A stretch of 64,000 nucleotides of DNA, taken from positions 92,566,001-92,630,000 of the forward strand of contig CM059427.1 in assembly GCA_030390025.1 (NCBI GenBank). Reading direction: 5' to 3'. The DNA is from Squalus acanthias. Lineage: Eukaryota. The position numbers and the translations under genes were made by a program. Below, piece by piece: positions 1 through 64,000 of the stretch. Every line of letters begins with the position of its first letter. Position 1 is the stretch's first letter. Below the pieces are notes generated by a model that had not been told where the DNA came from, searched no databases, and was given only the letters and a program-made list of their open reading frames with translations.

Positions 1-543
1 ACAATTTACAGAATTGGAATTTTATTCATAATTCCACCAACCTCACTAAAAATGCAATTTTTTGATAATAATTTTATACATCATTAACACTGTAATCCGA
101 CCAATATTTGTATAAACTCATTTTATACAGTGCATAATTTACTATATGAAAAAGATTAATTAATGGCTTAGATATTCCCTTACGCTGATGCAAACAGGCC
201 CTGGACCTGCTTGCATGAACCGTAAGACTTCTGTGTGCAATCGCTGGCCAGTTGGTGGGCAAAAAGCCCAACTCTGTGCCTGCGATTGCTTTCTTGAGGC
301 CTGCGCAGCAGACCCGTCAACACGTATGATGACAGGCTGCAAGTTTCGGATTTTGCGCATGGTTAAAGGGGACATTTTGTGTTTGGACATATTAAATATT
401 CTGTCCCTGTAGGTTGATGATTCTGACTGTCCCAGTGGAGGCATCTGTTGAAAATAAAGAGCTGTGTTGTTCTGAGCTTTATCTGACCAGAGTAAGAACA
501 CTAGATACAATAACACACTAATGACCTTTTTCACTTTCATTAG

Positions 544-3500
544 ATTTATCGCACAGGCAAATTGTCGTACAACGTGGATTTAACATTCTCGGTGAAAGAA
601 ACCGTCTGCTCCAAGAATTCTGGACTGGAATTTGATGATCCCAGCTGTCACTTCCGTCCCAAAAAGACTGCTGTGAGTCCTGAGTTATATTGTAGCATCG
701 AAACCCCCATGTCTACTGAGTTATATCATAGAAAGGGCCGTGTGTATTGAGTTATATCATAGAAAGGGCCGTGTGTACTGAGTTATATCATAGAAAGGGC
801 CGTGAGAACTGAGTTATATCATAGAAAGGGCCGTGTGTACAGAGTTATATCATAGAAACATAGAAACATAGAATCTAGGAGCAGGAGTAGGCCATTCGAG
901 CCTGCTCCGCCATTCAATACGATCATGGCTGATCATCCAAATCCAGTACCCTGTCCCTGCTTTAATCCCCACAGTACACATATCCCACCCTACCCCCGTA
1001 ACCCCACGTATTTAATTCCCCCTAACATATCCCATCCTATCCCCATAACCCCACATATTTAATCCCCCCTAACACTAAGGGTCAATTTATCATAGCCAAA
1101 TCAACCTAACCCACACATTTTTGGACTGTGGGAGGAAACCGGAGCACCCAGAGGAAACCCACGCAGACACGGGGAGAATGTGCAAACTCCACACAGACAG
1201 TCACCCGAGGTCAGATTCGAACCCGGGTCTCTGGCGCTGTGAGGCACCAGTGCTAACCACTATGCCACCGTGTTGCCCGAAAGGGCTGTGTGTACTGAGT
1301 TATATCATAGAAAGGGCCGTGTGTAATGAGTTATATCATAGAAAGGGCCGTGAGTACTGAGTTATATCATAGAAAGGGCTGTGTGTACTGAGTTATATCA
1401 TAGAAAGGGCCGTGAGTACTGAGTTATATCATAGAAAGGGCTGTGTGTACTGTGTTATATCATAGAAAGGGCCGTGAGTACTGAGTTATATCATAGAAAG
1501 GGCCATGAGTAACGAGTTATATCGTAGTAACTTTCTGTGCCAGTGCTGAGCTTACATTCATCAAGAGTTTTAATGAAATGTGTTTTATTTTGATAGGGAA
1601 ACGGGTTTTGCAAAAGCCGTGTTGAATATTTTGCTGATGAGGTTGTTGACATCGTTGTGGAGTGTCGAGGTTTGAAGACAGTTGACAGCAACAGTGATTC
1701 ATCAGAGTCAAGTGAAGACAGTATTGAGGTAACCTCATAATTATTCAAACCGCGACAATGGGGTTCCTGGACTTTGGGTCAGGATTTTCTCCCCTGTCGC
1801 AGTTTTTTTTTCCTATCTTCACTCTCTTCCCTTGGACAACAGTGTGAAGCAGTGAAAGAAAGATTGCATTGATATTTTTCACAACCTCACTGTCGTAAGT
1901 CATTTGGAAGAGCGGGATGTGACCAGGGTTGTGTAGAGAGCCCAATGAAGAGATCTTCAATTGTGTAAGGAACACACAGGTATGAGTAAAGAGAATGGGC
2001 ATCAGGGCAAAAATTCTCAAGTGGCTAAAGTTATTCCTGGCACAAAGGAAGATGGTCGTGGTTGTTGGTGGCTCATCATCTTTGCCCGAGGACATCATTG
2101 CATGAGTTCTCAGGGCAATGGTGTATGGCCAATCATCTTCAGCTGCTTCATCAAATTCCTAACCTTCATCATAAGGCCAGAAGTGGGTCTGTTCCCCTGT
2201 TCAGCTCCATTCATAATCGAAGCTTAGCATGCCTGCATGCAGCAAGACCTGGACAATATTCAGGATTGGGTTGCTAAGTGGCAAGGAACATTCGCATGAC
2301 AGAAGTGCGAGGCAATGACCATCTCAGACAAGATAGAGCCAAAGGGCTCTTCAGCATTGACAACCTTTCGACCCATCATTGATTGACATACTCACCAAAT
2401 TGAAAGACGATCAGAGCAGCACCCGTTTGATTTCAGTAGCAAAGAGTTCCCAACTAATATATCCAAATATTAAACTTTTATCATAGAAAGTAATCACTGC
2501 TCACTCTGTTGGGGTTAAGGCAATAAAGTCCACTTTATTACTTTAGTACTTTAACCGTTGGCTTAACACCCCACTGTACCAGGGCAGGATTGATTGATTG
2601 CTGCATTTTAGATTATCCCAGTGTTCGGTGAGGACTTTATCACCTCAACACTGAACTATTAAATCTCAACTGTGAAACCAATGAGTTAATCTTTCCCTGG
2701 ATTACTATCTAATACTTTTGATATCATTAATGTGAAGATGATTTTAAAACCGGATTCCATTTACAAAATGCCTAAATATCTAAATATGACTGTTTTACTC
2801 CAGGTGGAAAAGAAGTCAAAAGAAACATCACTTGAGGAGACTTCAAATGTAAGTATAAACAGGGACTTTGTGTCAGATGATTGTCTTCCTGGTCATGGTG
2901 CTCAACAACAATAAACTGTTGAAATGGTGGCTAAAGTAAATGTTGGTCCCTTAGAGGATGAGACCGGGAAATTAATGGTGGGAAATATGGAGATGGCAAA
3001 AACACTGAATGAATATTTTGTATCAGTCTTTACAGTAGAGGACACTAAGAATATCCCAACACTGGACAAACAGGGGGCTATAGGGGGAGAGGAGCTAAAC
3101 ACGATCAAAATCACTAAGGAAGTGGTACTCGGTAAAATAATGGGACTCAAGGCGGATAAATCACCTGGACCTGATGGCTTACATCCTAGAGTCTTGAAGG
3201 AAGTGGCGGTAGGGATTGTAGATGCATTGGTAATAATTTTTCAAAACTCCCTGGATTCCGCTAAGGTCCCGGCAGACTGGAAAACTGCTAATGTAACACC
3301 CTTATTTAAAAAGGGCAGTAGACAGAAGGCTGGTAACTATAGACCGGTTAGCCTAACATCTGTGGTAGGTAAAATTTTGGAGTCCATTATTAAGGAAACA
3401 GTAACAGGACATTTGGATAATCATAATTTAATAGGACAAAGTCAGCATGGTTTTACGAAGGGGAAGTCATGTTTGACAAATTTGCTGGAGTTCTTTGAGG

Positions 3501-6500
3501 AAGTAACATATAGAGTGGATAAAGGGGAACCAGTGGACGTAGTGTATTTAGACTTCCAAAAGGCATTTGACAAGGTGCCACACAAAAGATTATTGCTTAA
3601 GGTAAAAAATCACGGGATTGGGGGTAATATTCTGGCATGGATAGAGGATTGGCTATCTAACAGAAAGCAAAGAGTTGGGATAAATGGTTCATTCTCAGAC
3701 TGGCAATCAGTAACTAGTGGTGTTCCACAGGGGTCAGTGCTGGGTCCCCAACTCTTCACAATCTATATTAACGATTTGGAGGAAGGGACCAAGTGTAACA
3801 TATCAAAATTTGCAGATGATACAAAGATGGGAGGGAAAGTAGTGAGTGAGGAGGACATAAAAAACCTGCAAGGGGACATAGACAGGCTAAGTAAGTGGGC
3901 AGAGATTTGGCAGATGGAATACAACACTGGAAAGTGTGAGGTGATGCACTTTGGCAGGAAAAATCCTAGAGCAATTTATTATCTTAATGGCAAGAAACTG
4001 GAGAGTACTGAAGTGCAAAGGGATCTGGGGGTCCTGGTGCACGAAACTCAAAAGGTTAGTATGCAGGTGCAGCAAGTGATTAAGAAGGCAAATGGAATGT
4101 TGGCTTTCATTGCTAGGGGGATAGAATATAAAAATAGGGAGGTATTGCTTCAGTTGTACAAGGTATTGGTGAGACCGCACCTGGAATACTGCATACAGTT
4201 TTGGTGTCCTTACTTAAGGAAAGACATCCTTGCTCTCGAGGCAGTGCAAAAAAGGTTCACTCGGTTAATCCCGGGGATGAGGGGGTGGTCATATGAGGAG
4301 AGGTTGGGTAGATTGGGACTCTACTCATTGGAGTTCAGAAGAATGAGAGGCGATCTTATTGAAACATATAAGATTGTGAAGGGGTTGGATCGGGTGGATG
4401 CGGGGAGGATGTTCCCGATGATGGGTGAGACTAGAACTAGGGGACATAGTCTTAGAATAAGGGGCTGCTCTTTCAAAACTGAGATGAGGAGGAACTACTT
4501 CACTCAGAGGGTGGTAGGTCCATGGAATATGCTGCCACAAAAAGCTGTAGAAGCTACATCATTAAATAAATTTAAAACAGAAATAGACAGTTTCCTAGAA
4601 GTAAAGGGCATTAAGGGTTACGGGGAGCGGGCAGGAATTTGGACATGAGTCTAGGTTAGGTTCGGTCATGGCCCTGTGGGTAGTGGAGCGGGCCCAGGGA
4701 CCTTGTAGCCTGATTCTGCTCCTATTTCGTGTGTGCAATTCTGTTAGATGCAGGAGATGGTTCTGTGATAGATAGTAGATTGGCGGTTAGGATCAGATCA
4801 GCCATGATCTTATTGAATGGCGGAGCAGGCTCGAGGGGCCGATTGGCCTACTCCTGCTCCTATTTCTTATGTTCTTATGTTCTTATGTAGAATGGAGTCT
4901 CAGGCAGCAATGTGCTTTTATTCAATGCAATATCCACCCAGAGGCAGTGAGGGAAGGGGCACTGATGCTCAATTCCTATTGGATGTTCTCCAACCCATGA
5001 CAAAGGATTATTGAACTGATGAAAGTAGAGAGGATGAGTTTGTTTTCACTTAAGATAAAGTGAGCTGAATTCCCACAGCGTTAGGATAGGTACTCTGCTC
5101 CTGACCTCATTACAGCCTTGGTCCAAACATGGACAAAGGAGCTGAATTCCAGAAGTGAGGTGAGAGTGACTGCCCTTGACATCAAGGCAGCATTTGACCG
5201 AGTGTGGCATCAAGGAGCCCTAGTAAAACTGAAGTCCATGGGAATCAGGGAGAAAACGCTCTACTGGCTGGAGTCATACCTAGCACAAAGGAAGATGGTT
5301 GTGGTGATTAAAGGTCAATCATCACAGCCCCAGGACATCGCTGCAGGAGTTCCTCAGGGCAGTGACCTGGGACCAACCATCTTCAGCTGCTTCATCAATG
5401 ACCTTCCCTCCAACATAAGGTCAGAAATGAGGATGTTCGCTGATGACTGTACAATGTTCAGTGCCATTCGCAAATCCTCATATAATGAAGCAGTCCATGC
5501 CCGCATGCAACAAGACCTGGACGACGTTCAGGCTTGGGCTGATAAGTGGCAATTAACATTCGCGACACCGAAGTGCTAGGCAATGACTATCTCCAACAAG
5601 CGAGAGTCTATCCACCTCCCCATGACATTCAACGGCATTATCATGGCTGAATCCCCCACCATCAACATCCTGGGGGTCACCATTGACCAGAAACATAACT
5701 GGACCAGCCACATAAATACTGTAGCAACAAGAGCAGGTCAGAGGCTACGTATTCTGTGGCGAGTGTCTCACCTCCTGACTCCCCAAAGCCTTTCTACCAT
5801 CTACAAGGCACAAGTCAGGAGTGTGATGGAATACTCTCCACTTGCCTGGATGAGTGCAGCTGCAACAACACTCAAGAAGCTCCACACCATCCAGGACAAA
5901 GCAGCTCACTTGATTGGCACCCCATCCACCACCTTAAACATTCACTCCCTCCACCACTGGTGTACCGTGGCTGCAGTGTGTACCATTTACAAGATGCACT
6001 GCAGCAACTCGCTAAGGCTTCTTCGGCAGCACCTCCCAAACCCGCGACCTCTTCCACCTAGAAGGACAAGGGCAGCAGGCGCATGGGAACACCACCACCT
6101 CCAAGTTTCCCTCCAAGTCACATACCATCCTGAGTTTCAAGTATATCGCCGATCCTTCATCGTCCCTGGGTCAAAATCCTGGAACTCCTTACCTAACAGC
6201 ACTGTGGGAGTACCTTCACCACACGGACTGCAGCGGTTGAAGAATGCGGCTCACCACCACCTTCTCAAGGGCAACTAGAGATGGGCAATAAATGCTGGCC
6301 TTGCCAGCGACGCCTACATCCCAGGAACGAATAAAAAAAAAGTGATGACATCATGAGGGCAGTGTGTGTTACATTCTCACCATTTAATAAATAATTATTA
6401 GATTTTTGCACGGGACGGAGAATAAACACAATAGAAACCAATTGATGAATAATCTCAGCCTTCATTAGTTTAACCATTGACCCCAATGCCCCACTGTACC

Positions 6501-7236
6501 AGGGCTGTATTGATTATTGCTGCACTGCAGGACATGAAATGTTTGTTTAGGAATTTGCCACTCCCTGAACTCTGAAATGTCCAGAGTTAACACTTCCTCA
6601 TTTGTCATTTAATAATTTTGTTTAATTCTTTTATTATTTAAAAAATGTATCATTGATCCACTGTGCTAAACATATCAATATGAATACTTTAATTCAGGTG
6701 AAAAACAAGTCAAAAGAATCGTCACTCGAGGAGCCTCCAAATGTAAGTATAATCTGGGACTTTTACTCAGATGATTATCAACTACAATAAACTGTTGAAA
6801 CCTGGATTCAGCTGTGTCAGAATCGAGTCTGAGGCAGCTCTGTGTTTTTATTCAATTAAATGAATGCCTGGAGCCTAGAAATTTAACGAGTTCACAATTT
6901 CTCATTTATGGTTTAATAATCAGTGAAATCTATGTTTTGAAGATAATTCTAAAACTCAATATTATTTACACAATGTCTCATTAATCCCCTGTACTAAACA
7001 GATAAATGTTAATATTTTAATACAGATGAAAAGCAAGTCAAAAGAATTATCGCTCGAGGAGTCTTCAAATGTAAGTATAAACTGGGACTTTGTTTCAGAT
7101 AATTGCCTTCTTGATCATGATTATCAACAACAATAAAACACTGATCTCAGATTGAACTCAGTCCATCTGAAAATGACAATTCTGTTGATTCCGTTCACTA
7201 CAGGAACACAATGATGATTCAAGAGCCCGACACTAA
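544..7236 (+). CDS. spp2-like: SPP2 (secreted phosphoprotein 24)-like secreted cystatin-fold phosphoprotein, copy A (5'-partial; exons 1-2 lie upstream of the window)
   Basis: Exons 544-672, 1597-1728, 2804-2848, 6698-6742, 7026-7070, 7204-7236 (TAA). All have AG/GT boundaries and phase 0, and the frame is continuous. The translation contains LTFSVKETVCSK...PSCHF and FCKSRV...VEC followed by a Ser/Glu-rich tail, resembling SPP24 (LEFSIRETTC...CAF, VCRSTV...C, poly-Ser) as recalled. Confidence 0.85.
715..1523. repeat. 31-bp minisatellite in intron 3 of copy A (~12 units, interrupted by a SINE)
   Basis: Tandem ACTGAGTTATATCATAGAAAGGGCCGTG(T/A)GT. Confidence 0.95.
851..1278 (-). mobile_element. 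Full-length tRNA-derived V-SINE (HE1-like) with a CR1-type 3' tail, specific to copy A
   Basis: On the minus strand: A box TGGCATAGTGG, B box GGTTCGAATC, V-domain GTGGAGTTTGCACATTCTCCCCGTGTCTGCGTGGGTTTCCTC, and a tail ending (TTTCTATG)n. Absent from the minisatellite of copies B-E. Confidence 0.9.
1985..2345 (+). mobile_element. Old, degenerate non-LTR RT fragment in intron 4 (same family as the intron-5 LINE; present in all five copies)
   Basis: GCACAAAGGAAGATGG..., TTCAGCTGCTTCATCAA and GCATGCAGCAAGACCTGGAC align with 5284-5600, with deletions. Confidence 0.75.
2924..4648 (+). CDS. CR1 ORF2 reverse transcriptase and C-terminal region (no endonuclease domain; ATG supplied by the host flank)
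   Basis: 574 aa open frame with canonical non-LTR RT motifs. Confidence 0.85.
   Translation: MVAKVNVGPLEDETGKLMVGNMEMAKTLNEYFVSVFTVEDTKNIPTLDKQGAIGGEELNTIKITKEVVLGKIMGLKADKSPGPDGLHPRVLKEVAVGIVDALVIIFQNSLDSAKVPADWKTANVTPLFKKGSRQKAGNYRPVSLTSVVGKILESIIKETVTGHLDNHNLIGQSQHGFTKGKSCLTNLLEFFEEVTYRVDKGEPVDVVYLDFQKAFDKVPHKRLLLKVKNHGIGGNILAWIEDWLSNRKQRVGINGSFSDWQSVTSGVPQGSVLGPQLFTIYINDLEEGTKCNISKFADDTKMGGKVVSEEDIKNLQGDIDRLSKWAEIWQMEYNTGKCEVMHFGRKNPRAIYYLNGKKLESTEVQRDLGVLVHETQKVSMQVQQVIKKANGMLAFIARGIEYKNREVLLQLYKVLVRPHLEYCIQFWCPYLRKDILALEAVQKRFTRLIPGMRGWSYEERLGRLGLYSLEFRRMRGDLIETYKIVKGLDRVDAGRMFPMMGETRTRGHSLRIRGCSFKTEMRRNYFTQRVVGPWNMLPQKAVEATSLNKFKTEIDSFLEVKGIKGYGERAGIWT
2928..4888 (+). mobile_element. 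5'-truncated young CR1 LINE, specific to copy A (intron 5)
   Basis: Uninterrupted ORF2 remainder with KSPGPDG, NYRPVSLTS, YLDFQKAFDKVPH, GVPQGSVLGP and KFADD, then a 3' UTR ending (TTCTTATG)n. The empty site GAAATGGAGTCAGAATGG is visible at 16327. Confidence 0.96.
5092..6341 (+). mobile_element. 5'-truncated CR1-group (possibly Zenon-like) LINE with poly(A) end, intron 5 of copy A; disrupted
   Basis: ALDIKAAFDRVWH, GVPQGS, MFADD, then AATAAA and an A-tail; in-frame stop at 5577-5579. Confidence 0.9.
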
Positions 7237-7295
7237 CCATGAATGAAACTTCTGAAAGGCCGAGCTTGGTGTGAACACAAGAAGACCTCATTCAG

Positions 7296-7301
7296 ATTAA
7301 A
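7296..7301 (+). terminator. Putative polyadenylation signal ATTAAA of the SPP2-like gene (conserved in all copies)
   Basis: ATTAAA 60 nt after the stop, followed by T/GT-rich sequence. Confidence 0.45.
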
Positions 7302-9322
7302 GAAGAAGTGATGAATTGTACTTCACTTGTTTATATATAAGGGGGGACCTGGTGTTCCTGACTGTACATTTTACTGTAACTGGGAGATTCTATAGTTTGT
7401 AAATGTTCTGTCCTTTGCTGTGTATTATTGTCTTGTATTCTGTGGATCAAATTAAAAATATAAAGAGAATATTTCCTGATGTTCTTCCAAATGTTGTTTC
7501 TCACTTCACTGATTAGATGGGAGTTCAGACAGACACAGCGCTCAAACCAGCCTGTCATACACTTGTGACAAGTTTCCTCATTTGACTGGTAGCTGCTGGT
7601 GAACTGGGGCTTTTGCTGCTGAAACTGAGTGTGGCAAGGTGAAGAAATGGCATTGCAAAATATCTGGAATTCCTGCTCTCCGATGTTTGCTTTGAAGGAG
7701 AATAGTGAAGCTCGCAGTGCAGCTGTGACTGTAGAATTGCAGACTTCCCCTTCATCTTTCTCACTTACAAGTAGGTTGCCAGCATTATATGATGGTGCAA
7801 AGCTGGCCGAGGTTATCGGATCTCTTAACTTACCCCAAGCCCTGCCTCCTCTTACCTCGAGAGTCATGTTTGGGGTGGGCAAGGAGCTGGGATATCTGGG
7901 TCCCAAGCTAGTATTGGAGTCATACCTGGCCAGTTCTGTGCAGTTGACACCAGTCTGTTTACAACTGTTGTGAGGACAGGAGGAGCAGTTGAGTGTCTGT
8001 ACGGAGAAGGAGAGAGTTGCCGTGACCTGCTGTGAGGAGAAGAAGCATGCCGAGTGTGGGGGAGAAGATTGAATGAAGTATGTTTCTGGGGTGGGGTGGG
8101 AAATAAAAGCCATGGAAAGGTGACACTCCTGTAAATGGAGACAAGATTGTCCCAGCAACCGGCACTTCAAACTTTACATCTTAGCAACGCTGGGTGCCAG
8201 AAACTCACTGATGGTCATAGCACCCAGAGTTGCTATGGCATTACTGGTGACAAATGTGTCGTCTGGCCTCACCCTATCATTAACAACTTTGAACAAGCTG
8301 GCCTATAAGGTCTACAGTAACCTTTAAAGAGACAAAGCATCCATAACATCCTAATACTCTGATTGCAAAGTTGTGATGTGTCAACCAATCACCTAATTAC
8401 TATATGATGGATTAGTTTCTGCTGGACTAGTCACTGAGTTGGACTACTGCATAATAGTGTATTTGCCTTATAAACCTCAACAAGGTGGAATACTGTTAAA
8501 TTAGAGGGTATCCTGGATATAAATGTCACAGAACTGCCAACCGTTAGTTCAGTTATTGATCTGGTCCCATTTTAAATGTTCTCTCAAATGCAATTGACAT
8601 CAGAGAAGAAAAGGAATTTATAGTCACTTGATTTACATTGCTATGAGTGATTGAAAGTGATTGAGAGTGGGAGCCCTGCTTGTGGGAGCCCTGGTTCAGA
8701 CAATTTTGTATATTCCATCTACCCAGGTTGCTCTCAGTGCAAACAGCTTTAGAATGGGTGCGATGTTTGCCAGCTATGGAATCCCATTAAGAAATATTAA
8801 AACATAGAGAGGGTAATTTTCCCCTTGTACATTGGTGGCAGGACATCGTGCCCATTGATAGCACGTATTGGAACGCCATTGGCAGTGTGCCAGGGATTCG
8901 TCTGTCCACACTGCTAGCAGGCGAGGTCCACATCACCACCGGACACTTAAGAAGCTACCCCCAGGGTCTTTCATGACTTAAAACGTGACTGATCTCCGTT
9001 CCAACACACCCGCCTTCAAAATCCTGAGCTCTTCAAATATAGAATCAGAGGCTCCAAAGTTCCAAGTCCCGCAATCTGCCAGAGGACGTGTGTTGAGGCG
9101 GGACTTCAGCTTGTCCGAGGGCCTAGACATTGGTCCTGTCAGATATCCTGGCCCCAGCTCATTATAAAATTGCTGGGCAGGACAAAGCCATGAGTCCTGC
9201 GATCAATTGAAGGCCCAGAAAGCACAAGGGGCCGAGGAAGGTGGAATGTGTTGGCATTGAAAGGCAGTCTGCAATTAAAGGGGCAAAGTCAGGAAACAGG
9301 AAGTGGAGATGGTATCAGTGAA

Positions 9323-9535
9323 CAGGAGGGAAAGAAGAGCTGGAGATTTTCAGAGTGAGTTGGAGCCCTTATTATCTGAGATAAGGCAGCAGAGAGGTGC
9401 CCTATTGGAGGCAGGAGGCAAATATTCTGCATACAGTCAAGCAATCTGGAAGGAAATGGCACTCTCAGTAAATGGGCCTACATGGCCCGCAGGACACCAC
9501 TGCAATGTAGGAAAAAGTTTAATGATCTGACAAGG
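9323..9535 (+). mobile_element. Decayed Myb/SANT-like ORF of a PIF/Harbinger transposon (also near 20772, 32273, and split by Penelope at 45400/49500)
   Basis: RERRAGDF.SELEPLLSEIRQQRGALL...IWKEMALSVN, then a frameshift into RTPLQCRKKFNDLTR, typical of Harbinger/NAIF1-like Myb domains. Confidence 0.7.
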
Positions 9536-9811
9536 TGCCAAAGATAGGCGCTGTGGCAGTTATGTGACAATCTAACTTGTACCATAGAGTGACAGAGAAA
9601 AGAATGTACTGCATGTCATAATTATTCCTGTGCTACCCTATCGGGTGTCACAGTGAGCAAGGAATTCACAAATACAGTAACTGTCTCACCTACATCCCTC
9701 CAGAATCATCTGTCCTCGAATGCCAGTCTTGTGGAATGTCACCTTCCGTGTCAAAGTTCTCACACCGCCGTTAATATTCACTCTCAAGAGCTGATAGATG
9801 ACAGGAAAGAA

Positions 9812-9942
9812 ATGATGCGGAGATGCCGGTTGTTGGACTGGGGTGGACAAAAGTGATAAGTCGCAAAACACCAGGTTATAGTCCAACAGTTTTAATTGAA
9901 ATCACAAGCTTTCGGAACGGCTGCTCCTTCACCTGTCGAAGG
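9812..9942 (-). mobile_element. Short Penelope terminal (pLTR) fragment with hammerhead remnant (also 21261-21391, 32762-32891, 49924-50053)
   Basis: Matches the termini of the Penelope copies at 49380-49480 and 63400-63520. Confidence 0.8.
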
Positions 9943-10669
9943 GTTGGACAGTGTTACAGAGCTTGAAAATTCTTCCCTCCCTGCAGTGGAAAATTGCTCA
10001 TGATTCAAAGAAACATCATTCAACAGGCAGATGACCATTGGACATGAGGAGGAAGAGACAATGGAGATATCGAGCACCAACTCCTCTCCAGTCGTAGGGG
10101 ATGGTAAACTAGGAGTCCCATCAGTCACAGGGAGTTTGTTCAGATTACCTCCACCTGCATCATCAGGTACTGACAGAAATGCCTGTTAGGAGCAGGCAGT
10201 CAATACGGGGACAGACTCTAGGGCAGAAATGATGGGATTTCGGAGTGGTGATGTCATCCTGTCCCAAACCTGTCGTTTACACGTTTGCACTCGTTACAGG
10301 ACCATTGCATCTTACTCCGCTCACCACCCTCGGTGGGAAACTTCATTCACACAAAATGGCTGGATCTCGGGTGGATCCAGAGTCCACCTCCTCCCCAATT
10401 CTGGCCCCTAGGCAATCAATTCGCCCCACTTCCATCTACCCTCAGTCTAAACACCAACCTAACATAATCTTCAATGGCTGATACGATATGTTCAAACGGC
10501 TCAATGATCTTCAATTTGAAGATCAAGCACGAGCAGCAGCCAATGCTGAGAAGACCGAAAAGTAAACGATTAACTCAAATTAAATGAACAGCAGGAGTAT
10601 GCAGACAAGCAGCCTCCACTAGTAGTAATATGAGATTGATTTAAATACCCTGAAATGGGGAGAGGTTTA

Positions 10670-10899
10670 TGTGGAGTTTGCACATTCTCCCCGTGTCTGC
10701 GTGGGTTTCCTCCGGGTGCTCCGGTTTCCTCCCCCAGTCCAAAGATGTGCGGGTTAGGTTGATTTGGCTATGATAAATTGACCCTTAGTGTTAGGGGGGA
10801 TTAAATACGTGGGGTTACGGGGATAGGGTGGGAGATGTGTCGGTGCAGGCTCGATGGGCCGAAATGGCCTCTATCTGCATTGTGGGGATTCTGTGATTC
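10670..10899 (+). mobile_element. 5'-truncated V-SINE (also 22119-22348, 33619-33848, 50781-51010)
   Basis: V-domain followed by a tail ending GATTCTGTGATTC. Confidence 0.88.
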
Positions 10900-11732
10900 A
10901 AAGATTCCAACTTCTGTAACATTATTCATCTTTACAGTCATGTGCAGTTCTGATGAACACTTTAAGTTGTTAATGGAAATATTATTACAGTTGTTTGCAG
11001 AAGTTGACAGCTGTTTATCTTCAGAACTTTCTCCTCTTGCTGAACTAATGCTTAGCTTCTCCCAAATCTTCCCCTCACCCTCGTCCGCCCCCTTCCCCTC
11101 CCACACAAAACCTCGGGCCTCCACACAGCCTCATGTAACCGGGAAGGCAGGAAGCCCGAACATGGACTTCTCCACATCTGTCAACAATCCCCCAGTCCAA
11201 AATAAATCTCTGGATGTAGCGCCTACGCATCTGGAGTTGAATGGCCTCTGTTGCCAGGAGCCTGCTGCAGCTACAGAGAAACTTTGGTATTTGATGTGAT
11301 TTCTCTCAATGGTTTCTTTTCAGAAACTTACCCAGAGTCAGAAAGTGTACAATCTGAGCTGAAGTGTGGTCATGACGTTAAGGTCACACAAATTAATGAC
11401 CAAACGTCACTGTGCCAGCAGCACTGAAATGACCAAGGCACCTGGGATTTAAAAGCACTAGCACAGGGCTACTATTGATGGTGAAGCTGTGTGTATATCA
11501 GGGGTTTACCACTGATTGCATTGGCATGAGGTGATTTGTGTAGAGAGCGGTGTTAATTCAGCAAACTCAATCTCGCCAATGATTTTAATGTGGGCGGAGC
11601 TACGATAATTAACTGTTCAACTTTCTCAGCGAGGGTCTCTGAAGCAGATCAAAAACCCCCGCAAATTATGGTGTGGCGTAAGGAATAGCATAAGTCACTC
11701 ACGCTATAATCGCCAGGAATTCCTACACCATA

Positions 11733-12496
11733 TTGGACCGAATCTTGCTGGAACGGGGCATCTCGCGGTGTGGGCCGTTAGTTAGACTTTATCCTGAACC
11801 CTTCAGCTCAAATATAATTTGCGGCGTAACTTGCCGGAAGTGCGAGCTGATAAAGGCGCGGTGAGGACAGCGTGGCATCTGGGACTGTAGTGAACGACGG
11901 GACCAACAGTCCATCTCCATAACCAATGTGATTAAAGGATTAAGAAAGAAACAGAGGAACAGCAGAGGAGGAAATAGGGTGAATTAGAGTCAAATCAGGA
12001 ACAGAATGAGAAATAAAGAAAGGGAATGAAAGATTGGATTAAGAGAGAAAGAAAAAAGAGACAGAAAGGAAAAGTAAGAAAAAATGTAAAAATTTTAAAA
12101 TTGACATTTTAAAAATTGCAAACAATTGCCTTCATGCAGGAATGAGACTCCACATTTAAATAGTTGCTTTTCTGGGCCAGAGAGGTTGATTGGCATTGCA
12201 TAACAATTATCGCATCATTAAAAAGGTTACGCAGTTAATTATGAGCCCTAAATTTCTGTGGGGACCTCAATCGGCAATTAATGTGCAAATCCAACAAGTT
12301 CTTAAAAATAACGGGGAGGCTAAGGGTGAGATGCCACTTGTGCGAAGCAAATGGCGGAGCGACATAAATAAACCAAAAAGTTCTGGAGATTCGCAAATCA
12401 CGGCATATCTCTTAATCCTCTGAACTTGCTGGCCAATTCGTGTATCAATAACGTGTCTTGAACTTGCCCTTATTTTTGCAACAAGATTTGGCCCAA
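11733..12496. mobile_element. Non-autonomous TIR DNA element ~310 bp upstream of the TATA box (also upstream of copies C, D, E)
   Basis: TTGGACCGAATCTTGCTG ... CAACAAGATTTGGCCCAA imperfect inverted repeats, flanked by TA on both sides, with a purine-rich interior. Confidence 0.55.
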
Positions 12497-12763
12497 TAAT
12501 GTATGCCATAGATAGGCCTTTACTAAGGTACAAGAAATCAGTAAATTCAGACCCGTAAACTGCAGTGGACTGAGTGTGACTTTGTACAGATTACAGTTGA
12601 TCATTTCCTCTCCTCTGTCAGTTCATTATTTCATATTCTGAGGAATAATATCTGATTTCACACTTCTGCCACCAAATCTAAACACGATGACGATATTTGG
12701 AGGAAGCTGTGCCCATATTACAGCCCACTTGTCAGCAGATTTCCGTGTCCAGGATCACCAAAC

Positions 12764-12813
12764 TGAGCAAATATGAGTCAGTGTTTGAAAGTGGTGGAGG
12801 TGCAGTATATAAA
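12764..12813 (+). promoter_or_regulatory. Core promoter of copy B: TATATAAA (12806-12813), AP-1 consensus TGAGTCA (12774-12780), forkhead-like GCAAATA
   Basis: Motifs read directly. There is no ATG between the TATA box and the start codon at 12903. Function is inferred. Confidence 0.7.
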
Positions 12814-12902
12814 GACTGAACGCTGCAAGGGAAAGGCAGAGCAAGAGAGAGAAGCAGCTCCTTTACTCTTAGAAACCAGCCAGCTGATCAACAAGAGGCA
12901 GA

Positions 12903-15900
12903 ATGAAATCCTTTCTCCTCACCATTGCTGCAGTGCAGATCCTCCACTGCTCAGGTACGTACTGGAGAGAGCTGCACCTCATAAAGCAACCAGTTATTGG
13001 GAATGAGCTTCAGTCAGCGATACTTTAACAATGTTTCAAAAGAATTCACTGAAGAATGCTGGAGTGTTTTGTACAACTTTCCTTTTCTCTCTGCAGGAGT
13101 CCCAAGCCCGAAGGATGCTCTGAGAGTGTCAGTTCTGAAGCTGAACGAAATCACCGAGACCACCAATCTCTGTGGTATAACCAGGAGAAGAGTGAAGGAT
13201 GTAAGTGTGTCCTGGTCTAAGTGTGTTTCACTGTCTAAACTCTACAAGAATATTACTGAGTTCAGTTAGACACTGATTATTAAACATGAGCGGAATATTA
13301 TATTAGTTATCTTTTGCCTTGTACAATCATCTCTTTTGTCATTTAATCTCTCCTGCTTTCCACCCTATCTCAGACCTTCCCTTTTGTTCTTTCCTCCTAT
13401 CACTCCTTTCCCTGCTCTGAACTTGTTTAGAACCTCTTACATCTGTAACATTTTCCAGTTCAGATGAAAGGACATCGACCTGAAACGTTAACTCTGTTTC
13501 TCTCTCCACAAATTCAGACTGACCTGCTGAGCATTTCCAGTATTTTCTGCTTTATTTCAAATTTCCAGCATCCGCAGTATTTTGCTTTTGTATTATATTG
13601 GGCTAGAAATTTTGGTCGGATGCATACCTCCAGAGTATGCCTCCGACCCGCGAAAGAATTATGAAACTACCTGCTGGCAGCGAGGCTGCGAAAACTTGTG
13701 GTCTCAGTCCTCAAGGCAGAGGGCAGCATAATGGCCCATGGATGCCAGGGATGTAGGAGGTGCGGAAGCATACCCGGGATCACGTGGGTCTGGTCCTCCA
13801 ATCACAAAGGAGAATTCCATTTTAATCATTTACGAAGGGAATCAATGAATGAGAGGCAATGGAATCCAGAAATCTAATAATTATACAATTTACAGAATTG
13901 GAATTTTATTCATAATTCCACCAACCTCACTAAAAATGCAATTTTTTGATAATAATTTTATACATCATTAACACTGTAATCCGACCAATATTTGTATAAA
14001 CTCATTTTATACAGTGCATAATTTACTATATGAAAATGATTAATTAATGGCTTAGATATTCCCTTACGCTGATGCAAACAGGCCATGTGCCTGCTTGCAT
14101 GAACCGTAAGACTTCTGTGTGCAATCGCTGGCCAGTTGGTGGGCAAAAAGCCCAACTCTGTGCCTGCGATTGCTTTCTTGAGGCCTGCGCAGCAGACCCG
14201 TCAACATGTACGATGATAGGCTGCAAGTTTCGGATTTTGCGCATGGTTAAAGGGGACATTTTGTGTTTGGACATATTAAATATTCTGTCCCTGTAGGTTG
14301 ATGATTCTGACTGTCCCAGTGGAGGCATCTGTTGAAAATAAAGAGCTGTGTTGTTCTGAGCTTTATCTGACCAGAGTAAGAACACTAGATACAATAACAC
14401 ACTAATGACCTTTTTCACTTTCATTAGATTTATCGCACAGGCAAATTGTCGTACAACGTGGATTTAACATTCTCGGTGAAAGAAACCGTCTGCTCCAAGA
14501 ATTCTGGACTGGAATTTGATGATCCCAGCTGTCACTTCCATCCCAAAAAGACTGCTGTGAGTCCTGAGTTATATTGTAGCATCGAAACCCCCATGTCTAC
14601 TGAGTTATATCATAGAAAGGGCCGTGTGTACTGAGTTATATCATAGAAAGGGCCGTGAGAACTGAGTTCTATCATAGAAAGGGCCGTGTGTACAGAGTTA
14701 TATCATAGAAAGGGCCGTGAGTACTGAGTTATATCATAGAAAGGGCTGTGTGTACTGAGTTATATCATAGAAAGGGCCGTGAGTACTGAGTTATTTCATA
14801 GAAAGGGCCGTGAGTACTGAGTTATATCATAGAAAGGGCCGTGTGTACTGAGTTATATCATAGAAAGGGCCGTGAGTACTGAGTTATATCATAGAAAGGG
14901 CCATGAGTAACGAGTTATATCGTAGTAACTTTCTGTGCCAGTGCTGAGCTTACATTCATCAAGAGTTTTAATGAAATGTGTTTTATTTTGATAGGGAAAC
15001 GGGTTTTGCAAAAGCCGTGTTGAATATTTTGCTGATGAGGTTGTTGACATCGTTGTGCAGTGTCGAGGTTTGAAGACTGTTGACAGCAACAGTGAATCAT
15101 TAGAGTCAAGTGAAGACAGTATTGAGGTAACCTCATAATTATTCAAACCGCGACAATGGGGTTCCTGGACTTTGGGTCAGGATTTTCTCCCCTGTCGCAG
15201 TTTTTTTTTCCTATCTTCACTCTCTTTCCTTGGACAACAGTGTGAAGCAGTGAAAGAAAGATTGCATTGATATTTTTCACAACCTCACTGTCGTAAGTCA
15301 TTTGGAAGAGCGGGGTGTGACCAGGGTTGTGTAGAGAGCCCAATGAAGAGATCTTCAATTGTGTAAGGAACACACAGGTATGAGTAAAGAGAATGGGCAT
15401 CAGGGCAAAAATTCTCAAGTGGCTAAAGTTATTCCTGGCACAAAGGAAGATGGTCTTGGTTGTTGGTGGCTCATCATCTTTGCCCGAGGACATCATTGCA
15501 TGAGTTCTCAGGGCAATGGTCCATGGCCAATCATCTTCAGCTGCTTCATCAATGACCTACCCTTCATCATAAGGCCAGAAGTGGGTCTGTTCCCCTGTTC
15601 AGCTCCATTCATAATCGAAGCTTAGCATGCCTGCATGCAGCAAGACCTGGACAATATTCAGGATTGATTGGCTAAGTGGCAAGGAACATTCGCATGACAG
15701 AAGTGCGAGGCAATGACCATCTCAGACAAGATAGAGCCTAAGGGCTCTTCAGCATTGACAACCTTTTGACCCATCATTGATTGACATACTCACCAAATTG
15801 AAAGACGATCAGAGCAGCACCCGTTTGATTTCAGTAGCAAAGAGTTCCCAACTAATATATCCAAATATTAAACTTTTATCATAGAAAGTAATCACTGCTC

Positions 15901-18685
15901 ACTCTGTTGGGGTTAAGGCAATAAAGTCCACTTTATTACTTTATTACTTTATTACTTTAACCGTTGGCTCAACACCCCACTGTACCAGGGCAGGATTGAT
16001 TGATTGCTGCATTTTAGATTATCCCAGTGTTCGGTGAGGACTTTATCACCTCAACACTGAACTATTAAATCTCAACTGTGAAACCAATGAGTTAATCTTT
16101 CCCTGGATTACTATCTAATACTTTTGATATCATTAATGTGAAGATGATTTTAAAACCGGATTCCATTTACAAAATGCCTAAATATCTAAATATGACTGTT
16201 TTACTCCAGGTGGAAAAGAAGTCAAAAGAAACATCACTTGAGGAGACTTCAAATGTAAGTATAAACAGAGACTTTGTGTCAGATGATTGTCTTCCTGGTC
16301 ATGGTGCTCAACAACAATAAACTGTTGAAATGGAGTCAGAATGGAGTCTCAGGCAGCAATGTGCTTTTATTCAATGCAATGTCCACCCAGAGGCAGTGAG
16401 GGAAGGGGCACTGATGCTCAATTCCTATTGGATGTTCTCCAACCCATGACAAAGGATTATTGAACTGATGAAAGTAGAGAGGATGAGTTTGTTTTCACTG
16501 AAGATAAAGTGAGCTGAATTCCCACAGCGTTAGGATAGGTACTCTGCTTCTGACCTCATTACAGCCTTGGTCCAAACATGGACAAAAGAGCTGAATTCCA
16601 GAAGTGAGGTGAGAGTGACTGCCCTTGACATCAAGGCAGCATTTGACCGAGTGTGGCATCAAGGAGCCCGAGTAAAACTGAAGTCCATGGGAATCAGGGA
16701 GAAAACGCTCTACTGGCTGGAGTCATACCTAGCACAAAGGAAGATGGTTGTGGTGATTAAAGGTCAATCATCACAGCCCCAGGACATCGCTGCAGGAGTT
16801 CCTCAGGGCAGTGACCTGGGACCAACCATCTTCAGCTGCTTCATCAATGACCTTCCCTCCAACATAAGGTCAGAAATGAGGATGTTCGCTGATGACTGTA
16901 CAATGTTCAGTGCCATTCGCAAATCCTCATATAATGAAGCAGTCCATGCCCGCATGCAACAAGACCTGGACGACGTTCAGGCTTGGGCTGATAAGTGGCA
17001 ATTAACATTCGCGACACCGAAGTGCTAGGCAATGACTATCTCCAACAAGCGAGAGTCTATCCACCTCCCCATGACATTCAACGGCATTATCATGGCTGAA
17101 TCCCCCACCATCAACATCCTGGGGGTCACCATTGACCAGAAACATAACTGGACCAGCCACATAAATACTGTAGCAACAAGAGCAGGTCAGAGGCTACGTA
17201 TTCTGTGGCGAGTGTCTCACCTCCTGACTCCCCAAAGCCTTTCTACCATCTACAAGGCACAAGTCAGGAGTGTGATGGAATACTCTCCACTTGCCTGGAT
17301 GAGTGCAGCTGCAACAACACTCAAGAAGCTCCACACCATCCAGGACAAAGCAGCTCACTTGATTGGCACCCCATCCACCACCTTAAACATTCACTCCCTC
17401 CACCACTGGTGTACCGTGGCTGCAGTGTGTACCATTTACAAGATGCACTGCAGCAACTCGCTAAGGCTTCTTCGGCAGCACCTCCCAAACCCGCGACCTC
17501 TTCCACCTAGAAGGACAAGGGCAGCAGGCGCATGGGAACACCACCACCTCCAAGTTTCCCTCCAAGTCACATACCATCCTGAGTTACAAGTATATCGCCG
17601 ATCCTTCATCGTCCCTGGGTCAAAATCCTGGAACTCCTTACCTAACAGCACTGTGGGAGTACCTTCACCACACGGACTGCAGCGGTTGAAGAATGCGGCT
17701 CACCACCACCTTCTCAAGGGCAACTAGAGATGGGCAATAAATGCTGGCCTTGCCAGCGACGCCTACATCCCAGGAACGAATAAAAAAAAAGTGATGACAT
17801 CATGAGGGCAGTGTGTGTTACATTCTCACCATTTAATAAATAATTATTAGATTTTTGCACGGGACGGAGAATAAACACAATAGAAACCAATTGATGAATA
17901 ATCTCAGCCTTCATTAGTTTAACCATTGACCCCAATGCCCCACTGTACCAGGGCTGTATTGATTATTGCTGCACTGCAGGACATGAAATGTTTGTTTAGG
18001 AATTTGCCACTCCCTGAACTCTGAAATGTCCAGAGTTAACACTTCCTCATTTGTCATTTAATAATTTTGTTTAATTCTTTTATTATTTAAAAAATGTATC
18101 ATTGATCCACTGTGCTAAACATATCAATATGAATACTTTAATTCAGGTGAAAAACAAGTCAAAAGAATCGTCACTCGAGGAGCCTCCAAATGTAAGTATA
18201 ATCTGGGACTTTTACTCAGATGATTATCAACTACAATAAACTGTTGAAACCTGGATTCAGCTGTGTCAGAATCGAGTCTGAGGCAGCTCTGTGTTTTTAT
18301 TCAATTAAATGAATGCCTGGAGCCTAGAAATTTAACGAGTTCACAATTTCTCATTTATGGTTTAATAATCAGTGAAATCTATGTTTTGAAGATAATTCTA
18401 AAACTCAATATTATTTACACAATGTCTCATTAATCCCCTGTACTAAACAGATAAATGTTAATATTTTAATACAGATGAAAAGCAAGTCAAAAGAATTATC
18501 GCTCGAGGAGTCTTCAAATGTAAGTATAAACTGGGACTTTGTTTCAGATAATTGCCTTCTTGATCATGATTATCAACAACAATAAAACACTGATCTCAGA
18601 TTGAACTCAGTCCATCTGAAAATGACAATTCTGTTGATTCCGTTCACTACAGGAACACAATGATGATTCAAGAGCCCGACACTAA
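12903..18685 (+). CDS. spp2-like: SPP2-like secreted phosphoprotein, copy B (194 aa, complete)
   Basis: Exons 12903-12954 (signal peptide MKSFLLTIAAVQILHCS-G, phase 1), 13097-13200, 14428-14556, 14995-15126, 16210-16254, 18147-18191, 18475-18519, 18653-18685. Splice sites are canonical, a TATA box lies 97 nt upstream and there is an A at -3. CSG|VPSPKDALRVSVLKLN parallels SPP2 CSG|FP...LRDALSASVVKVN. Confidence 0.88.
13304..13591 (+). mobile_element. Penelope-type 3' terminal fragment of a second family in intron 2 (also in copies C, D, E)
   Basis: Pyrimidine-rich stretch, then CAGATGA-AAGGACATCGACCT-GAAACGTT (degenerate hammerhead core) and ...GACCTGCTGAG.TTTCCAG... terminus. Confidence 0.6.
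13600..14291. mobile_element. Possible decayed Harbinger-type MITE in intron 2
   Basis: GGGCTAGAAATTT ... AAATATTCTGTCCC weak inverted termini; no clear TSD. Confidence 0.35.
14599..14921. repeat. 31-bp minisatellite, copy B (~10 units)
   Basis: Same unit, read directly. Confidence 0.95.
16541..17790 (+). mobile_element. Same intron-5 LINE, copy B
   Basis: ORFs 16567-17028 and 17032-17727. Confidence 0.9.
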
Positions 18686-21600
18686 CCATGAATGAAACTT
18701 CTGAAAGGCCGAGCTTGGTGTGAACACAAGAAGACCTCATTCAGATTAAAGAAGAAGTGATGAATTGTACTTCACTTGTTTATATATAAGGGGGGACCTG
18801 GTGTTCCTGACTGTACATTTTACTGTAACTGGGAGATTCTATAGTTTGTAAATGTTCTGTCCTTTGCTGTGTATTATTGTCTTGTATTCTGTGGATCAAA
18901 TTAAAAATATAAAGAGAATATTTCCTGATGTTCTTCCAAATGTTGTTTCTCACTTCACTGATTAGATGGGAGTTCAGACAGACACAGCGCTCAAACCAGC
19001 CTGTCATACACTTGTGACAAGTTTCCTCATTTGACTGGTAGCTGCTGGTGAACTGGGGCTTTTGCTGCTGAAACTGAGTGTGGCAAGGTGAAGAAATGGC
19101 ATTGCAAAATATCTGGAATTCCTGCTCTCCGATGTTTGCTTTGAAGGAGAATAGTGAAGCTCGCAGTGCAGCTGTGACTGTAGAATTGCAGACTTCCCCT
19201 TCATCTTTCTCACTTACAAGTAGGTTGCCAGCATTATATGATGGTGCAAAGCTGGCCGAGGTTATCGGATCTCTTAACTTACCCCAAGCCCTGCCTCCTC
19301 TTACCTCGAGAGTCATGTTTGGGGTGGGCAAGGAGCTGGGATATCTGGGTCCCAAGCTAGTATTGGAGTCATACCTGGCCAGTTCTGTGCAGTTGACACC
19401 AGTCTGTTTACAACTGTTGTGAGGACAGGAGGAGCAGTTGAGTGTCTGTACGGAGAAGGAGAGAGTTGCCGTGACCTGCTGTGAGGAGAAGAAGCATGCC
19501 GAGTGTGGGGGAGAAGATTGAATGAAGTATGTTTCTGGGGTGGGGTGGGAAATAAAAGCCATGGAAAGGTGACACTCCTGTAAATGGAGACAAGATTGTC
19601 CCAGCAACCGGCACTTCAAACTTTACATCTTAGCAACGCTGGGTGCCAGAAACTCACTGATGGTCATAGCACCCAGAGTTGCTATGGCATTACTGGTGAC
19701 AAATGTGTCGTCTGGCCTCACCCTATCATTAACAACTTTGAACAAGCTGGCCTATAAGGTCTACAGTAACCTTTAAAGAGACAAAGCATCCATAACATCC
19801 TAATACTCTGATTGCAAAGTTGTGATGTGTCAACCAATCACCTAATTACTATATGATGGATTAGTTTCTGCTGGACTAGTCACTGAGTTGGACTACTGCA
19901 TAATAGTGTATTTGCCTTATAAACCTCAACAAGGTGGAATACTGTTAAATTAGAGGGTATCCTGGATATAAATGTCACAGAACTGCCAACCGTTAGTTCA
20001 GTTATTGATCTGGTCCCATTTTAAATGTTCTCTCAAATGCAATTGACATCAGAGAAGAAAAGGAATTTATAGTCACTTGATTTACATTGCTATGAGTGAT
20101 TGAAAGTGATTGAGAGTGGGAGCCCTGCTTGTGGGAGCCCTGGTTCAGACAATTTTGTATATTCCATCTACCCAGGTTGCTCTCAGTGCAAACAGCTTTA
20201 GAATGGGTGCGATGTTTGCCAGCTATGGAATCCCATTAAGAAATATTAAAACATAGAGAGGGTAATTTTCCCCTTGTACATTGGTGGCAGGACATCGTGC
20301 CCATTGATAGCACGTATTGGAACGCCATTGGCAGTGTGCCAGGGATTCGTCTGTCCACACTGCTAGCAGGCGAGGTCCACATCACCACCGGACACTTAAG
20401 AAGCTACCCCCAGGGTCTTTCATGACTTAAAACGTGACTGATCTCCGTTCCAACACACCCGCCTTCAAAATCCTGAGCACTTCAAATATAGAATCAGAGG
20501 CTCCAAAGTTCCAAGTCCCGCAATCTGCCAGAGGACGTGCGTTGAGGCGGGACTTCGGCTTGTCCGAGGGCCTAGACATTGGTCCTGTCAGATATCCTGG
20601 CCCCAGCTCATTATAAAATTGCTGGGCAGGACAAAGCCATGAGTCCTGCGATCAATTGAAGGCCCAGAAATCACAAGGGGCCGAGGAAGGTGGAATGTGT
20701 TGGCATTGAAAGGCAGTCTGCAATTAAAGGGGCAAAGTCAGGAAACAGGAAGTGGGGATGGTATCAGTGAACAGGAGGGAAAGAAGAGCTGGAGATTTTC
20801 AGAGTGAGTTGGAGCCCTTATTATCTGAGATAAGGCAGCAGAGAGGTGCCCTATTGGAGGCAGGAGGCAAATATTCTGCATACAATCAAGCAATCTGGAA
20901 GGAAATGGCACTCTCAGTAAATGGGCCTACATGGCCCGCAGGACACCACTGCAATGTAGGAAAAAGTTTAATGATCTGACAAGGTGCCAAAGATAGGCGC
21001 TGTGGCAGTTATGTGACAATCTAACTTGTACCATAGAGTGACAGAGAAAAGAATGTACTGCATGTCATAATTATTCCTGTGCTACCCTATCGGGTGTCAC
21101 AGTGAGCAAGGAATTCACAAATACAGTAACTGTCTCACCTACATCCCTCCAGAATCATCTGTCCTCGAATGCCAGTCTTGTGGAATGTCACCTTCCGTGT
21201 CAAAGTTCTCACACCGCCGTTAATATTCACTCTCAAGAGCTGATAGATGACAGGAAAGAAATGATGCGGAGATGCCGGTTGTTGGACTGGGGTGGACAAA
21301 AGTGATAAGTCGCAAAACACCAGGTTATAGTCCAACAGTTTTAATTGAAATCACAAGCTTTCGGAACGGCTGCTCCTTCACCTGTCGAAGGGTTGGACAG
21401 TGTTACAGAGCTTGAAAATTCTTCCCTCCCTGCAGTGGAAAATTGCTCATGATTCAAAGAAACATCATTCAACAGGCAGATGACCATTGGACATGAGGAG
21501 GAAGAGACAATGGAGATATCGAGCACCAACTCCTCTCCAGTCGTAGGGGATGGTAAACTAGGAGTCCCATCAGTCACAGGGAGTTTGTTCAGATTACCTC

Positions 21601-24254
21601 CACCTGCATCATCAGGTACTGACAGAAATGCCTGTTAGGAGCAGGCAGTCAATACGGGGACAGACTCTAGGGCAGAAATGATGGGATTTCGGAGTGGTGA
21701 TGTCATCCTGTCCCAAACCTGTCGTTTACACGTTTGCACTCGTTACAGGACCATTGCATCTTACTCCGCTCACCACCCTCGGTGGGAAACTTCATTCACA
21801 CAAAATGGCTGGATCTCGGGTGGATCCAGAGTCCACCTCCTCCCCAATTCTGGCCCCTAGGCAATCAATTCGCCCCACTTCCATCTACCCTCAGTCTAAA
21901 CACCAACCTAACATAATCTTCAATGGCTGATACGATATGTTCAAACGGCTCAATGATCTTCAATTTGAAGATCAAGCACGAGCAGCAGCCAATGCTGAGA
22001 AGACCGAAAAGTAAACGATTAACTCAAATTAAATGAACAGCAGGAGTATGCAGACAAGCAGCCTCCACTAGTAGTAATATGAGATTGATTTAAATACCCT
22101 GAAATGGGGAGAGGTTTATGTGGAGTTTGCACATTCTCCCCGTGTCTGCGTGGGTTTCCTCCGGGTGCTCCGGTTTCCTCCCCCAGTCCAAAGATGTGCG
22201 GGTTAGGTTGATTTGGCTATGATAAATTGACCCTTAGTGTTAGGGGGGATTAAATACGTGGGGTTACGGGGATAGGGTGGGAGATGTGTCGGTGCAGGCT
22301 CGATGGGCCGAAATGGCCTCTATCTGCATTGTGGGGATTCTGTGATTCAAAGATTCCAACTTCTGTAACATTATTCATCTTTACAGTCATGTGCAGTTCT
22401 GATGAACACTTTAAGTTGTTAATGGAAATATTATTACAGTTGTTTGCAGAAGTTGACAGCTGTTTATCTTCAGAACTTTCTCCTCTTGCTGAACTAATGC
22501 TTAGCTTCTCCCAAATCTTCCCCTCACCCTCGTCCGCCCCCTTCCCCTCCCACACAAAACCTCGGGCCTCCACACAGCCTCATGTAACCGGGAAGGCAGG
22601 AAGCCCGAACATGGACTTCTCCACATCTGTCAACAATCCCCCAGTCCAAAATAAATCTCTGGATGTAGCGCCTACGCATCTGGAGTTGAATGGCCTCTGT
22701 TGCCAGGAGCCTGCTGCAGCTACAGAGAAACTTTGGTATTTGATGTGATTTCTCTCAATGGTTTCTTTTCAGAAACTTACCCAGAGTCAGAAAGTGTACA
22801 ATCTGAGCTGAAGTGTGGTCATGACGTTAAGGTCACACAAATTAATGACCAAACGTCACTGTGCCAGCAGCACTGAAATGACCAAGGCACCTGGGATTTA
22901 AAAGCACTAGCACAGGGCTACTATTGATGGTGAAGCTGTGTGTATATCAGGGGTTTACCACTGATTGCATTGGCATGAGGTGATTTGTGTAGAGAGCGGT
23001 GTTAATTCAGCAAACTCAATCTCGCCAATGATTTTAATGTGGGCGGAGCTACGATAATTAACTGTTCAACTTTCTCAGCGAGGGTCTCTGAAGCAGATCA
23101 AAAACCCCCGCAAATTATGGTGTGGCGTAAGGAATAGCATAAGTCACTCACGCTATAATCGCCAGGAATTCCTACACCATATTGGACCGAATCTTGCTGG
23201 AACGGGGCATCTCGCGGTGTGGGCCGTTAGTTAGACTTTATCCTGAACCCTTCAGCTCAAATATAATTTGCGGCGTAACTTGCCGGAAGTGCGAGCTGAT
23301 AAAGGCGCGGTGAGGACAGCGTGGCATCTGGGACTGTAGTGAACGACGGGACCAACAGTCCATCTCCATAACCAATGTGATTAAAGGATTAAGAAAGAAA
23401 CAGAGGAACAGCAGAGGAGGAAATAGGGTGAATTAGAGTCAAATCAGGAACAGAATGAGAAATAAAGAAAGGGAATGAAAGATTGGATTAAGAGAGAAAG
23501 AAAAAAGAGACAGAAAGGAAAAGTAAGAAAAAATGTAAAAATTTTAAAATTGACATTTTAAAAATTGCAAACAATTGCCTTCATGCAGGAATGAGACTCC
23601 ACATTTAAATAGTTGCTTTTCTGGGCCAGAGAGGTTGATTGGCATTGCATAACAATTATCGCATCATTAAAAAGGTTACGCAGTTAATTATGAGCCCTAA
23701 ATTTCTGTGGGGACCTCAATCGGCAATTAATGTGCAAATCCAACAAGTTCTTAAAAATAACGGGGAGGCTAAGGGTGAGATGCCACTTGTGCGAAGCAAA
23801 TGGCGGAGCGACATAAATAAACCAAAAAGTTCTGGAGATTCGCAAATCACGGCATATCTCTTAATCCTCTGAACTTGCTGGCCAATTCGTGTATCAATAA
23901 CGTGTCTTGAACTTGCCCTTATTTTTGCAACAAGATTTGGCCCAATAATGTATGCCATAGATAGGCCTTTACTAAGGTACAAGAAATCAGTAAATTCAGA
24001 CCCGTAAACTGCAGTGGACTGAGTGTGACTTTGTACAGATTACAGTTGATCATTTCCTCTCCTCTGTCAGTTCATTATTTCATATTCTGAGGAATAATAT
24101 CTGATTTCACACTTCTGCCACCAAATCTAAACACGATGACGATATTTGGAGGAAGCTGTGCCCATATTACAGCCCACTTGTCAGCAGATTTCCGTGTCCA
24201 GGATCACCAAACTGAGCAAATATGAGTCAGTGTTTGAAAGTGGTGGAGGTGCAG

Positions 24255-24262
24255 TATATAAA
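24255..24262 (+). promoter_or_regulatory. TATA box, copy C
   Basis: Same context as copy B. Confidence 0.7.
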
Positions 24263-24351
24263 GACTGAACGCTGCAAGGGAAAGGCAGAGCAAGAGAGAG
24301 AAGCAGCTCCTTTACTCTTAGAAACCAGCCAGCTGATCAACAAGAGGCAGA

Positions 24352-27300
24352 ATGAAATCCTTTCTCCTCACCATTGCTGCAGTGCAGATCCTCCACTGCT
24401 CAGGTACGTACTGGAGAGAGCTGCACCTCATAAAGCAACCAGTTATTGGGAATGAGCTTCAGTCAGCGATACTTTAACAATGTTTCAAAAGAATTCACTG
24501 AAGAATGCTGGAGTGTTTTGTACAACTTTCCTTTTCTCTCTGCAGGAGTCCCAAGCCCGAAGGATGCTCTGAGAGTGTCAGTTCTGAAGCTGAACGAAAT
24601 CACCGAGACCACCAATCTCTGTGGTATAACCAGGAGAAGAGTGAAGGATGTAAGTGTGTCCTGGTCTAAGTGTGTTTCACTGTCTAAACTCTACAAGAAT
24701 ATTACTGAGTTCAGTTAGACACTGATTATTAAACATGAGCGGAATATTATATTAGTTATCTTTTGCCTTGTACAATCATCTCTTTTGTCATTTAATCTCT
24801 CCTGCTTTCCACCCTATCTCAGACCTTCCCTTTTGTTCTTTCCTCCTATCACTCCTTTCCCTGCTCTGAACTTGTTTAGAACCTCTTACATCTGTAACAT
24901 TTTCCAGTTCAGATGAAAGGACATCGACCTGAAACGTTAACTCTGTTTCTCTCTCCACAAATTCAGACTGACCTGCTGAGCATTTCCAGTATTTTCTGCT
25001 TTATTTCAAATTTCCAGCATCCGCAGTATTTTGCTTTTGTATTATATTGGGCTAGAAATTTTGGTCGGATGCATACCTCCAGAGTATGCCTCCGACCCGC
25101 GAAAGAATTATGAAACTACCTGCTGGCAGCGAGGCTGCGAAAACTTGTGGTCTCAGTCCTCAAGGCAGAGGGCAGCATAATGGCCCATGGATGCCAGGGA
25201 TGTAGGAGGTGCGGAAGCATACCCGGGATCACGTGGGTCTGGTCCTCCAATCACAAAGGAGAATTCCATTTTAATCATTTACGAAGGGAATCAATGAATG
25301 AGAGGCAATGGAATCCAGAAATCTAATAATTATACAATTTACAGAATTGGAATTTTATTCATAATTCCACCAACCTCACTAAAAATGCAATTTTTTGATA
25401 ATAATTTTATACATCATTAACACTGTAATCCGACCAATATTTGTATAAACTCATTTTATACAGTGCATAATTTACTATATGAAAATGATTAATTAATGGC
25501 TTAGATATTCCCTTACGCTGATGCAAACAGGCCATGTGCCTGCTTGCATGAACCGTAAGACTTCTGTGTGCAATCGCTGGCCAGTTGGTGGGCAAAAAGC
25601 CCAACTCTGTGCCTGCGATTGCTTTCTTGAGGCCTGCGCAGCAGACCCGTCAACATGTACGATGATAGGCTGCAAGTTTCGGATTTTGCGCATGGTTAAA
25701 GGGGACATTTTGTGTTTGGACATATTAAATATTCTGTCCCTGTAGGTTGATGATTCTGACTGTCCCAGTGGAGGCATCTGTTGAAAATAAAGAGCTGTGT
25801 TGTTCTGAGCTTTATCTGACCAGAGTAAGAACACTAGATACAATAACACACTAATGACCTTTTTCACTTTCATTAGATTTATCGCACAGGCAAATTGTCG
25901 TACAACGTGGATTTAACATTCTCGGTGAAAGAAACCGTCTGCTCCAAGAATTCTGGACTGGAATTTGATGATCCCAGCTGTCACTTCCATCCCAAAAAGA
26001 CTGCTGTGAGTCCTGAGTTATATTGTAGCATCGAAACCCCCATGTCTACTGAGTTATATCATAGAAAGGGCCGTGTGTACTGAGTTATATCATAGAAAGG
26101 GCCGTGAGAACTGAGTTCTATCATAGAAAGGGCCGTGTGTACAGAGTTATATCATAGAAAGGGCCGTGAGTACTGAGTTATATCATAGAAAGGGCTGTGT
26201 GTACTGAGTTATATCATAGAAAGGGCCGTGAGTACTGAGTTATTTCATAGAAAGGGCCGTGAGTACTGAGTTATATCATAGAAAGGGCCGTGTGTACTGA
26301 GTTATATCATAGAAAGGGCCGTGAGTACTGAGTTATATCATAGAAAGGGCCATGAGTAACGAGTTATATCGTAGTAACTTTCTGTGCCAGTGCTGAGCTT
26401 ACATTCATCAAGAGTTTTAATGAAATGTGTTTTATTTTGATAGGGAAACGGGTTTTGCAAAAGCCGTGTTGAATATTTTGCTGATGAGGTTGTTGACATC
26501 GTTGTGCAGTGTCGAGGTTTGAAGACTGTTGACAGCAACAGTGAATCATTAGAGTCAAGTGAAGACAGTATTGAGGTAACCTCATAATTATTCAAACCGC
26601 GACAATGGGGTTCCTGGACTTTGGGTCAGGATTTTCTCCCCTGTCGCAGTTTTTTTTTCCTATCTTCACTCTCTTTCCTTGGACAACAGTGTGAAGCAGT
26701 GAAAGAAAGATTGCATTGATATTTTTCACAACCTCACTGTCGTAAGTCATTTGGAAGAGCGGGGTGTGACCAGGGTTGTGTAGAGAGCCCAATGAAGAGA
26801 TCTTCAATTGTGTAAGGAACACACAGGTATGAGTAAAGAGAATGGGCATCAGGGCAAAAATTCTCAAGTGGCTAAAGTTATTCCTGGCACAAAGGAAGAT
26901 GGTCTTGGTTGTTGGTGGCTCATCATCTTTGCCCGAGGACATCATTGCATGAGTTCTCAGGGCAATGGTCCATGGCCAATCATCTTCAGCTGCTTCATCA
27001 ATGACCTACCCTTCATCATAAGGCCAGAAGTGGGTCTGTTCCCCTGTTCAGCTCCATTCATAATCGAAGCTTAGCATGCCTGCATGCAGCAAGACCTGGA
27101 CAATATTCAGGATTGATTGGCTAAGTGGCAAGGAACATTCGCATGACAGAAGTGCGAGGCAATGACCATCTCAGACAAGATAGAGCCTAAGGGCTCTTCA
27201 GCATTGACAACCTTTTGACCCATCATTGATTGACATACTCACCAAATTGAAAGACGATCAGAGCAGCACCCGTTTGATTTCAGTAGCAAAGAGTTCCCAA

Positions 27301-30160
27301 CTAATATATCCAAATATTAAACTTTTATCATAGAAAGTAATCACTGCTCACTCTGTTGGGGTTAAGGCAATAAAGTCCACTTTATTACTTTATTACTTTA
27401 TTACTTTAACCGTTGGCTCAACACCCCACTGTACCAGGGCAGGATTGATTGATTGCTGCATTTTAGATTATCCCAGTGTTCGGTGAGGACTTTATCACCT
27501 CAACACTGAACTATTAAATCTCAACTGTGAAACCAATGAGTTAATCTTTCCCTGGATTACTATCTAATACTTTTGATATCATTAATGTGAAGATGATTTT
27601 AAAACCGGATTCCATTTACAAAATGCCTAAATATCTAAATATGACTGTTTTACTCCAGGTGGAAAAGAAGTCAAAAGAAACATCACTTGAGGAGACTTCA
27701 AATGTAAGTATAAACAGAGACTTTGTGTCAGATGATTGTCTTCCTGGTCATGGTGCTCAACAACAATAAACTGTTGAAATGGAGTCAGAATGGAGTCTCA
27801 GGCAGCAATGTGCTTTTATTCAATGCAATGTCCACCCAGAGGCAGTGAGGGAAGGGGCACTGATGCTCAATTCCTATTGGATGTTCTCCAACCCATGACA
27901 AAGGATTATTGAACTGATGAAAGTAGAGAGGATGAGTTTGTTTTCACTGAAGATAAAGTGAGCTGAATTCCCACAGCGTTAGGATAGGTACTCTGCTTCT
28001 GACCTCATTACAGCCTTGGTCCAAACATGGACAAAAGAGCTGAATTCCAGAAGTGAGGTGAGAGTGACTGCCCTTGACATCAAGGCAGCATTTGACCGAG
28101 TGTGGCATCAAGGAGCCCGAGTAAAACTGAAGTCCATGGGAATCAGGGAGAAAACGCTCTACTGGCTGGAGTCATACCTAGCACAAAGGAAGATGGTTGT
28201 GGTGATTAAAGGTCAATCATCACAGCCCCAGGACATCGCTGCAGGAGTTCCTCAGGGCAGTGACCTGGGACCAACCATCTTCAGCTGCTTCATCAATGAC
28301 CTTCCCTCCAACATAAGGTCAGAAATGAGGATGTTCGCTGATGACTGTACAATGTTCAGTGCCATTCGCAAATCCTCATATAATGAAGCAGTCCATGCCC
28401 GCATGCAACAAGACCTGGACGACGTTCAGGCTTGGGCTGATAAGTGGCAGATAACATTCGCGCCACAGAAGTGCCAGGCAATGACTATCTCCAACAAGTG
28501 AGAGTCTATCCACCTTCCCATGACATTCAATGGCATTACCATGGCTGAATCCCCCACCATCAACATCCTGGGGGTCACCATTGACCAGAAACATAACTGG
28601 ACCAGCCACATAAATACTGTAGCAACAAGAGCAGGTCAGAGGCTACGTATTCTGCGCGAGTGTCTCACCTCCTGACTCCCCAAAGCCTTTCTACCATCTA
28701 CAAGGCACAAGTCAGGAGTGTGATGGAATACTCTCCACTTGCCTGGATGAGTGCAGCTCCAACAACACTCAAGAAGCTCCACACCATCCAGGACAAAGCA
28801 GCTCACTTGATTGGCACCCCATCCACCACCTTAAACATTCACTCCCTCCACCACTGGTGTACCGTGGCTGCAGTGTGTACCATTTACAAGATGCACTGCA
28901 GCAACTCGCCAAGGCTTCTTCGGCAGCACCTCCCAAACCCGCGACCTCTTCCACCTAGAAGGACAAGGGCAGCAGGCGCATGGGAACACTACCACCTCCA
29001 AGTTCCCCTCCAAGTCACATACCATCCTGACTTACAAGTATATCGCCGATCCTTCATCGTCGCTGGGTCAAAATCCTGGAACTCCTTACCTAACAGCACT
29101 GTGGGAGTACCTTCACCACATGGACTACAGCGGTTTAAGAATGCGGCTCACCACCACCTTCTCAAGGGCAACTAGAGATGGGCAATAAATGCTGGCCTTG
29201 CCAGCGACGCCTACATCCCAGGAACGAATTAAAAAAAAGTGATGACATCATGTGGGCAGTGTCTGTTACATTCTCACCATTTAATAAATAATTATTAGAT
29301 TTTTGCACGGGACGGAGAATAAACACAATAGAAACCAATTGATGAATAATCTCAGCCTTCATTAGTTTAACCATTGACCCCAATGCCCCACTGTACCAGG
29401 GCTGTATTGATTATTGCTGCACTGCAGGACATGAAATGTTTGTTTAGGAATTTGCCACTCCCTGAACTCTGAAATGTCCAGAGTTAACACTTCCTCATTT
29501 GTCATTTAATAATTTTGTTTAATTCTTTTATTATTTACAAAATGTATCATTGATCCACTGTGCTAAACATATCAATATGAATACTTTAATTCAGGTGAAA
29601 AACAAATCAAAAGAATCGTCACTTGAGGAGCCTCCAAATGTAAGTATAATCTGGGACTTTTACTCAGATGATTATCAACTACAATAAACTGTTGAAACCT
29701 GGATTCAGCTGTGTCAGAATCGAGTCTGAGGCAGCTCTGTGTTTTTATTCAATTAAATGAATGCCTGGAGCCTAGAAATTTAACGAGTTCACAATTTCTC
29801 ATTTATGGTTTAATAATCAGTGAAATCTATGTTTTGAAGATAATTCTAAAACTCAATATTATTTACACAATGTCTCATTAATCCCCTATACTAAGCAGAT
29901 AAATGTTAATATTTTAATACAGATGAAAAGCAAGTCAAAAGAATTATCGCTCGAGAGCAAGTCAAAAGAATTATCGCTCGAGGAGTCTTCAAATGTAAGT
30001 ATAAACTGGGACTTTGTGTCAAATAATTGCCTTCTTGATCATGATTATCAACAACAATAAAACACTGATCTCAGATTGAACTCAGTCCATCTGAAAATGA
30101 CAATTCTGTTGATTCCGTTCACTACAGGAACACAATGATGATTCAAGAGCCCGACACTAA
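24352..30160 (+). CDS. spp2-like: SPP2-like secreted phosphoprotein, copy C (203 aa; 9-aa duplication in exon 7)
   Basis: Exons 24352-24403, 24546-24649, 25877-26005, 26444-26575, 27659-27703, 29595-29639, 29923-29994 (72 nt), 30128-30160. Open frame with canonical splice sites. Confidence 0.88.
26048..26370. repeat. 31-bp minisatellite, copy C (~10 units)
   Basis: Same unit and same variant order as copy B. Confidence 0.95.
27990..29238 (+). mobile_element. Same intron-5 LINE, copy C
   Basis: ORFs 28016-28501 and 28660-29175, with a different stop and frameshift from A/B. Confidence 0.9.
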
Positions 30161-33100
30161 CCATGAATGAAACTTCTGAAAGGCCGAGCTTGGTGTGAAC
30201 ACAAGAAGACCTCATTCAGATTAAAGAAGATGTGATCAATTGTACTTTACTTGTTCATATATAAGGGGGGACCTGGTGTTCCTGACTGTACATTTTACTG
30301 TAACTGGGAGATTCTATAGTTTGTAAATGTTCTGTCCTTTGCTGTGTATTGTTGTCTTGTATTCTGTGGATTAAATTAAAAATATAAAGAGAATATTTCC
30401 TGATGTTCTTCCAAATGTTGTTTCTCACTTCACTGATTAGATGGGAGTTCAGACAGACACAGCGCTCAAACCAGCCTGTCATACACTTGTGACAAGTTTC
30501 CTCATTTGACTGGTAGCTGCTGGTGAACTGGGGCTTTTGCTTCTGAAACTGAGTGTGGCAAGGTGAAGAAATGGCACTGCAAAATATCTGGAATTCCTGC
30601 TCTCCGATGTTTGCTTTGAAGGAGAATAGTGAAGCTCGCAGTGCAGCTGTGACTGTAGAATTGCAGACTTCCCCTTCATCTTTCTCACTTACAAGTAGGT
30701 TGCCAGCATTATATGATGGTACAAAGCTGGCCGAGGTTATCGGATCTCTTAACTTAGGATGTCCTTACCCCAAGCCCTGCCTCCTCTTCCCTCGAGAGTC
30801 ATGTTTGGGGTGGGCAAGGAGCTGGGATATCTGGGTCCCAAGCTAGTATTGGAGTCATACCTGGCCAGTTCTGTGCAGTTGACACCAGTCTGTTTACAAC
30901 TGTTGTGAGGACAGGAGGAGCAGTTGAGTGTCTGTACGGAGAAGGAGAGAGTTGCCGTGACCTGCTGTGAGGAGAAGAAGCATGCCGAGTGTGGGGGAGA
31001 AGATTGAATGAAGTATGTTTGTGGGGTGGGGTGGGAAATAAAAGCCATGGAAAGGTGACACTCCTGTAAATGGAGACAAGATTGTCCCAGGCACCCGGCA
31101 CTTCAAACTTTACATCTTAGCTCTGACAGCTTAGCAACACTGGGTGCCAGAAACTCACTGATGGTCATAGCACCCAGCGTTGCTATGGCATTACTGGTGA
31201 CAAATGTGTCGTCTGGCCTCACCCTATCATTAACAACTTTGAACAAGCTGGCCTATAAGGTCTACAGTAACCTTTAAAGAGACAAAGCATCCATAACATC
31301 CTAATACTCTGATTGCAAAGTTGTTATGTGTCAACCAATCACCTAATTACTATATGATGGATTCGCTTATGCTGGACTAGTCACTGAGTTGGACTACTGC
31401 ATAATAGTGTATTTGCCTTATAAACCTCAACAAGGTGGAATACTGTTAAATTAGAGGGAATCCTGGATATAAATGTCACAGAACTGCCAACCGTTAGTTC
31501 AGTTATTGATCTGGTCCCATTTTAAATGTTCTCTCAAATGCAATTGACATCAGAGAAGAAAAGGAATTTATAGTCACTTGATTTGCATTGCTATGAGTGA
31601 TTGAAAGTGATTGAGAGTGGTAGCCCTGCTTGTGGGAGCCCTGGTTCAGACAATTTTGTATATTCCATCTACCCAGGTTGCTCTCAGTGCAAACAGTTTT
31701 AGAATGGGTGCGATGTTTGCCAGCTATGGAATCCCATTAAGAAATATTAAAACATAGAGAGGGTAATTTTCCCCTTGTACATTGGTGGCAGGACATCGTG
31801 CCCATTGATAGCACGTATTGGAACGCCATTGGCAGTGTGCCAGGGATTCGTCTGTCCACACTGCTAGCAGGCGAGGTCCACATCACCACCGGACACTTAA
31901 GAAGCTACCCCCAGGGTCTTTCATGACTTAAAACGTGACTGATCTCCGTTCCAACACACCCGCCTTCAAAATCCTGAGCTCTTCAAATATAGAATCAGAG
32001 GCTCCAAAGTTCCAAGTCCCGCAATCTGCCAGAGGAAGTGCGCTGAGGCGGGACTTTGGTTTGTCCGAGGGCCTAGACATTGGTCCTGTCAGATATCCTG
32101 GCCCCAGCTCATTATAAAATTGCTGGGCAGGACAAAGCCATGAGTCCTGCGATCAATTGAAGGCCCAGAAAGCACAAGGGGCCGAGGAAGGTGGAATGTG
32201 TTGGCATTGAAAGGCAGTCTGCAATTAAAGGGGCAAAGTCAGGAAACAGGAAGTGGAGATGGTATCAGTGAACAGGAGGGAAAGAAGAGCTGAAGATTTT
32301 CAGAGTGAGTTGGAGCCCTTATTATCTGAGATAAGGCAGCAGAGAGGTGCCCTATTGGAGGCAGGAGGCAAATATTCTGCATACATTCAAGCAATCTGGA
32401 AGGAAATGGCACTCTCAGTAAGTGGGCCTACATGGCCCGCAGGACACCACTGCAATGTAGGAAAAGGTTCAATGATCTGACAAGGTGCCAAAGATAGGCG
32501 CTGTGGCAGTTATGTGACAATCTAACTTGTACCATAGAGTGACAGAGAAAAGAATGTACTGCATGTCATAATTATTCCTGTGCTACCCTATCGGGTGTCA
32601 CAGTGAGCAAGGAATTCACAAATACAGTAACTGTCTCACCTACATCCCTCCAGAATCATCTGTCCTCGAATGCCAGTCTTGTGGAATGTCACCTTCCGTG
32701 TCAAAGTTCTCACACCGCCGTTAATATTCACTCTCAAGAGCTGATAGATGACAGGAAAGAAATGATGCGGAGATGCCGGTGTTGGACTGGGGTGGATAAA
32801 AGTGAGAAGTCGCACAACACCAGGTTATAGTCCAACAGTTTTAATTGAAATCACAAGCTTTCGGAACGGCTGCTCCTTCACCTGACGAAGGGTTGGACAG
32901 TGTTACAGAGCTTGAAAATTCTTCCCTCCCTGCAGTGGAAAATTGCTCATGATTCAAAGAAACATCATTCAACAGGCAGATGACCATTGGACATGAGGAG
33001 GAAGAGACAATGGAGATATCGAGCACCAACTCCTCTCCAGTCGTAGGGGATGGTAAACTAGGAGATCCATCAGTCACAGGGAGTTTGTTCAGATTACCTC

Positions 33101-35753
33101 CACCTGCATCATCAGGTACTGACAGAAATGCCTGTTAGGAGCAGGCAGTCAATACGGGGACAGACTCTAGGGCAGAAATGATGGGATTTCGGAGTGGTGA
33201 TGTCATCCTGTCCCAAACCCGTCGTTTACATGGTTGCACTCGTTACAGCACCATTGCATCTTACTCCGCTCACCACCCTCGGTGGGAAACTTCATTCACA
33301 CAAAATGGCTGGATCTCGGGTGGATCCAGAGTCCACCTCCTCCCCAATTCTGGCCCCTAGGCAATCAATTCGCCCCACTTCCATCTACCCTCAGTCTAAA
33401 CACCAACCTAACATAATCTTCAATGGCTGATACGATATGTTCAAACGGCTCAATGATCTTCAATTTGAAGATCAAGCACGAGCAGCAGCCAATGCTGAGA
33501 AGACCGAAAAGTAAACGATTAACTCAAATTAAATGAACAGCAGGAGTATGCAGACAAGCAGCCTCCAATAGTAGTAATATGAGATTGATTTAAATACCCT
33601 GAAATGGGGAGAGGTTTATGTGGAGTTTGCACATTCTCCCCGTGTCTGCGTGGGTTTCCTCCGGGTGCTCCGGTTTCCTCCCACAGTGCAAAGATGTGCG
33701 GGTTAGGTTGATTTGGCTATGATAAATTGACCCTTAGTGTTAGGGGGGATTAAATACGTGGGGTTACGGGGATAGGGTGGGAGATGTGTCGGTGCAGGCT
33801 CGATGGGCCGAAATGGCCTCTATCTGCATTGTGGGGATTCTGTGATTCAAAGATTCCAACTTCTGTAACATTATTCATCTTTACAGTCATGTGCAGTTCT
33901 GATGAACACTTTAAGTTGTTAATGGAAATATTATTACAGTTGTTTGCAGAAGTTGACAGCTGTTTATCTTCAGAACTTTCTCCTCTTGCTGAACTAATGC
34001 TTAGCTTCTCCCAAATCTTCCCCACCCCCTCGTCCGCCCCCTTCCCCTCCCACACAAAACCTCGGGCCTCCACACAGCCTCATGTAACCGGGAAGGCAGG
34101 AAGCCCGAACATGGACTTCTCCACATCTGTCAACAATCCCCCAGTCCAAAATAAATCTCTGGATGTAGCGCCTACACATCTGGAGTTGAATGGCCTCTGT
34201 TGCCAGGAGCCTGCTGCAGCTACAGAGAAACTTTGGTATTTGATGTGATTTCTCTCAATGGTTTCTTTTCAGAAACTTACCCAGAGTCAGAAAGTGTACA
34301 ATCTGAGCTGAAGTGTGGTCATGACGTTAAGGTCACACAAATTAATGACCAAACGTCACTGTGTCAGCAGCACTGAAATGACCAAGGCACCTGGGATTTA
34401 AAACCACTAGCACAGGGCTACTATTGATGGTGAAGCTGTGTGTATATCAGGGGTTTACCACTGATTGCATTGGCATGAGGTGATTTGTGTAGAGAGCGGT
34501 GTTAATTCAGCAAACTCAATCTCGCCAATGATTTTAATGTGGGCGGAGCTACGATAATTAACTGTTCAACTTTCTCAGCGAGGGTCTCTGAAGCAGATCA
34601 AAAACCCCAGCAAATTGTGGTGTGGCGTAAGGAATAGCATAAGTCACTCACGCTATAATCGCCAGGAATTCCTACACCATATTGGACCAAATCTTGCTGG
34701 AACGGGGCATCTCGCGGTGTGGGCCGTTAGTTAGACTTTACCCTGAACCCTTCAGCTCAAATATAATTTGCGCCGTAACTTGCCGGAAGTGTGAGCTGAT
34801 AAAGGCGCGGTGAGGACAGCGGGGCATCTGGTATTGTAGTGAACGACGGGACCAACAGTCCATCTCCATAACCAATGTGATTAAAGGATTAAGAAAGAAA
34901 CAGAGGAACAGCAGAGGAGGAAATAGGGTGAATTAGAGTCAAATCAGGAACAGAATGAGAAATAAAGAAAGGGAATGAAAGATTGGATTAAGAGAGAAAG
35001 AAAAAAGAGACAGAAAGGAAAAGTAAGAAAAAATGTAAAAATTTTAAAATTGACATTTTAAAAATTGCAAACAATTGCCTTCATGCAGGAATGAGACTCC
35101 ACATTTAAATAGTTGCTTTTCTGGGCCAGAGAGGTTGATTGGCATTGCATAACAATTATCGCATCATTAAAAAGGTTACGCAGTTAATTATGAGCCCTAA
35201 ATTTCTGCGGGTTCCTCAATCGGCAATTAAAGTGCAAATTCAACAAGTTCTTAAAAATAACGGGGAGGCTAAGGGTGGGATGCCACTTGTGCGAAGCAAA
35301 TGGCGGAGCGACATAAATAAACCAAAAAGTTCTGGAGATTCGCAACTCACACAAATCTCTTAATCCTCTGAACTGGCTGGCCAATTCGTGTATCAATAAC
35401 GTGCCTTGAACTTGCCATTATTTTTGCAACAAGATTTGACCCAATAATGTATGCCATAGATAGGCCTTTACTAAGGTACAAGAAATCAGTAAATTCAGAC
35501 CCGTAAACTGCAGTGGACTGAGTGTGACTTTGTACAGATTACAGTTGATCATTTCCTCTCCTCTGTCAGTTCATTATTTCATATTCTGAGGAATAATATC
35601 TGATTTCACACTTCTGCCACGAAATCTAAACACGATGACGATATTTGGAGGAAGCTCTGCCCATATTACAGCCCACTTGTCAGCAGATTTCCGTGTCCAG
35701 GATCACCAAACTGAGCAAATATGAGTCAGTGTTTGAATGTGGTGGAGGTGCAG

Positions 35754-35761
35754 TATATAAA
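35754..35761 (+). promoter_or_regulatory. TATA box, copy D
   Basis: Same context as copy B. Confidence 0.7.
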
Positions 35762-35850
35762 GACTGAACGCTGCAAGGGAAAGGCAGAGCAAGAGAGAGA
35801 AGCAGCTCCTTTACTCTTAGAAACCAGCCAGCTGATCAACAAGAGGCAGA

Positions 35851-38800
35851 ATGAAATCCTTTCTCCTCACCATTGCTGCAGTGCAGATCCTCCACTGCTC
35901 AGGTATGTACTGGAGAGAGCCGCACCTCATAAAGCAACCAGTTATTGGGAATGAGCTTCAGTCAGCAATATTTTACCAATGTTTCAAAAGAATTCACTGA
36001 AGAATGCTGGAGTGTTTTGTACAACTTTCCTTTTCTCTCTGCAGGAGTCCCAAGCTCGAAGGATGCTCTGAGAGTGTCAGTTCTAAAGCTGAACGAAATC
36101 ACCGAGACCACCAATCTCTGTGGTATAACCAGGAGAAGAGTGAAGGATGTAAGTGTGTCCTGGTCTAAGTGTGTTTCACTGTCTAAAGTCTACATGAATA
36201 TTACTGAGTGCAGTTAGACACTGATTATTAAACATGAGCGGAATATTATATTACAGTTATCTTTTGCCTTGTACAATCATCTCTTTTGTCATTTAATCTC
36301 TCCTGCCTTCCACCCTATCTCAGACCTTCCCTTTTGTTCTTTCCTCCTATCACTCCTTTCCCTGCTCTGAACTTGTTTAGAACCTCTTACATCTGTAACA
36401 TTTTCCAGTTCAGATGAAAGGACATCGACCTGAAACGTTAACTCTGTTTCTCTCTCCACAAATGCAGACTGACCTGCTGAGCATTTCCAGTATTTTCTGC
36501 TTTATTTCAAATTTCCAGCATCCGCAGTATTTTGCTTTTGTATTATATTGGGCTAGAAATATTGGTCGGATGCATACCTCCAGAGTATGCCTCCGACCCG
36601 CGAAAGAATTATGAAACTACCTGCTGGCAGCGAGGCTGCCAAAACTTGTGGTCTCAGTCCTCAAGGCAGAGGGCAGCATAATGGCCCATGGATGCCAGGG
36701 ATGTAGGAGGTGCGGAAGCATACCCGGGATCACGTGGGTCTGGTCCTCCAATCACAAAGGAGAATTCCATTTTAATCATTTACGAAGGGAATCAATGAAT
36801 GAGAGGCAATGGAATCCAGAAATCTAATAATTATACAATTTACAGAATTGGAATTTTATTCATAATTCCACCAACCTCACTAAAAATGCAATTTTTTGAT
36901 AATAATTTTATACATCATTAACACTGTAATCCGACCAATATTTGTATAAACTCATTTTATACAGTGCATAATTTACTATATGAAAATGATTAATTAATGG
37001 CTTAGATATTCCCTTACGCTGATGCAAACAGGCCCTGTACCTGCTTGCATGAACCGTAAGACTTCTGTGTGCAATCGCTGGCCAGTTGGTGGGCAAAAAG
37101 CCCAATTCTGTGCCAGCGATTGCTTTCTTGAGGCCTGCGCAGAAGACTGTCAACACGTACGATGATAGGCTGCAAGTTTCGGATTTTGCGCATGGTTAAA
37201 GGGGACATTTTGTGTTTGGACATATTAAATATTCTGTCCCTGTAGGTTGATGATTCTGACTGTCCCGGTGGAGGCATCTTTTGAAAATAAAGAGCTGTGT
37301 TGTTCTGAGCTTTATCTGACCAGAGTAAGAACACTAGATACAATAACACACTAATGACCTTTTTCACTTTCATTAGATTTATCGCACAGGCAAATTGTCG
37401 TACAACGTGGATTTAACATTCTCGGTGAAAGAAACCGTCTGCTCCAAGAATTCTGGACTGGAATTTGATGATCCCAGCTGTCACTTCCGTCCCAAAAAGA
37501 CTGCTGTGAGTCCTGAGTTATATTGTAGCATCGAAACCCCCATGTCTACTGAGTTATATCATAGAAAGGGCCGTGTGTACTGAGTTATATCATAGAAAGG
37601 GCCGTGAGCACTGAGTTATATCATAGAAAGGGCCGTGTGTACAGAGTTATATCATAGAAAGGTCCGTGAGTACTGAGTTATATCATAGAAAGGGCTGTCT
37701 GTACTGAGTTATATCATAGAAAGGGCCGTGAGTACTGAGTTATATCATAGAAAGGGCCGTGTGTACTGAGTTATATCATAGAAAGGGCCGTGAGTACTGA
37801 GTTATATCATAGAAAGGGCCGTGAGTACTGAGTTATATCATAGAAAGGGCCGTGTGTACTGAGTTATATCATAGAAAGGGCCGTGAGTAACGAGTTATAT
37901 CGTAGTAACTTTCTGTGTCAGTGCTGAGCTTACATTCATCAAGAGTTTTAATGAAATGTGTTTTATTTTGATAGGGAAACGGGTTTTGCAAAAGCCGTGT
38001 TGAATATTTTGCTGAGGAGGTTGTTGACATCGTTGTGGAGTGTCGAGGTTTGAAGACTGTTGACAGCAACAGTGATTCATCAGAGTCAAGTGAAAACAGT
38101 ATTGAGGTAACCTCACAATTATACAAATTGGGGCAATGGGCTTCCTGGACTTTGGGTCAGGATTTTCTCCCCTGTCGCAGTTTTTTTTTCCTATCTTCAC
38201 TCTCTTCCCTTGGAGAATAGTGTGAAGCAGTGAAAGAAAGATTGCATTGATATTTTTCACAACCTCACTGTCGTAAGTCATTTGGAAGAGCGGGATGTGA
38301 CCAGGGTTGTGTAGAGAGCCCAATGAAGAGCTCTTCAATTGTGTAAGGAACACACAGGTATGAGTAAAGAGAATGGGCATCAGGGCAAAAATTCGCAAGT
38401 GGCTAAAGTTATTCCTGGCACAAAGGAAGATGGTCTTGGTTGTTGGGGGCTAATCATCTTTGCCCGAGGACATCATTGCATGAGTTCTCAGGGCAATGGC
38501 CCAGGACCAACCAGCTTCAGCTGCTTCATCAATGACCTACCCTTCATCATAAGGCCAGAAGTGGGTCTGTTCCCCTGTTCGTCTCCATTCATAATCGAAG
38601 CTTAGCATGCCTGCATGCAGCAAGACCTGGACGATATTCAGGATTGATTTGCTAAGTGGCAAGTAACATTCGCATGACAGAAGTGCGAGGCAATGACCAT
38701 CTCAGACAAGATAGAGCCTAAGGGCTCTTCAGCATTGACAACCTTTCGACCCATCATTGATTGACATACTCACCAAATTGAAAGACGATCAGAGCAGCAC

Positions 38801-41655
38801 CCGTTTGATTTCAGTAGCAAAGAGTTCCCAACTAATATATCCAAATATTAACCTTTTATCATAGAAAGTAATCACTGCTCACTCTGTTGGGGTTAAGGCA
38901 ATAAAGTCCACTTTATTACTTTATTACTTTAACCGTTGGCTCGACACCCCGCTGTACCAGGGCAGGATTGATTGATTGCTGCATTTTAGATTATCCCAGT
39001 GTTCGGTGAGGACATTATCACCTCAACACTGAACTATTAAATCTCAACTGTGAAACCAATGAGTTAATCTTTCCCTGGATTACTATCTAATACTGTTGAT
39101 ATCATTAATGTGAAGATGATTTTAAAACCGGATTCCATTTACAAAATGCCTAAATATCTAAATATGACTGTTTTACACCAGGTGGAAAAGAAGTCAAAAG
39201 AAGCATCACTTGAGGAGACTTCAAATGTAAGTATAAACAGGGACTTTGTGTCAGATGATTGTCTTCCTGGTCATGGTGCTCAACAACAATAAACTGTTGA
39301 AACGGAGTCAGAATGGAGTCTGAGGCAGCAATGTGCTTTTATTCAATGCAATGTCCACCAAGAGGCAGTGAGGGAAGGGGCACTGATGCTCAATTCCTAT
39401 TGGATGTTCTCCAACCCATGACAAAGGATTATTGAACTGATGAAAGTAGAGAGGATGAGTTTGTTTTCACTGAAGATAAAGTGAGCTGAATTCCCACAGC
39501 GTTAGGATAGGTACTCTGCTCCTGACCTCATTACAGCCTTGGTCCAAACATGGACAAAAGAGCTGAATTCCAGAGGTGAGCTGAGAGTGACTGCCCTTGA
39601 CATCAAGGCAGCATTTGACCGAGTGTGGCATCAAGGAGCCCTAGTAAAACTGAAGTCCATGGGAATCAGGGAGAAAACGCTCTACTGGCTGGAGTCATAC
39701 CTAGCACAAAGGAAGATGGTTGTGGTGATTAAAGATCAATCATCACAGCCCCAGGACATCGCTGCAGGAGTTCCTCAGGGCAGTGACCTGGGACCAACCA
39801 TCTTCAGCTGCTTCATCAATGATCTTCCCTCCAACATAAGGTCAGAAATGAGGATGTTCGCTGATGACTGCACAATGTTCAGTGCCATTCGCAAATCCTC
39901 ATATAATGAAGCAGTCCATGCCCGCATGCAACAAGACCTGGACGACGTTCAGGCTTGGGCTGATAAGTGGCAGATAACAATCGCGCCACAGAAGTGCCAG
40001 GCAATGACTATCTCCAACAAGCGAGAGTCTATCCACCTCCCCATGACATTCAACGGCATTACCATGGCTGAATCCCCCACCATCAACATCCTGGGGGTCA
40101 CCATTGACCAGAAACATAACTGGACCAGCCACATAAATACTGTAGCAACAAGAGCAGGTCAGAGGCTACGTATTCTGCGGCGAGTGTCTCACCTCCTGAC
40201 TCCCCAAAGCCTTTCTACCATCTACAAGGCACAAGTCAGGAGTGTGATGGAATACTCTCCACTTGCCTGGATGAGTGCAGCTGCAACAACACTCAAGACG
40301 CTCCACACCATCCAGGACAAAGCAGCTCACTTGATTGGCACCCCATCCACCACCTTAAACATTCACTCCCTCCACCACTGGTGTACCGTGGCTGCAGTGT
40401 GTACCATTTACAAGATGCACTGCAGCAACTCGCCAAGGCTTCTTCGGCAGCACCTCCCAAACCCGCGACCTCTTCCACCTAGAAGGACAAGGGCAGCAGG
40501 CGCATGGGAACGCCACCACCTCCAAGTTCCCCTCCAAGTCACATACCATCCTGATTACAAGTATATCGCCGATCCTTCATCGTCGCTGGGTCAAAATCCT
40601 GGAACTCCCTACCTAACAGCACTGTGGGAGTACCTTCACCACACGGACTACAGCGGTTGAAGAATGCGGCTCACCACCACCTTCTCAAGGGCAACTAGAG
40701 ATGGGCAATAAATGCTGGCCTTGCCAGCGACGCCTACATCCCAGGAACGAATAAAAAAAAAGTGCTGACATCATGAGGGCAGTGTCTGTTACATTCTCAC
40801 CATTTAATAAATAATTATTAGATTTTTGCACGGGACGGAGAATAAACACAATAGAAACCAATTGATGAATAATCTCAGCCTTCATTAGTTTAACCATTGA
40901 CCCCAATGCCCCACTGTACCAGGGCTGTATTGATTATTGCTGCACTGCAGGACATGAAATGTTTGTTTAGGAATTTGCCACTCCCTGAACTCTGAAATGT
41001 CCAGAGTTAACACTTCCTCATTTGTCATTTAATAATTTGTTTAATTCTTTTATTATTTAAAAAATGTATCATTGATCCACTGTGCTAAACATATCAATAT
41101 GAATATTTTAATTCAGGTGAAAAACAAGTCAAAAGAATCGTCACTCGAGGAGCCTCCAAATGTAAGTATAATCTGGGACTTTTACTCAGATGATTATCAA
41201 CTACAATAAACTGTTGAAACCTGGATTCAGCTGTGTCAGAATAGAGTCTGAGGCAGCTCTGTGTTTTTATTCAATTAAATGAATGCCTGGAGCCTAGAAA
41301 TTTAACGAGTTCACAATTTCTCATTTATGGTTTAATAATCAGTGAAATCTATGTTTTGAAGATAATTCTAAAACTCAATATTATTTACACAATGTCTCAT
41401 TAATCCCCTGTACTAAGCAGATAAATGTTAATATTTTAATACAGATGAAAAGCAAGTCAAAAGAATTATCGCTCGAAGAGTCTTCAAATGTAAGTATAAA
41501 CTGGGACTTTGTGTCAGATAATTGCCTTCTTGATCATGATTATCAACAACAATAAAACACTGAACTCAGATTGAACTCAGTCCATCTGAAAATGACAATT
41601 CTGTTGATTCCGTTCACTACAGGAACACAATGATGATTCAAGAGCCCGACACTAA
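35851..41655 (+). CDS. spp2-like: SPP2-like secreted phosphoprotein, copy D (194 aa)
   Basis: Exons 35851-35902, 36045-36148, 37377-37505, 37975-38106, 39182-39226, 41117-41161, 41445-41489, 41623-41655. Open frame with canonical splice sites. Confidence 0.88.
37548..37901. repeat. 31-bp minisatellite, copy D (~11 units)
   Basis: Same unit. Confidence 0.95.
39513..40761 (+). mobile_element. Same intron-5 LINE, copy D
   Basis: ORF 39539-40660 with a late frameshift. Confidence 0.9.
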
Positions 41656-42263
41656 CCATGAATGAAACTTCTGAAAGGCCGAGCTTGGTGTGAACACAAG
41701 AAGACCTCATTCAGATTAAAGAATAAGTGATGAATTGTACTTCACTTGTTCGTATATAAGGGGGGACCTGGTGTTCCTGACTGTACATTTTACTGTAACT
41801 GGGAGATTCGATAGTTTGTAAATGTTCTGTCCTTTGCTGTGTATTGTTGTCTTGTATTCTGTGGATCAAATTAAAAATATAAAGAGAATATTTCCTGATG
41901 TTCTTCCAAATGTTGTTTCTCACTTCACTGATTAGATGGGAGTTCAGACAGACACAGCGCTCAAACCAGCCTGTCATACACTTGTGACAAGTTTCCTCAT
42001 TTGACTGGTAGCTGCTGGTGAACTGGGGTTTTTGCTGCTGGAACTGAGTGTGGCAAGGTGAAGAAATGGCACTGCAAAATATCTGGAATTCCTGCTCTCC
42101 GATGTTTGCTTTGAAGGAGAATAGTGAAGCTCGCAGTGCAGCTGTGACTGTAGAATTGCAGACTTCCCCTTCATCTTTCTCACTTACAAGTAGGTTGCCA
42201 GCATTATATGATGGTGCAAAGCTGGCCGAGGTTATCGGAACTCTTAACTTAGGATGTCCTTAC

Positions 42264-43897
42264 TGTAAGGGGTTCGCGTGGCTCTGTGCTTAGCCTGGGT
42301 GCTAGTGCGGGGTTAGGCCTTGTTGCCTGTTCTGGTCTCCAGCCAGCCTGGTAACACTAGACACCTGTGAGTGGTTCGACCCACTCGCCCTTACGGTTCT
42401 GACACTGGACTTAGGTGCGAGAGCAATAATGCAGAGAAAACTCAGGTAGACCCGGTTGAATAGTGCGAAATGGAAAATCTTTATTGCATATCATTCAAGA
42501 TTACGAAATACATTTCATAAGCACAGATTAATGACAGTACAAACTTACATACATTTATGCAACTAGGTTTAGGGAAACGAGGAGCGCACGACACATCGTA
42601 AAAGGGGACACACATTATAATTATCCTTAAAACATAAACCCTCCCCTATCAATACCTGTCCTAATCTAGATCTGTAGGATCGAGACTCATGCTCACCACT
42701 CGTGATAACTCGGAGAATTCCGAAACTCTGCTCGGATGTTTTCACCACAGCACCTGACTATCCACGTGTTGATCAGGGGTCTCTGTACCCCACTTGTTTA
42801 CTCGCTTTGCTCCGGCTAGCAGGCTGGACCGTCTGCTGTCATGAAGATCTGTGTTGACCTCGGACTCCAGATACAGTTCGAAGAAGAGTCTTACTGTGCC
42901 CGACACCAGTTGTCGGTAGAACTCGAAGAATAGTCTTCTTGGGCCACTTCGTGCAGTATCCTGTAAAATTCGAAAAATGGTCCTTATATTTTGAGGCGCG
43001 GTCGGGGCTTACTGACCGCGGCGACACGTGTAGTCTTCTTCTTCTCTTCTCATCTCATCTCATCTCATCTCCTCTCGGGCCTTCGGATCCAACACCGTTT
43101 ACCGACTTCTCGGAATGGTGCGCCCGCTTACCGGCCTTCGCAGACCAGCTCTCCACGGATCTTCGCGGCAAGCCACGAGGTTGACTCCCGGAAAATCCAC
43201 GGATCAGAGGAGCGAGTCAAAGGAATAAGAGTCGAGCGAATAAGAGCGCGAATAAGAGAAAGATGGACGTTTGGACACTACAGTTATAGTACTGTAATTC
43301 CTTATCTCCCGCCCAATCTTAATGTTCATCTTTTGTCATGTTTTGGCGCTCAAACTTCTTGTATGGGGTGGTACTTGTCGTTAATGGGTCTCGGTGATAC
43401 TTGTAACTGTCTGAGTACCCGTTAATATTTCTCCCATTGTGGAATCGGCTAGGAGTCTCCCTGGAGGGGTTTTGGGGGCCTCCGATTCTTGTTGTGAGTA
43501 CCCGCGAACGGCTCTCTCATCGTCGAGCCGTGGGGAATTTGCGTATCAATGTCTTTTGGATGGGCCCCTAATTGCTCAGTACAATAGCCCTAGTTTGTGC
43601 ATGGAAAACCCGATTCCAGCACTTATATCCCTTGCTTGGGTGTTAAAAATGCAAAACGATCTCGTCTTGTCTCAATATGCTGAGTCCTGTCCGATCTTGC
43701 TGAAATGTTTATTGAAACGCCATCTTGTCTGCCTGCTGAAAATCTAGAACCTTCTGCCACGAGGCGTGGCGGCCATTTTACAGGCTGTTTGTGTCCGTTT
43801 TGAAACCTGACAGCATTTTGCTGAAATAAAGCTGTTTATACGAAACTATGTCTCCTTCTCATTATTATGAAATCGCGATAATTTTGCGAATTCTACA
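42264..43897 (-). mobile_element. Solo LTR (1,634 bp), specific to the spacer after copy D
   Basis: TGTA...TACA termini and a 4-bp TSD TTAC (42260-42263 / 43898-43901). The empty site GATGTCCTTACCCC is visible near 30759. Minus-strand TATAA (~42985) and AATAAA (~42480) suggest the orientation. Confidence 0.88.
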
Positions 43898-45521
43898 TTA
43901 CCCCTAGCCCTGCCTCCTCTTACCTCGAGAGTCATGTTTGGGGTGGACATGGAGCTGGGATATCTGGGTCCCAAGCTAGTATTGGAGTCATACCTGGCCA
44001 GTTCTGTGCAGTTGACACCAGCCTGTTTACAACTGTTGTGAGGACAGGAGGAGCAGTTGAGTGTCTGTACAGAGAAGGAGAGAGTTGCCGTGACCTGCTG
44101 TGAGGAGAAGAAGCATGCCGAGTGTGGGGAGAAGATTGAATGAAGTATGCTTGTGAGGTGGGGTGGGAAATAAAAGCCATGGAAAGGTGACACTCCTGTA
44201 AATGGAGACAAGATTGTCCCAGGCACCCGGCACTTCAAACTTTACATCTTAGCTCTGACAGCTTAGCAACGCTGGGTGCCAGAAACTCACTGATATTCAT
44301 AGCACCCAGCGTTGCTATGTCATTATTGGTGACAAATGTGTCGTCTGGCCTCACCCTATCATTAACAACTTTGAACAAGCTGGCCTATAAGGTCTACAGT
44401 AACCTTTAAAGAGACAAAGCATCCATAACATCCTAATACTCTGATTGCAAAGTTGTTATGTGTCAACCAATCACCTAATTACTATATGATGGATTAGTTT
44501 CTGCTGGACTAGTCACTGAGTTGGACTACTGCATAATAGTGTATTTGCCTTATAAACCTCAACAAGGTGGAATACTGTTAAATTAGAGGGAATCCTGGAT
44601 ATAAATGTCACAGAACTGCCAACCGTTAGTTCAGTTATTGATCTGGTCCCATTTTAAATGTTCTCTCAAATGCAATTGACATCAGAGAAGAAAAGGAATT
44701 TATAGTCACTTGATTTACATTGCTATGAGTGATTGAAAGTGATTGAGAGTGGTAGCCCTGCTTGTGGGAGCCCTGGTTCAGACAATTTTGTATATTCCAT
44801 CTACCCAGGTTGCTCTCAGTGCAAACAGTTTTAGAATGGGTGCGATGTTTGCCAGCTATGGAATCCCATTAAGAAATATTAAAACATAGAGAGGGTAATT
44901 TTCCCCTTGTACATTGGTGGCAGGACATCGTGCCCATTGATAGCACGTATTGGAACGCCATTGGCAGTGTGCCAGGGATTGGTCTGTCCACACTGCTAGC
45001 AGGCGAGGTCCACATCACCACCGGACACTTAAGAAGCTACCCCCAGGGTCTTTCATGACTTAAAACGTGACTGATCTCCGTTCCAACACACCCGCCTTCA
45101 AAATCCTGAGCTCTTCAAATATAGAATCAGAGGCTCCAAAGTTCCAAGTCCCGCAATCTGCCAGAGGAAGTGTGTTGAGGCGGGACTTCAGCTTGTCCGA
45201 GGGCCTAGACATTGGTCCTGTCAGATATCCTGGCCCCAGCTCATTATAAAATTGCTGGGCAGGACAAAGCCATGAGTCCTGCGATCAATTGAAGGCCCAG
45301 AAAACACAAGGGGCCGAGGAAGGTGGAATGTGTTGGCATTGAAAGGCAGTCTGCAATTAAAGGGGCAAAGTCAGGAGACAGGAAGTGGAGACGGTATCAG
45401 TGAACAGGAGGGAAAGAAGAGCTGGAGATTTTCAGAGTGAGTTGGAGCCCTTATTATCTGAGATAAAAATGAGAAGTCGCACAACACCAGGTTATAGTCC
45501 AACAGATTTATTTAAAATTAC

Positions 45522-45552
45522 AAGCTTTCGGAGCTGTCGCTCCTTCTTCAGG
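45522..45552 (-). ncRNA. Minimal hammerhead ribozyme motif in the Penelope terminus (left arm)
   Basis: CUGAAGA-AGGAGC-GACA-GCUCC-GAAA-GC-UU; stem III reduced to the palindrome AGCU. Confidence 0.7.
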
Positions 45553-45785
45553 TAGGGTAGCTGCTGAGAGAATCTCCCAGAATTCACAATATAAACACAG
45601 AAAAAATGTATTCAAATCTTTCCCTACATCAAAGACACACTAAGAGCACAGCCAAGACAATGAGATGTGTCCCAGGGGGTCCAATGTGTCAAAACACCTG
45701 CTGGCTGCATATCCTCTCCATTTGTGTTTGGTTCTTGTGTTAGTTTTTTTTTAAAATACCTGGAAAGACCGGCCATGATGTCAAG

Positions 45786-47720
45786 TCACGTTCTGTATCG
45801 TGACATGAACCCGATATCGCGATTGAGGCCATCCTCATGAGTGCGGAACTTGGCTATCAGTTTCTGCTCTATGATTTTGCGCTGTCGTGTATCCCGAAGG
45901 CCGCCTTGGAGAACGCTTACCCGCAGATCCGAGGCTGAATGCCCCTGACTGCTGAAGTGTTCCCCGACTGGGAGGCAACCCTCCTGCCTGGCGATTGTTG
46001 CGCGGTGTCTGTTCATACGTTGTCTCAGTGTCTGCATGGTCTCGCCGATGTACCATGCTCTGGGGCATCCTTTACTGCAACGTATCAGGTAGACAACGTT
46101 GGCCGAGTCACATGAGTATGTACCATGTACCTGGTGGGTAGTGTCCTCACGTGTGATGATGGTATCTGTGTCCATGATCTGGCATGTCTTGCAGAGGTTG
46201 CCGTGGCAGGGTTGTGTGGTGTCGTGGTTGCTGTTCTCCTGAAAGATGGGTAATCTGCTGCGAACGATGGTACTTTTGAGGTTAGGCGGCTGCTTGAAGG
46301 CGAGTAGTGGAGGCGTGGGGATGGCCTTAGCAAGGTGTTCGTCGTCATCGATGACATGTTGAAGGCTGCGAAGAACATGGCGTAGTTTTTCCGCTCCGGG
46401 GAAGTACTGGACGACGTAGGGTACTCTGTTGGTTGTGTCCCATGTTCGTCTTCTGAGGAGGTCTATGCGGTTTTTCGCTGTGGCCCGTCGGAACTGTCGA
46501 TCGACGAGTCGAGCGTCATATCCCGTTCTTACGAGGGCGTCTTTCAGTGTCCGTAGGTGTCCATCGCGTTCCTCCTCGTCTGAGCAGATCCTGTGTATTC
46601 GCAGGGCTTGTCCATAGGGGATGGCTTCTTTAACGTGGTTAGGGTGGAAGCTGGAGAAGTGGAGCATCGTGAGGTTGTCCGTGGGCTTGCGGTAGAGTGA
46701 AGTGCTGAGGCGTCCGTCTTTGATGGAGATTCGTGTGTCCAAGAATGAAACCGATTCTGAGGAGTAGTCCATGGTGAGTTTGATGGTGGGATGGAACCTG
46801 TTGATGCTATCGTGTAGTCCTTTCAGTGATCCTTCGCCGTGGGTCCAAAGGAAGAAGATGTCGTCGATGTATCTGGTGTACAGCGTTGGTTGGAGGTCCT
46901 GTGCAGCGAAGAAGTCTTGCTCGAACTTGTGCATGAAGATGTTGGCGTATTGGGGTGCGAATTTGGTCCCCATGGCTGTTCCGTGTGTTTGGGTAAAAAA
47001 ATGGTTGTCGAAGGTGAAGACATTGTGGTCAAGGATGAAGCGGATGAGTTGTAGGATGGCGTCCGGAGATTGGCTGTTGTTGGTGTTGAGTACTGAGGCT
47101 GTCGCAGCGATGCCGTCATTGTGGGGGATATTGGTGTAGAGTGCCGATACGTCCATCGTGACGAGGAGTGTTCCTGGTTCAACTGGTCCATGGGTGCTGA
47201 GTTTCTGCAAGAAGTCTGTAGTGTCGCGACAGAAGCTGGGGGTTCCCTGTACGATGGGTTTCAGGATGCCCTCGACGTACCCAGAGAGGTTCTCACACAG
47301 GGTTCCGTTGCCTGATACGATAGGACGTCCGGGTGTGTTGGCTTTGTGTATCTTTGGGAGGCAGTAAAAGTCTCCTACGCGGGGAGTACGTGGGATGAGA
47401 GCGCGTAGGATGTTTTGAAGGTCTGGATCGAAGGTCTTGATCAGTCTATTGAGTTGGCGGGTGTGTTCTTTGGTCGGATCTGCGGGTAGCTGTCTGTAGT
47501 GTTCCTGGTTGTCCAGTTGTCGGTATGCTTCTTTGCAATAGTCCATTCTGTTCTGTATGACGATGGCTCCTCCTTTGTCCGCTGGTTTGATGACGATGTT
47601 GCGGTTGGTCTTGAGAGCGTGGATGGCGTTGCGTTGTGCTCGGGTGACATTCTGGACTGTCTTGTGAGTACGGCTGATGAATCTGGCGTTGATGCATTTC
47701 CTGACAGCTTGAGCATACAT
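45786..47720 (-). CDS. Penelope RT plus GIY-YIG endonuclease (5'-truncated, frame intact)
   Basis: IKPADKGG, LPKIHK, GRPIVS, MDVSALYTNI, GTAMG, RYIDD, VVYLIRC...WYIGET. Confidence 0.93.
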   Translation of the reverse strand: MYAQAVRKCINARFISRTHKTVQNVTRAQRNAIHALKTNRNIVIKPADKGGAIVIQNRMDYCKEAYRQLDNQEHYRQLPADPTKEHTRQLNRLIKTFDPDLQNILRALIPRTPRVGDFYCLPKIHKANTPGRPIVSGNGTLCENLSGYVEGILKPIVQGTPSFCRDTTDFLQKLSTHGPVEPGTLLVTMDVSALYTNIPHNDGIAATASVLNTNNSQSPDAILQLIRFILDHNVFTFDNHFFTQTHGTAMGTKFAPQYANIFMHKFEQDFFAAQDLQPTLYTRYIDDIFFLWTHGEGSLKGLHDSINRFHPTIKLTMDYSSESVSFLDTRISIKDGRLSTSLYRKPTDNLTMLHFSSFHPNHVKEAIPYGQALRIHRICSDEEERDGHLRTLKDALVRTGYDARLVDRQFRRATAKNRIDLLRRRTWDTTNRVPYVVQYFPGAEKLRHVLRSLQHVIDDDEHLAKAIPTPPLLAFKQPPNLKSTIVRSRLPIFQENSNHDTTQPCHGNLCKTCQIMDTDTIITREDTTHQVHGTYSCDSANVVYLIRCSKGCPRAWYIGETMQTLRQRMNRHRATIARQEGCLPVGEHFSSQGHSASDLRVSVLQGGLRDTRQRKIIEQKLIAKFRTHEDGLNRDIGFMSRYRT

Positions 47721-47934
47721 GTCAAGCTTAGGGCTGCGACCCTCCGGAGGGGTCCAATTTGACTCTTTCTTCCTCCAATATCCCCCACAATGACGGCATC
47801 GCTGCGACAGCCTCAGTACTCAACACCAACAACAGCCAATCTCCGGACGCCATCCTACAACTCATCGCTTCATCCTTGACCACAATGTCTTCACCTTCGA
47901 CAACCATTTTTTTACCCAAACACACGGAACAGCC

Positions 47935-49122
47935 ATGGGGACCAAATTCGCACCCCAATACGCCAACATCTTCATGCACAAGTTCGAGCAAGACTTCTTC
48001 GCTGCACAGGACCTCCAACCAACGCTGTACACCAGATACATCGACGACATCTTCTTCCTTTGGACCCACGGCGAAGGATCACTGAAAGGACTACACGATA
48101 GCATCAACAGGTTCCATCCCACCATCAAACTCACCATGGACTACTCCTCAGAATCGGTTTCATTCTTGGACACACGAATCTCCATCAAAGACGGACGCCT
48201 CAGCACTTCACTCTACCGCAAGCCCACGGACAACCTCACGATGCTCCACTTCTCCAGCTTCCACCCTAACCACGTTAAAGAAGCCATCCCCTATGGACAA
48301 GCCCTGCGAATACACAGGATCTGCTCAGACGAGGAGGAACGCGATGGACACCTACGGACACTGAAAGACGCCCTCGTAAGAACGGGATATGACGCTCGAC
48401 TCGTCGATCGACAGTTCCGACGGGCCACAGCGAAAAACCGCATAGACCTCCTCAGAAGACGAACACGGGACACAACCAACAGAGTACCCTACGTCGTCCA
48501 GTACTTCCCCGGAGCGGAAAAACTACGCCATGTTCTTCGCAGCCTTCAACATGTCATCGATGACGACGAACACCTTGCTAAGGCCATCCCCACGCCTCCA
48601 CTACTCGCCTTCAAGCAGCCGCCTAACCTCAAAAGTACCATCGTTCGCAGCAGATTACCCATCTTTCAGGAGAACAGCAACCACGACACCACACAACCCT
48701 GCCACGGCAACCTCTGCAAGACATGCCAGATCATGGACACAGATACCATCATCACACGTGAGGACACTACCCACCAGGTACATGGTACATACTCATGTGA
48801 CTCGGCCAACGTTGTCTACCTGATACGTTGCAGTAAAGGATGCCCCAGAGCATGGTACATCGGCGAGACCATGCAGACACTGAGACAACGTATGAACGGA
48901 CACCGCGCAACAATCGCCAGGCAGGAGGGTTGCCTCCCAGTCGGGGAACACTTCAGCAGTCAGGGGCATTCAGCCTCGGATCTGCGGGTAAGCGTTCTCC
49001 AAGGCGGCCTTCGGGATACACGACAGCGCAAAATCATAGAGCAGAAACTGATAGCCAAGTTCCGCACTCATGAGGATGGCCTCAATCGCGATATCGGGTT
49101 CATGTCACGATACAGAACGTGA
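47935..49122 (+). CDS. Penelope RT C-terminal part plus GIY-YIG (inverted second arm)
   Basis: Near-identical to the C-terminal 395 aa of 45786-47720. Confidence 0.9.
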   Translation: MGTKFAPQYANIFMHKFEQDFFAAQDLQPTLYTRYIDDIFFLWTHGEGSLKGLHDSINRFHPTIKLTMDYSSESVSFLDTRISIKDGRLSTSLYRKPTDNLTMLHFSSFHPNHVKEAIPYGQALRIHRICSDEEERDGHLRTLKDALVRTGYDARLVDRQFRRATAKNRIDLLRRRTRDTTNRVPYVVQYFPGAEKLRHVLRSLQHVIDDDEHLAKAIPTPPLLAFKQPPNLKSTIVRSRLPIFQENSNHDTTQPCHGNLCKTCQIMDTDTIITREDTTHQVHGTYSCDSANVVYLIRCSKGCPRAWYIGETMQTLRQRMNGHRATIARQEGCLPVGEHFSSQGHSASDLRVSVLQGGLRDTRQRKIIEQKLIAKFRTHEDGLNRDIGFMSRYRT

Positions 49123-49354
49123 CTTGACATCATGGCCGGTCTTTCCAGGTTTTTTAAAAAAAAACTAACACAAGAACCAAACACAAATGGAGAGGATATG
49201 CAGCCAGCAGGTGTTTTGACACGTTGGACCCCCTGGGACACATCTCATTGTCTTGGCTGTGCTCTTAGTGTGTCTTTGATGTAGGGAAAGATTTGAATAC
49301 ATTTTTTCTGTGTTTATATTGTGAATTCTGGGAGATTCTCTCACAGCTACCCTA

Positions 49355-49386
49355 CCTGAAGAAGGAGCGACAGCTCCGAAAGCTTG
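49355..49386 (+). ncRNA. Minimal hammerhead ribozyme motif in the Penelope terminus (right arm)
   Basis: CCTGAAGAAGGAGCGACAGCTCCGAAAGCTTG. Confidence 0.7.
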
Positions 49387-52300
49387 TAATTTTAAATAAA
49401 TCTGTTGGACTATAACCTGGTGTTGTGCGACTTCTCATTTTTGTCCACCCCAGGCCAACGCCGGCATCTCCACATCATGACCTCTATCTGAGATAAGGCA
49501 GCAGAGAGGTGCCCTATTGGAGGCAGGAGGCAAATATTCTGCATACAGTCAAGCAATCTGGAAGGAAATGGCACTCTCAGTAAATGGGCCTACATGGCCC
49601 GCAGGACACCACTGCAATGTAGGAAAAGGTTCAATGATCTGACAAGGTGCCAAAGATAGGCGCTGTGGCAGTTATGTGACAATCTAACTTGTACCATAGA
49701 GTCACAGAGAAAAGAATGTACTGCATGTCATAATTATTCCTGTGCTACCCTATCGGGTGTCACAGTGAGCAAGGAATTCACAAATACAGTAACTGTCTCA
49801 TCTACATCCCTCCAGAATCATCTGTCCTCGATTGCCAGTCTTGTGGAATGTCACCTTCCGTGTCAAAGTTCTCACACCGCCGTTAATATTCACTCTCAAG
49901 AGCTGATAGATGACAGGAAAGAAATGATGCGGAGATGCCGGTGTTGGACTGGGGTGGACAAAAGTGAGAAGTCGCACAACACCAGGTTATAGTCCAACAG
50001 TTTTATTTGAAATCACAAGCTTTCGGAGCGGCTGCTCCTTCACCTGACGAAGGGTTGGACAGTGTTACAGAGCTTGAAAATTCTTCCCTCCCTGCAGTGG
50101 AAAATTGCTCATGATTCAAAGAAACATCATTCAACAGGCAGATGACCATTGGACATGAGGAGGAAGAGACAATGGAGATATCGAGCACCAACTCCTCTCC
50201 AGTCGTAGGGGATGGTAAACTAGGAGTCCCATCAGTCACAGGGAGTTTGTTCAGATTACCTCCACCTGCATCATCAGGTACTGACAGAAATGCCTGTTAG
50301 GAGCAGGCAGTCAATACGGGGACAGACTCTAGGGCAGAAATGATGGGATTTCGGAGTGGTGATGTCATCCTGTCCCAAACCCGTCGTTTACACGGTTGCA
50401 CTCGTTACAGGACCATTGCATCTTACTCCGCTCACCACCCTCGGTGGGAAACTTCATTCACACAAAATGGCTGGATCTCGGGTGGATCCAGAGTCCACCT
50501 CCTCCCCAATTCTGGCCCCTAGGCAATCAATTCGCCCCACTTCCATCTACCCTCAGTCTAACCACCAACCTAACATAATCTTCAATGGCTGATACGATGT
50601 GTTCAAACGGCTCAATGATCTTCAATTTGAAGATCAAGCACGAGCAGCAGCCAATGCTGAGAAGACCGAAAAGTAAACGATTAACTCAAATTAAATGAAC
50701 AGCAGGAGTATGCAGACAAGCAGCCTCCACTAGTAGTAATATGAGATTGATTTAAATACCCTGAAATGAGGAGAGGTTTATGTGGAGTTTGCACATTCTC
50801 CCCGTGTCTGCGTGGGTTTCCTCCGGGTGCTCCGGTTTCCTCCCACAGTCCAAAGATGTGCGGGTTAGGTTGATTTGGCTATGATAAATTGACCCTTAGT
50901 GTTAGGGGGGATTAAATACGTGGGGTTACGGGGATAGGGTGGGAGATGTGTCGGTGCAGGCTCGATGGGCCGAAATGGCCTCTATCTGCACTGTGGGGAT
51001 TCTGTGATTCAAAGATTCCAACTTCTGTAACATTATTCATCTTTACAGTCATGTGCAGTTCTGATGAACACTTTAAGTTGTTAATGGAAATATTATTACA
51101 GTTGTTTGCAGAAGTTGACAGCTGTTTATCTTCAGAACTTTCTCCTCTTGCTGAACTAATGCTTAGCTTCTCCCAAATCTTCCCCTCCCCCTCGTCCGCC
51201 CCCTTCCCCTCCCACACAAAACCTCGGGCCTCCACACAGCCTCATGTAACCGGGAAGGCAGGAAGCCCGAACATGGACTTCTCCACATCTGTCAACAATC
51301 CCCCAGTCCAAAATAAATCTCTGGATGTAGCACCTACGCATCTGGAGTTGAATGGCCTCTGTTGCCAGGAGCCTGCTGCAGCTACAGAGAAACTTTGGTA
51401 TTTGATGTGATTTCTCTCAATGGTTTCTTTTCAGAAACTTACCCAGAGTCAGAAAGTGTACAATCTGAGCTGAAGTGTGGTCATGACGTTAAGGTCACAC
51501 AAATTAATGACCAAACGTCACTGTGTCAGCAGCACTGAAATGACCAAGGCACCTGGGATTTAAAACCACTAGCACAGGGATACTATTGATGGTGAAGCTG
51601 TGTGTATATCAGGGGTTTACCACTGATTGCATTGGCATGAGGTGATTTGTGTAGAGAGCGGTGTTAATTCAGCAAACTCAATCTCGCCAATGATTTTAAT
51701 GTGGGCGGAGCTACGATAATTAACTGTTCAACTTTCTCAGCGAGGGTCTCTGAAGCAGATCAAAAACCCCAGCAAATTATGGTGTGGTGTAAGGAATAGC
51801 ATAAGTCACTCACGCTATAATCGCCAGGAATTCCTACACCATATTGGACCAAATCTTGCTGGAACGGGGCATCTCGCGGTGTGGGCCGTTAGTTAGACTT
51901 TATCCTGAACCCTTCAGCTCAAATATAATTTGCGCCGTAACTTGCCGGAAGTGCGAGCTGATAAAGGCGCGGTGAGGACAGCGGGGCATCTGGGACTGTA
52001 GTGAACGACGGGACCAACAGTCCATCTCCATAACCAATGTGATTAAAGGATTAAGAAAGAAACAGAGGAACAGCAGAGGAGGAAATAGGGTGAATTAGAG
52101 TCAAATCAGGAACAGAATGAGAAATAAAGAAAGGGAATTAAAGATTGGGTTAAGAGAGAAAGAAAAAAGAGACAGAAAGGAAAAGTAAGAAAAAATGTAA
52201 AAATTTTAAAATTGACATTTTAAAAATTGCAAACAATTGCCTTCATGCAGGAATGAGACTCCACATTTAAATAGTTGCTTTTCTGGGCCAGAGAGGTTGA

Positions 52301-52916
52301 TTGGCATTGCATAACAATTATCGCATCATTAAAAAGGTTACGCAGTTAATTATGAGCCCTAAATTTCTGCGGGGACCTCAATCGGCAATTAATGTGCAAA
52401 TCCAACAAGTTCTTAAAAATAACGGGGAGGCTAAGGGTGAGATGCCACTTGTGCGAAGCAAATGGCGGAGCGACATAAATAAACCAAAAAGTTCTGGAGA
52501 TTCGCAAATCACGGCATATCTCTTAATCCTCTGAACTTGCTGGCCAATTCGTGTATCAATAACGTGTCTTGAACTTGCCATTATTTTTGCAACAAGATTT
52601 GGCCCAATAATGTATGCCATAGATAGGCCTTTACTAAGGTACAAGATATCAGTAAGTTCAGACCCGTAAACTGCAGTGGACTGAGTGTGACTTTGTACAG
52701 ATTACAGATGATCATTTCCTCTCCTCTGTTAGTTCATTATTTCATATTCTGAGGAACAATATCTGATTTCACACTTTTGCCACCAAATCTAAACACGATG
52801 ACGATATTTGGAGGAAGCTCTGCCCATATTACAGCCCACTTGTCAGCAGATTTCCGTCCCCAGGATCACCAAACTGAGCAAATATGAGTCAGTGTTTGAA
52901 TGTGGTGGAGGTGCAG

Positions 52917-52924
52917 TATATAAA
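52917..52924 (+). promoter_or_regulatory. TATA box, copy E
   Basis: Same context as copy B. Confidence 0.7.
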
Positions 52925-53013
52925 GACTGAACGCTGCAAGGGAAAGGCAGAGCAAGAGAGAGAAGCAGCTCCTTTACTCTTAGAAACCAGACAGCTGATC
53001 AACAAGAGGCAGA

Positions 53014-56000
53014 ATGAAATCCTTTCTCCTCACCATTGCTGCAGTGCAGATCCTCCACTGCTCAGGTACGTACTGGAGAGAGCCGCACCTCATAAAGCAA
53101 CCAGTTATTGGGAATGAGCTTCAGTCAGCGATACTTTACCAATGTTTAGAAAGAATTCACTGAAGAATGCTGGAGTGTTTTGCACAACTTTCCTTTTCTC
53201 TCTGCAGGAGTCCCAAGCCCTAAGGATGCTCTGAGAGTGTCAGTTCTAAAGCTGAACGAAATCACCGAGACCACCAATCTCTGTGGTATAACCAGGAGAA
53301 GAGTGAAGGATGTAAGTGTGTCCGGGTCTAAGTGTGTTTCACTGTCTAAAGTCTACAAGAATATTACTGAGTGCAGTTAGACACTGATTATTAAATATGA
53401 GCAGAATATTATATTACAGTTATCTTTTGCCTTGTACAATCATCTATTTTGTCATTTAATCTCTCCTGCTTTCCACCCTATCTCAGACCTTCCATTTTGT
53501 TCTTTCCTCCTATCTCTCCTTTCCCTGCTCTGAACTTGTTTAGAACCTCTTACATCTGTAACATTTTCCAGTTCAGATGAAAGGACATCGACCTGAAACG
53601 TTAACTCTGTTTCTCTCTCCACAAATGCAGACTGACCTGCTGAGTATTTCCAGTATTTTCTGCTTTATTTCAAATTTCCAGCATCCGCAGTATTTTGCTT
53701 TTGTATTATATTGGGCTAGAAATTGTGTCGGAGGCATACCTCCAGAGTATGCCTCCGACCCGCGAAAGAATTATGAAACTACCTGCTGGCGGCGAGGCTG
53801 CCAAAACTTGCGGTCTCAGGCCTCAAGGCAGAGGGCAGCATAATGGCCCATGGATGCCAGGGATGTAGGAGGTGCGGAAGCATACCCGGGATCACGTGGG
53901 CCTGGTCCTCCAATCACAAGGGAGAATTGCATTTTAATCATTTACGAAGGGAATCAATGAATGAGAGGCAATGGAATCCAGAAATCTAATAATTATACAA
54001 TTTACAGAATTGGAATTTAATTCATAATTCCACCAACCTCACTAAAAATGCAATTTTTTGATAATAATTTTATACATCATTAAAACTGTAATCCGGGCCA
54101 ATATTTGCATAAACTCATTTTATACAGTGTATGTGCATAATTTACTAAATGAAAATGATTAATTAATGGCAAAGATATTCCCTTACGCTGATGCAAACAG
54201 GCCCTGCATCTGCTTGCATGAACTGTAAGACTTCTGTGTGCAATTGCTGGCCAGTTGGTGGGCAAAAAGCCCAACTCTGTGCCAGTGATTGCTTTCTTGT
54301 GGCCTGCGCAGAAGACCCGTCAACACGTACGATGATAGGCTGCAAGTTTCGGATTTTGCGCATGGTTAAAGGGGCCATTTTGTGTTTGGACATGTTAAAT
54401 CTTCTGTCCCTGTTGGTTGATGATTCTGACTGTCCCAGTGGAGGCATCTTTTGAAAATAAAGAGCTGTGTTGTTCTGAGCTTTATCTGACCAGAGTAAGA
54501 ACATTAGATACAGTAACACACTAATGACCTGTTTCCCTTTCATTAGATTCATCGCACAGACAAATTGTCGTACAACGTGGATTTAACATTCTCGGTGAAA
54601 GAAACCGTCTGCTCCAAGAATACTGGACTGGAATTTGATGATCCCAGCTGTCACTTCCGCCCCAAAAAGACCGCTGTGAGTCCTGAGTTATATTGTAGCA
54701 TCGAAACCCCCATGTGTACTGAGTTATATCATAGAAAGGGCCGTGTGTACTGAGTTATATTATAGAAAGGGCCGTGAGTACTGAGTTATATCATAGAAAG
54801 GACCGTGTGTACTGAGTTATATCATAGAAAGGACCGTGTCTACTGAGTTATATCATAGAAAGGGCCGTGTGTACTGAGTTATATCATAGAAAGGACCGTG
54901 AGTACTGAGTTATATCATAGAAAGGGCCGTGAGTAATGAGTTATATCATAGAAAAAGCCGTGAGTACTGAGTTATATCATAGAAAGGGCCGTGTGTACTG
55001 AGTTATATCATAGAAAGGGCCGTGTGTATTGAGTTATATCACAGAAAGGGCCGTGTCTACTGAGTTATAACATAGAAAGGGCCGTGAGTACTGAGTTATA
55101 TCATAGTAAGGGTCCTGAATAGTGAATTATATCATAGTAAGGGCCCTGAATAGTGAGGTATATCATATAAAGGGCCATGAGTACTGAGTTATATCATAGA
55201 AAGGGCCGTGAATACTGAGTTATATCATAGAAAGGGCCGTGAGTACTGAGTTATATCATAGAAAGGAGCGTGTGTACTGAGTTATATCATAGAAAGGGCT
55301 GTGTGTACTCAGTTATATCATAGAAAGGGCCGTGAGTACTGAGTTATATCATAGAAAGGAGCGTGTGTACTGAGTTATATCATAGAAAGGGCTGTGTGTA
55401 CTCAGTTATATCATAGAAAGGGCCGTGAGTACTGAGTTATATCATAGAAAGGGCCGTGTGTACTGAGTTATATCATAGAAAGGGCCGTGAGTAACGAGTT
55501 ATATCGTAGTAACTTTCTGTGTCAGTGCTGAGCTTACATTCATCAAGAGTTTTAATGAAATGTGTTTTATTTTGACAGGGAAACGGTTTTTGCAAAAGCC
55601 GTGTTGAATATTTTGCTGAGGAGGTTGTTGACATCGTTGTGGAGTGTCGAGGTTTGAAGACTGTTGACAGCAACAGTGAATCATTAGAGTCAAGTGAAGA
55701 CAGTATTGAGGTAACCTCATAATTATTCAAACCGGGACAATGGGGTTCCTGGACTTTGGGTCAGGATTTTCTCCCCTGTCGCAGTTTTTTTTTCCTATCT
55801 TCACTCTCTTTCCTTGGACAACAGTGTGAAGCAGTGAAAGAAAGATTGCATTGATATTTTTCACAACCTCACTGTTGTAATTCTATTGGAAGAGCGGGAT
55901 GTGACCAGGGTTGTGTAGAGAGCCCAATGAAGAGCTCTTCAATTGTGTAAGGAACACACAGGTATGAGTAAAGAGAATGGGCATCAGGGCAAAAATTCTC

Positions 56001-59000
56001 AAGTGGCTAAAGTTATTCCTGGCACAAAGGAAGATGGTCGTGGTTGTTGGTGGCTCATCATCTTTGCCCGAGGACATCATTGCATGAGTTCTCAGGGCAA
56101 TGGTCTATGGCCAATCATCTTCAGCTGCTTCATCAATGACCTACCCTTCATCATAAGGCCAGAAGTGGGTCTGTTCCCCTGTTCGTCTCCATTCATAATC
56201 GAAGCTTAGCATGCCTGCATGCAGCAAGACCTGGACGATATTCAGGATTGATTGGCTAAGTGGCAAGGAACATTCGCATGACAGAAGTGCGAGGCAATGA
56301 CCATCTCAGACAAGATAGAGCCTAAGGGCTCTTCAGCATTGACAACCTTTCGACCCATCATTGATTGACATACTCACCAAATTGAAAGACGATCAGAGCA
56401 GCACCCGTTTGATTTCAGTAGCAAAGAGTTCCCAACTAATATATCCAAATATTAAACTTTTATCATAGAAAGTAATCACTGCTCACTCTGTGGGGGTTAA
56501 GGCAATAAAGTCCACTTTATTACTTTATTACTTTAACCGTTGGCTCGACACCCCACTGTACCAGGGCAGGATTGATTGATTGCTGCATTTTAGATTATCC
56601 CAGTGTTCGGTGAGGACTTTATCACCTCAACACTGAACTATTAAATCTCAACTGTGAAACCAATGAGTTAATCTTTCCCTGGATTACTATCTAATACTTT
56701 TGATATCATTAATGTGAAGATGATTTTAAAACTGGATTTACAAAATGCCTAAATATCTAAATATGAATATTTTACTCCAGGTGGAAAAGAAGTCAAAAGA
56801 AGCATCACTTGAGGAGACTTCAAATGTAAGTATAAACAGGGACTTTGTGTCAGATGATTGTCTTCCTGGTCATGGTGCTCAACAACAATAAACTGTTGAA
56901 ACGGAGTCAGAATGGAGTCTGAGGCAGCAATGTGCTTTTATTCAATGCAATGTCCACCAAGAGGCAGTGAGGGAAGGGACACTGATGCTCAATTCCTATT
57001 GGATGTTCTCCAACCCATGACAAAGGATTATTGAACTGATGAAAGTAGAGAGGATGAGTTTGTTTTCACTGAAGATAAAGTGAGCTGAATTCTCACAGCG
57101 TTAGGATAGGTACTCTACTCCTGACCTCATTACAGCCTTGGTCCAAACATGGACAAAGGAGCTGAATTCCAGAGGTGAGGTGAGAGTGACTGCCCTTGAC
57201 ATCAAGGCAGCATTTGACCGAGTGTGGCATCAAGGAGCCCTAGTAAAACTGAAGTCCATGGGAATCAGGGAGAAAACGCTCTACTGGCTGGAGTCATACC
57301 TAGCACAAAGGAAGATGGTTGTGGTGATTAAAGGTCAATCATCACAGCCCCAGGACATCGCTGCAGGAGTTCTTCAGGGCAGTGTCCTAGGCCCAACCAT
57401 CTTCAGCTGCTTCATCAATGACCTTCCCGCCAACATAAGGTCAGAAATGAGGATGTTCGCTGATGACTGCACAATGTTCAGTGCCATTCGCAAATCCTCA
57501 TATAATGAAGCAGTCCATGCCCGCATGCAACAAGACCTGGACGACGTTCAGGCTTGGGCTGATAAGTGGCAGGTAACATTCTCGCCACAGAAGTGCCAGG
57601 CAATGACTATCTCCAACAAGCGAGAGTCTATCCACCTCCCCATGACATTCAACGACATTACCATGGCTGAATCCCCCACCATCAACATCCTGGGGGTCAC
57701 CATTGACCAGAAACATAACTGGACCAGCCACATAAATACTGTGGCAAAAAAGAGCGGGTCAGAGGCTGGGTATTCTGTGGCGAGTGTCTCACCTCCTGAC
57801 TCCCCAAAGCCTTTCCACCATCTACAAGGCACAAGTCAGGAGTGTGATGGAATACTCTCCACTTGCCTGGATGAGTGCAGCTGCAACAACACTCAAGAAG
57901 CTCCACACCATCCAGGACAAAGCAGCTCACTTGATTGGCACCCCATCCACCTCCCTAAACATTCACTCCATCCACCACTGGTGTACCGTGGCTGCAGTGT
58001 GTACCATCTACAAGATGCACTGCAGCAACTCGCCAAGGCTTCTTCGGCAGCACCTCCCAAACCTGCGACCTCTTCCACCTAGAAGGACAAGGGCAGCAGG
58101 CGCTTGGGAACGCCACCACCTCCAAGTTCCCCTCCAAGTCACACACCATCCTGACTTAGAAGTATATCGCCGATCCTTCATCGTCACTGGGTCAAAATCC
58201 TGGAACTCCTTACCTAACAGTACTGTGGGAGTACCTTCACCATATGGACTACAGCGGTTGAAGAATGCGGCTCACCACCACCTTCTCAAGGGCAACTAGA
58301 GATGGGCAATAAATGCTGGCCTTGCCAGCGACGCCTACATCCCAGGAACGAATAAAAAAAAAGTGATGACATCATGAGGGCAGTGTCTGTTACATTCTCA
58401 CCATTTAATAAATAATTATTAGATTTTTGCACGGGCCGGAGAATAAACACAATAGAAACCAATTGATGAATAATCTCAGCCTTCATTAGTTTAACCATTG
58501 ACCCCAATGCCCCACTGTACCAGGGCTGTATTGATTATTGCTGCACTGCAGGACATGAAATGTTTGTTTAGGAATTTGCCACTCCCTGAACTCTGAAATG
58601 TCCAGAGTTAACACTTCCTCATTTGTCATTTAATAATTTTGTTTAATTCTTTTATTATTTAAAAAATGTATCATTGATCCACTGTGCTAAACATATCAAT
58701 ATGAATATTTTAATTCAGGTGAAAAACAAGTCAAAAGAATCGTCACTCGAGGAGCCTCCAAATGTAAGTATAATCTGGGACTTTTACTCAGATGATTATC
58801 AACTACAATAAACTGTTGAAACCTGGATTCAGCTGTGTCAGAATCGAGTCTGAGGCAGCTCTGTGTTTTTATTCAATTAAATGAATGCCTGGAGCCTAGA
58901 AATTTAACGAGTTCACAATTTCTCATTTATGGTTTAATAATCAGTGAAATCTATGTTTTGAAGATAATTCTAAAACTCAATATTATTTACACAATGTCTC

Positions 59001-59257
59001 ATTAATCCCCTGTACTAAACAGATAAATGTTAATATTTTAATACAGATGAAAAGCAAGTCAAAAGAATTATCGCTCGAAGAGTCTTCAAATGTAAGTATA
59101 AACTGGGACTTTGTGTCAGATAATTGTCTTCTTGATCATGATTATCAACAACAATAAAACACTGAACTCAGATTGAACTCAGTCCATCTGAAAATGACAA
59201 TTCTGTTGATTCCGTTCACTACAGGAACACAATGATGATTCAAGAGCCCGACACTAA
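53014..59257 (+). CDS. spp2-like: SPP2-like secreted phosphoprotein, copy E (194 aa, last copy of the array)
   Basis: Exons 53014-53065, 53208-53311, 54547-54675, 55579-55710, 56781-56825, 58719-58763, 59047-59091, 59225-59257. Open frame; exon 3 starts IHRTDKLS instead of IYRTGKLS. Confidence 0.88.
54718..55505. repeat. 31-bp minisatellite, copy E (~25 units, more diverged variants)
   Basis: Same unit, with degenerate units around 55100-55180. Confidence 0.95.
57112..58362 (+). mobile_element. Same intron-5 LINE, copy E
   Basis: ORFs 57138-58082 and 57784-58299; frameshift in an A-run near 57747. Confidence 0.9.
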
Positions 59258-59649
59258 CCATGAATGAAACTTCTGAAAGGCCGAGCTTGGTGTGAACACA
59301 AGAAGACCTCATTCAGATTAAAGAAGATGTGATCAATTGCACTTTAATTGTTCATATATAAGGGGGGACCTGGGATTCCTGACTGTACATTTTACTGTAA
59401 CTGGGAGATTCGATAGTTTGTAAATGTTCTGTCCTTTGCTGTGTATTGTTGTCTTGTATTCTGTGGATTAAATTAAAAATATAAAGAGAATATTTCCTGA
59501 TGTTCTTCCAAATGCTGTTAATCACTTCACTGATCAGATGGGAGTTCAGACAGACACAGCGCTCAAACCAGCCTGTCATACACTTGTGACAAGTTCCCTC
59601 AGTCTACTGGTAGCTGCTGGTGAACTGGGGCTTTTGCTGCTGAAACTGA

Positions 59650-61227
59650 GGCCGTGAGTTTCTCAGTGGTGTCGGGATGGGTGCGGGTCAGCTGGTTTCC
59701 GGGTTCCAGTCCTGCCCCCAGCTGCCTCCGCTCTGCAGACGTGATTTTCCCTTGATTGGCCTTTTTAAGCCCGCCCTGCGGGCTTACTGGCCAATTAACA
59801 GGAAGCGGGTCTGATGATGTAATTTGATGACGCGTCATCTGCCGGTTTCCTTAAAAGGACCATGCACAATTTTATTTTGACAGTTGAGTTTTCAGTATTT
59901 GATAGCTTTGAGGTGCTGAAAACACTGACAATCACTGCACAAAGGTGAACTCTTTGCACCCAGGCTCTCCAATGACTCCCTCCATATGTTTATGGAGGGA
60001 GTCACAGTACACAGGGAGGTTCTCTTCTCTTCCAAGGGTGGAAGAGACCTCTCCAGGACATCAACTTACCTTGCACCTCCACCCAACCCTCTCTATCTAC
60101 TTTATCACTTCCCCATCTCACTAGCCACCCCTCACACTCACCCTCATTCTACTGCAAGCATGCCAACTTACAACACACAAGGGTGGGCACTTGAGAGGTT
60201 TAGCCAATGTCCATGCAAAGTTTCTGGTAATGTGTTGTCATACAGTGAAATCTCTTTTTCAAAAAGTGCCCTTTATTGGACAGATCTGAGTGCACATTGA
60301 AAAGTGTCTTACTGAGTTCCAGTGATTGTTCAGTCATAACTCCCCCCCCCCCCCCCCACACCACCCCGCCCTGCTATAGTGATGTGTGTGCATGGAATGG
60401 GATTAAAGGGATGCTTCACGGTGCTGGTGTGGGATGGTGTCAACCTGGCACATCATGTGGCAGCCAGGGTTTACAGCATCAAGTGAAGAAAGTCTGGCCA
60501 TGGTGATGCCATCGCTGGCCTCCTGGCCAGCAATTTTGTCAGGGGCTGATGCCCTGTGTCCAGTGCAGCATCAGGTGATAGCGGCGAATGTTGGTGATGA
60601 GGTTGGTGATGTTGGTGTTAGGGATGATTGTGGAAGGATTCGGAGGACCAAGGTCTGATTGTTTCATTGGCTCCGATGTTGCTGGAATAGATGGCAGCTG
60701 CAGGTGAGATGACAGAAGCGATCTGTCACTGGTGAGAGAGGTTCTCCCAATGAGGTGGCATTGGACATACAGTTGGATTTTAAAACTTGTAAGCTAAAGA
60801 AATCTGTATATGTATTAAAAATGCAGTAACCAACAATTTCTTTGCTCTGAAACTCACCATGTGCAATATGGCATCCTTGACACCACTTCTGCAGCTGTCA
60901 TCTTTTCACAAACATCAGAACAGACTCACAACACACCAGGTTGAGCTGGTGTGTTCCCCGAACAGCGGGTAACCAGTGGGGGAGAAGGTAAAATTACAAT
61001 TAAGCCTCAAATGACTCTTAAATTGGCTCTTAACAAGCCATTAAAGTACCAGAATTGTCTCCCCTGCCGCTTGGTGTCGGGTCAGTTCTGCGCTGACACA
61101 CCCGACACCTGGGTGACTCGCGTGGAGGCGGGTTGACAGCGGGTTTCCTACCCACTGTCAATCTTTGCGATTTTGACAGCGGTCCCGCCTCCAAACCCAC
61201 ACTCTGAGCACTGGCAAAATTCCGGCC
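59650..61227. mobile_element. Degenerate PIF/Harbinger-derived element at the 3' edge of the array
   Basis: Termini GGCCGTGAGTTT ... AAAATTCCGGCC and a 3-bp TSD TGA, confirmed by the empty site GAAACTGAGTGTGGC in copies A-D. Myb-like remnant APRLSNDSLHMFMEGVTVHREVLFSS near 59957-60030. Confidence 0.78.
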
Positions 61228-61345
61228 TGAGTGTGGCAAGGTGAACAAATGGCAGTGTATCAATGTCTTTTCTTCACCAAAGTGCAGCTTTCAAACCCTG
61301 GGCGACCTAGTACTCAATTGGTTAGCACTTGACAAAGCGGTGTGT

Positions 61346-61586
61346 TCACAGAATCACAGAATCCCCACAGTGCAGATAGAGGCCATTTCGGCCCATCGAG
61401 CCTGCACCGACACATGTCCCACCCTATCCCTGTAACCCCACGTATTTAATCCCCCTAACACTAAGGGTCAATTTATCATAGCCAAATCAACCTAACCCGC
61501 ACATCTTTGGACTGTGGAGGAAACCGGAGCACCCGGAGGAAACCCACGCAGACACGGGGAGAATGTGCAAACTCCACACAGACAGT
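61346..61586 (-). mobile_element. 5'-truncated V-SINE
   Basis: Reverse complement of the element at 10670-10899, with a (GATTCTGT)n tail. Confidence 0.88.
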
Positions 61587-62241
61587 GTTAAAGTGGAGCC
61601 ATGGTCTTTGGGCAGAAGAGAACAATGAATATTCTTGGAAGTTTCCTCAGTCTCCTAGTAGCTGCTGGTGAACTGGGGCTTTAGCTGATTAGAACCTGGT
61701 ATGTAGATGTGGACAAGTGTAAGTGTATCGAGACTGGTTATTTTACTAATACAGAGGCTTCAGCTACTGTATCTACTCAGTGCCCAAGTCTGCCCCAAAT
61801 CACTTGGTGCTTTTGAGGGTGGAGTCCTGTCACTTGGCTGGAAGTGAATAATGAACAATGTCTTGTTGAGAGCAGGTCTCTGGAATAGAGCCACCTGGTG
61901 GACAACTGATATATATATATAATAATAAAGCTATATGCAGTACAGTTCTTACTGGAAGCCATGTTGTGCTGTTGTATATATATGCTGTGTCTCAAGATAT
62001 CACAGTCTCCTGATATTGGAAATTTTCATGAAATCTCATTGATTAAAGGAAGGCATTGTGGGGAAGGAATAGGAAACAATTGGGAAAAGAATATATTAAA
62101 ATATCTGGTTATTGCTGGTCTCCAGTGACTACATTGCCGAGAGTCAATATGGCCATTACTGGAAGGTTCACAGAGCAGCAGTGGCCATGTATCTGATAAA
62201 GTCCAGAATTATCTTTCACCTGCTCCTTTGTTGGAGGTCCC

Positions 62242-62954
62242 AGGCTGGATTTTCCTCTGCAATCCCAGTAAAAAGTGGGCAGGGTAGCAGTGGAAAAGAG
62301 GGAAATGTCTATCACCTGCTGCGACCCCCGCCAGTCACCCTTTTCCCACCCACCACATGTAAATGCCAGTGAGGGAGCAAAGCCCGACTGCCAAGTGGAT
62401 TTTTCGGTCGTCTACCCCTCTTACCCCCATTCCCCAGGGCCAGCTGGTGAAAGGTGGCGGTAACCTCGGGTAGAAGTTGTTAGGCCCTAAATTTCATAGA
62501 TGCAGAGAGAGGACCAAGTCGAGTCCTCCTCTCCCTCCAATTCAGTCCCCATACATTTACCTGTGTAGGCCTCAGCCTCAGCCTCATTCTCCTCTCCAGC
62601 ACTGGTGATGGTGATTGAATTCTCCTCTTGAGGCAGAGTCTGGGTGGCGATTTCTAAGATCCAGGCCGACAAAGGAAATGTTTGGGGTCCAGATTCGAGG
62701 GAGAGGTGGTGTTACAGCCTTTCACTGATGGGAAGAGGGATTGACAGGAAGCCAGGTCCCACCCCTCCCTCACCGCCAGCATTACGTCTGGTGGGTGGGG
62801 GAGGGGTGGCCATCGGGTGATCCCGGTAGGAGCTGGGGGAGAATGAGCTTGGGGCGGGGGAGACAGCACTCGGTCTTTCCGCCCAATTGTGCCTGTTTTC
62901 TGCTGCTATCCTGTTATATTTTTGGGTGGGACCGTGGAAGGAAAAATTGAGTCC
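62242..62954. mobile_element. Possible decayed non-autonomous TIR element
   Basis: GGCTGGATTTTCC ... GGAAAAATTGAGTCC weak inverted termini around a GC-rich interior. Confidence 0.3.
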
Positions 62955-63399
62955 TTCCATCTCCAAATGTTGGAGGTGATGAGCCCGGAGATAAAACTGA
63001 TTCAAAACAGGGCGGAGGTGGGGTGGTGGGGGGGAACACTGCCATTTGCTATCCATGATTCATCTTCTCTTTTGTTTCCATATCCAGAATCAGTGCCTAT
63101 CTCCTGCCAGTACTCTCACTCCATAACATACAAGGAGAACCACGATCAGAACCACAGTCTCCTTTACACCTGCTGTCCACGCTGATCTCTTTTCAATTAA
63201 CACAGTCTGTTTCCGGATAACAGAACTGGTCTTGCTCTCTCACTGTGCTGAAGAAGAGCTTGTAGATTGGCACATCAATGAGCAAACTCACCCTCTGAGG
63301 GCAGCTGTGTAAACCAGAGCTGCTCCATCTGTTTTCTACTTGCTCCACTGTGCTGACAACACATACGTTATACTTTGCTGTAACTCTGCTCTTTATGGC

Positions 63400-64000
63400 C
63401 ATGATGCGGAGATGCCGGTGTTGGACTGGGGTGGACAAAAATGAGAAGTCGCACAACACCAGGTTATAGTCCAACAGTTTTATTTGAAATCACGAGCTTT
63501 CGGAGCTCTGCTCCTTCGTCAGGTACAGTGAGGGAATACAAATCAGCAAAGCATATATAGACAGAGAACAATGTGTTTCTGACTGCCCTCCATCACACCT
63601 CGGCAGAGATACAATCAGTCAGGAAGGCATTACATCAAAGACACAGCAAAATGCAGCTGAGACAATGAGGTGGGGTCACAGGGGGTCCAACATGTCAAAT
63701 GCTGCTGTCTGCAGTTAAGCTTTTTACTTTTTTTTTAAACTGGAAATCACATCTGTGAACCAGACAACGACGTCGAGTCATGTCCTGTAGCGTGACATGA
63801 AACCGAGATCCCGGTTGAGGCCGTCCTCATGGGTGCGGAATTGGGCTATCAGTTTCTGCTCGATGATTTTGCGTTGTCGTGTGTCTCGAAGGCCGCCTTG
63901 GAGAATGCTTACCTGCAGATCCGAGGCTGAATGTCCTTGACTGCTGAAGTGTTCCCCGACTGGGAGGTAACAATCCTGCCTGGCGATTGTTGCGCGGTGT
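63400..64000 (-). mobile_element. 3' end of another Penelope copy (related subfamily), running off the window
   Basis: GIY-YIG C-terminus (...RTHEDGLNRDLGFMSRYRT*, stop at 63778-63780) plus the same terminal sequence as 49380-49480. Confidence 0.92.
63494..63523 (-). ncRNA. Minimal hammerhead ribozyme motif
   Basis: CUGACGA-AGGAGC-AGA-GCUCC-GAAA-GC-UC, with an intact core and a UC cleavage site. Confidence 0.75.

Follow-up and report, generated by a model that had tools for sequence, protein, structure and literature searches.

Results

The phospho-tails of shark spp2.3 genes probably grew by duplication of a single 45-nt exon, giving a tail that is predicted to be phosphorylated and to bind mineral; in sister copies of the same cluster, a first micro-exon that is 5 nt shorter leads to a basic tail, which likely binds polyanionic matrix or BMP-family ligands. 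The exon mechanism of tail growth (duplication of a symmetric 45-nt exon) and the frame switch of the sister copies are new here. The first-pass annotation of the window (the whole 64,000-nt stretch of Squalus acanthias contig CM059427.1 analyzed here) had called its gene the best candidate for an undescribed system, which is not supported: PMC13188829 (BMC Biol 2026) already contains the chondrichthyan spp2 expansion, the S-x-E-rich tails, the expression in mineralising chondrocytes and the parallel with SCPPs.

Gene structure and identity

The gene at positions 12903..18685 of the window is, judged by its sequence, a shark spp2.3 copy. Coding exon 1 (12903..12954, + strand; 52 nt, ending in phase 1) holds the start codon and a hydrophobic leader, likely a signal peptide, that is nearly identical across all relatives compared. 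The cystatin-like domain begins in exon 2 (13097..13200, +; 104 nt, phase 1 to 0), a placement that agrees with the structure model of the close relative P0015, has its Spp-24 core in exon 3 (14428..14556, +; 129 nt, phase 0) and ends in exon 4 (14995..15126, +; 132 nt, phase 0), where the ancestral serine-rich cluster, with three S-x-E motifs, lies directly behind the domain. Three 45-nt phase-0 micro-exons follow, each with two S-x-E: micro-exon 1 (16210..16254, +), which has a stop in the shifted frame, micro-exon 2 (18147..18191, +) and micro-exon 3 (18475..18519, +), from which one more S-x-E spans the last junction. The coding part of the last exon (18653..18685, +; phase 0) adds 10 codons and the stop. 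From exon 4 onwards all five exons have AG/GT at their flanks and are entered in phase 0; across the gene, six of the seven coding introns are phase 0, the exception being the first (phase 1). Once spliced, the reading frame runs for 194 aa without a stop and has its ten S-x-E within residues 130-183. The coordinates and peptides that the first-pass annotation gave for exon 4, the three 45-nt exons and the last exon, as well as its count of ten S-x-E, agree with this map.

The earlier assignment to SPP2 was likewise upheld. In particular, exon 3 matches Pfam PF07448 with an E-value of 2.9e-5 (24.6 bits, a fragment score slightly below the 26-bit cut-off), and the full-length relative P0015 reaches 36 bits against the same cut-off. 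Among the 117 listed of 118 relatives, identities are 77-95% and most are named secreted phosphoprotein 24-like, and four cysteines are invariant across 24 aligned shark and bony-vertebrate proteins. In the predicted structure of a relative, the domain matches cathelin and cystatins and the tail is predicted to be disordered. Moreover, a quick N-terminal tree of 53 chosen rows groups the window gene with elasmobranch spp2.3, apart from spp2.1 and spp2.2 (SH-aLRT 96). The Arg-rich C-terminus found in bony vertebrates and spp2.1 is absent from the window copy, which has S-x-E repeats in its place; PMC13188829 describes this replacement for spp2.3.

Duplication of the micro-exons

The introns bear out the exon duplication that had been proposed. 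The flanks of micro-exon 2 are homologous to those of micro-exon 1 from -263 to +171 (68%), flank homology between micro-exons was found in all six genes tested, and the 40-nt exon of the sister copies shares its flanks with the neighbouring exon from -274 to +73 (73%). Because these intron flanks are homologous, the 45-nt exons are identified as true duplicates. Further, tail length follows 10+15n residues in 30 of 55 relatives, whose rows are not independent; 110 of 118 proteins could be anchored, and the 55 are those with a canonical last exon and a non-basic tail. The bony-vertebrate SPP2 proteins compared lack the repeats, having 1-4 S-x-E and no 15-residue period (a comparison of proteins, not of exon phases), as the first-pass annotation had supposed. 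Exon 5 of spp2.1 was considered as a micro-exon homologue and rejected; the likeness is weak and lies mostly in the acceptor (z 1.0-3.6, with 5-92 of 500 shuffles as high).

Composition and conservation of the S-x-E tail

The motif S-x-E is the Fam20C consensus. The 69-residue tail of the window gene has ten such sites, compared with a mean of 3.9 in its shuffles, and ten were reached in 1 of 20,000 shuffles. Among the 20 distinct 45-nt exons of the cluster, counted without those of g1 and g9 (truncated, broken), Ser5, Glu7 and Ser9 are invariant and Glu11 is retained in 19, while neighbouring positions vary. None of these 20 acidic exons has a stop in its own frame and seven have one in the shifted frame; a weak test of synonymous changes gave 12/40 in frame 0 and 7/37 in the shifted frame, with 0.21 expected. 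The tail had been described as acidic, which is correct for its net charge of -7 but overstated for the protein as encoded, where 11 K/R stand against 18 D/E; a charge of about -27 would be attained only if all ten S-x-E sites were phosphorylated.

The tandem cluster

The view of a single gene did not survive: 21 spp2.3-type loci form a tandem cluster at 92.05-92.65 Mb of the contig, and five copies lie inside the window. The four neighbours, all on the + strand, are g17 (544..7236; three 45-nt exons, with exons 1-2 to the left of the window), g19 (24352..30160), whose last micro-exon reaches 72 nt via a 27-nt internal duplication and which has 12 S-x-E, and g20 (35851..41655) and g21 (53014..59257), with three 45-nt exons each. 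Both spp2.2 (92,435-92,449 kb) and spp2.1 (92,299-92,310 kb) are located between two spp2.3 arms, and the order spp2.3 arm, spp2.2, spp2.1, spp2.3 arm agrees with the catshark list; no spp2.L gene was found within the 660 kb examined. The g18 and g19 units are 99.0% alike over 21.5 kb, and assembly duplication may inflate the copy number, although the copies still differ in exons, satellite length and insertions. The first-pass annotation had overlooked both this cluster and those sister copies in which the exons are translated in a different frame.

A frame switch produces a basic tail

Three cluster loci have a first micro-exon of 40 nt, two of them intact (g8, g11) and one broken (g12). As a result of this length, the reading frame enters the following exon in phase 1 and encodes a basic tail. 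The old, acidic frame of the second exon in g8 and g11 contains two stops, around which the unused frame still spells the acidic unit, and micro-exon 3 of the window gene is identical at 39 of 45 bases to the exon that g8 and g11 read in phase 1. The basic tail has a net charge of +8/+9 and several dibasic sites, and its core matches XBBXBX, the heparin-binding pattern given in PMC8007983, although any K/R-rich sequence easily fits so short a pattern. A structure model of the basic type, at a pLDDT of 33, was uninformative on the fold.

The basic motif occurs in 30 of 243 protein records examined, always 34 residues past the last domain cysteine. These records come from 13 genera (10 shark and 3 ray) with identical spacing, and all 30 have the same exon length; none of the skate or Mobula records among the 243 has the motif. 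Shark-ray identity is 0.71 for the basic core versus 0.58 for the last acidic unit; the first basic exon is conserved no better than its acidic counterpart (0.44 versus 0.48). In the quick N-terminal tree, domains group by lineage and not by tail type, and the basic copies do not group together (8 changes, at least 4 of them forced); a single origin therefore rests on the shared spacing and residues. The catshark copies spp2.3s1 and spp2.3s2 are the same frame-shifted basic form, with three S-x-E, and in s2 the basic unit is duplicated in frame. PMC13188829 groups both with the S-x-E-rich copies and states that catshark copies except spp2.1 are without an Arg-rich C-terminus.

Splicing and expression

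Contigs of relatives include the micro-exons in spliced form, as the first-pass annotation required. A 1,040-nt Logan contig encodes a 253-aa protein with seven units, and in X3 contig 20, 134-135 letters separate exon 4 from the last exon. In X4 contig 27, exon 4 is followed by 40 letters and then by the 45-nt exon, all joined where GT-AG introns had been predicted, and its listed pieces show no differences. The comparison used four runs of one study that are guessed to be RNA, none of the matching runs being on record as such, and took g8 rather than the window copy as its reference. Together, these contigs show splicing of both the acidic and the basic form in an organism that is either related or the same; the acidic contig need not derive from the window copy, and the basic form is seen in one contig only (depth 4.2, one run, RNA nature guessed), which extends into the last intron, so that the predicted stop at the last junction is not seen.

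According to the published data of PMC13188829, catshark orthologues are expressed in mineralising chondrocytes. There, s1 and s2 contribute 42-45% of spp2.3 TPM in three skeletal tissues; their expression is in cartilage, with values close to zero for blood, gills and liver. The acidic copies rise 3-23-fold across mineralisation, and before mineralisation s2 alone has 266 TPM versus 225 for five acidic copies. With paralogues this alike, some TPM may have been credited to the wrong copy, and the probes used cross-hybridise. The spp2.3 family is not uniform: over 40% of catshark spp2.3 transcript comes from copies encoding the opposite charge, and the published expression data consequently read differently.

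Discussion

The proposed mechanism begins with a cystatin-domain protein, likely secreted, whose tail would have been lengthened by duplicating one symmetric 45-nt exon. Fam20C is predicted to phosphorylate the S-x-E tail, which would then bind calcium phosphate in mineralising cartilage; without phosphate each 15-residue unit would be near neutral, which would make kinase activity the switch for mineral binding and the number of units, from 1 to 7, its fine adjustment. The phase-0 acidic frame would be ancestral, with one 5-nt loss before the shark-ray split giving rise to the basic form, and gene conversion would homogenise the N-terminal exons within a lineage without erasing the basic exons. 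The basic tail, a likely ligand of polyanionic matrix or BMP-family proteins, would be a return, along a different path, to the Arg-rich C-terminus seen in bony-vertebrate Spp24. One domain would then carry two oppositely charged addresses, for mineral and for organic matrix. A bolder extension, which we consider rather unlikely, is a two-component system of cartilage mineralisation derived from one exon, in which a phospho-acidic Spp2 and a polybasic one, the latter created by the frameshift before the shark-ray split, would both be secreted at similar levels by a shared set of chondrocytes, the basic form first, and would pair by charge into a complex that masks proteoglycans and places calcium phosphate.

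The phosphorylated S-x-E tail might instead inhibit or solubilise mineral, as do hyperphosphorylated osteopontin and fetuin-type particles, or serve mostly as a spacer; we hold this to be somewhat unlikely. PMC13188829 raises inhibition, citing lower bone density upon Spp2 over-expression, and the tail is near neutral without phosphate, but the invariant S-x-E positions argue against a plain spacer, and the acidic catshark copies rise across mineralisation. Inhibition and promotion are inseparable by sequence, and an inhibitor would share the binding step with the preferred explanation. The direction of change could also be reversed, in which case exon 5 began as a basic exon of the kind found in spp2.1 and bony vertebrates, the S-x-E frame arose by frameshift and the basic copies are relics. 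In the spp2.1 gene here, exon 5 is single, short (51 nt) and basic, and its splice acceptor is similar; Arg is often present in bony-vertebrate tails; and with gene conversion at work, tail history can hardly be read from the tree. However, this exon 5 shares with the acidic exons a phase of 0 at either end, and it resembles the micro-exons weakly; the acidic frame is used by spp2.2, whose one 45-nt acidic exon is phase 0 and homologous (z 20-32; 0/500 shuffles), and by an elephant-shark protein that ends in it, both outside the spp2.3 group in the quick tree; and the acidic unit remains legible around the two stops. A reversed direction is, on this evidence, quite unlikely.

It is very unlikely that the basic copies are decaying frameshifted duplicates, alike only via gene conversion with acidic neighbours and carrying a tail without a role. 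Such decay would suit N-terminal domains that cluster by lineage, the broken state of one of the three basic loci here (g12) and the shifted-frame tails that also appear in isolated annotation isoforms (P0065, P0131); moreover, E/S-rich codons read in the shifted frame give K/R by the genetic code alone. Yet the basic-specific residues require stops in the acidic frame, so that conversion by acidic exons cannot supply them, and neither the uniform exon length across sharks and rays, nor the in-frame duplication in catshark s2, nor the high expression of s1 and s2 is expected of decay. Also very unlikely, and the least probable of these readings, is that the basic copies are cathelicidin-like precursors whose cathelin-type domain releases a cationic antimicrobial peptide. 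The human cathelin-like domain is the top fold match, and the tail's positive charge and dibasic sites would fit; in contrast, Pfam Cathelicidins gives an E-value of 0.098 for exon 3 and P0130 has no match at 1e-3, the helical hydrophobic moment (0.50-0.67) is not above shuffles (12-14% as high in five of six cases, 33% in one), and catshark s1 and s2, expressed in cartilage, have almost no transcript in blood, gills or liver.

Under the preferred explanation, exon duplication followed by a frame switch, the phospho-tail gains a growth mechanism, an SCPP-like duplication of symmetric exons on an unrelated gene. Sharks and rays mineralise their cartilage while having next to no SCPP genes, and the foremost candidate for this task is spp2.3. 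The sister copies also clearly exemplify a frameshift that has persisted through a deep divergence and next to which the old frame can still be read.

Comparison with known systems

The closest system is the chondrichthyan spp2.3 of PMC13188829, which shares the tandem expansion, cystatin-like domain, serine stretch, many S-x-E, gene order and SCPP parallel; the 21 spp2.3-type loci here exceed 15, the highest number it gives. Its main text makes no mention of exons or reading frames, and its Fig. 9 and.fas alignments may show basic tails. In the literature searched, which included few subscription journals, it alone treats shark spp2, and no account of shark spp2 exon structure or a frameshift was found.

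The SCPP family, including elasmobranch scpp (PMC9122587), is alike in its S-x-E, its acidic region with phase-0 introns, its tandem clusters, the gene conversion among adjacent copies and its link to mineralising tissue. Like SCPPs, the window gene has coding introns that are mostly phase 0 (six of seven), and it places its S-x-E in a D/E-rich region (18 of 69 residues, partly offset by the 11 K/R). In contrast, SCPPs arose at the sparc-L locus from the 5′ exons of sparc-L (PMC9122587), whereas the homology of the window gene is entirely to spp2, its folded cystatin domain is kept and its first coding intron is phase 1; on this homology, it is not an SCPP member. The convergence with SCPPs suggested by the first-pass annotation is supported.

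Bony-vertebrate SPP2/Spp24 has the same four-cysteine cystatin-like domain followed by a serine cluster, and its Arg-rich, cleavable C-terminus resembles the shark basic copies in charge (PMC3753320); this C-terminus raises BMP/TGF-beta affinity 10-100-fold and is cleaved (PMC3753320). It belongs, however, to a single gene, and the shark basic tail, which is read from a different frame, does not align with it. Calreticulin frameshift mutants are a somatic disease mutation of one gene, whereas here a germ-line paralogue pair is kept across sharks and rays. Cathelicidins share the cathelin/cystatin fold followed by a cationic C-terminal peptide, but the basic copies differ from them in family score and expression and perhaps in amphipathicity.

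Gene structure and genomic context

The window gene is encoded on the forward strand by exons 1 to 4 (12903-12954, 13097-13200, 14428-14556 and 14995-15126), micro-exons 1 to 3 (16210-16254, 18147-18191 and 18475-18519) and the coding part of a last exon (18653-18685). The exon positions of the first-pass annotation hold: spliced at AG/GT exon ends, the frame is open throughout and yields a product of 194 aa, with one phase-1 intron, the first, followed by six in phase 0. All ten annotated S-x-E motifs, the Fam20C kinase consensus, are recovered at residues 130-183; shuffling the 69-residue tail gives a mean of 3.9 motifs, and at least ten in 1 of 20,000 shuffles. The tail had also been called acidic, which is accurate to a net charge of -7 as encoded; because 18 D/E are offset by 11 K/R, strong acidity (about -27) would arise only with phosphorylation.

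The window gene is a member of spp2.3, and not of the SCPP family, with a tail that is constructed like an SCPP. A search with exon 3 returns 118 protein matches, where every named one is from a shark or ray and most are secreted phosphoprotein 24-like. A close full-length relative clears the PF07448 cut-off, and its structure model is confident at residues 21-120, matching cathelin and cystatins, with a low-confidence tail. Five spp2.3 copies lie inside the window, and 22 loci (g1-g22) are modelled within 660 kb (G000:C3, 92.03-92.69 Mb). In particular, 16 have an open acidic tail of 2-3 micro-exons, whose final one is 72 nt in some copies (g22, among these 16, has a non-GT last donor), three have a basic tail (g8, g11 and g12), two are broken (g1 and g9) and one is spp2.2 (g10). 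The spp2.1 gene sits between the two arms of the spp2.3 cluster, and the gene order is that of the catshark list. A quick tree places the Squalus copies with elasmobranch spp2.3, and spp2.2, spp2.1 and the elephant-shark protein separately; N-terminal domains cluster mostly with others of their lineage and not with those sharing a tail type, a pattern suggestive of gene conversion or repeated duplication.

Intron 3 carries a 31-nt minisatellite (14598-14925; equivalents at 710-1527, 26047-26374, 37547-37905 and 54716-55509), which is present in all five window copies with 5 to 26 units and tells near-identical copies apart. Between g20 and g21, an inverted repeat (45465-49442; 1,670 nt, 99.6% identical, 640-nt spacer) contains a 677-aa minus-strand frame matching RVT_1 (E 1.5e-8); from its layout, we take it to be a Penelope-type retroelement, presumably young.

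Tail growth by exon duplication

The short S-x-E exons had been read as duplicates, and their surrounding introns bear this out: in each of the six genes tested, the flanks share homology over as much as about 450 bases, and whole exon-intron blocks were therefore duplicated. Across 20 distinct 45-nt exons, Ser5, Glu7, Ser9 and Leu10 never vary, and 19 have Glu11; tails with a canonical last exon have 10+15n residues in 30 of 55 relatives. The spp2.2 gene has one homologous 45-nt phase-0 exon, and likely pictures the starting state before duplication. At the protein level, the repeats are not ancestral in bony vertebrates, since SPP2 from Pogonophryne, Amia, Acipenser, a bird and Platichthys has 1-4 S-x-E motifs each and the 15-residue period is absent from all four proteins tested. 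Micro-exons are included in transcripts of relatives: a 1,040-nt Logan contig encodes a seven-unit protein, and in contig 20 of sequencing run X3 (depth 55), exon 4 and the last exon are separated by 134-135 letters, the length of three units, neither contig being tied to the window copy.

A second tail-lengthening route is a 27-nt duplication within the last micro-exon (29923-29994), also found in g2-g7, g14 and g22 (9 of 47 exons in total); Pristiophorus proteins have amplified 9-residue repeats similar to its product. Intron 5 holds a LINE-type reverse-transcriptase fragment (16480-17790) that is common to neighbouring copies, missing from the g8 and g11 tails and almost missing from g13 and g14. 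The tail of P0148, a Callorhinchus milii protein, has a period of 5 residues rather than 15, with a basic stretch within acidic repeats, and seems to have expanded independently, one chain carrying both charges.

A frame switch between acidic and basic tails

In g8, g11 and g12, micro-exon 1 is a 40-nt copy of the same duplicated block, aligning to the 45-nt unit with a single 5-nt gap; this shifts entry into the following 45-nt exon to phase 1. The resulting tail has 28 K/R-rich residues after exon 4, and the tail-region net charge is +8/+9 versus -5 to -9 for the acidic type. The second micro-exon of the basic type matches micro-exon 3 of the window gene at 39 of 45 bases and has two stops in the phase-0 frame; acidic exons contain a stop in the shifted frame in 7 of 20 cases and in their own frame in none. 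An additional 1-nt loss breaks g12. Contig 27 of sequencing run X4 joins exon 4, the 40-letter piece and the 45-nt exon without differences in the listed pieces and with the predicted GT-AG introns (537 and 650 nt) removed, as a single contig of depth 4.2 that runs on into the last intron.

Of 110 anchored first matches, 11 carry the basic motif, as do 30 of 243 protein records, many redundant, where it always lies 34 residues past the last domain cysteine. These 30 records come from sharks of ten genera and from the rays Pristis, Hypanus and Narcine; none of the 243 is a skate or Mobula record with the motif. Between sharks and rays, the basic core is conserved at least as well as the acidic unit (identities of 0.71 over 24 pairs and 0.58 over 32 pairs, the pairs not being independent).

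The basic form is very probably the derived state, judging from the sequences compared. The acidic frame ends both spp2.2 and the elephant-shark protein, which lie outside the spp2.3 group, and the basic exons still show the acidic unit when read in the frame they do not use. More deeply, the repeat unit may come from spp2.1 exon 5, which is basic, 51 nt long, in phase 0 and weakly similar to the micro-exons.

The 133-nt last intron (18520-18652 in the window gene; L022:404-536 in g8) is retained in X4 contig 25, and such read-through agrees with the unusual C-terminal ends annotated for many isoforms. A stop codon placed at the last junction, or close to it, would let transcripts escape nonsense-mediated decay. 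P0087, a protein of the skate Rhinoraja longicauda, has Lys-enriched in-frame units with most S-x-E sites gone, and may replace the frameshifted basic copy, which is not found among the skate records. A basic Gly/Lys-rich insert in spp2.2 exon 4 (g10, G000:C3:92445607-92445888) is a further route to positive charge.

Published work and proposed function

The central proposal of the first-pass annotation was convergent evolution of an acidic calcium-phosphate-binding tail on a non-SCPP gene, as a candidate undescribed system. The feature and the parallel stand; the novelty does not, because PMC13188829 (April 2026), in its main text, reports the spp2 expansion in cartilaginous fish, reads the S-x-E accumulation as putative Fam20C sites, finds spp2.3 expressed in mineralising chondrocytes and draws the SCPP parallel. 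Through Methods, that text never uses the terms exon, intron, splic-, reading frame, conversion or lysine. What is new here is the mechanism of tail growth by exons and the conserved pairing of an acidic with a basic frame, neither of which was found in print within an incomplete literature coverage; the headline idea is published.

Catshark spp2.3s1 and spp2.3s2 are of the basic-tail type, s2 with a duplicated basic unit, and flank spp2.1 and spp2.2 much like g8 and g11 in Squalus. In vertebrae, chondrocranium and Meckel's cartilage, they jointly account for 42-45% of spp2.3 TPM (PMC13188829, Table 2). Before mineralisation, s2 alone reaches 266 versus 225 for five acidic copies, and afterwards 1205 versus 1935 (PMC13188829, Table 1). 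The same main text describes the Arg-rich end as missing from catshark copies except spp2.1. An antimicrobial role of the basic-tail copies is not supported by family profile, amphipathicity or expression evidence.

The spp2.3 acidic tail probably works like an SCPP. By analogy, Fam20C phosphorylation would convert the near-neutral repeat into a polyanion, whose effect on mineral could be promotion or restraint. The likeness proposed for the spp2.3 repeat is to the calcium-phosphate-binding tails of SCPPs, as described in PMC9122587: once phosphorylated, it would bind calcium phosphate as they do.
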